Origin: Actinomycetota bacterium
Lineage (GTDB): Bacteria > Actinomycetota > Acidimicrobiia > Acidimicrobiales > Ilumatobacteraceae
Length of the DNA stretch: 34,711 nucleotides
Reading direction: 5' to 3'
Assembly (NCBI GenBank): GCA_041173945.1
Contig: JBEDHS010000037.1
Coordinates: 1-34,711 of the forward strand
Shown here: one piece after another, positions 1 to 34,711 of the stretch
How the letters are laid out: each line of letters starts with the position of its first letter
Numbering within the stretch: position 1 is the first letter of the stretch
The notes under the pieces: generated by a model
Told to the model about the DNA's origin: nothing
The model's input: the letters and a program-made list of their open reading frames with translations, nothing else
Databases searched by the model: none
Translations under genes and position numbers: made by a program

Positions 1-2
1 TC

Positions 3-191
3 ACCGAGATTCATATTCAACCCGCACTAGATACACCTGAAGTGCGTGCGCTCGGTGCCGATGCTGAAGGATGGATCGACGATTACGACTTCGTCACTCG
101 CAGTGACGAATTGAAATCTGCAATTGAAAAAAGTGGTGCAATCTTGATTGGATATCGCGCACTTAGGGACGCGATGCGAGCTGGCGAATAA
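3..191 (+). CDS. 3' end of an unidentified protein-coding gene (5'-truncated by window edge)
   Basis: Frame +3 is open from the window edge to TAA at 189-191. My translation is ...ALGADAEGWIDDYDFVTRSDELKSAIEKSGAILIGYRALRDAMRAGE*. It is absent from the ORF track because there is no in-window start codon. No family recognised. It overlaps the convergent ORF 163-390 by 29 nt. Confidence 0.3.
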   Translation, partial: TEIHIQPALDTPEVRALGADAEGWIDDYDFVTRSDELKSAIEKSGAILIGYRALRDAMRAGE

Positions 192-390
192 TTTTTTCCG
201 CCTCACCGGACCACAACGCTTCAAACAAACTGCGCGTGTTTCCTTCGGCTTTCAATTTGCCAGCCATAAAAGCAGTGGTTGGATTCATCGAGGCGTTTTT
301 CGCATCAATCCGCACAACAACATCCGCATTGTCAGGACCGTCCACCGCTTCGTCGTTTTTCTTGAACACAACCCGATACTGAACACTCAT
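163..390 (-). CDS. SCP2 sterol-binding-domain-like small protein
   Basis: 75 aa with an ATG start, beginning 6 nt downstream of the mca stop. The motif TAFMAGKLKAEGN resembles the SCP2 / MDMPI C-terminal domain signature (xxMxGKLKxxGd). Confidence 0.5.
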   Translation of the reverse strand: MSVQYRVVFKKNDEAVDGPDNADVVVRIDAKNASMNPTTAFMAGKLKAEGNTRSLFEALWSGEAEKIIRQLASRP

Positions 391-396
391 CTCGAA

Positions 397-1314
397 CTAC
401 TTTCGAATTCCGTAAAACAAATCGTCTTCGATATAGCCCTCGGGCAATGGATCGAGCGCGCTACGGGCCAAAATCCAGTCTTCCCACGGATACACCTTGG
501 CAAGTTCATCATCATCAAGGCCGAACCACCACTTTGATGACGGATCAATTTGTGTTGCATGGGCAAGAAGTGACTGTGTCCGTGCAGGAAGGTACTTGCC
601 GATATCTAACTTGGTGGTGATGCGGTGATCTTGTGATGGGCGCTTTAACCAGTTCTCGTCAAATGGTGATTCGCCGAATTTTTCGAGAAGTGCCGCATTG
701 ACAATTTCAATTCGTTGTTTAGCCCACAAGGTGTAGTACATCTTCGAGACTTGCCACGGCTCTCCCAAGTCGGGATACCACGCAGGGTCACCTGCGCGAT
801 CAAAGGCCAAAACGGAAATGTCATGCACGCGAAGGTGGTCGGGGTGCGGGTACCCGCGTTGATCATCGTTGTAGGTCAACACCACTTGCGGGCGATGTTG
901 ACGAATTAACTTCACGAGGCGACCTGTCGCTTCATCAATGTCTGCCATGTTGAAGCAATCGGGATTGTTGTTTGACTCTTCGCCCGCCATTCCCGAGTCG
1001 CGATAGCCCAACATGTGCACTGCAGTAAACCCAATTGCGTCGGTTGACTTCTTCAGTTCGCGTGGCCGAATCTCGGCAAGTAGTTCTCTCTCGCGCTCTG
1101 GCGTCACATTGTGAAACGGCTGACCAGGTTCGCGAAGCGCGGGGTTCTGAAGATCACCCTCTTCGCCTCCCGTGCAACACACCAATACGGTGGCTACTCC
1201 TTCGCGAAAATACCGCGCAACAGTGGGAGCACCTTTAGAGGCCTCGTCATCGGGGTGAGCATGCACCGTCATCAAACACAACGGCTCACCGGTTCGAGAA
1301 ACTTGTTCAGACAT
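397..1314 (-). CDS. mca: mycothiol S-conjugate amidase (LmbE/PIG-L deacetylase family)
   Basis: N-terminus LMTVHAHPDDEASKGAPTVARY...CCTGGEEGDLQNPAL and the zinc-ligand motif YPHPDH match the Mca/MshB family, and the N-terminus is Mca-like. I place the start at the in-frame ATG at 1314 (MSEQVSR...) rather than the track start at 1410. Confidence 0.85.
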   Translation of the reverse strand: MSEQVSRTGEPLCLMTVHAHPDDEASKGAPTVARYFREGVATVLVCCTGGEEGDLQNPALREPGQPFHNVTPERERELLAEIRPRELKKSTDAIGFTAVHMLGYRDSGMAGEESNNNPDCFNMADIDEATGRLVKLIRQHRPQVVLTYNDDQRGYPHPDHLRVHDISVLAFDRAGDPAWYPDLGEPWQVSKMYYTLWAKQRIEIVNAALLEKFGESPFDENWLKRPSQDHRITTKLDIGKYLPARTQSLLAHATQIDPSSKWWFGLDDDELAKVYPWEDWILARSALDPLPEGYIEDDLFYGIRK

Positions 1315-1322
1315 TGTCTGAC

Positions 1323-1328
1323 AGGTTA
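1323..1328 (-). promoter_or_regulatory. candidate -10 box (TAACCT) 8 nt upstream of the mca ATG, possibly a leaderless transcript
   Basis: Minus-strand TAACCT fits the actinobacterial TANNNT pattern, with 8 nt between the hexamer and the ATG at 1314. Confidence 0.25.
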
Positions 1329-1363
1329 GTGAGACGCGCCGATGCAACAACGATGTCTGTGCA

Positions 1364-1369
1364 TAGAGT
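1364..1369 (+). promoter_or_regulatory. candidate -10 box (TAGAGT) 7 nt upstream of the PEBP-lipoprotein ATG, possibly a leaderless transcript
   Basis: TAGAGT fits TANNNT. There are 7 nt between the hexamer and the ATG at 1377, and no Shine-Dalgarno sequence in between. Confidence 0.3.
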
Positions 1370-1376
1370 GTGACCA

Positions 1377-1970
1377 ATGATGCACTTGCCCACACGCACA
1401 TTGACTGCACTTGCGGTGCTTGCTGTGGTCACTGCGGCATGTTCCACAGACGATGGACGCCAAATGCAAAGACCGCTCACCACCGACGTCGCCACCATTG
1501 GGTCAACACCCAACACTCAGGCCACCGACAGTGGGTGGACCTTGACCGCACCATGGGAAGACGGTGCTGAAGTCAACGTGCGCTACACCTGTGATGGCGA
1601 GGGAGTGTCTCCACCGTTGGTGTGGACACCAGGTCCCGAGATGACTCGGGCCTACGGGGTGGTGCTAGCTGTGGCCGACGAACCAGAGACGATTCTGTGG
1701 GCAATGGCCGATATCCCCTCTCAGACGCGCAACTTGGTGGAAGGCCTCGCACCTGAAGGGGCGATCTCTGCAGTCAACTCTGGCGGCACGCTCGGTTACC
1801 AGCCTCCGTGTCCGAACGTCGAAGAATCTCAGGAGTTTGAATTGTCCGTGTACGCCCAGCAATTTCCCATTGAACTGCCCCAAGGATCTCCCGCAATCGA
1901 TGTTGCAGTTGCACTCGATAACGACGCACTCGAGATTGTGACAACGCGGTTTTCCTACCAACGTCGGTAA
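1377..1970 (+). CDS. YbhB/YbcL (PEBP, Raf-kinase-inhibitor-like) family protein, probable lipoprotein
   Basis: Signal peptide with a lipobox-like LAVVTAAC|S. The core YTCDGEGVSPPLVWTPGP...YGVVLAVADEPETILWAMADIP is typical of bacterial PEBP proteins. Confidence 0.8.
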   Translation: MMHLPTRTLTALAVLAVVTAACSTDDGRQMQRPLTTDVATIGSTPNTQATDSGWTLTAPWEDGAEVNVRYTCDGEGVSPPLVWTPGPEMTRAYGVVLAVADEPETILWAMADIPSQTRNLVEGLAPEGAISAVNSGGTLGYQPPCPNVEESQEFELSVYAQQFPIELPQGSPAIDVAVALDNDALEIVTTRFSYQRR

Positions 1971-2057
1971 AAAATAATTCGCCACACAGAGGGGTCATTC
2001 CACCGCACTGGGCGTTCAATCTGTGAGAATAGAGATATCGACGCATCACTTGCCTCC

Positions 2058-4106
2058 TTGCCTATTGGTGTCTTTGAAACAGATCTCAATTGCCGCGTGG
2101 TGTCTGCAAATGATGCATTCCGTTCTCTTGTTCTCGCTGGCGGACCTGTCGCACCGGGAATCGCACCATGGGCAAATGCGCTACCGCACGAACGTACTGA
2201 GTGTGAAAAACAATGGGCACAACGCGAGTCTCCACACGAACCTTTTCGCATTGAGTTTCGCATCGGACTACCCACGGGCGAATCAGCATGGATTGCGGTC
2301 ACAATTCAACCCACCCTCGTCGATGGCGTGTTAACGGGTTATCTCGGCACCGCACTCGATGTCACATCATCGACTGACCAACGTCAGCTCTCAGAACAAC
2401 TCGTCGCACTCCTTGACGTCTCTGGTGATGCAGTGGTTGTTTTTAACCGAGTGGGCGATGTTGTTTTTTCTAACGACACTGCTCATTCGCTGATTGGTGT
2501 CGCTCACCCTTCCACTCGCGATGATGTCGCATCCCGCACGTTTATGCAGGCGGTGCGCGATCAACTCCCCCGCCTTCTTCTCGACCCGGCTGCACCAACG
2601 GGTTCACCGAATAGATGGGATGGCGAAATCGGATTTCGTTCGCCAGATGGATTGGCTCGCGTGCTCCATGTAGTTGTCCAGGTGGTGCGCAATGCAGACG
2701 GCAGTATTCAACACTGGGCAACAATCAGCCGCGATATCACCGAACAACGTCAGGCCCAAGCCGAACTTGCGCGCCAAGCAACTCACGATGCACTGACCGG
2801 GTTACCCAACAGAGTTTTGTTCTTGCGCAAAACAACCGAAGCCCTCGAGCGAAGCAGAACCACCCATGCATCTGTCGGCGTGTTGTTCATCGACCTCGAC
2901 AAGTTAAAGCACGTCAATGACACCATCGGTCATGCCGTGGGCGATCAACTGATTGTGACTATTGCGCGCAGACTTGCCGCCGCTACTCGCCCGAGCGATC
3001 TTGTCGCACGAATCAGTGGCGATGAATTTGTTGTTTTGTGCGAAGGCCTTTTGGATGAACACGTCGCAATCGACGTTGCCGAACGCATTCGAACCGCAAT
3101 CACCGGGCCCTTGGTGCTGCAAGGAGTGGAAATTGAAGCGGGCGCAAGCATCGGAGTAGCGATGTCGACTCCGGATTTGATGACATCACAATCTGCTGCA
3201 GACGCTGCAGTCACATTGCTGCGATCAGCAGACACTGCGATGTACAAAGCAAAACAGCGTGGCCGTGGACGAAGTGAGCTGTACAGCGAAGAAATGCGGC
3301 GTGCCGCACAAGACCGACACACCTTGTCATCGGAATTAGAACAAGCCTTGGCCGCCAACCAATTCAGTGTTGTGTATCAGCCAATCGAATCAGCGCACAC
3401 CGGTCGCATCGTTGCCGCTGAAGCATTGTTGCGATGGAACCACCCAACGCGCGGACTTCTCGCACCGGGCGCATTCTTAGAACTCGCAGATGAATCGGGA
3501 CTCATCGCACCGATCGGCGATTGGGTTCTCGAACAAGGTGCAGCGACGGTGTCGGGATGGGTGCAACAAGGTCTGGTCGAGACAACGACGGCACTGCATG
3601 TCAATGCATCGCGACGCCAACTCTCTGACATCACATTCGTCGATCGTACGATGACAATTCTGCGCACCCACAACATTGAGCCCAGCCAATTAGTGCTGGA
3701 GACATCTGAATCGAATTTGGTTGAGAACAATCCATCTGTCTTGCGCACCGTCAATGCACTCAAGCGTCAAGGAGTCAAGATCGCAGTCGACGATTTTGGA
3801 TCGGGATATTCATCTCTTGCCTCACTGCGCACATTCCCCGCCGACATCTTGAAACTGGACGGCACCTTGGTGCGCGATGTCGGCCGCACAGACGGTGGCG
3901 ACGACCCGATGGTGCGTTCGCTCATTCAATTGGCGCATTCACTGAATTTGACAGTGTGTGCCGAATGGGTGACGACCGAAGACCACATCCAACGCCTCAA
4001 AGTATTGGGATGTGACCTTCTCCAAGGCAATCGCGTTGGAGAAGCAGTCGATGCAGAAAGTTTCGCCGCGAAAATTCGTCGCCAATCAAACGCGCGTCAG
4101 CAATAA
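2058..4106 (+). CDS. PAS-PAS-GGDEF-EAL signalling protein (diguanylate cyclase / c-di-GMP phosphodiesterase)
   Basis: GGDEF-domain features: ALTGLPNR, DLDKLKHVND, an SGDEF motif (3015-3029) and an RPSD I-site (2988-2999). EAL-domain features: YQPI, EALLRW (3420-3428), DDFGSGYSSL and KLDG. The start is TTG at 2058, the first start codon after an in-frame stop at 1968-1970, so the start is uncertain. Confidence 0.9.
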   Translation: MPIGVFETDLNCRVVSANDAFRSLVLAGGPVAPGIAPWANALPHERTECEKQWAQRESPHEPFRIEFRIGLPTGESAWIAVTIQPTLVDGVLTGYLGTALDVTSSTDQRQLSEQLVALLDVSGDAVVVFNRVGDVVFSNDTAHSLIGVAHPSTRDDVASRTFMQAVRDQLPRLLLDPAAPTGSPNRWDGEIGFRSPDGLARVLHVVVQVVRNADGSIQHWATISRDITEQRQAQAELARQATHDALTGLPNRVLFLRKTTEALERSRTTHASVGVLFIDLDKLKHVNDTIGHAVGDQLIVTIARRLAAATRPSDLVARISGDEFVVLCEGLLDEHVAIDVAERIRTAITGPLVLQGVEIEAGASIGVAMSTPDLMTSQSAADAAVTLLRSADTAMYKAKQRGRGRSELYSEEMRRAAQDRHTLSSELEQALAANQFSVVYQPIESAHTGRIVAAEALLRWNHPTRGLLAPGAFLELADESGLIAPIGDWVLEQGAATVSGWVQQGLVETTTALHVNASRRQLSDITFVDRTMTILRTHNIEPSQLVLETSESNLVENNPSVLRTVNALKRQGVKIAVDDFGSGYSSLASLRTFPADILKLDGTLVRDVGRTDGGDDPMVRSLIQLAHSLNLTVCAEWVTTEDHIQRLKVLGCDLLQGNRVGEAVDAESFAAKIRRQSNARQQ

Positions 4107-4116
4107 CAATTTTTCT

Positions 4117-5136
4117 TTACGGCTGTTCCGGCTTGGGGCCCAGTCCTGCAAAGTACGCGAGCAATGAGGTTGATTCGCGTGCAAGTCGAAACGTGAAGAC
4201 GTCGTTCACCATCTCTGAGTCGACAGGAAGTGCATACGACATCGTCTCAGAATCCGCCAATGCGCGCATCTTCTGCCCCATCTTCAACACGTCAAATTCG
4301 CTGTTCACAGTCATGGCAGATGTTGCAGCGTCAATCACGCGATGTGTCTGCATGGGGTTCTCCGCCAAATATTGAGCCGCCTGTTTAGCCAACGTGGTGA
4401 TGAAAGCGCGTTGGCGCTCTCCGCGACCAGTATCGCCGGTGCGATCCATCACCCAATTGCCGTCAATCTTTTCCTCAAAGTATCGAGAACGTGCATACGA
4501 CAGTGCATCTGGACCATCGAGCAACTTGCATCCTGCGCGGCCGATGAAAAATCCTGTCGCTTTGTCACGTGATGGATGTTCAACACAGACATTCACTCCC
4601 CCAATTGCATCAACGATTGCCTTGAAGCCTTGGAAATTAATTTCGACGTAATGGTGAATGGGAATGTTCAGTGCTCGTTGAATTGTCCGCACCAAAATTT
4701 GAGCGCCTTCACTGTACGTCGCATTAACTTTCGCAAATCGTTCTGAATTTCCGATCTTGACGCGCAGGTCTCGTGGAATTGACATCAGCGAAATTTCTCC
4801 ACTGCGACGATCAATACGTGCAACGATCAGTGTGTCTGCACGCATCCCCGGTGTTGCTTCTTCAGAGCCTGTCGACAAATAATCGGCATCGTTAGGATCT
4901 GCACCCGCGCGAGAGTCCGACCCAACCAGCAAGACATTTTCGACTTCTTCAGACGGCGGCGACAAGGCCTCAGCCACAATCACATTTCGCGCGATCTTGT
5001 CCAACTGCCCATTGGCTGCTTGCACGATTCCTAATGCTCCTGCCAACGAAACCACGAGTGCCACAGCAACAATCCACATCCACCGCGGCGCACCGGTGAC
5101 ACGCGAAATGTTTCGGTCAGCAAACACGCCTACCAC
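4117..5136 (-). CDS. LCP (LytR-CpsA-Psr) family cell-wall glycopolymer ligase
   Basis: N-terminal TM anchor followed by LLVGSDSRAG...RADTLIVARIDRRSGEISLMSIPRDL...INFQGFKAIVDAIGGV. GTG start, 5 nt downstream of the birA stop. Confidence 0.9.
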   Translation of the reverse strand: MVGVFADRNISRVTGAPRWMWIVAVALVVSLAGALGIVQAANGQLDKIARNVIVAEALSPPSEEVENVLLVGSDSRAGADPNDADYLSTGSEEATPGMRADTLIVARIDRRSGEISLMSIPRDLRVKIGNSERFAKVNATYSEGAQILVRTIQRALNIPIHHYVEINFQGFKAIVDAIGGVNVCVEHPSRDKATGFFIGRAGCKLLDGPDALSYARSRYFEEKIDGNWVMDRTGDTGRGERQRAFITTLAKQAAQYLAENPMQTHRVIDAATSAMTVNSEFDVLKMGQKMRALADSETMSYALPVDSEMVNDVFTFRLARESTSLLAYFAGLGPKPEQP

Positions 5137-5141
5137 GGTAG

Positions 5142-5891
5142 TCAGTCATCGACTGATCGAAGGTGCACCACATCTGCTGTATCAATTCGATGAGTGTGAC
5201 CACAATCATCAAGTACAACTAAACGACCGTCCTGTTCAACAGAAATTGCACGACCCACAATTTCTTGGTCGTGTGGCATCTCTGCACGAACTCGCACACC
5301 CAATGTTCCTAATTGGTTCACATATCGCTGATGCAAATCTTCAACAGACAATGCGAGCAATCCATCGAGGATTGGCAACATCAACAACAAAAATTCATCC
5401 GGTGTGACAGTGTGTGTCCATCCACTTGCCGATAACGACGTCGCACCTGGTGGTGCCCAACCAATGTTCAACCCGAGTCCGACGACAACAAATGGAGTCA
5501 CTCCGTCGGGCGATGTGGGGGCTGCTTGAGCCAAGATTCCCGCCACTTTTTCCTGACCCACCAACAAATCGTTTGGCCATTTCATCACCACGTCCACTCC
5601 ACACACGTCGCGTGCCACCGTGGCAGCCGCCAATGCCACAGCCTGCGTGAGAACGTGCATTTGTTCAGGCACATCTCGCAGCAAAATCGACACCAGTAAA
5701 TTCGCGCCAGCAGGAGCCTCCCATGAGCGATCGAGGCGCCCTCTGCCCGCAGATTGGAAGTCAGCACGTAAAACACTGCGATCTGGGGCCCCATTTGCCC
5801 CTTCAGCCAACAAATCGGCGTTGGTGCTTCCGGTCTCTGGAATCCGCCGAATATGCCAGTTTTCAGATTGGTTCGTGTTTTTGTCTCTCAT
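5142..5891 (-). CDS. birA: biotin--[acetyl-CoA-carboxylase] ligase, class I (no N-terminal HTH)
   Basis: IPETGSTNADL, the GRGRLDRSWEAP motif and KWPNDLL. I place the start at the in-frame ATG at 5891 (MRDKNTN...). The track extension to 5993 would overlap accA. Confidence 0.85.
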   Translation of the reverse strand: MRDKNTNQSENWHIRRIPETGSTNADLLAEGANGAPDRSVLRADFQSAGRGRLDRSWEAPAGANLLVSILLRDVPEQMHVLTQAVALAAATVARDVCGVDVVMKWPNDLLVGQEKVAGILAQAAPTSPDGVTPFVVVGLGLNIGWAPPGATSLSASGWTHTVTPDEFLLLMLPILDGLLALSVEDLHQRYVNQLGTLGVRVRAEMPHDQEIVGRAISVEQDGRLVVLDDCGHTHRIDTADVVHLRSVDD

Positions 5892-5910
5892 CAAGGCAAT
5901 ATTGACACCT

Positions 5911-7677
5911 GTGCTGAAAAAAATCCTGATTGCCAACCGCGGCGAAATTGCCGTCCGCGTTATCCGTGCCGCTCGAGAGATGGGGATCGCCACTGTCGCG
6001 GTCTATTCCGAACTCGACCGTAACGCCCTCCACGTCCGTCTGGCCGATGAGGCATACGCCTTAGGCGGACAAACAGCAGCCGAGAGTTACATCAATACCG
6101 AAGCGATTCTGAAGGCAATCAAGGACAGCGGAGCTGACGCGGTGCACCCTGGCTACGGCTTCTTCAGCGAGAACGCAGACTTCGCGCGAGCCATCACCGA
6201 AATGGGCGTCGAATTCATCGGGCCACCACCGGCAGCCATCGATGAAATGGGCGACAAGGTATCGAGCCGTAAAGCAGCACTTCGAGGCGGCGCACCGATT
6301 GTTCCTGGCACAACAGAATTTGTGACGTCGGCGAAAGAGATCACCGACTTTGGAAACGAATTCGGATGGCCGATCGCAATCAAAGCTGCCTACGGCGGCG
6401 GTGGACGCGGAATGAAAGTGGTGCATTCAGCTGCAGAAGTTCAAGATGCGATGGACTCTGCACAGCGCGAGGCGAAGAACTTCTTTGGACGCGATGAAAT
6501 TTATGTAGAGCGCTACCTCACCTGGCCACGACACATCGAAGTGCAGTTGGTTGGCGACAAACACGGCAATGTCGTATGGGTCTCCACTCGCGACTGTTCC
6601 GCACAACGTCGTCACCAAAAACTGATTGAAGAAGCACCTGCACCTGGTTTGCCTGACGGTGTTGAAGAAGCAATGGGTGCAGCCGCAGTCAAAGCGGCAC
6701 GAGCTGTTGGTTACTACAACGCGGGAACAGTGGAATTCATTTATCAAGACGGCGACTTCTTCTTCTTGGAGATGAACACCCGCTTGCAAGTGGAACACCC
6801 CGTCACCGAAGTCATCACTGGCATCGATCTGGTCGAATGGCAAATTCGCGTTGCCGCTGGCGAGACCTTGCCAATGACTCAAGAAGAAGTGCGTGCGCGT
6901 CAAAGCGGTGCCGCTATTGAAATTCGTATCAATGCAGAAAATCCCGCTGGCGGCAAGTTCTTGCCCTCACCTGGACCCATCACAAAATTGGTTGCACCAG
7001 ATGGATTCGGTGTGCGCTTTGATGGCGGATACGAATCTGGCGATGAAATCAGCCAGTACTACGACAACTTGGTTGGCAAGTTGATTGTGTGGGGCAAAGA
7101 TCGCCCGACTGCAATCGCACGAACGTTGCGTTGTTTGAAAGAAATGGTTGTTGAAGGAGTCGCCACAACAATTCCGGCCGACATCGCAATTCTGGAACAT
7201 CCAGACTTCGCCGCTGTCACTCATTCAACGAAGTGGGTCGAAGAAGTTCTCGATTTGTCACACATCGGCGCAACCCCTGCCGGTGCTCCAGCAACTGATG
7301 ACTCCACTCCGCTTGTGCAACGACAGACCACTGTCGAAGTCAATGGACGTCGTTTCGACGTGAAGTTGTGGGTGCCCGAGTCTGCTGGTGTTGCAGCAAG
7401 TGCACCTGCAAAGAAGAAAGCTGCACGCTCTGCGTCAGCGGCGGGTGGAGCAGGTGGTGGCGGCAACGGCCAAGTCACCGTGCCAATGCAAGGCACCATC
7501 GTCAAGGTGCTCGTTGAAGTCGGTCAAAGCGTTGAAGCTGGTCAAAGTGTCGTGGTGCTAGAAGCCATGAAAATGGAAAACCAGATTGAAGCCGACAAGA
7601 GCGGAACGGTGAAGGCAATCAATGTCTCCCCCGGCGACACCGTGGGTGCCGGCGACATTGTCGTTGTCATCGAATAA
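5911..7677 (+). CDS. accA: acetyl/propionyl-CoA carboxylase alpha subunit (biotin carboxylase + BCCP domain)
   Basis: VLKKILIANRGEIAVRVIRAAREMG N-terminus (GTG at 5911), an ATP-grasp core, and a C-terminal biotinyl-lysine motif EAMKMEN. The 5620-5910 part of the track ORF runs antisense to birA and is discarded. Confidence 0.9.
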   Translation: MLKKILIANRGEIAVRVIRAAREMGIATVAVYSELDRNALHVRLADEAYALGGQTAAESYINTEAILKAIKDSGADAVHPGYGFFSENADFARAITEMGVEFIGPPPAAIDEMGDKVSSRKAALRGGAPIVPGTTEFVTSAKEITDFGNEFGWPIAIKAAYGGGGRGMKVVHSAAEVQDAMDSAQREAKNFFGRDEIYVERYLTWPRHIEVQLVGDKHGNVVWVSTRDCSAQRRHQKLIEEAPAPGLPDGVEEAMGAAAVKAARAVGYYNAGTVEFIYQDGDFFFLEMNTRLQVEHPVTEVITGIDLVEWQIRVAAGETLPMTQEEVRARQSGAAIEIRINAENPAGGKFLPSPGPITKLVAPDGFGVRFDGGYESGDEISQYYDNLVGKLIVWGKDRPTAIARTLRCLKEMVVEGVATTIPADIAILEHPDFAAVTHSTKWVEEVLDLSHIGATPAGAPATDDSTPLVQRQTTVEVNGRRFDVKLWVPESAGVAASAPAKKKAARSASAAGGAGGGGNGQVTVPMQGTIVKVLVEVGQSVEAGQSVVVLEAMKMENQIEADKSGTVKAINVSPGDTVGAGDIVVVIE

Positions 7678-7690
7678 CAACGACGAACGT

Positions 7691-9058
7691 CTAGTCGGCT
7701 GCTTCAGACAGTGCTTCAGCGAGTGCTGGGTGCACGAGAAGTGATTCTTCGATGTCTGTGACTTTCAGATTCGCCGTCACGGCAAGTGCAATCACACTGA
7801 TCAATTCGGCCGCATGACGACCAACTATTGATCCACCAAGTACTTCACCAGTGGCAGGATCACTGATGATCTTGACGAAACCGCGAGAGTCGTTGTTGAT
7901 GAGAGCTTTTGCCGTTGACGCAAACGGAACCTTTGTAACACGAATCTTGCGACCAGACGCGAATGCTTCCGCTTCTGCCAAACCCACGTCAGCAATTTCT
8001 GGCTCAGTGAAAATTGCTGATGCTGCTTTGTCGTAATCGAGATGTCGATGAGGCCCCTTGGGTCCACCCACCACTTGTTCGGCCACTTTTCGCCCTTGCA
8101 TTGACGCAACCGACGACAACGGAAGTTTTCCGCTGACGTCACCTGCTGCATAAATATTTTCGACACTGCTTTGACAATGACAGTTAATCACGATGTAGCC
8201 ACCATCGGTTTCAACACCCACATGTTCCAAACCAAGGTTTTCGGTGTTTGGAAGTGAACCAATCGCAAGCACGGCGTGTGTCGTCTCAGAGACACGTCCG
8301 TCATCACAGACGACGCGAACACCAGATTCTGTGCGCTCGATCGCGACTGCGCGCGCACCTTTAAACAAACGAACCCCACGAGCCAAGAAGGTGTCTTCCA
8401 ACACCGCTGCAACCTCGGGGTCTTTACCGGGCAACACTTGCTGTCGACTGACAACCAACGTCACTTTGGATCCGAAAGATTCAAACATGTGCGCAAATTC
8501 AACACCGGTGACGCCAGAGCCAATGATTGTGACGCTCTCAGGAAAAATTCGAGGCGGATAACAATCGCGTGTCGTCAAAATGCGATCACCGTCGGGTTGC
8601 ACAAAGTCGGGAATTCGAGGACGACTTCCCGTCGAAATCAAGATGTCGTCGGTGTCAAGAATTTCTTCTGACCCATCTGCACACACCACACGTACGTGAT
8701 GAGCATCAACCAACGATGCCGTACCGCGCAGAATGCGCACACCTTGGCTCTCCAGTAACGCCTCGACATCACCAGACAATTTGTTCTTGATGCCCTCAAT
8801 GCGATTGGTCAACGCGTCAACATCGACTTCTGCATCTCGGTTTTCCAGTCCCATTCCGCTGAGACCTTCGGTGAAGCTGACAGCACTTCCTGTGGCGATC
8901 ATCGTCTTTGACGGCACACAATCCAGAAGGTGTGCCGCACCACCGAGAATTTCACGCTCGACAATGGTGACAGTGACCCCTTTACGGGCTGCCAGACTGG
9001 CCGCCGCATGTCCGGCGGGGCCACCCCCGATTACGACCAGACGCTTATTGATATTCAC
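7691..9058 (-). CDS. flavoprotein disulfide-reductase-family NAD(P)H dehydrogenase (LpdA/Rv3303c-like, lacking the first redox Cys)
   Basis: VVIGGGPAGHAAA FAD-binding fold. GGAAHLLDCVPSK sits in place of the canonical GGTCLNxGCIPSK, and VHPALAE lies near the C-terminus. GTG start. Confidence 0.85.
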   Translation of the reverse strand: MNINKRLVVIGGGPAGHAAASLAARKGVTVTIVEREILGGAAHLLDCVPSKTMIATGSAVSFTEGLSGMGLENRDAEVDVDALTNRIEGIKNKLSGDVEALLESQGVRILRGTASLVDAHHVRVVCADGSEEILDTDDILISTGSRPRIPDFVQPDGDRILTTRDCYPPRIFPESVTIIGSGVTGVEFAHMFESFGSKVTLVVSRQQVLPGKDPEVAAVLEDTFLARGVRLFKGARAVAIERTESGVRVVCDDGRVSETTHAVLAIGSLPNTENLGLEHVGVETDGGYIVINCHCQSSVENIYAAGDVSGKLPLSSVASMQGRKVAEQVVGGPKGPHRHLDYDKAASAIFTEPEIADVGLAEAEAFASGRKIRVTKVPFASTAKALINNDSRGFVKIISDPATGEVLGGSIVGRHAAELISVIALAVTANLKVTDIEESLLVHPALAEALSEAAD

Positions 9059-9092
9059 AAATTGTGAGGCTATCGGCGACCGCCAGTTGACG

Positions 9093-10673
9093 ATGGGAAC
9101 ACCACTTCGCTCGGTACGCGCAATGACTTCCCTGTTTCAGCGCTGTGGCAACTACCGTAGAAGGTCTGTGAGCGAAGACAACCAAGAACACGCGGGAAGT
9201 GGCCTCGAACTGGAAAAAGCGCGGCGCTTGGCTGACATAGCGGCAATGCGTGAGGCGGGACAGAACCCTTACCCGTATCGATTCGATCGCAGCCACAGCC
9301 TGGGAGAGATTCGTGAGCAACACGAATCGCTTGAACCGGGAACCGAAACGGATCACCACGTTGACGTCGCCGGTCGCATCATGTTGAAGCGCGACCAAGG
9401 AAAATTGATTTTTGCGACCTTGCAAGATCGCACCGCGTCAGTGCAACTTTTCATCTCTCGCGCCGTTGTGGGTGATGAACTTTTCGAGGCGATTGCCGCT
9501 CTCGACCTTGGTGACTGGGTGGGCGTGTCGGGTGTTGTGATGTCAACACGAAAAGGCGAACTCTCGATCAAAGTCTCTGCACTGCAACTGCTCGCAAAAG
9601 CAATTCGACCCATGCCTGACAAGTGGCACGGCCTCACCGACACCGACACCCGATACCGCCAGCGTTATGCCGACCTCATCGGAAACGAAGAATCGCGGCG
9701 CATGTTCGAGGTGCGCCATGCCGTCATCGCTAGTTTCCGTCGCACACTGCACAACGAAGGCTTCATCGAAGTGGAAACCCCGGTATTGCATGTCGAAGCT
9801 GGTGGCGCACACGCTCGACCGTTTATGACACACCACAATGCGCTCGACATGCAGTTGTACCTGCGCATCGCACTCGAGTTACATCTAAAGCGACTGATAG
9901 TCGGCGGTATGGAACGCGTCTACGAAATTGGTCGCGTGTTTCGCAATGAAGGAATTTCAACGCGACACAACCCTGAGTTCACGATGATGGAGCTGTATCA
10001 AGCCTTCGCTGACTACACCGACATCATGAATCTCACCGAGTTGTTAATTACTCGAGCCGCTGTCGATGCAACCGGGTCAAGTGTCGTCACAATCGATAAT
10101 GAACAGGTCGATCTCGCTCAACCGTGGCGACGGGTACGCATGATTGACCTTGTCGCCGAAGCAACAGGGGTAACCGTTCACCCTTCGCAACCTCGCGACG
10201 ACCTCGCCGCGTTAGCCGCAAAACACGGTGTGCGCGTTGAGGCTCACCATGGACCAGGAAAAATTATTGAAGAGCTCTTCGAAGCCACCTGTGAAGATGC
10301 ACTCCGTGCGCCCACATTTGTGACGGGACACCCCGTTGAAATCAGCCCACTTGCTCGCGTCGATAGAAACGATCCGTATCTGACAGAACGATTCGAGCTG
10401 TTCGTGGGTGGACGCGAGTTGGCAAATGCCTATTCGGAATTAAATGACCCGATGGAGCAACGTCTGCGATTCGAAGAAGAGCAAGCACAAAAAGAAGCAG
10501 GCAATGCTGAAGCGGGAACGGTCGATGAGGACTACTTGCGTGCGCTCGAATATGGAATGCCGCCCACTGGCGGACTTGGAATCGGAATAGATCGTCTCGT
10601 CATGTTGATTGGCGGGGCTCATTCAATTCGTGATGTGATTTTGTTCCCCACTCTTCGACCGGAGGTCTTGTAA
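9093..10673 (+). CDS. lysS: lysine--tRNA ligase (class II)
   Basis: NPYPYRF, GKLIFATLQD, FIEVETP, the class II motifs RIALELHLKRLIVGG and FRNEG, and GIGIDRLVM. The start is ambiguous: in-frame ATG at 9093, ATG at 9123 or GTG at 9168. The last gives about 501 aa, similar to the length I recall for mycobacterial LysS. The track ORF from 8733 runs antisense to the lpdA-like gene. Confidence 0.9.
   Translation: MGTPLRSVRAMTSLFQRCGNYRRRSVSEDNQEHAGSGLELEKARRLADIAAMREAGQNPYPYRFDRSHSLGEIREQHESLEPGTETDHHVDVAGRIMLKRDQGKLIFATLQDRTASVQLFISRAVVGDELFEAIAALDLGDWVGVSGVVMSTRKGELSIKVSALQLLAKAIRPMPDKWHGLTDTDTRYRQRYADLIGNEESRRMFEVRHAVIASFRRTLHNEGFIEVETPVLHVEAGGAHARPFMTHHNALDMQLYLRIALELHLKRLIVGGMERVYEIGRVFRNEGISTRHNPEFTMMELYQAFADYTDIMNLTELLITRAAVDATGSSVVTIDNEQVDLAQPWRRVRMIDLVAEATGVTVHPSQPRDDLAALAAKHGVRVEAHHGPGKIIEELFEATCEDALRAPTFVTGHPVEISPLARVDRNDPYLTERFELFVGGRELANAYSELNDPMEQRLRFEEEQAQKEAGNAEAGTVDEDYLRALEYGMPPTGGLGIGIDRLVMLIGGAHSIRDVILFPTLRPEVL
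10661..10665 (+). promoter_or_regulatory. Shine-Dalgarno (GGAGG) for dapD, embedded in the last codons of lysS
   Basis: GGAGG lies 8 nt upstream of the dapD ATG at 10674. The lysS TAA (10671-10673) directly abuts that ATG. Confidence 0.5.
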
Positions 10674-11591
10674 ATGTCAACAACAGCATGGGGAGTGGGT
10701 ATCGCCACTCTCGACACCGACGGCGCAACTTTGGAGGTTCGTTTTCGAGCCTTGGGATTGGGAGAGATGCCACACGATCCCCCCTCACACACCCCCACTC
10801 GCGATACGGATCCTCTTCGTGGCGTGGCATTGCGTCCCGTTGCACTCACTATTGACCTTGCCAGTGCGCCCACGAGCGCAGAAGATGCGTATTTGAGATT
10901 GAACTTGTTGTCGCATCGCTTCGTCAAGCCGCGCACGATCAATCTCGATGGCATGTTCGGAACACTGCAAAACGTGGCGTGGACGTCACGTGGACCTGTT
11001 GCTCTTTCTGCGATCGAATCGGTCACCTGGAATTTTGCACAGCAAGGAGAACACCTCGTTGTTCATGGCGTCGACAAATTCCCACGCATGACCGACTATG
11101 TCATTCCCTCTGGAGTCCGTATCGCAGACGCAAGCCGTGTGCGCCTCGGGGCATATCTATCCGAAGGCACCACCGTGATGCACGAAGGTTTCTGCAATTT
11201 CAACGCTGGCACCTTGGGTGCATCGATGGTCGAAGGACGTATCTCTCAAGGTGTCATCGTCGGAGACGGCTCAGACATTGGTGGCGGTGCCTCGATTATG
11301 GGAACCCTGTCTGGCGGTGGAAAAGAGATGGTCTCCATTGGAGAGCGGTGTTTATTGGGAGCCAATGCAGGCCTAGGTATCAGCCTTGGCGATGATTGCA
11401 TCGTTGAAGCTGGTCTCTATGTCACTGCAGGAACAGTGGTGATTGACCCTGCAGGAAACCCTGTGAAAGCAAAGCAGTTGTCTGGCCAATCGGGGTTGCT
11501 GTATCGACGCAATTCACTCACTGGAGCAGTCGAAGTCATCTCTCGTACGGGTTCCTGGGGTGGCTTAAACGCTGATTTGCACAAGAATTAG
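10674..11591 (+). CDS. dapD: 2,3,4,5-tetrahydropyridine-2,6-dicarboxylate N-succinyltransferase (actinobacterial type)
   Basis: AYLRLNLLSHRFVKP...FPRMTDYVIPSGVRIADASRVRLGAYL, followed by hexapeptide repeats, as in mycobacterial DapD. Confidence 0.9.
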   Translation: MSTTAWGVGIATLDTDGATLEVRFRALGLGEMPHDPPSHTPTRDTDPLRGVALRPVALTIDLASAPTSAEDAYLRLNLLSHRFVKPRTINLDGMFGTLQNVAWTSRGPVALSAIESVTWNFAQQGEHLVVHGVDKFPRMTDYVIPSGVRIADASRVRLGAYLSEGTTVMHEGFCNFNAGTLGASMVEGRISQGVIVGDGSDIGGGASIMGTLSGGGKEMVSIGERCLLGANAGLGISLGDDCIVEAGLYVTAGTVVIDPAGNPVKAKQLSGQSGLLYRRNSLTGAVEVISRTGSWGGLNADLHKN

Positions 11592-11594
11592 TTC

Positions 11595-12149
11595 ATGTCC
11601 GCATCAGAAATCGAACGCATCATTCATTCGCGCATCAGCGCGATGACAATCGATCGAGGCGCACCCGTTGATGAAGAGATCATTGTTCGCTTGACACACG
11701 CCGCACAAGCAGCCCCCAACCATCGCAAGACACGTCCCTTACGTATCGCAGTTCTCCAAGACAATGCTCGGGCGGCATTTGGCGAAGCCGTAGCAGACAC
11801 GATGCAGAACAACGGCGACGACGCAGCAAAGATCGAAAAAACACGCACCAAATATCTCCGTGCACCTGTTGTCATGGTTGTCGCCTCAGCACAGGGCGCA
11901 TCAGAGTTAGAAACCACTGAAAACACATTCGCGGTTGCAGCGGGTATTCAGAACATGTTGCTACTCATTGAATCGCTCGGGATGACCGCGTTGTGGAGCA
12001 CGCCGGCTAAAGGAACACAGCACACGATGACACGCTTTTGTGGTTTTGACCCGACTGACCAAGTCATCGGGATCATTTATTTGGGCTGGGGCACTCGCGA
12101 ACCTGTCGCGCGCGAACGTCCCGAACCAGTGGTGAAGTGGCTGCGTTAA
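11595..12149 (+). CDS. nitroreductase family protein
   Basis: 184 aa. AAQAAPNHRKTRPLRIAVL and a C-terminal IGIIYLGW, typical of the nitroreductase fold. Starts 3 nt after the dapD stop. Confidence 0.75.
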   Translation: MSASEIERIIHSRISAMTIDRGAPVDEEIIVRLTHAAQAAPNHRKTRPLRIAVLQDNARAAFGEAVADTMQNNGDDAAKIEKTRTKYLRAPVVMVVASAQGASELETTENTFAVAAGIQNMLLLIESLGMTALWSTPAKGTQHTMTRFCGFDPTDQVIGIIYLGWGTREPVARERPEPVVKWLR

Positions 12150-12153
12150 CGGT

Positions 12154-13737
12154 TTAGCGACCTGGCTGATAGGTGCCGAACACGTCACGCAATGCGTCAC
12201 TGACTTCTCCCAAAGTGGCATGGGCACGCAATGCCTCTTTCATTGGAAGTAGCAAGTTCTCGGTACCACGAGCAGCATTCCGCACGTTCTGCAATGCTGC
12301 TTGCACCGCTTCATGATTGCGATTTTCTTTGAACGCCTTCAAGCGCGCAAGTTGACCTTTGGCCAAACTGGGGTCGATTGGGAAAACATTCGGCTCTGGT
12401 TCGTTGTCCACCGTGAACTTATTGACGCCCACGATGGTGCGCTCATCGTCGTCAATTGACTTGGTGTATTCATAAGCACTTTGTTCAATTTCGTCCATCT
12501 GGAATCCGGCTTCAATGGCATCTACCGCTCCGCCCATCGCATCAATCTTTTCGATGTACTCCCACGCCAATCGCTCCACCTCATCGGTGAGTGATTCCAC
12601 GAAATACGAACCAGCAAGCGGGTCGGGGGTGTCTGCCACGCCACTTTCGTATCCAATAATTTGCTGGGTACGGAGCGCAATCCGCGCTGCTTCTTCTGTG
12701 GGAAGACCAAGCGCCTCGTCATATCCGTTGGTGTGCAAACTTTGCGTTCCGCCCAAAACAGCAGCGAGAGACTGCACCGCAACTCGTACGACGTTATTCA
12801 AAGGCTGTTGTGCGGTGAGAGTGCTGCCTCCGGTTTGAGTGTGGAAGCGGAGTAACTTGCTGCTCTCTTTCTTGGCGCCGAAGCGTTCAGTCATGATTTT
12901 GTGCCACATGCGTCGGCTTGCGCGGAATTTTGCGACCTCTTCAAAGAAGTTGTTGTGACCGTTCCAGAAGAACGACAAACGTGGTGCGAAATCATCCACG
13001 TCCAATCCCGCATCAACGGCTGCTTGAACATAGGCGATGGCGTTAGCGAGTGTGAATGCGATTTCTTGTACTGCAGTACTTCCCGCTTCTCGAATGTGAT
13101 ACCCAGAGATTGAAATCGTGTTCCACTTGGGAACATTTTTCGAGCAGTAATCAAAAATGTCGGTAATGATGCGCATCGATGGTCGTGGCGGATACACGTA
13201 TGTTCCGCGCGCAATGTATTCCTTCAGCAAGTCATTTTGAATCGTGCCGCTAATGGCGTTCGCTGGGACTCCTTGTTCTTCAGCGACCAATTCATACATC
13301 AGCAACAAAATTGCAGCGGTCGAGTTAATCGTCATCGAGGTCGACACTTTGTCGAGCGGCAAGTCCTTCAACAACAGACGCATGTCGTCGAGAGAACTAA
13401 TTGCCACTCCCACCTTGCCCACTTCGCCTTCAGCGCGTGGGTGGTCAGAGTCGTATCCCATTTGTGTGGGAAGGTCGAATGCGCATGACAAACCTGTTTG
13501 GCCAGCCTGAAGCAAGAACTTGAAACGCTCGTTGGTCGACTCGGCGGTACCGAAGCCTGCGTATTGGCGCATGGTCCACAATTTTCCGCGGTACATCGTG
13601 GGATAGACACCACGGGTGTAGGGCGCCACGCCCGGTGCACCTAATTTTTCTGATGCACTCCAGTTGGCTAAATCAGCCTCTGAATACAAGGGGGCTATTT
13701 CGATACCTGAATCGGTCCGCTTTGCGTCGTCTGCCAT
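12154..13737 (-). CDS. methylmalonyl-CoA mutase family, large (substrate-binding) subunit without a B12-binding domain
   Basis: [39 protein letters not shown] and [32 protein letters not shown]. Ends after the TIM-barrel domain. I place the start at ATG 13737 (MADDAKR...); the track start at 13827 is a TTG that overlaps ridA. Confidence 0.9.
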
Positions 13738-13813
13738 AGGTGTCAATGGTACGAGCGCAGAGCCAATCGCCCCTAATGGAGAGGATTTCGCGACCTTTCC
13801 GGGGTCTGCCTCG

Positions 13814-14221
13814 CTACGAGGCCGCAACCAGGCTGATTTCCATCAGCCATTCTGGTCGTGCGAGAGCTGGCACGGTCACCAACGTGCTGGCCGCCAAATG
13901 GCCCGCCATCACTTCATCGCGCACCGCCATCACGCGAGCGAGGTCATCGGCCAATTGAGGCGACGCCACCACATATGTCGTCACGCTGGCAATGTGCGTC
14001 ACCGACAAGCCCACAGATCGAAGGATTTCCAGCAAATTTGCCCAGACCACGCGTGCTTGACCCTCAATGGAGGCCGGCACGGTGCCATCAGGCATTGTCG
14101 GCACCACGCCCGAGGTGAAAACAAGGCTTTGTGCGCCCTCGACCTTGACCGCGTGGGCATATTTGGCCGCTGGCGACGCCATGTGTGCTGGACGAATTTC
14201 ACTGATTCCCATACTGGCCAT
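13814..14221 (-). CDS. RidA/YjgF family reactive-intermediate deaminase
   Basis: 135 aa. [24 protein letters not shown]...[17 protein letters not shown] is typical of RidA. Confidence 0.85.
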
Positions 14222-14228
14222 TCTGTCC

Positions 14229-14234
14229 TATTGT
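14229..14234 (+). promoter_or_regulatory. candidate -10 box (TATTGT) 6 nt upstream of the aldolase ATG, possibly leaderless
   Basis: Fits TANNNT. It lies in the 19-bp gap between the divergent ridA and aldolase start codons. Confidence 0.3.
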
Positions 14235-14240
14235 GAAGAC

Positions 14241-15077
14241 ATGACCATCACGCCAGACGCACCCGTGACCAATCCATCCACAATTGACGGCATCCCTTTG
14301 ACTCCCAAAGATGTCACCACGTTGTACATGGAAGAACTTGCTCCAAAGCCCACGATGGCTGAAGAGCGACTGCGTCGGAAGCAAAAACTGGCAGGCGCAC
14401 TGCGTATCTTTGGCCGATTTGGTTTCGGTGAAGGTGTCGCTGGACACATCACCGTGCGTGATCCTGAATTCCCCGACCACTTCTGGGTGAACCCACTCGG
14501 ACTGTCATTTCGTCATATGACCGTGTCTGATTTGTTGCTGGTGAACCACCACGGAGAAGTCGTCATCGGCAAGCACAGCGTGAATCGTGCCGCCTATGTT
14601 CTGCATGCTGCCGTACACGCCGCGCGTCCCGATGTTGTTGCAGCAGCACACGCACACTCTGTCTACGGCAAAGCTTTTAGTGCGTTGGGAATTCCTCTTG
14701 ACCCCATCACCCAAGATGCGTGTGCCTTTTATGAATGCAACACGGTGATTAGCGAACATGGCGGCGCCGTAGTGTTCGAAGAATCCGCAGGCCGCGATTT
14801 TGCTGAAGCGTTCGGAAACAATCGCGCAGCGATCCATCAAAACCATGGCCACTTCACCGTGGGCTCCACCATTGATGAAGCAGTGTTCTGGTATGTCTGT
14901 TTCGAACGATGCGCACAAGCTCAACTTGCTGCAATGGCTGCAGGAACTCCGAAGATGATTCCGCACGAAAGCGCTGTCTACACACGCGAGAATGCAGGTA
15001 ACCCCATCAGCGGCTGGATGCACTTTCAGCCACTGTGGCAGGAAATCTGCCGCACAGATCCTGATTTGTTCAACTAA
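14241..15077 (+). CDS. class II aldolase/adducin family protein
   Basis: GHITVRDPEFPDHFWVNPLG...HAAVHAARPDVVAAAHAHS...HQNHGHFTVG. I place the start at ATG 14241 (MTITPD...). The track extension from 14067 runs antisense to ridA. Confidence 0.85.
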   Translation: MTITPDAPVTNPSTIDGIPLTPKDVTTLYMEELAPKPTMAEERLRRKQKLAGALRIFGRFGFGEGVAGHITVRDPEFPDHFWVNPLGLSFRHMTVSDLLLVNHHGEVVIGKHSVNRAAYVLHAAVHAARPDVVAAAHAHSVYGKAFSALGIPLDPITQDACAFYECNTVISEHGGAVVFEESAGRDFAEAFGNNRAAIHQNHGHFTVGSTIDEAVFWYVCFERCAQAQLAAMAAGTPKMIPHESAVYTRENAGNPISGWMHFQPLWQEICRTDPDLFN

Positions 15078-15092
15078 GAAATTGAGGCTTTC

Positions 15093-15989
15093 GTGACCCT
15101 TCGCCAGAAGGTGTCAGCCGACAAAATTTTTGACGTTGCTCCACCGGAGTTGTTTTTTGTCTTATCGGCTGCCGCCCAATACACCGGCGCAGTCATTGCT
15201 GTTGGTCTATTTGACGAACTCTCCCCTGCCACTGTTGCATGGCTTCGCGTTCTCAGTGCCGGCATCATCATCACGGCATTGTCGTGGCGTCATTTCACAC
15301 CGCGCTGGACTCGTCAAGATTTTGTCGCCGCGGCGGCTTTCGGCGTGTCGACGTCGTTAATGAATCTGTTTTTTTATTTGGCCATCGACCGGCTACCACT
15401 GGGCAAAGGCGTCACGATTGAATTCATCGGACCAATTGCGGTTGCTGCATTACGGACACGAACATCACGCAACACCGTCGCGTTGTTATGTGCTGCTGTT
15501 GGCGTCGTCGTTCTTGGTGGTGTCGAAATTGGCAACGAGCCACTTGGGCTTGTCTTTATTCTGCTGGCATCGGTGATGTGGGCGGGCTACATCGTGATCG
15601 GCTCTCGCGTGGCCATGGCAGATCGCGGCATTGCCGGCCTTGGAGTGGGACTCATCATCGGCGGTCTTGTCATCACACCATTTGCCTCATCAGACGCTGG
15701 TGTTGCTTTTTCACATATCGACATATTTTTTGCTGCCGTGTTGGTGGGAGTTTTATCGAACGCAATTGGATATGGAATCGATCAATCGACGTTGCGCAGG
15801 ATTCCCGTGCGACGTTTTTCCGTACTCTTGGCACTTCTTCCCGTGTGTGCTGCAATCTTTGGTTTTCTGTTTCTCGACCAAACTCCAACATCGGTTGATC
15901 TTGTTGGAATGGCCCTTGTATTAATAGGTGTTGGTATACAAGAGCGAGACACGATAGAGCGACGCCACTTAGAGGTTGAAAACATCTAG
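15093..15989 (+). CDS. EamA/DMT-family transporter (RhtA-like)
   Basis: About 10 hydrophobic segments and a two-EamA-repeat layout. GTG start. Confidence 0.8.
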   Translation: MTLRQKVSADKIFDVAPPELFFVLSAAAQYTGAVIAVGLFDELSPATVAWLRVLSAGIIITALSWRHFTPRWTRQDFVAAAAFGVSTSLMNLFFYLAIDRLPLGKGVTIEFIGPIAVAALRTRTSRNTVALLCAAVGVVVLGGVEIGNEPLGLVFILLASVMWAGYIVIGSRVAMADRGIAGLGVGLIIGGLVITPFASSDAGVAFSHIDIFFAAVLVGVLSNAIGYGIDQSTLRRIPVRRFSVLLALLPVCAAIFGFLFLDQTPTSVDLVGMALVLIGVGIQERDTIERRHLEVENI

Positions 15990-15999
15990 CGTTGTAGCC

Positions 16000-18375
16000 A
16001 TGTTTGTGCCACGCAAGATTCGTGCGATTGTGATGTCGTTCGTTGTGTGTGCAACCATGCTCGTTGTTCCTTCAGCTCTTGAAACCCCTGATCGAGCATC
16101 TGCAGAGTCACTGCCGCCGGCTGGCATCGTCATTCGTGGACACGGAAACGGCCACGGACGAGGAATGAGCCAATACGGCGCTTACGCGTGGGCCACCGGA
16201 TGGCCCGGGCAATCTCCTCTTAATTGGGATGCGATCTTGGACTTCTATTACGGCGGTGGCGGACGCACTGTGGCTCAAGTCCCTGGCGGAGAGAGTGTGA
16301 TGTCGACTCGTTTAACCGTGCACGACGGCCGCCAGACCGCGGTTGTCTCCGATACACCAACCTTGTCATGGGGTGCATTCGGTGGTTATTCGTCAATGAT
16401 TGCTCGCCCCGTCGGTCGCAATGTCTACGACGTGTATGCATCAAATGCTGTTTCGTGTGGTTCAACTACAGGAACCCCATCGGGGTTCACGTTGATCGCA
16501 AGTCGCGCAACAGGTCCAATTGATTTCACAACAGCGAATAGTCAAAATCCCGCAGCTGCAAATCCAAGTGATCTTGTTGGAGTCTGTGAAGTGGGATCGC
16601 CCACTCGAATTCGTTACTACCGCGGGATAGTTCGTGCAACCAATGATGCGAACGGCGCATACCGAACCGTGAATCGCGTCGGAACAGAGTCGTACTTGCG
16701 CGGTGTTGTTCCTCGTGAATCTCCCGCCTCTTGGGCAGATTCTGCCGGTGGAGCGGGAATTAATGCACTAAGGGCTCAAGCCGTTGCCGCTCGTTCTTAT
16801 GCCTTGTCGGAATCTCGCTACTCATTTGCAAAGACCTGCGACAGTCAGGATTGCCAGGTCTATGGCGGTGCAGCATTGCGTAATTTTGGGTCATCGTCAG
16901 TCACAGTCTTGGAGGATCCACGAAGTGATAGAGCGGTCAGCGACACGGCGAACTTCGTGATTCAAAATTCAAATGGCACACCAACACGCACCGAGTACAC
17001 CTCATCAAATGGCGGCCGCACAGCTGGTGGCACATTCCCTGCAAAAGCAGACCCTGGCGACATTGCAGCAGATGCAGACAGACAATCATGGACACGCATA
17101 GTTTCCGCGAGTGCGATTCAGTTGAAATACCCCGAGATTGGCGTCTTGCTTGACGTGTCAACACGCCACGATGGTCTGGGTGGCAACTACGGCGGATACA
17201 CCACAGAGGTCATCATCACAGGTACGGCCGCAACTAAAAAACTGACCGGATGGGCCTTTAAATCTGCTTTCGACTTGCCCGCTCCCTGGTACGGAATCTC
17301 CCACATCGCCACAGGCAACCCAGCCGACGCACCGGTCGGGTCAATTTTGTATGTCGGCGACTCTGTCGGTGAAGGAATCACAACTCACTTTCAAACAGCG
17401 GTTGTGCCCGCGTATCCCGATGTGAATTACCAAGCGTGCGTTGGGCGCGGAATGGCGGGTGCGGGCTGCATGAACCCCGTCCAAACAGCAAGCCTGAATC
17501 TTGATGGTGTCGGCGTGGTGAATGCAACAACGACTCCTGCGGTGGCAATCGTTCAATTGGGATACAACGACGATCCGGCCACCTTTTCCACTGAAGTCCA
17601 AGAAATGATGTCCGCTCTGATGTCAAAATCGGTACAGCGAATCATTTTTGTCAATATGTCAACTCGATCCGCTACCCGTGACTATGCACGCTCAAATCAA
17701 GTGCTGACATCATTAGCTGCCAGTAATCCCAACGTCACTGTTTTTGATTGGAACAGTTATAGCGGCGCTCCAGAGAGATGGCGTTGGTTCAATAGTGATG
17801 GGGTGCATCTGAACCTCTCGGGTCAGCCCGAGTTTGCACTATTCCTTCGTGCACAACTCGATGCACTTCGTTCACAAAATTTGCTTCCCGTTTCGGCTTC
17901 ATCATCACATGTCGTCTTTGGGCTCCCGCTTGCGCAAAATAATCGCGGCCGCATGGTTGTCTCCGTGCAGCGACGCCTCAACACTGTGTTGAAATTGAAA
18001 GGGTCAAGAAGACTTCCGACCCAAGGAATCTATGGACCATCAACCACCCGAAATGTGAAGAGATTCCAAAGGCGAGTTGGCCTCCCCGCCACTGGAAAAG
18101 TAGACCGAGCAACCTGGGATGCACTGGGTCTTGGGCGTCGAAAGAGTGCGGCAGTGCTGTCGATGGGTACCCGAAATTCCGCAGTGAAATCTGTACAGCG
18201 TTCACTTGCCAGAGTCCTCAAGAAGAAAATTCGTGTCACTGGGGTGTATGACCGAACACTGGTTAATCACGTCAAGACGTATCAGCGTCGAGCCAAAATA
18301 AAAGCAACGGGCACTGTGAACTACGAAACCTGGACTTCATTGATGATGTCCGTAGCGCGATTGTCACGCAGATAG
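16000..18375 (+). CDS. multidomain cell-wall enzyme: SpoIID/LytB domain + SGNH/GDSL hydrolase domain + two PG_binding_1 repeats
   Basis: Signal anchor. SpoIID-like region: GHGNGHGRGMSQYGA...ESYLRGVVPRESPASW...ALRAQAVAARSYAL...CDSQDCQVYGG. SGNH blocks: GDS (17356-17364), LGYNDD and SDGVHL. Two repeats of the type VKRFQRRVGLPATGKVDRATWDAL and VKTYQRRAKIKATGTVNYETW. Start at ATG 16000. Confidence 0.85.
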   Translation: MFVPRKIRAIVMSFVVCATMLVVPSALETPDRASAESLPPAGIVIRGHGNGHGRGMSQYGAYAWATGWPGQSPLNWDAILDFYYGGGGRTVAQVPGGESVMSTRLTVHDGRQTAVVSDTPTLSWGAFGGYSSMIARPVGRNVYDVYASNAVSCGSTTGTPSGFTLIASRATGPIDFTTANSQNPAAANPSDLVGVCEVGSPTRIRYYRGIVRATNDANGAYRTVNRVGTESYLRGVVPRESPASWADSAGGAGINALRAQAVAARSYALSESRYSFAKTCDSQDCQVYGGAALRNFGSSSVTVLEDPRSDRAVSDTANFVIQNSNGTPTRTEYTSSNGGRTAGGTFPAKADPGDIAADADRQSWTRIVSASAIQLKYPEIGVLLDVSTRHDGLGGNYGGYTTEVIITGTAATKKLTGWAFKSAFDLPAPWYGISHIATGNPADAPVGSILYVGDSVGEGITTHFQTAVVPAYPDVNYQACVGRGMAGAGCMNPVQTASLNLDGVGVVNATTTPAVAIVQLGYNDDPATFSTEVQEMMSALMSKSVQRIIFVNMSTRSATRDYARSNQVLTSLAASNPNVTVFDWNSYSGAPERWRWFNSDGVHLNLSGQPEFALFLRAQLDALRSQNLLPVSASSSHVVFGLPLAQNNRGRMVVSVQRRLNTVLKLKGSRRLPTQGIYGPSTTRNVKRFQRRVGLPATGKVDRATWDALGLGRRKSAAVLSMGTRNSAVKSVQRSLARVLKKKIRVTGVYDRTLVNHVKTYQRRAKIKATGTVNYETWTSLMMSVARLSRR

Positions 18376-18379
18376 ATAG

Positions 18380-20131
18380 CTACATCAGTTCAAATCGTTG
18401 TTGCCATGCAGCATCGCTGACCATCTCGGGATACTTCTCGCGGTAGGCCTTCTTCAACGATTTATACGTACGCAACAATTGCCACGTGGTTGCGAAAACC
18501 TCTTTTTGAATACGTACAAATCTCTCCGGATCACGCTCACACATAAAACCTTCATCAAACCGAGGATGACGATACAGAATCCGATCATGGCGGATGGCTA
18601 ATCCGACTGCACGCAAATCAATCTGAGCAACACCAATTTTTTGTGTTCGCATAAATGACGGCATCCATCTTCCCCCGCCGAAAAATGGCGAGAACATAAA
18701 GCCGATAAGGCGAACAGACTTTCGTTTTGTGGGAGAAAATCCCAACTTCACGAGATCCTCCGACAAAGGTGAGGCTTTTTCTTCATTCACCTGACGCAGT
18801 TGATCATGTTTAGCAGCATGGTCAATCTTCATCCATTCATCGGGTCCAGCAAGAAAATCCTTCATTCCCCAAATCATGTATTCAGCACTGGCGTACCGGT
18901 GAGAATACGCATTGCGGAATCCGAATCCGAGATAACGCCACGCCAGATGCCAACGCGTGTGCTTATCAAACACCAACGTGTCAATAAGAGCAAAGTTACG
19001 CAATTCGTAGTACAGAGAGTTCGGATTGTTCTTTAGGGCAAAATCGGCGTGCCACACAGCAATTCCATGCAATGTCACCGTGTGTTTGCCTGTGTGCATC
19101 AATCCGAACGCCACGTCATCGCCGCGAACGAACACGGGAAGTGGATTGTCCTTGGCAATGTGCATGGGAAACACGGTGAACCACCACGCAGAGTAGGCCA
19201 TCTCAGGTTCAGGCTGATCGCGCAGAATCTCTTCACGTTGGCGAAGATCAACACCGCGTCCATATGCCCTCAACGGATACACCGAGCGAAACTCGTATTC
19301 CGACCCTGCCTCGAACTGCATCCAAGGAAACTCTTCGCTCATCATCGCGCCATGGACACACAAGTCCTCCGAGCGCGCAAAAGTCAACAACGAGATTGTG
19401 CGCAAAATTGATTCGGGCTCAAGCGAGATGTCATCGTCCATGAACACCACGTGCGTGCTCCACCCTGCATTGCGGAATTCAATCAACCCTCGAGCAAAGC
19501 CACCCGCTCCCCCCAGGTTGGGATTCGGTAAAACAGTGACAGGGGCACCATCGGGAATATTTGGCGCAAGATTTCGCGCATTATCCACGACAAGAACCTG
19601 CATATGACCCTTAACGCTTGAAATTGTGGATTCAATTTCAATCAACTTGTCGATAGTGGCCAGAACATATTCCTGGCGATTAAACGTGGTGATCGCAACT
19701 CCGAGATGAACATCACGCACGGGAGATGTGGAAGTTTGCCATTCGCCCGTACGCACGATCACGTTGTCAGCCAATGCTGTCACTGTGACATACATCGATT
19801 CACAATCGAGCACTGCAAGATTCGGACAACAGACGGAATTTTCCGTATCAGTGGAATCAATCACCGTGTCAACGCCAGCTGTATGTGCCACCAAATCAAT
19901 GCGGCACGACCCTTGCACATCCATAGAGGCCACAAGGTCAGTGATGGTACTGAGACGCTTCCATCGAGCGACCGAGAAAACACCAAACGCGGTATCAAAC
20001 GACACGCGGTCACCAATCGACAGACGCACACCCTCGTTTGTCAGTACTCCCCTGTCAGTTCGCACATACAGAGTCGGATCAGAAAACGTCGGCGATGGGA
20101 TCTGGATCCGAGCAAGGGGATGAAGACTCAC
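18380..20131 (-). CDS. glfT2: GlfT2-like galactofuranosyltransferase (GT-A fold, family 2-like)
   Basis: N-terminal VSFDTAFGVFSVARWKRL...DVQGSCRIDLV resembles the GlfT2 beta-sandwich domain. GT-A core ITTFNRQEYV...VVDNARN...FMDDDISLEP with a DDD motif. Starts 10 nt downstream of the glf stop, the same order I recall for Mycobacterium tuberculosis glf-glfT2. GTG start. Confidence 0.75.
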   Translation of the reverse strand: MSLHPLARIQIPSPTFSDPTLYVRTDRGVLTNEGVRLSIGDRVSFDTAFGVFSVARWKRLSTITDLVASMDVQGSCRIDLVAHTAGVDTVIDSTDTENSVCCPNLAVLDCESMYVTVTALADNVIVRTGEWQTSTSPVRDVHLGVAITTFNRQEYVLATIDKLIEIESTISSVKGHMQVLVVDNARNLAPNIPDGAPVTVLPNPNLGGAGGFARGLIEFRNAGWSTHVVFMDDDISLEPESILRTISLLTFARSEDLCVHGAMMSEEFPWMQFEAGSEYEFRSVYPLRAYGRGVDLRQREEILRDQPEPEMAYSAWWFTVFPMHIAKDNPLPVFVRGDDVAFGLMHTGKHTVTLHGIAVWHADFALKNNPNSLYYELRNFALIDTLVFDKHTRWHLAWRYLGFGFRNAYSHRYASAEYMIWGMKDFLAGPDEWMKIDHAAKHDQLRQVNEEKASPLSEDLVKLGFSPTKRKSVRLIGFMFSPFFGGGRWMPSFMRTQKIGVAQIDLRAVGLAIRHDRILYRHPRFDEGFMCERDPERFVRIQKEVFATTWQLLRTYKSLKKAYREKYPEMVSDAAWQQRFELM

Positions 20132-20141
20132 CTGTCTAGTT

Positions 20142-21290
20142 TCACAGGGGCTGGACCACCAACGGTGTCATTGGACGAGAGTCACGCCGGCAGGCAAGAA
20201 ATTCAGCCGCTACATCGAGGGCTTCTTTAATGGTCACGTCCATGTCGAGATAGCGATAGGTGCCAAGACGGCCCAAAAACGTGACGTTCTGGGCACGACG
20301 AGCTGCCTCGACATATTGCACCAGTTGCTCTTTTTCCTTCACCAGACGAATCGGGTAGTACGGAATGTCGCCGACTTCAGCCAAGCGGCTGTATTCGGTG
20401 TACAAGGTCGTGCCTTCATGGTGTTCCCATGGCGCGAAGTGCTTGTGCTCGGTGATGCGCGTATATGGAACATCGAGATCGCAATAATTCATTACCGGAC
20501 ACCCTTGAAAGTCACCATCTGCTTGGGACTCAACAAAGTCCAACGTGCGATAGCCCAGGCGACCGTATCTGTGGCCGAAATATTCATCGATTGGTCCGGA
20601 CCAAAACACATGCTCTGCAGTTGCGAGGTCAGCGGGTTGCAGAGTTTTATTCAATGTCACGTCGATTAGTGGATGATCCAACATCGCCTCGACAATCGGG
20701 GTGTACCCGTCACGTGGAATGGCTTGATACGGATGGTTGAAGTAACTGTCTTCGTAGGAAAACCGCACGGGAAGCCGCGCGAGAATTGAAGCCGGCAATT
20801 CCGTAGGCGACATTCCCCATTGTTTTTGTGTGTAGCCCTTAAAAAACGCTTCGTATAACTCTGGTCCCACAAATTTCAAGGCCTGGTCTTCAAATGTGAC
20901 GGGCGTACCGATGCTGGAATCTGCGCGAGCAGCAATGAACTCTTGTGCCTGTTGTGGCGACAAAGTCAAACCAAAAAACTGATTGATGGTGTGAAGATTC
21001 ACCGGCAACGAATACACGCTTCCTTGCGTCGTTGCTTTAACGCGATGGTTGTAACGCTCCATCGCACCGAACTTGTTGATGTAGTCCCACACGTGGGTGT
21101 GCTCGGTGTGAAATATGTGAGGTCCATACACATGCACCATGACACCGTTTTCACGACGTTCGGTGTGGGCATTTCCCGCCACATGCGATCGCCCATCAAC
21201 AACCCACGAGGCGATTCCTGCTTCAGCTAGTTCTCGCGCGACCACAGCACCGGAAAACCCGGCACCCACGATCACAATTGAGGCTGTCAT
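20142..21290 (-). CDS. glf: UDP-galactopyranose mutase
   Basis: IVIVGAGFSGAVVARELAE FAD fold, HVYGPHIFHT, YTQKQWG and YPIxxxxE-type motifs. 382 aa. Confidence 0.92.
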   Translation of the reverse strand: MTASIVIVGAGFSGAVVARELAEAGIASWVVDGRSHVAGNAHTERRENGVMVHVYGPHIFHTEHTHVWDYINKFGAMERYNHRVKATTQGSVYSLPVNLHTINQFFGLTLSPQQAQEFIAARADSSIGTPVTFEDQALKFVGPELYEAFFKGYTQKQWGMSPTELPASILARLPVRFSYEDSYFNHPYQAIPRDGYTPIVEAMLDHPLIDVTLNKTLQPADLATAEHVFWSGPIDEYFGHRYGRLGYRTLDFVESQADGDFQGCPVMNYCDLDVPYTRITEHKHFAPWEHHEGTTLYTEYSRLAEVGDIPYYPIRLVKEKEQLVQYVEAARRAQNVTFLGRLGTYRYLDMDVTIKEALDVAAEFLACRRDSRPMTPLVVQPL

Positions 21291-21301
21291 TCACTCCACG
21301 C

Positions 21302-21324
21302 TAGTGACTATGCACGAGTGACTA
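21302..21324. promoter_or_regulatory. tandem AGTGACTA motif (14-bp period) in the 38-bp gap upstream of glf
   Basis: ctAGTGACTAtgcacgAGTGACTAgg. The first copy is part of the 9-bp palindrome TAGTgACTA. Confidence 0.25.
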
Positions 21325-21328
21325 GGCA

Positions 21329-22495
21329 CTAATGAGAAAGCCACGGCGCGCACAGACCATCGAGATCTCGTACTTCGATTCGGTCTCTGTTTTCCCAAGT
21401 GACCTGATTGGTCGGGTCGGGACGCAATTTGAACACTCGGAACGACATTTCAGTGGTGTCGATGGTGAGAATACGACCAATAAGTGGGTCACCCAATTCA
21501 AGAATGATTTTGATGGTTTCAAGGGCCTGAATTGAACCCACAATGCCCGGCAACACCCCCAAAACACCTGCTTCGGCACATGACGGTGCAAGTTCGGCCG
21601 GAGGCGGCTCTGGCACCATGTCGCGATACGTCGGACCGAGTTTTGGATGAAAGACCGACACCATTCCTTCGAAACGGAAAATACTTCCGTGCACCACGGG
21701 AATTCCCAATTTCACACTTGCATCATTCAACAGATATCGCGAGGGGAAATTGTCTGCTCCATCGACGACAACGTCATAGCCCTCCATGATTTCCATGATG
21801 TTGCTGGCATCAAGGCGCGTGTCGTAGGTCTTCACCACGACATCGGGGTTCAACTTGGCAATTGTTTGTCGCGCAGATTCAACCTTGCGCTCACCCACTC
21901 GATCCATATTGTGCAAAATCTGTCGCTGCAAGTTCGACGCATCAACTTCGTCCATATCGACAATGCCAATTGTTCCCACGCCGGCCGCAGCCAAGTACAA
22001 AGCAGCCGGCGAACCAAGTCCGCCTGCACCCAGCATCAACACTTTGGCGCCCAACAATTTTGCTTGGCCTTCCACGCCCACTTCAGGCAGTAACAAATGT
22101 CGCTGATAACGATTTCGTTGATCGGGAGTCAACTGCACAGGTTGACGCCACTCACGTCCTTCGTCTTTCCACTTTCCGAACCCGCCAGCCATGGAAAACA
22201 CGTTGGTATAACCCAACTCTTGCAGCGTGCGCGCAGCAAATGCACTACGAACACCGCCCGCGCAGTACACCACAATTTTCTGATCACGATCGGTGGCTCG
22301 ACCTTCAATTTGTGCTTCAAGATGACCACGTGGAATATGCAAAACCTGCGGCAATGCACCTTGTTCGTACTCGTCTGGTTCGCGCACATCGAGAACCAAA
22401 ACCCCACCTGACTGAATCATGTCTTGAGCCTCTGCGGTCTCAATCTCGGTGATTTCAGATTTTGCTCGAGCCAACAGATCGCGGAATGAAGCCAT
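21329..22495 (-). CDS. rhodanese-ThiF/MoeB fusion (adenylyltransferase/sulfurtransferase, MoeZ-like but with an N-terminal rhodanese)
   Basis: N-terminal rhodanese domain: LDVREPDEYEQG...VVYCAGGVRS. Then a ThiF domain: YQRHLLLPEVGVEGQAKLLGAKVLMLGAGGLGSPAALYLAAAGVG...DASNLQRQILH...CAEAGVLG. The track start at 22501 is TTG, so I use the ATG at 22495 (MASFRD...). Confidence 0.85.
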   Translation of the reverse strand: MASFRDLLARAKSEITEIETAEAQDMIQSGGVLVLDVREPDEYEQGALPQVLHIPRGHLEAQIEGRATDRDQKIVVYCAGGVRSAFAARTLQELGYTNVFSMAGGFGKWKDEGREWRQPVQLTPDQRNRYQRHLLLPEVGVEGQAKLLGAKVLMLGAGGLGSPAALYLAAAGVGTIGIVDMDEVDASNLQRQILHNMDRVGERKVESARQTIAKLNPDVVVKTYDTRLDASNIMEIMEGYDVVVDGADNFPSRYLLNDASVKLGIPVVHGSIFRFEGMVSVFHPKLGPTYRDMVPEPPPAELAPSCAEAGVLGVLPGIVGSIQALETIKIILELGDPLIGRILTIDTTEMSFRVFKLRPDPTNQVTWENRDRIEVRDLDGLCAPWLSH

Positions 22496-22560
22496 GGGCA
22501 AAACCCTACCAACTAAGTCAGGAATTCAGCACCGCTAGGTGGGCCCAACATTGACAAAGG

Positions 22561-23349
22561 CTAGGACGTCTCTAGGCCCGCACGCCTGACGAGATCGGTC
22601 AGAATCGGGCTGATGGAGCCCCGCAGACACAGATGGGCGTATCTGTCGCGCTCGGTCGGGCCTCCATTGATGATCGCCACTCGCGATTGACTCGCACGTG
22701 CACGTTCCACCACGTAGGCAGCTGGCGTGACCGCCAGAGTGGAGCCAACCGCCAACAACACATCGCACTCCTCCGCCACTCGCATCGCGCGATCAATCAC
22801 TTCGGGAACAAGTGCTTGTTCAAACAAAATTGCATCACTTTTCACCACGCCCCCACAAAGTTCGCAATGTGGGTCCGGATCACCGGCTTTCACGCGTTCA
22901 ATAAAGTCGGCCATCGGTCGGCGGTCATCACAGCCCCAACACCGTGCGAATTTAATCGTCCCGTGCACTTCCACAACAAGATCGTCATCCAGCCCTGCAG
23001 CCTGATGAAGTCCGTCGACGTTTTGGGTGACGACAGCGTGCAACTTGTTTCCGCGATGAAGTGCCGTGACCGCGTAGTGCCCGGCATTGGGCTTCGCCGT
23101 GCCACCAAAAGTTCGTACGCGACCCTCCCATGCAACTTTTCTCACCTCTGGGTCATTCAAGTAGTAACTCAAGGTCGATGTTTTTTCAGCCAAAGGATTC
23201 TGTGTCCATAAACCATTAGGCCCACGAAAATCAGGAATTCCTGAATCGGTGGAAATACCTGCACCGGAAAATACGACGACACGTTCAGCCTCACGAATCC
23301 AGTTCGCCACTTCATTCAACTGTTCGACATCTGGCATCTGGTCATCCAT
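22561..23349 (-). CDS. cobB: NAD-dependent protein deacylase (Sir2/CobB sirtuin)
   Basis: FSGAGISTDSGIPDFRGPNGLW, QNVDGLH, and zinc-ribbon cysteines CWGC...CELCGG. Start at ATG 23349 (MDDQMPD...). Confidence 0.9.
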   Translation of the reverse strand: MDDQMPDVEQLNEVANWIREAERVVVFSGAGISTDSGIPDFRGPNGLWTQNPLAEKTSTLSYYLNDPEVRKVAWEGRVRTFGGTAKPNAGHYAVTALHRGNKLHAVVTQNVDGLHQAAGLDDDLVVEVHGTIKFARCWGCDDRRPMADFIERVKAGDPDPHCELCGGVVKSDAILFEQALVPEVIDRAMRVAEECDVLLAVGSTLAVTPAAYVVERARASQSRVAIINGGPTERDRYAHLCLRGSISPILTDLVRRAGLETS

Positions 23350-23396
23350 CACCCACCATTGTTGCCTCTTTGCACACATTGCGCCCAACTAGATGC

Positions 23397-23402
23397 AAGG
23401 AG
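23397..23402 (+). promoter_or_regulatory. Shine-Dalgarno (AAGGAG) for the 23407 ORF
   Basis: AAGGAG lies 4 nt upstream of the ATG at 23407. Confidence 0.5.
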
Positions 23403-23406
23403 AACC

Positions 23407-23862
23407 ATGAACCCACCACCGACCCACACAAGCGTGTCGGCATCGCACGATTCACTCATTCGCGTCATCCCATGGACAGACCCTGTTGTTGAAGCAACGG
23501 GATACCCCATCGATGACCCTTATGTCGAGATGTTTTGGCTCCCCATTTTGGGACCCACCGCCACATGGCTTGCGCGTCGGCTCGTGTCGGGTCTTGTTCA
23601 TTCAACAGATGTCAATGGCTACACCTGCGACATGACCGATCTGGCTAGTGCGCTTGGTGTGTCGTATACCCACGGTCGACACAGTCCTTTTGTACGCGCT
23701 CTCCAGCGGTGTGCGATGTTTGGCGTCAGTGAAAATATCGCCGTCGAGCCCATTCGCACCATCGCGGTGCGCACCATGTTGCCTCGCATCCCTCATCGTC
23801 ATCTCGCACGTTTACCTCATCAATTACGGATCGCTCATGAAGACTGGGTGATACCCCGTTAA
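23407..23862 (+). CDS. hypothetical protein, possible winged-helix fold
   Basis: 151 aa with a strong SD. DPYVEMFWLPILGPTATWLARRL...DLASALGVS...SPFVRALQRCAMFG looks like a DNA-binding HTH. I do not recognise a named family. Confidence 0.6.
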   Translation: MNPPPTHTSVSASHDSLIRVIPWTDPVVEATGYPIDDPYVEMFWLPILGPTATWLARRLVSGLVHSTDVNGYTCDMTDLASALGVSYTHGRHSPFVRALQRCAMFGVSENIAVEPIRTIAVRTMLPRIPHRHLARLPHQLRIAHEDWVIPR

Positions 23863-23871
23863 GTTTGCTCT

Positions 23872-24804
23872 ATGCAACTTCGAATCTTCACCGAACCACA
23901 ACAGGGCGCACGCTACGAACAACTTCTCCACGTCGCACAACGCGCCGAACAAACAGGTTTCGACGCATTTTTCCGCAGTGACCACTATCAAAAAATGGGA
24001 AGTCATGTCAGTGGCTTGCCAGGCCCAAGTGATGCATGGATCACACTCGCCGGTATCGCACGAGAGACATCGACCATTCGTCTCGGCACGCTCGTCAACT
24101 CGGCGACATTTAGACAACCAGGGCCACTGGCGATCAGCGTGGCAAATGTTGATGACATGTCAGGTGGTCGTGTGGAACTCGGTCTTGGTGCTGGCTGGTT
24201 TCTCGACGAACACCAGTCGTATGGAATTTCTTTTCCCCCACTGGGAGAACGCTTCGACATCTTGACTGAACAACTCGCGATTATCACTGGCTTATGGAAC
24301 ACTCCAGACAACGAGACGTTTAGCTTCACAGGGCGCCACTACACACTCACCAATTCGCCCGCTCTCCCAAAGCCTGTGCAGTCTCCTCCGCCCATCATCG
24401 TTGGCGGCGGTGGCCCACGTCGCACCCCGCGGCTAGCTGCCATGTATGCCGCTGAATTCAATTTGCCGTTCAACTCCATGGACAACTTTGTTCAACAACG
24501 AGATCGCGTCCGTTCAGCCTGTGACGAGATCGGCCGAGATCCAGATTCTCTTGTCTATTCCGTCGCCCAAGTGGTGTGTGTCGGCGCAAACGAACAACAG
24601 ATAGCCGAGCGTGCAGCCCGTATTGGTCGACAGGTCGATGAACTGCGACAAAATGGAATCTGTGGAACACCAAGTGAAGTGATTGAGAAAATTTCTTCGT
24701 GGACATCAACTGGCGCATCACGGATGTATCTACAAGTTCTCGATCTCGACGACCTCGATCACATCTCACTAATCGGTGAACATGTCCTGCCGCACGTGAA
24801 ATAG
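23872..24804 (+). CDS. LLM-class (luciferase-like) F420-dependent oxidoreductase
   Basis: MQLRIFTEPQQGARYEQLL...GFDAFFRSDHY...LGLGAGW. The N-terminus is typical of the actinobacterial F420-dependent LLM subfamily. Confidence 0.85.
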   Translation: MQLRIFTEPQQGARYEQLLHVAQRAEQTGFDAFFRSDHYQKMGSHVSGLPGPSDAWITLAGIARETSTIRLGTLVNSATFRQPGPLAISVANVDDMSGGRVELGLGAGWFLDEHQSYGISFPPLGERFDILTEQLAIITGLWNTPDNETFSFTGRHYTLTNSPALPKPVQSPPPIIVGGGGPRRTPRLAAMYAAEFNLPFNSMDNFVQQRDRVRSACDEIGRDPDSLVYSVAQVVCVGANEQQIAERAARIGRQVDELRQNGICGTPSEVIEKISSWTSTGASRMYLQVLDLDDLDHISLIGEHVLPHVK

Positions 24805-24810
24805 GTCGAA

Positions 24811-25635
24811 CTAAATAGTGTTGGTTGCGATTAACGCTGCAGTTGTTGCGGCAATCCCGATGCGATACCAACCAAATATCGCTAGCGATCGACTCCCCAG
24901 ATACGACACCATCCAGCGCACTGCAATAATTGCGGTCACACATGCAGTAGCAATTCCGACAAGCGGTGTCATCAACCCGAACATCTCGACCAACTGGTCG
25001 CCATGGCGCGCCGTGTCAAAAATGGTGGCTGCGCTCAAGGTGATGAGACCGAGAAGAAAACTAAATTCGATAGCTGCAGATAATGACAACCCGACTAACA
25101 GACCGGCGAGAAGAGTCACCAAACTTCGACTGACGCCGGGCCATAAAGCAATGACCTGGGCAACGCCAATAATCGCTGCCGACTTAAGTGGTATCTGGTG
25201 TAGCGCAATATTTCCTGAACGCGGTGTCCACGCAAGGAGCAACACTCCACCAACGAACCACGCGATAGTGATGGGCACTGGTCCGAATAATGCATCTTTA
25301 ATGGCATCTCCGAACACGACCCCCGCAAGCGCAGCGGGAAGAAATGCCACGCAGAGCGCCCCGACAACATGTCGACCATCATCATCACGACCTGCCACCC
25401 CTCGCAACATCGACACGACACGCGTTCGATACAACCCGAGCACCGCCAAAATTGCACCGAATTGAATGGCAATGGCATAGGTATCTGCGGCTTGTTGTGC
25501 ATCGCCTTCTGCAAAACCAATGAGATCTGACACCACGAGCAGATGACCGGTCGATGACACAGGGAGAAATTCGGTAATCCCCTCCACGATTCCCAAAAGA
25601 ATTGCTTCGGGCAACGATAAAAGACTTGCAAACAC
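24811..25635 (-). CDS. uppP: undecaprenyl-diphosphate phosphatase
   Basis: GIVEGITEFLPVSSTGHL and PGVSRS motifs. 274 aa, polytopic. GTG start. Confidence 0.92.
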   Translation of the reverse strand: MFASLLSLPEAILLGIVEGITEFLPVSSTGHLLVVSDLIGFAEGDAQQAADTYAIAIQFGAILAVLGLYRTRVVSMLRGVAGRDDDGRHVVGALCVAFLPAALAGVVFGDAIKDALFGPVPITIAWFVGGVLLLAWTPRSGNIALHQIPLKSAAIIGVAQVIALWPGVSRSLVTLLAGLLVGLSLSAAIEFSFLLGLITLSAATIFDTARHGDQLVEMFGLMTPLVGIATACVTAIIAVRWMVSYLGSRSLAIFGWYRIGIAATTAALIATNTI

Positions 25636-25758
25636 CGCGTCTAGTCTCCCACCTTTGACTACGCCACCACCGACATCTGACCACCAAACTCACACCTACT
25701 ACGGTGGCTGTGTGGACCGAATCGACCATTTTGATGACTTCATCGATGGGAAATTCTC

Positions 25759-26868
25759 GTGACCACAACACGAACGAACGCCGGCACGATCGCAGGCCTC
25801 GACGGAATGAGAGCAATTGCCGTTACCGTCGTCTTTGCGTCGCATTTTTCCATCGGGCTTCCCTGGTTGGATGAACAAAATTGGTACGGGCAGTTTCGCC
25901 GTGCCGGATTCTTAGGCGTCAACATGTTTTTTGTGCTGAGCGGTTTTCTCATCACCTACAAACTTCTCGAGACACGACACGCAAACGGCTCACTTGCGCT
26001 TCGGCGTTTTTATGTCAGTCGCACAGCCAGAATTTTTCCTGCAGTTCTCGTTTTTCTGGTGGCTCATTTTATTTACGCCGCGTTCTCTGATTACCCGCCG
26101 TTTGGTCGAATGCGCGACGAAGTCATCATGGTGGTGTCGACGATCTTTCAGTTTGCGAACTATGCAATTTTGTCGGACACCAATTTGCTTGAAGAAAACG
26201 GCGCTTTATGGTCACTGTCGGTTGAAGGACACTTTTACATCCTGTGGCCACTGTTCATCTTTGTGCTTTTCCGTGTCATCAAGAAAATTTCCGTGTCGAT
26301 GGCACTGCTGATTGCAATGGTGCCCGCGTTGTACCTGTGGCTCGCGTGGATTTTTAACACTCGGGGATATTTGTCTGCCTATCTGCGCACCGATGCACGA
26401 ATTGTCAGCCTCGTTGTCGGTGCCTTGGGTGCTGCTATGTGGCTTAAAACCAACTACGTGTCGCCAATGTTCATTCGTCTCCTTGCACTTCCTGCTCTCG
26501 TGACCATGGCAGGTGTTTACTCCATCGCCGATGGGTGGGAGCCCTTCATCTGGGATGGCGGAATGGCCCTGTTCGACATCGCCACACTCATCGTCATTGT
26601 CTCTCTTGCCATGGGTGTGTTCCCGGCCAGCGCGGTATTGACACACCCGTCAATGGAATGGATCGGCAAGATCTCATACGGTCTCTACATCTGGCAGATT
26701 CCCGTCCTCACACTTCTGCATCGACATGCTCCCGACATTTCCAGGCCAGTGACAGCGATCTTGGCGTTTGCACTCACCGTCTCCTGTGGTGCATTGTCCT
26801 ATTACTTCATCGAACAGCCAGTGCGGCGTTCGCAATGGGTTGCTCAACTTGGCGGACCATTGCGATGA
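25759..26868 (+). CDS. acyltransferase family 3 (membrane O-acyltransferase)
   Basis: LDGMRAIAVTVVFASHF, WSLSVEGHFYILWP and about 10 TM segments. GTG start. Confidence 0.8.
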   Translation: MTTTRTNAGTIAGLDGMRAIAVTVVFASHFSIGLPWLDEQNWYGQFRRAGFLGVNMFFVLSGFLITYKLLETRHANGSLALRRFYVSRTARIFPAVLVFLVAHFIYAAFSDYPPFGRMRDEVIMVVSTIFQFANYAILSDTNLLEENGALWSLSVEGHFYILWPLFIFVLFRVIKKISVSMALLIAMVPALYLWLAWIFNTRGYLSAYLRTDARIVSLVVGALGAAMWLKTNYVSPMFIRLLALPALVTMAGVYSIADGWEPFIWDGGMALFDIATLIVIVSLAMGVFPASAVLTHPSMEWIGKISYGLYIWQIPVLTLLHRHAPDISRPVTAILAFALTVSCGALSYYFIEQPVRRSQWVAQLGGPLR

Positions 26869-26872
26869 CACA

Positions 26873-29578
26873 TCACGGTGTCGATGGAACCCACACCTGC
26901 AGTTGACGCAGATCGCCCGCGTGAGGAACCCGCTCGCGAGACAAGACAACAGATTGCCCTGGTCGCAACACTGTTCCTGCAGGAACACGAGCCGACATAG
27001 TCGGTACTTCGACTCCGGAGATGTCAATCACCACGGTGTCGGTATTTGTGATTGTCACAAGATCTGTGCCCGTCAATGTGTAGGAGATGGTGTCACTTTG
27101 TGGGCCCGGTAGTCGTGGCGACGCAGGACCTGTCAGCAAATCACGTTTAGGTTTTACATAGTTGTCGATCAAGATCTGTTGTGCTTGCTGAATGGTCTGT
27201 CTTTGACCATAGGTGGACCACCTCTGGCGATCTAATACAGCATCATCACGCAGGATCGCCTCTAATTCAGAGATTCGTTTCTCGAGATATCCGTCAGCAA
27301 GATAGAGATCTGCCAGCGTCTTGGTTCGACGATCGAGCATCTCACGTAATTCGGGAGTCTTTAAAAATAGCCTGCCCAGGCGATTTCCTTCCATGTATTC
27401 CATATAGGCGGTCGCCGACACCGTGTCACACACTGCATTGCACCCGCCTACCCATTGACGACCAAAATTCAAATCGAAGTCAATCGGTACAAGTCGCCAT
27501 TTTTGATCGGCCGGATCAAACAGCAACATGTGATTTTTGTGCTCCCATTCCAGATGTTGAGCCACCCGCATCGTTGCCAAAGCTTCAATAATTTGCGGAA
27601 TATCAAGATGTTTGTAGGCGAAATCGAGAAGTTCTTTTTCATTCTCGTTGTTGACTTGACGAATTAAGTCTCGCACTTCATCGACATGCTCTAACCAACG
27701 TTGTGATCGCCGTTGATACCGCTGACGCATCTCGCTATTGGGTAGATCAAGATGACTGAGACGCAACGTGGCTTGTCGGTCCGATTTAAAAACAACGGTG
27801 TCGCGGGAAAATCCGAATTTTTCGCGCCATTGACCATCGGGTTGCTCTTGATACAGATACAACCCAAAGAACTCATTGTTCTTCTCAAGTCGTAGAGGAA
27901 ATACCTGTTGTGCAATGCCCCCACCAAGCTTCTGCAATTCGCTTGTCAAAATTTCACGAACAAACGATTTGTCGGTGAACGACGAATTCAATGCAAACTC
28001 ATTAACAGGGTTCGCCAGTAACCCTCCGAGAGTGGTTTCGTATCCCGCTGGCAGGACGACTTTCCATTTCTTTTTGGGGTTCAAGCGTGATTGATTTCCA
28101 CGCATTCGGATCTTTGCACCGTCGAACACTTCCCCATCGAATGCAAGAACGGTGGGGTACCCATTGTCGCCATAAAGTCCTGGGTCATTAAAAATCTGTG
28201 AGTAATAGTCATCTTCAACGAACCATTGCATGCGCGGCAGCGAACTGTCGTTTTCTGGTTGCACCACTGTCCCGCGGTACACCATTCCATCTCCCATGCG
28301 TGGCCACGTTCCCGCGGTCGCGTCATTGGTACTTAACAACTTGTACCGCACCAATGAACCTGCTGCTTGCGCGGGGATGGTTGCGCTATACACACCAGAG
28401 GTCGTTGCACGCATTGCCACGTCGACATCGTTGTCAAACCCAATCTTGTAGGTCAACGTCGGATCTCCACCATCACGCACCATGGCAGTCACTGTCATGT
28501 CCTGCGTCGCAGTTGGCGACACCGTTGCCGACACATTTTCAAACATGGGTAGATACGACTGTGTCCACGCCATAGCGCCCTTTATGCCAGGGGATGGGTC
28601 CCCTCCATCCCAGTTCCCTGGTTCAGTCCCCCACAGTTGTTCATTTCGTCGATGTAGTGACCAACCATGTCCATCGGCAAGTGCAGGCCATAATCCGCTG
28701 TCTTCGTAATAGACCACATCAACGATGTTTTTTTGTTCATCAACCAGTCGCAGTACTCCGCGGCTGTTACTCAGCTCGACCTGTGAATCGTTTGGCGTGA
28801 CCACGAACGAAGATCCAGGCTCGAGAACAGGAGCGTCATCGAAGCAACGGTTGATCTCTACAAGACACCACCGTGATAATGAAACAGATTGAGACGACAC
28901 ATTTGTGAGTTCAATGAATTCTTCGGCGGGATTGTCGTTTTCCGAGTGATAGTGAATCTCGCTGACCACAATTGTCGACTGACGCAACTCTCCTCTGAAT
29001 TCAGCGTCATACACCACACCAGGAGATGGCACATCGTCAATCCACGCACTCGCGGCACTTCCCTCGGACTGAGCGGAAGGCATTGTTGTCGCGGTCGTTG
29101 TCGTTGAAAGTTCAGGCTCGCCACGGCGGATGCGATGCAGCGATCGCCCACGCCCATCAGTCATGATCGGCCATGGCGCACTATCTGAATACGACACTTC
29201 ATCTATCACGTCGCCCACGGCATTTTTCAACTGCAGCGTCTCGCCAGAATTGCTGAATTTGCCCTCAACATCGCTCCCTGCCACGACACGCACCGCGCCT
29301 GCTTCCAGTACGGAACTTTCGTCAAAACAGAAATCGACCCCACTCAGACACCATCGGTCAAGCGAGACCTCCCCGTCACCTGCGTTATGAATCTCAACAA
29401 AATCGAGCGAGTCATCGTCGGAGACATCGTGATAATTCACTTCCGAGATGTAGACATCTGCACGCGGTCGATCACCATCAAGTGTCGGCGTTGGTACGTC
29501 GAGATAGGTAGCGACCCCGACAGCTGAACCAAGTATCGATACCAACAGCACCCATGTCCACTTGGATTTTCGCGTCAC
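26873..29578 (-). CDS. secreted CotH kinase-family protein with two N-terminal and one C-terminal lamin-tail-like domains (CotH-A)
   Basis: N-terminal signal anchor. LTD-like repeats: ISEVNYHD..FVEIHN..WCLSGVDFCF..SYSDSAPWP..GRSLHR and VSEIHYHS..FIELTN..WCLVEINRCF..YYEDSGLWP..GWSLHR. CotH core: KWKVVLPAGY...NEFALNSSFTDKSFVRE...FPLRLEKNNEFFGLYLYQEQPDGQW...HKNHMLLFDPADQKWRLVPIDFDLNFG. GTG start. Confidence 0.85.
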   Translation of the reverse strand: MTRKSKWTWVLLVSILGSAVGVATYLDVPTPTLDGDRPRADVYISEVNYHDVSDDDSLDFVEIHNAGDGEVSLDRWCLSGVDFCFDESSVLEAGAVRVVAGSDVEGKFSNSGETLQLKNAVGDVIDEVSYSDSAPWPIMTDGRGRSLHRIRRGEPELSTTTTATTMPSAQSEGSAASAWIDDVPSPGVVYDAEFRGELRQSTIVVSEIHYHSENDNPAEEFIELTNVSSQSVSLSRWCLVEINRCFDDAPVLEPGSSFVVTPNDSQVELSNSRGVLRLVDEQKNIVDVVYYEDSGLWPALADGHGWSLHRRNEQLWGTEPGNWDGGDPSPGIKGAMAWTQSYLPMFENVSATVSPTATQDMTVTAMVRDGGDPTLTYKIGFDNDVDVAMRATTSGVYSATIPAQAAGSLVRYKLLSTNDATAGTWPRMGDGMVYRGTVVQPENDSSLPRMQWFVEDDYYSQIFNDPGLYGDNGYPTVLAFDGEVFDGAKIRMRGNQSRLNPKKKWKVVLPAGYETTLGGLLANPVNEFALNSSFTDKSFVREILTSELQKLGGGIAQQVFPLRLEKNNEFFGLYLYQEQPDGQWREKFGFSRDTVVFKSDRQATLRLSHLDLPNSEMRQRYQRRSQRWLEHVDEVRDLIRQVNNENEKELLDFAYKHLDIPQIIEALATMRVAQHLEWEHKNHMLLFDPADQKWRLVPIDFDLNFGRQWVGGCNAVCDTVSATAYMEYMEGNRLGRLFLKTPELREMLDRRTKTLADLYLADGYLEKRISELEAILRDDAVLDRQRWSTYGQRQTIQQAQQILIDNYVKPKRDLLTGPASPRLPGPQSDTISYTLTGTDLVTITNTDTVVIDISGVEVPTMSARVPAGTVLRPGQSVVLSRERVPHAGDLRQLQVWVPSTP

Positions 29579-29600
29579 AGACCGATTGTACAGAGGCGAC

Positions 29601-29606
29601 TACTAT
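29601..29606 (+). promoter_or_regulatory. candidate -10 box (TACTAT) in the 39-bp divergent gap upstream of the DUF4956 gene
   Basis: Fits TANNNT and lies 11 nt upstream of the ATG at 29618. Confidence 0.3.
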
Positions 29607-29617
29607 GTGAACTCAGC

Positions 29618-30184
29618 ATGAACGACCTCGATCTGACCACCCTCATACAAGATTTTTCAATTAACGCGGTAGCGATTGTGCTTCTTGCTTATGTCATCTA
29701 TTACCGCCGGCACCGACGCCGAGAAACCACGGTCGGCTATATCGCCACCAACGTCAGCTTGTTCGTTGTCGCAGCAGCTCTCTCTTCATCTACAACCTTG
29801 AACGTCGGTGTCGGTTTCGGACTTTTCGCGGTGCTCTCCATTGTTCGTCTACGATCAGATGAAGCCACCCAATCTGAAATCGGATACACCATGGTGGCAC
29901 TCGTCATCGGACTCATGACTGGTCTTCCTAGTCTTGACGTTGAGATCAAGATCGTGTTTTCAATTTTGTTGGTAGCAACCATGTACATCGTTGACCATCC
30001 ACGACTTATCAAATCACGTCGGTATCAGAGACTTCTCGTGGAATTAGACCGCATCATCACCGACGAAGATGAACTTCATGCAGTCGTGGGTAAACAAATC
30101 GGCTCGCCTGTCCAGAGTCTGTCAGTACAAAAGATTGACTTCGTACGAGAAACCATGTCGCTCATCGTGCGCGCTCATTCATAA
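29618..30184 (+). CDS. DUF4956-family integral membrane protein
   Basis: 188 aa with four to five hydrophobic segments, including GFGLFAVLSIVRLRS, plus a soluble C-terminal tail. This layout is typical of DUF4956 proteins that pair with VTC-domain proteins. Confidence 0.8.
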   Translation: MNDLDLTTLIQDFSINAVAIVLLAYVIYYRRHRRRETTVGYIATNVSLFVVAAALSSSTTLNVGVGFGLFAVLSIVRLRSDEATQSEIGYTMVALVIGLMTGLPSLDVEIKIVFSILLVATMYIVDHPRLIKSRRYQRLLVELDRIITDEDELHAVVGKQIGSPVQSLSVQKIDFVRETMSLIVRAHS

Positions 30185-30942
30185 TGAATGAGCTTTTTAA
30201 TTTCGCCACGATTGATCTGACCGAGCTCAACGCCCAGGCCGAACTCCTACGGCGGTTCGACACAAAATATCTTGTTGAAGTCTCGAAATTGCCTGAGATG
30301 TATGGCGCTTTACCCGAGACCACGCTGGTGCTCCGCAATCGCGATGTTCTCAGTGCCCCGTACACAACCACCTATTACGACACAAGCGAACTTCAGACGT
30401 ACTACGACCACCTCAAACAACGTCGGAAGCGATTCAAAATTCGCACTCGCTTCTACAGCGAACCTCACGATGGTTACTTGGAGATAAAGATTAAAAAACC
30501 TCGGGGGCAAACCGAAAAAGTGCGCTGGCATCTTGACGTACCAACTATTGGCGAGACTCTGTCACCTCTGCACTACACATTGCTGAATGGGGCATTGACA
30601 TCTGCGCGATATCCGGCGCTTCACGGCGATTATTACAACACCGTGCAAACCCTATTCACTCGAACGACATTGTTCGACCCCGTCTCGCGCGAGCGAATTA
30701 CCGTCGATACCGACTTTGATGTGCATTCACAGATTCAGCAATTACGTCTTGGACCGCACCATGCGATTGTTGAAATCAAGTCACCCACAAAAGTCGGTCG
30801 CACACACCGCATCTTCACATCACTGGGAATTCGACCAATCAGCCTCAGCAAATATTGCCTCGCGATGACCGCATTACGACCCGATTTGGGTGGAACTCCG
30901 TGGCGAGAAGCACTACGCATAATGGGTACAACGCGTCCTTGA
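30184..30942 (+). CDS. VTC-domain (polyphosphate-polymerase-like, triphosphate-tunnel fold) protein
   Basis: 252 aa. RRFDTKYLV, TTYYDT, RRKRFKIRTRFY, YLEIKIK and AIVEIKSP are alternating basic beta-strands characteristic of the VTC/CYTH tunnel. The ATG overlaps the upstream stop (TAATG). Confidence 0.8.
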   Translation: MNELFNFATIDLTELNAQAELLRRFDTKYLVEVSKLPEMYGALPETTLVLRNRDVLSAPYTTTYYDTSELQTYYDHLKQRRKRFKIRTRFYSEPHDGYLEIKIKKPRGQTEKVRWHLDVPTIGETLSPLHYTLLNGALTSARYPALHGDYYNTVQTLFTRTTLFDPVSRERITVDTDFDVHSQIQQLRLGPHHAIVEIKSPTKVGRTHRIFTSLGIRPISLSKYCLAMTALRPDLGGTPWREALRIMGTTRP

Positions 30943-30986
30943 CACATTTCCTGATTGCGAATATCGATAAACGATCCCAAACCAAT

Positions 30987-31062
30987 TGGCACTCCCAACG
31001 GGATTCGAACCCGTGCCGCCACCTTGAGAGGGTGGTGTCCTAGGCCACTAGACGATGGGAGC
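30987..31062 (-). tRNA. tRNA-Glu (anticodon CUC), CCA-encoded
   Basis: Minus-strand sequence GCTCCCATCGTCTAGTGGCCTAGGACACCACCCTCTCAAGGTGGCGGCACGGGTTCGAATCCCGTTGGGAGTGCCA. It folds as a cloverleaf with a 7-bp acceptor stem (G1-U72), anticodon stem CCACC/GGTGG, anticodon loop CTCTCAA, and T-arm CGGGTTCGAATCCCG. Confidence 0.9.
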
Positions 31063-31093
31063 CTGTAGCGGATTTCCACGCTACCAGTGCCAT

Positions 31094-33754
31094 TTAGTCG
31101 TTTGCGACTGGTTCTATGGCGGCGTAGATGTCGTTATTGGTGACGTCTCCGCGTGGGACTCTCCCGCTGGTCAGAACGACTGATTGGCCAGGCAACAGAA
31201 CCACCCCGGGCGGTACTCGACCCTCTAGTGAGTCAATTCGTATGCCAGAGAGATCAATCGATGTCACGTCTGTGTTGGTAAGGCGAACCTGACCTGATTG
31301 AGAGTCGTCAACGCGGTATAACACAGTATCTGTTTGTCGCAAGGGCAAATATTTCTCGTCGTCGCGAATGTAGTACCACCGCTTCGGTTGCGCGTATGCC
31401 TCGACAATTAAGTCTTGTGCCTCTTTCAATGTCTGCCGAATTCCATACTGAATCCACTTCTCTTTGTCGAGAATCGCATCCACTTCCATTTCTGCGTGAA
31501 GTTGCTGCAACCGACTTTCAATAATTCCCTCTGTCAAAAATGCATCAGAAAGTGTCCGTGTCCGTCTATCGAGTAATTCGCGAAACTCAGGCACCTTCAC
31601 AAAACTGCGGGTAAATCGATTCGCTTGCATATATGTGAGATACGGATTGGCGAACACTTCGTCACACCGTGATTTACACCCAGCAGTCCACTTTTTACCG
31701 AAATTCAAGTCATGATCTATCGCCTGAAATCTCCATTTTTCGTCTCGTGGATCGAAAAACAACATCCAGTTCTTATGTTCCAATTCCACATGCTGAGCCA
31801 CCCGAGCCACAGCTAACGCATTCACCACTTGAGGAATATCCACATGTTTGTAGATGAACTCGGTGACTTTGCTTTCTTCCTGATTGAGTTGCTGAATCAA
31901 CCACCGCATCTCATCCTGATTGAAGTCGTATTTTTGAGTCTGACGGCGATAGTCAATGTTCATCTGTTCATCAGTGCGATTCAGATGCGCAGTCTTGAGC
32001 GTTGAGATTCGCTCGCCTTTAATAGCAACGACGTCGTCACTGAATCCGTATTTATCTCGCCATTTTCCGTCGGGCTGTTCGTGGTACAGATACAAACCGT
32101 AGAACTCATTATTCAGTTCCAATCGGAGGGGAAACACCTGCTGAGCCATTCCCCCGGCCACTTTCTGCAGGTCATATGTCAACAATTCGCGCGAATACGA
32201 CTTGTCGGTCAACATCGAATGCAACCCGAATTCATTAATCGGGGTCTCGATGAGGCCTTTCATGTCCCACTCATATCCAGCAGGCAAAGTCACTTTATAT
32301 TTGTTCTTATCTCTCCCCCTCGACTCTTGACCCTTCACACGAATCAGAGCGTTATCGATGATTTCACCGTCATATGCGAAAACAGCAGGAAATCCGGTGT
32401 CGCCGAACAAATCTCTCTTGCTGTTGTTCATCGCCGAAATGTTTTGCGGATCCATAAACCACTGCAATCGCGGCAGAGGTGAAGCATCTGGCGCCTTCAC
32501 GACAGTTCCCCCATATAGGGCGCCGTCACCTTGTCGTGGCCATTGGCCGACAACCGTGTCATTACCTCCGGAGAGGCGAAAACGAATCAAGGTTCCTGCA
32601 TCTGAGCCCGGGATTGACGCAGTCCAGTTTTGTGAGTCACTCTTCGTCATTTCAATAGTGACTTCTTCATTGAATCCGTATCGGTAATGAAGTTGTGCAG
32701 CTGAGATTTCAGGATTTGTTGCCGTCACCGAAACCGTCTGCATGGGTAAAGGCGACTGCGTGAATGTCACCTCTGTGAATAATGCGAGAGAATCGACGCC
32801 TACGGCGTCAAATGCTTTTCCCGGGGTGGGTTCTCCCGACATCCAATGCGCCGGTGAATCTCCCCGCAGCGATGGACGTATTCGCTGGAGAGAGTGTCCA
32901 TGTCCGTCCGCAAGTGCGGGCCATGGACCAGAGTCTGAATACTTGACGACGTCATGAGTTTCATTGACATCATCGACCAGCTGGAGTGTCTGCCCACCAT
33001 TTCCGAGAGACACGCCATGAGACAGGCCCGACACAACGAGAAAACCATGTGGTTCAATGACATCGCTGGCTGTAAAACACGCGTTAGAACCCGACATACA
33101 CCAACCGTTCAATGCGAGTGCTTGCGAGGTTTGATTGTGCAGTTCCACAAAGTCCGCGACCGGATTTCCATCAAGGGCGTTGTACAAAATCTCGGTCATC
33201 ACAACTTTTGGACTCTTCGTCATCGACAATCCGGTTCCCTCTACAAATTCTTCTCCTGGTGAAGGTGGCGCGGCACTCCAGTTGTCCGCATTGTTACCGT
33301 CGCTATTTAAGTCTTTTCGATGCAATGAATCACCGTCACCATCGGCGGACTCAGGCCAAGGATCAGAATCTGCATAGGTAACTTCGTCCCGAACATTGTC
33401 TTGGGCGTCGACAAGTCGAATTCGTTCTCCTTTGTTGCCCATACGACCAGAGAAACTCTTCCCATAGACAACGAAGTATTCATTTGGTTCAAGAACCGTC
33501 ACATCTGTGAAGCAGAACCCAACACCTTTGATACACCATCCCGTTAATGCGACAGGTTCGTTGTGAACGTTGACAATCTCCACAAAATCGTCTGCGTCGC
33601 TATCGGTGGCGGCGTGATAGTAAATCTCAGATAAAAGCACCTGACGTTCAACTGAAGTTTCTGCCGAATCTTGGGTCGATTCTGAACACGCACTCATCAC
33701 AACTACCAATAATCCGCAAGAAAACAGCGAGACCAGCGAATGTCGTAATTTCAT
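31094..33754 (-). CDS. secreted CotH kinase-family protein with lamin-tail-like domains, probable lipoprotein (CotH-B, paralogue of 26873-29578)
   Basis: Signal peptide with a lipobox-like VVVMSA|C. Collinear with CotH-A: SEIYYHA..FVEIVN..WCIKGVGFCF, TEILYNA..FVELHN..WCMSGSNACF, KYKVTLPAGY, NEFGLHSMLTDKSYSRE, FPLRLELNNEFYGLYLYHEQPDGKW and HKNWMLFFDPRDEKWRFQAIDHDLNFG. ATG start. Confidence 0.85.
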   Translation of the reverse strand: MKLRHSLVSLFSCGLLVVVMSACSESTQDSAETSVERQVLLSEIYYHAATDSDADDFVEIVNVHNEPVALTGWCIKGVGFCFTDVTVLEPNEYFVVYGKSFSGRMGNKGERIRLVDAQDNVRDEVTYADSDPWPESADGDGDSLHRKDLNSDGNNADNWSAAPPSPGEEFVEGTGLSMTKSPKVVMTEILYNALDGNPVADFVELHNQTSQALALNGWCMSGSNACFTASDVIEPHGFLVVSGLSHGVSLGNGGQTLQLVDDVNETHDVVKYSDSGPWPALADGHGHSLQRIRPSLRGDSPAHWMSGEPTPGKAFDAVGVDSLALFTEVTFTQSPLPMQTVSVTATNPEISAAQLHYRYGFNEEVTIEMTKSDSQNWTASIPGSDAGTLIRFRLSGGNDTVVGQWPRQGDGALYGGTVVKAPDASPLPRLQWFMDPQNISAMNNSKRDLFGDTGFPAVFAYDGEIIDNALIRVKGQESRGRDKNKYKVTLPAGYEWDMKGLIETPINEFGLHSMLTDKSYSRELLTYDLQKVAGGMAQQVFPLRLELNNEFYGLYLYHEQPDGKWRDKYGFSDDVVAIKGERISTLKTAHLNRTDEQMNIDYRRQTQKYDFNQDEMRWLIQQLNQEESKVTEFIYKHVDIPQVVNALAVARVAQHVELEHKNWMLFFDPRDEKWRFQAIDHDLNFGKKWTAGCKSRCDEVFANPYLTYMQANRFTRSFVKVPEFRELLDRRTRTLSDAFLTEGIIESRLQQLHAEMEVDAILDKEKWIQYGIRQTLKEAQDLIVEAYAQPKRWYYIRDDEKYLPLRQTDTVLYRVDDSQSGQVRLTNTDVTSIDLSGIRIDSLEGRVPPGVVLLPGQSVVLTSGRVPRGDVTNNDIYAAIEPVAND

Positions 33755-33794
33755 TAGAGAGATACCTTAATCAGTCACCCCGGAGTGAGGCTTC

Positions 33795-34711
33795 TTACAT
33801 TTGTATTTCTTCTTGTCTATTGTTCTGGCGCTTTTTCCATGTCGCGCCCCCGCCAACGATGAGGAGCAGCAACAGCAACACGAGCAGAAGTCGTGTGCCA
33901 CCAACACCAGGGACATTCAAGAAACTATTGCCATCATCACCACGAGTATCAGATGAATCGCCGCTATCTATATTGCCGTCATTAACTGTGATGCCATCGT
34001 CAACTGCATCGTCAACTACATCGTCATTTCCGTCAACGGCAGGTACAACAATCGATGATGTTCCTGAATCCTTTTTCGAGGTCTTCTTCTTCGGTTTTGC
34101 CTTCTCAACAGGTGCGTCAATGGCAGGCTGATCAATGACAGGTTCCTCCACCACTGGAGCTGGCGACACAGCAACGGACACTGTGTTCGTCGCAGCAATG
34201 AAGCGACCAGACGCAGTCTTTGTTGCCTCGATGATGCATTCGCCCACTGCAAGTGCGGTCACAGTGTTGTCATCTGCGAGTGAACAAATTTCTGGAGTTA
34301 ACGAGATTGCACTCAATACACCATCACCATCTCCACCAGAGATTGAGAGCAATGTGGTCTGACCCACAGTTAGTGCAGGCAATCCAGTGCTCATCTCAAT
34401 CGGTATCGCTTGCGGAGCGAGAGCGCCAAACATGCTCAGATGACGAGTCAGTACCCATAGGTCACCGTCGGCATCAATGTAGTAACCGTCTTCAACTCCG
34501 TCTGGCAATACAGCACTGTCTAACCTGTTCATAAGTCGCCAGGTTGCTCCGTTATCACCTGAGTACACCGGTGCTGAGTCGATCGCAGGACGAGCAAGCT
34601 TGATGCGAACTGGGACGTTCAAATTAGTGACACGCGAACCGTCCTCATTTTCAGCCGTCAGTCGAACCATGCGATATCCGGCCGGAACGTGTTCAGACAT
34701 AAGTGCAGTTG
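33795..34711 (-). CDS. Big_2 (bacterial Ig-like) domain surface protein with a Lys/Ser-rich and poly-Asp tract and a C-terminal TM anchor (probably 5'-truncated by window edge)
   Basis: Big_2-like LTVGQTTLLSISGGDGDGVLSAISLTPEICSLADDNTVTALAVGECIIEATKTASG. Followed by EKAKPKKKTSKKDSGTSS, a D-rich tract and then LLLVLLLLLLIVGGG-WKKRQ. The frame stays open from the ATG at 34700 to the window end, and there is no signal peptide after that ATG. Confidence 0.65.
   Translation of the reverse strand, partial: TALMSEHVPAGYRMVRLTAENEDGSRVTNLNVPVRIKLARPAIDSAPVYSGDNGATWRLMNRLDSAVLPDGVEDGYYIDADGDLWVLTRHLSMFGALAPQAIPIEMSTGLPALTVGQTTLLSISGGDGDGVLSAISLTPEICSLADDNTVTALAVGECIIEATKTASGRFIAATNTVSVAVSPAPVVEEPVIDQPAIDAPVEKAKPKKKTSKKDSGTSSIVVPAVDGNDDVVDDAVDDGITVNDGNIDSGDSSDTRGDDGNSFLNVPGVGGTRLLLVLLLLLLIVGGGATWKKRQNNRQEEIQM

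Follow-up and report, generated by a model that had tools for sequence, protein, structure and literature searches.

The genes for CotH-type kinase-fold proteins, a DUF4956 membrane protein and a VTC-domain protein are linked far beyond chance. Because they occur together across lineages despite changes of gene order, and because natural fusions exist, the three can be regarded as a functional module. We tentatively suggest, at somewhat less than an even chance, that they constitute a three-component, membrane-spanning phosphate system, in which VTC would make polyphosphate (polyP), DUF4956 would export it and CotH would modify the cell surface.

Gene organization of the locus

In the window (the whole stretch of 34,711 nucleotides that was analyzed) the gene order is CotH-A on the minus strand, a divergent gap, DUF4956 and VTC on the plus strand, a tRNA-Glu(CTC) gene, and CotH-B on the minus strand (Table 1). 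This order, the gap and the stop/start overlap were read from the sequence just as the first-pass annotation had described them, and all five ORFs and the tRNA gene were found where it had placed them. Pfam searches also supported its assignments to the CotH, LTD, DUF4956 and VTC families, as well as those of the neighboring genes to BacA/UppP (2.3e-65) and Acyl_transf_3 (1.4e-29).

Table 1. Coordinates of the features of the locus in the window
Feature	Position	Strand	Details and basis
CotH-A	26873..29578	-	901 aa; Pfam CotH + LTD
CotH-A kinase-fold domain	27164..28111	-	aa 490-805; Pfam; aligns with B. cereus CotH structure 5jd9
CotH-A active-site stretch	27461..27550	-	aa 677-706; sequence alignment
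CotH-A N-terminal hydrophobic segment	29492..29557	-	aa 8-29 after MTRKSK; Kyte-Doolittle 19-residue window 1.92
Divergent intergenic region, 39 bp	29579..29617	.	read from sequence
DUF4956 membrane protein	29618..30184	+	188 aa; Pfam 1.4e-45
DUF4956 invariant core motif GVGFGLFAVLSIVRLRSDE	29807..29863	+	aa 64-82; helix 3 and conserved charged cytoplasmic loop; alignment A3
TAATG stop/start overlap DUF4956/VTC	30182..30186	+	read from sequence
VTC-domain protein	30184..30942	+	252 aa; Pfam VTC 7.8e-25
VTC tunnel residues	30253..30450	+	R24/D26/K28 (strand 1); K85/R87/R89 (strand 4)
CotH-B	31094..33754	-	886 aa; Pfam CotH + LTD
CotH-B kinase-fold domain	31376..32344	-	aa 471-793; ELEHKN (aa 657), IDHDLNFG (aa 679)
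CotH-B lipoprotein signal	33686..33754	-	MKLRHSLVSLFSCGLLVVVMSA-C23; read from sequence
Former 'Big_2' ORF	33795-34700		no Pfam support; frame open to contig end

The divergent region contains two -10-like hexamers, TACAAT 6 nt ahead of the GTG of CotH-A and TACTAT 11 nt ahead of the ATG of DUF4956, neither of which was picked up by a consensus promoter scan. No Shine-Dalgarno sequence could be read in the 39 bp, and the two transcripts probably have little or no 5' leader. The TAATG overlap suggests translational coupling of DUF4956 and VTC; most related loci keep such an overlap, be it TAATG, TGATG, ATGA or GTGA.

The claim of a tail-anchored Big_2 protein had to be dropped: the ORF had no Pfam match, whole at E<=1 or in sub-segments at E<=0.01, and no homologue in related loci. 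Since its reading frame is open as far as the end of the window (and contig), it is probably an N-terminally truncated fragment. The tRNA-Glu gene, earlier included in the system, is present as placed, but its position relative to the cluster shifts between relatives, which makes it a neighbor and not a part. Like UppP and the acyltransferase-3, the tRNA and the probably truncated surface protein are lineage-specific neighbors only.

Linkage, arrangements and fusions

VTC directly followed DUF4956 in all 61 metagenome loci with enough sequence (61/61), and CotH was present in 24/24 loci with adequate flanks and in 19 of the 22 informative lineage clusters, in a sample skewed to Actinomycetota by the search patterns used. 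Three lineages carried DUF4956-VTC without CotH, and one Streptomyces VTC alone. These counts and three fusions (see below) bear out the conservation of the neighborhood on which the first proposal had depended. The triad was present in Actinomycetota, Deinococcota and Bacteroidota and, by the literature, in Firmicutes.

At least four arrangements of CotH were found. The gene is divergent, or co-directional and overlapping by 4 bp, or present as a second copy that is convergent or in tandem, or else fused. A CotH-A orthologue stood beside DUF4956 in every related Ilumatobacteraceae locus with that flank present; the second copy lay convergently behind VTC or in tandem with CotH-A, and was lacking elsewhere. 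Flanking genes were unrelated between lineages. In the flanks of the relatives no further family, pel and other polysaccharide genes included, recurred beside the triad, and no pel genes were found in the window, which covers 26.8 kb on one side, or in the 10-kb flanks of the relatives.

VTC-linker-CotH fusions were encoded as single ORFs on three contigs (L085, L086 and L092), each directly downstream of DUF4956; in L085 the two parts matched Pfam VTC at 5e-18 and CotH at 4e-37. At the level of predicted proteins, these natural fusions show physical coupling of VTC and CotH. The linker of the near-identical L085 and L086 proteins is a predicted membrane helix (aa 286-317, Kyte-Doolittle 2.49), which would put VTC and CotH on opposite sides of the membrane; that of L092 is Ala-rich and of weaker hydrophobicity, under the threshold used. 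The long family members included no DUF4956-VTC fusion.

In the sequences compared, the DUF4956-VTC pair is the core in at least four phyla, and its third partner is repeatedly a phosphoryl-transfer enzyme, in most cases exported or of a family that presumably acts outside the cytoplasm. The third partner is a phytase-like esterase in Alphaproteobacteria, with or without a Pi transporter (within the operon in Nitratireductor), and a PAP2 protein, encoded by the third operon gene, in locus L109. The Deinococcus pair is adjoined by an HAD acid phosphatase and phnDCE, the soil-clade operon has an inserted Hanks kinase, and in Bacteroidota the gene after DUF4956 encodes a DUF2490 protein, in which a faint signal of an outer-membrane barrel was seen.

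Properties of the VTC and DUF4956 proteins

The VTC protein, which has neither a hydrophobic (membrane) segment nor an SPX domain, is predicted to be a soluble, cytoplasmic, stand-alone triphosphate-tunnel (TTM) enzyme of the Vtc4 type. Its profile matched Vtc4 (3g3q) in PDB at E 6.8e-7, ahead of the inactive Vtc2/3. Structure prediction, which had been proposed as a check, gave a model with a pLDDT of 92.9, whose best Foldseek match was again Vtc4 (3g3r, E 9e-12, TM 0.66), ahead of ygiF and ThTPase. Judged by sequence as well as by predicted fold, the protein is nearest to the catalytically active yeast enzyme. The tunnel residues listed in Table 1 are invariant in 30 homologues. The invariant R24, K28, R87, R89, E100 and K102 align with Vtc4 R196, K200, R264, R266, E279 and K281, the Vtc4-type tunnel residues being conserved as far as they can be aligned; R264A/R266A/E426N Vtc4 is catalytically impaired (PMC9911596). 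In place of the Thr of Vtc4, the bacterial family carries an invariant Asp (D26). The arrangement resembles the ExExK motif of TTM hydrolases, a likeness that makes hydrolase activity possible.

DUF4956 is more strongly conserved than VTC and CotH (89% identity in close relatives). It is predicted to have five helices with the N-terminus out and the C-terminus in, a positive-inside charge pattern, and RRHRRR and RLR loops and a beta-alpha-beta-beta (ACT-like) tail on the cytoplasmic side; the AlphaFold model is of moderate confidence (pLDDT 75.8). The R-x-R is retained even in a 23%-identical Bacteroidota homologue. The fold search yielded weak ACT-domain matches only, with no solved relative and no solved transporter, and not one of the 41 DUF4956 members compared gave a Pfam MgtC match, although hits up to E<=10 were admitted. 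No similarity to the Vtc1/3/4 channel helices was detectable. For the membrane component, the parallel drawn earlier with the yeast VTC complex is one of analogy only.

Properties of the CotH proteins

CotH-A and CotH-B are collinear paralogues (45% identity over the full length) with a common domain order: N-terminal signal/anchor, two LTD domains, an Ig/CBM-like middle, the CotH kinase fold and a C-terminal LTD-like domain. Pfam E-values were 4e-38 (CotH, aa 490-805) and 2.5e-35 (LTD, three stretches) for CotH-A, and 6e-31 (CotH) and 5.4e-32 (LTD) for CotH-B.

Export signals, as claimed by the first-pass annotation, were recognized in both proteins. The hydrophobic segment of CotH-A (aa 8-29), predicted to be a signal peptide or type II membrane anchor, matches in position the TM helix linking VTC and CotH in natural fusions, and the lipoprotein-type signal of CotH-B ends in VMSA-C23, which we take to fit the PROSITE-type lipobox pattern. 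The aligned orthologues of Egicoccus, the Acidimicrobiales MAG and L021 likewise have an N-terminal hydrophobic segment, and a Bacteroidota orthologue has a T9SS secretion tail. The CotH ectodomains contain three conserved Cys pairs; VTC has one Cys and DUF4956 none. The predicted location of CotH-A and CotH-B, exported or anchored outside the membrane, is supported by these features. The proposed topology thus agrees with the absence of a hydrophobic segment from VTC, the multi-pass DUF4956, the exported or anchored CotH and the linker helix of L085/L086.

The reported IDxDLNFG motif is kept, as IDHDLNFG in CotH-B and as I-D700-F-D702-L-N-F-G, the metal-binding motif and counterpart of B. subtilis Asp251, in CotH-A. 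The catalytic loop of CotH-A is E677-W-E-H-K-N682, and in both proteins Glu occupies the position of the catalytic Asp228 of B. subtilis CotH. The loop Asn and the DxD were invariant in the CotH alignment (A4), the E-N-D-D pattern was found in 67 of 84 triad-linked CotH sequences, and soil-clade CotH has Ser in place of the loop Asn. The Glu and the soil-clade Ser suggest that the kinase chemistry may differ.

Possible functions of the system

In the proposed phosphate system, VTC would polymerize the gamma-phosphate of ATP into inorganic polyP inside the cell. Co-made with DUF4956 through translational coupling, it would dock on this protein, whose arginine-rich cytoplasmic loops and ACT-like tail would serve to take the nascent chain to the outer face of the membrane. 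There, membrane-anchored CotH enzymes (two in this locus, LTD-decorated) would modify surface substrates with the exported phosphoanhydride. Supply of outside CotH kinases by polyP export is plausible and, if true, would solve the absence of ATP for phosphate chemistry outside the cell.

The corresponding genes of S. intermedius (SIR_1592-1594) have all been deleted, with mild phenotypes: the DUF4956 and CotH deletions altered aggregation and changed the Pel level in opposite directions, whereas no phenotype was reported for the polyP-polymerase deletion (mBio 2025, PMC12345266). A strict donor-supply model does not predict this silence, unless PPK compensates.

A rather unlikely alternative is an envelope polyP store for phosphate economy: DUF4956-VTC would put polyP outside the cytoplasmic membrane, much as yeast VTC puts it into the vacuole, and the third partner (CotH, phytase-like esterase, PAP2 or acid phosphatase) would merely process or remobilize it. 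CotH would then anchor or trim polyP or transfer phosphate from it to a small molecule, and would not act on surface proteins. The hydrolases found as partners in other phyla, the Pi transporter inside the Nitratireductor operon, the phnDCE and acid phosphatase genes of Deinococcus and the catalytic-loop residue unlike that of protein-kinase CotH are consistent with such a store. The host bacteria, freshwater Ilumatobacteraceae, come from lake metagenomes, and phosphorus is often limiting in such waters. However, CotH is an established protein kinase fold whose metal-binding DxD and Asn are kept here, and both the large LTD/Ig-like additions and the presence of duplicated paralogues suggest that its substrates are macromolecules of the cell surface.

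We consider it unlikely that the genes form a regulatory module without polyP export. DUF4956 would then be a membrane sensor/regulator with a ligand-binding ACT tail and an MgtC-like role, VTC would make or hydrolyze a cytoplasmic phosphoanhydride signal, and exported CotH, using another donor (released ATP or undecaprenyl pyrophosphate), would tune exopolysaccharide or cell-wall assembly, as published for Pel as a proposal. The S. intermedius phenotypes and the weak ACT-like structural matches fit this reading. UppP adjoins the cluster in both Ilumatobacteraceae arrangements, which together with the PAP2 of L109 hints at a lipid pyrophosphate link; LpxT is a precedent for the undecaprenyl-PP donor, and a Hanks kinase is available in the soil clade. 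On the other hand, pel or polysaccharide genes do not recur beside the triad, the MgtC profile remained unmatched, and obligatory adjacency, translational coupling and VTC-TM-CotH fusions fit a physical trans-membrane machine more easily.

Chance juxtaposition of unrelated genes in a cell-envelope region, an apt description of the lineage-specific neighbors, has next to no probability for the three core families, for which it is refuted by complete co-occurrence (61/61 and 24/24), rearranged yet retained orders, overlapping stops and starts, fusions, and presence in the phyla named above.

Comparison with known systems

The first-pass annotation knew of no experimentally characterized member of this grouping, a view that the S. 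intermedius deletions contradict. Whitfield et al. 2020 (PMC7112168) described the genes for CotH, polyP polymerase and DUF4956 as accessory to the pel operons of Gram-positive bacteria; the grouping is thus already published as a Pel accessory set, and occurs here without pel. In that set (streptococci, clostridia, bifidobacteria) the three families are contiguous as in the Ilumatobacteraceae locus, CotH is predicted to be secreted and DUF4956 is described as multi-TM with an intracellular ACT-like tail; a role in 'phosphate metabolism' has been suggested for it. The Pel set includes a DUF4832 hydrolase, which the present locus lacks, and its CotH carries FN3, whereas CotH here has LTD domains and Glu at the catalytic Asp, and is duplicated and divergently transcribed. 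The absence of pel genes contradicts the published statement that this synteny had not been seen other than at pel loci.

The yeast VTC complex (Vtc4/Vtc3/Vtc1; PDB 3g3q, 7ytj, 8i6v) couples polyP synthesis to membrane translocation, a positively charged path guiding polyP into the channel (PMC9911596). The VTC protein shares with it the tunnel-domain catalytic fold and the alignable basic tunnel residues; in both cases the enzyme has an obligatory partner in the membrane, whose positive cytoplasmic face would be a plausible entry path. In contrast to yeast, the catalytic domain stands alone as a soluble protein without an SPX sensor domain, the membrane partner (five helices plus ACT-like domain) is by sequence and fold search unrelated to the three-helix Vtc1-type subunits, and the putative destination of polyP is the cell exterior instead of the vacuole lumen. 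DUF4956 was likened to MgtC/SapB by the mBio 2025 authors (PMC12345266) since in both a small membrane domain of several helices precedes an ACT-like domain in the cytoplasm, a likeness set against the lack of Pfam MgtC matches and the weakness of the ACT-domain ones.

CotH of B. subtilis and B. cereus, a spore-coat protein kinase (PDB 5jd9; D228 and D251 mutants), shares its Pfam domain with CotH-A and CotH-B, in which the metal-binding Asp (DxD) and the loop Asn are conserved as well. The Bacillus kinase acts in the mother-cell cytoplasm with ATP on Ser-rich CotB and CotG, and is linked to cotG/cotB, whereas the present proteins are predicted to be exported or anchored, have about 900 aa with LTD and Ig-like domains and Glu for Asp228, and are linked to a putative polyP polymerase.

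Phosphorylation outside the cytoplasm without cytoplasmic ATP is known from secretory-pathway kinases (Fam20C) and from periplasmic LpxT, whose donor is undecaprenyl-PP; we know of no such system fed by polyP. The protein families are unrelated to those of the present locus, but the logic is alike: outside the cytoplasm, a donor for phosphoryl transfer has to be specially supplied.

Gene content of the locus

The window spans one complete contig of 34,711 bp, and its nearest relatives are MAGs of freshwater Ilumatobacteraceae (Acidimicrobiia). The positions given in the first-pass annotation hold for the ORFs and for the tRNA gene (Table), and its CotH, LTD, DUF4956 and VTC family assignments agree with Pfam; the matches to CotH and LTD (in both paralogues), DUF4956, VTC, BacA/UppP and Acyl_transf_3 all scored far over the curated thresholds. 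NCBIfam yielded no match for any of the five proteins.

Table. Features of the CotH/VTC/DUF4956 region of the window
Feature	Coordinates	Strand	Remarks
CotH-A	26873-29578	minus	Pfam CotH and LTD
DUF4956	29618-30184	plus	Pfam DUF4956
VTC	30184-30942	plus	Pfam VTC; TAATG overlap with DUF4956
tRNA-Glu(CTC)	30987-31062	minus	
CotH-B	31094-33754	minus	Pfam CotH and LTD
Last ORF	33795-34700	minus	no Pfam match

Two elements that had been counted as parts of the system were lost on closer inspection. The last ORF had been described as a Big_2 (PF02368) surface protein, yet no Pfam family matched either the whole ORF at E ≤ 1 or a 95-aa sub-segment at E ≤ 0.01. Because its reading frame is open as far as the contig end, the ORF is probably a truncated C-terminal fragment. 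It carries an Asp-box/BNR-like motif (YSGDNGATW) with a weak sialidase match (E 0.2) and a low-complexity stretch that is rich first in Lys and then in Asp, Gly and Asn, and its C terminus has a membrane helix followed by a basic tail; a counterpart was not found in related loci. The tRNA-Glu gene was likewise dropped, as its position differs among relatives: CotH-B precedes it in locus L009 (13573-13769) and follows it in the window. In locus L002 a phage-type integrase gene and mostly unannotated small genes, the last one encoding a type I restriction subunit, come directly after tRNA-Glu (10768-11839). The tRNA-Glu(CTC) site resembles an integration or rearrangement hotspot. Apart from the Big_2 protein and the tRNA, the original observation was largely right.

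The 39-bp gap between the divergent CotH-A and DUF4956 genes (29579-29617) contains the -10-like hexamers TACAAT (minus strand) and TACTAT (plus strand) and no Shine-Dalgarno sequence. As judged from the sequence, the spacing of the hexamers would fit leaderless or near-leaderless transcripts; the -35 regions of such promoters would fall within the opposite gene. A perfect 9-bp inverted repeat, GCTCATTCA-TAA-TGAATGAGC, followed by TTTTTAATTT, lies exactly over the DUF4956 stop/VTC start overlap (30173-30203) and is terminator-like in appearance. A hairpin serving as a conserved regulatory element at this overlap was rejected: since the repeat was not found in related loci, it is probably incidental or strain-specific.

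BacA/UppP adjoins the module in both Ilumatobacteraceae arrangements (window 24811-25635; locus L004, 10751-11596), and a PAP2 gene is the third overlapping gene of the operon in contig L109 (6218-7027). Both families are able to dephosphorylate undecaprenyl pyrophosphate, and as neighbors of the module they hint at a possible connection with the chemistry of lipid pyrophosphates on the external face of the membrane. Elsewhere in the window there are cell-wall glycopolymer genes that do not adjoin the triad, namely those for a PAS-GGDEF-EAL protein beside a LytR-CpsA-Psr ligase (2058-5136) and for a Glf and GlfT2-like galactofuranosyl-transferase pair (18380-21290).

Linkage of the three genes

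Conservation of the neighborhood was assessed in 80 metagenome loci picked on DUF4956, with search patterns that bias the sample to Actinomycetota. VTC followed DUF4956 in 61/61 loci with sequence able to show it, and CotH was present in all 24 loci with adequate flanks; when the loci were collapsed at 80% identity, there were 19 lineages with CotH and 3 without. The breadth of the sample comes from this metagenome scan together with plasmid tblastn and contig look-ups; a scan of a genome collection with a narrower VTC alignment returned 10 loci.

The order of the genes varies. In the Ilumatobacteraceae CotH-A is divergent from DUF4956-VTC in every locus having that flank, and the second CotH gene is convergent after VTC (as in the window), in tandem to CotH-A, or missing. 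Outside this family the three are arranged as a co-directional operon, DUF4956-VTC-CotH, whose genes overlap by 4 bp. It was found in Egicoccus halophilus, where it comes after groESL, as well as in an Acidimicrobiales MAG and on an SLH-protein-rich contig, the flanks being unrelated in all three. In Deinococcus taeanensis the triad is annotated as CotH / polyP polymerase / DUF4956, and the triad is also present in Firmicutes according to the literature (PMC7112168). The Bacteroidota form is VTC-DUF4956-DUF2490 (L108, 3546-10019; L006, 10001-12398), in which the signal of DUF2490 for an outer-membrane beta-barrel is faint; in L108 two CotH genes come before this set, and the product of one of them has a T9SS secretion tail (Por_Secre_tail). 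The DUF4956 and DUF2490 genes BT3498-99 of B. thetaiotaomicron are listed in an iron-deficiency transcriptome table with a fold change of -7.6 (P = 0.175, PMC10434189).

When flanking ORFs of the sampled loci were clustered, no other gene family recurred beside the triad. A conserved fourth partner, pel or other, was dismissed, the apparent 7-lineage families being antisense shadow ORFs or ABC ATPases. The tunnel enzyme can occur alone, as shown by Streptomyces qinglanensis, whose VTC-domain gene (L017, 9665-10738) has neither DUF4956 nor CotH nearby.

On three contigs (L085, L086 and L092) one polypeptide joins a VTC domain to a CotH domain through a hydrophobic linker, and DUF4956 is encoded directly upstream in each. 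As L085 and L086 are near-identical, these contigs represent two distinct lineages. By hydropathy the L085/L086 linker (aa 286-317, KD 2.49) qualifies as a membrane helix, and the Ala-rich linker of L092 is under the threshold used. Linkage and fusions together make it well grounded that CotH, VTC and DUF4956 belong to one module, and the linkage is real and old.

The fusions also yield a clear topology, the membrane helix being distinct in two of them. CotH-A has an N-terminal anchor, CotH-B a lipobox, and CotH orthologues of the co-directional operons have N-terminal hydrophobic segments. The CotH ectodomains contain three conserved Cys pairs, whereas VTC has a single Cys and DUF4956 has none, and the 252-aa VTC protein is devoid of hydrophobic segments. 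For these reasons the placement of VTC inside and CotH outside, as had been proposed at first reading, and their physical association at the membrane are well grounded. A DUF4956-VTC fusion was also considered and discarded, as the long members of the DUF4956 family (to 427 aa) have no VTC domain.

Properties of the three proteins

The window VTC protein matched PF09359 with 88.2 bits (curated cut-off 23), and a profile of 30 homologues matched the Vtc4 catalytic domain with an E value of 6.8e-7. Its AlphaFold model (pLDDT 92.9) retrieved Vtc4 structures at the top of a Foldseek search (yeast Vtc4 3g3r, E 9e-12, TM 0.66), over inactive Vtc2/3, ygiF and ThTPase. The likeness to Vtc4 is well grounded. 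The invariant residues R24, K28, R87, R89, E100 and K102 correspond to R196, K200, R264, R266, E279 and K281 of Vtc4, and an invariant D26 stands in place of T198. Catalysis of yeast VTC is impaired by R264A/R266A/E426N (PMC9911596); E426 lies beyond the aligned stretch, with E197 of the window protein as a candidate by position. The window VTC protein may synthesize polyP.

Among the three proteins, DUF4956 (PF16316, 155.5 bits, curated cut-off 30.6) is the best conserved, and its family falls into 1,430 clusters at 50% identity. The model (pLDDT 75.8) consists of five helices and a beta-alpha-beta-beta tail. From the charge distribution the protein is predicted to be N-out and C-in, the tail lying in the cytoplasm along with the RRHRRR and RLRSDE loops. 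A fold search gave no significant match to a solved structure and weak matches to ACT domains. Homology to the Vtc1/3/4 channel was rejected, as there was no fold match below E 0.1 (membrane chains of the yeast VTC complexes 7ytj and 8i6v included), and so was homology to MgtC/SapB, with Pfam MgtC matching none of 41 DUF4956 members at E ≤ 10. Any likeness to these proteins would be one of analogy, not homology. A polymer made by VTC might be translocated through DUF4956.

CotH-A and CotH-B are collinear paralogues with 45% identity, scoring 132.2 and 108.6 bits with PF08757 (cut-off 23.8). A search for homologues of the CotH kinase domain found 17 close relatives only, and the diversity was drawn from the loci instead. 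The roles of D228 and D251 are described for B. subtilis CotH (PMC7821199). The D228 position is occupied by Glu in CotH-A (E677) and CotH-B (E657), and the alignment to the B. cereus CotH structure (5jd9) is gap-free across the catalytic-loop stretch. Being fixed in 67/84 linked CotH homologues, this Glu is a feature of the clade and not a sign of decay. D700/D702 (the D251 metal site) and N682 (the catalytic-loop Asn) are invariant in the CotH alignment. CotH proteins of the co-directional operons keep the canonical Asp; those of the soil and fusion clade also have Asp, with Ser replacing the loop Asn. The exported CotH proteins may use polyP.

Other partners of the DUF4956-VTC core

DUF4956-VTC is a two-gene core present in at least four phyla, and the third partner changes between phyla. 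In Aminobacter, Shinella and Nitratireductor the partner is a phytase-like esterase, in some cases accompanied by a Pi transporter. A conserved operon for DUF4956, polyP polymerase and 'esterase-like activity of phytase' is found, without CotH, on four Alphaproteobacteria plasmids (L102, L104, L105 and L106), three of which have an ECF sigma/anti-sigma pair and an S8 peptidase upstream; in Nitratireductor a Pi transporter gene is inserted in this operon. PAP2 takes the place of the third partner in L109, and another Deinococcus has a HAD acid phosphatase and phnDCE. Soil Actinomycetota of one clade have a gene for a Hanks-type Ser/Thr kinase (Pfam Pkinase, ~1e-30) after VTC, either between VTC and CotH (L091, 4014-5219; L099, 11326-12210) or downstream of the VTC-CotH fusion and ahead of a second CotH gene (L085, 9904-10788).

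Most of the partners are enzymes of phosphoryl transfer that belong to families acting outside the cytoplasm, and this is the strongest circumstantial support for outward delivery of a phosphate polymer.

Discussion

The complete novelty first claimed for the grouping cannot be upheld: cotH, polyP polymerase, DUF4956 and DUF4832 genes have been published as accessory genes that adjoin the pel operons of Gram-positive bacteria (Whitfield et al. 2020, PMC7112168). In S. intermedius, deletion of the DUF4956 gene increased Pel and decreased aggregation, deletion of the CotH gene decreased both, and no effect was reported for deletion of the polyP polymerase gene (PMC12345266); the last result does not fit strict dependence on this enzyme. 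VTC and CotH genes are present in NELoc-2 of C. perfringens, too. The authors of the S. intermedius study stated that they did not find synteny of the triad outside pel loci (PMC12345266), and Pel biofilm regulation is the sole context in which the triad has been discussed so far. The literature searched reports no biochemical function for the grouping.

Pel genes are absent near the triad in the window locus and at least 19 similar lineages. No pel-type family (pelDEADAFG) was detected in window 1-26,800, the window holding only 3.8 kb beyond VTC, or in the 10-kb flanks of six loci (L002, L004 and L018-L021), and the DUF4832 glycoside hydrolase was not among the Pfam matches of the window or of the same flanks. 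That aquatic Actinomycetota have the triad without pel shows it to have a broader role than Pel biofilm regulation. Within the literature searched, four points appear to be new: that the triad is distributed independently of Pel, that VTC and CotH are fused through a linker, that the catalytic loop of CotH is of the Glu type, and that DUF4956-VTC is a core shared across phyla whose phosphoryl-transfer partners are interchangeable.

The first-pass interpretation of the locus as an extracytoplasmic (poly)phosphorylation system is partly supported. In its full form, which we consider rather unlikely, the Vtc4-like enzyme and DUF4956 would constitute a bacterial polyP synthase-translocase, DUF4956 being a conduit unrelated to the eukaryotic one. 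PolyP would be threaded by this complex to the cell surface, where the exported CotH kinase-fold enzymes would use it in place of ATP and phosphorylate or polyphosphorylate envelope proteins or glycans. If this is true, the system would be the first in bacteria to supply its own extracytoplasmic phosphorylation, and a polyP exporter would have been identified in bacteria for the first time. The mechanism would also add a third bacterial route of polyP synthesis to PPK1 and PPK2, and coupling of polyP synthesis to membrane transit, as in yeast VTC, would not be confined to eukaryotes. The module, which is small, conserved and genetically compact, is a concrete candidate both for placing polyP outside the cytoplasm and for supplying the donor of exported kinase-fold proteins. 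Were the mechanism false, the module would still be a widespread phosphate-related envelope system.

Compared with known systems, the window VTC protein has a predicted tunnel (TTM) fold closest to that of Vtc4, but it consists of the VTC domain only, without SPX and the C-terminal membrane domain, and its partner is DUF4956 instead of the Vtc1-type subunits of the yeast complex. The CotH paralogues share the DxD and the loop Asn with B. subtilis CotH, whereas they differ from it by the Glu at the D228 position. As in the Pel accessory module, cotH, a polyP polymerase-type VTC and DUF4956 are contiguous in the window.
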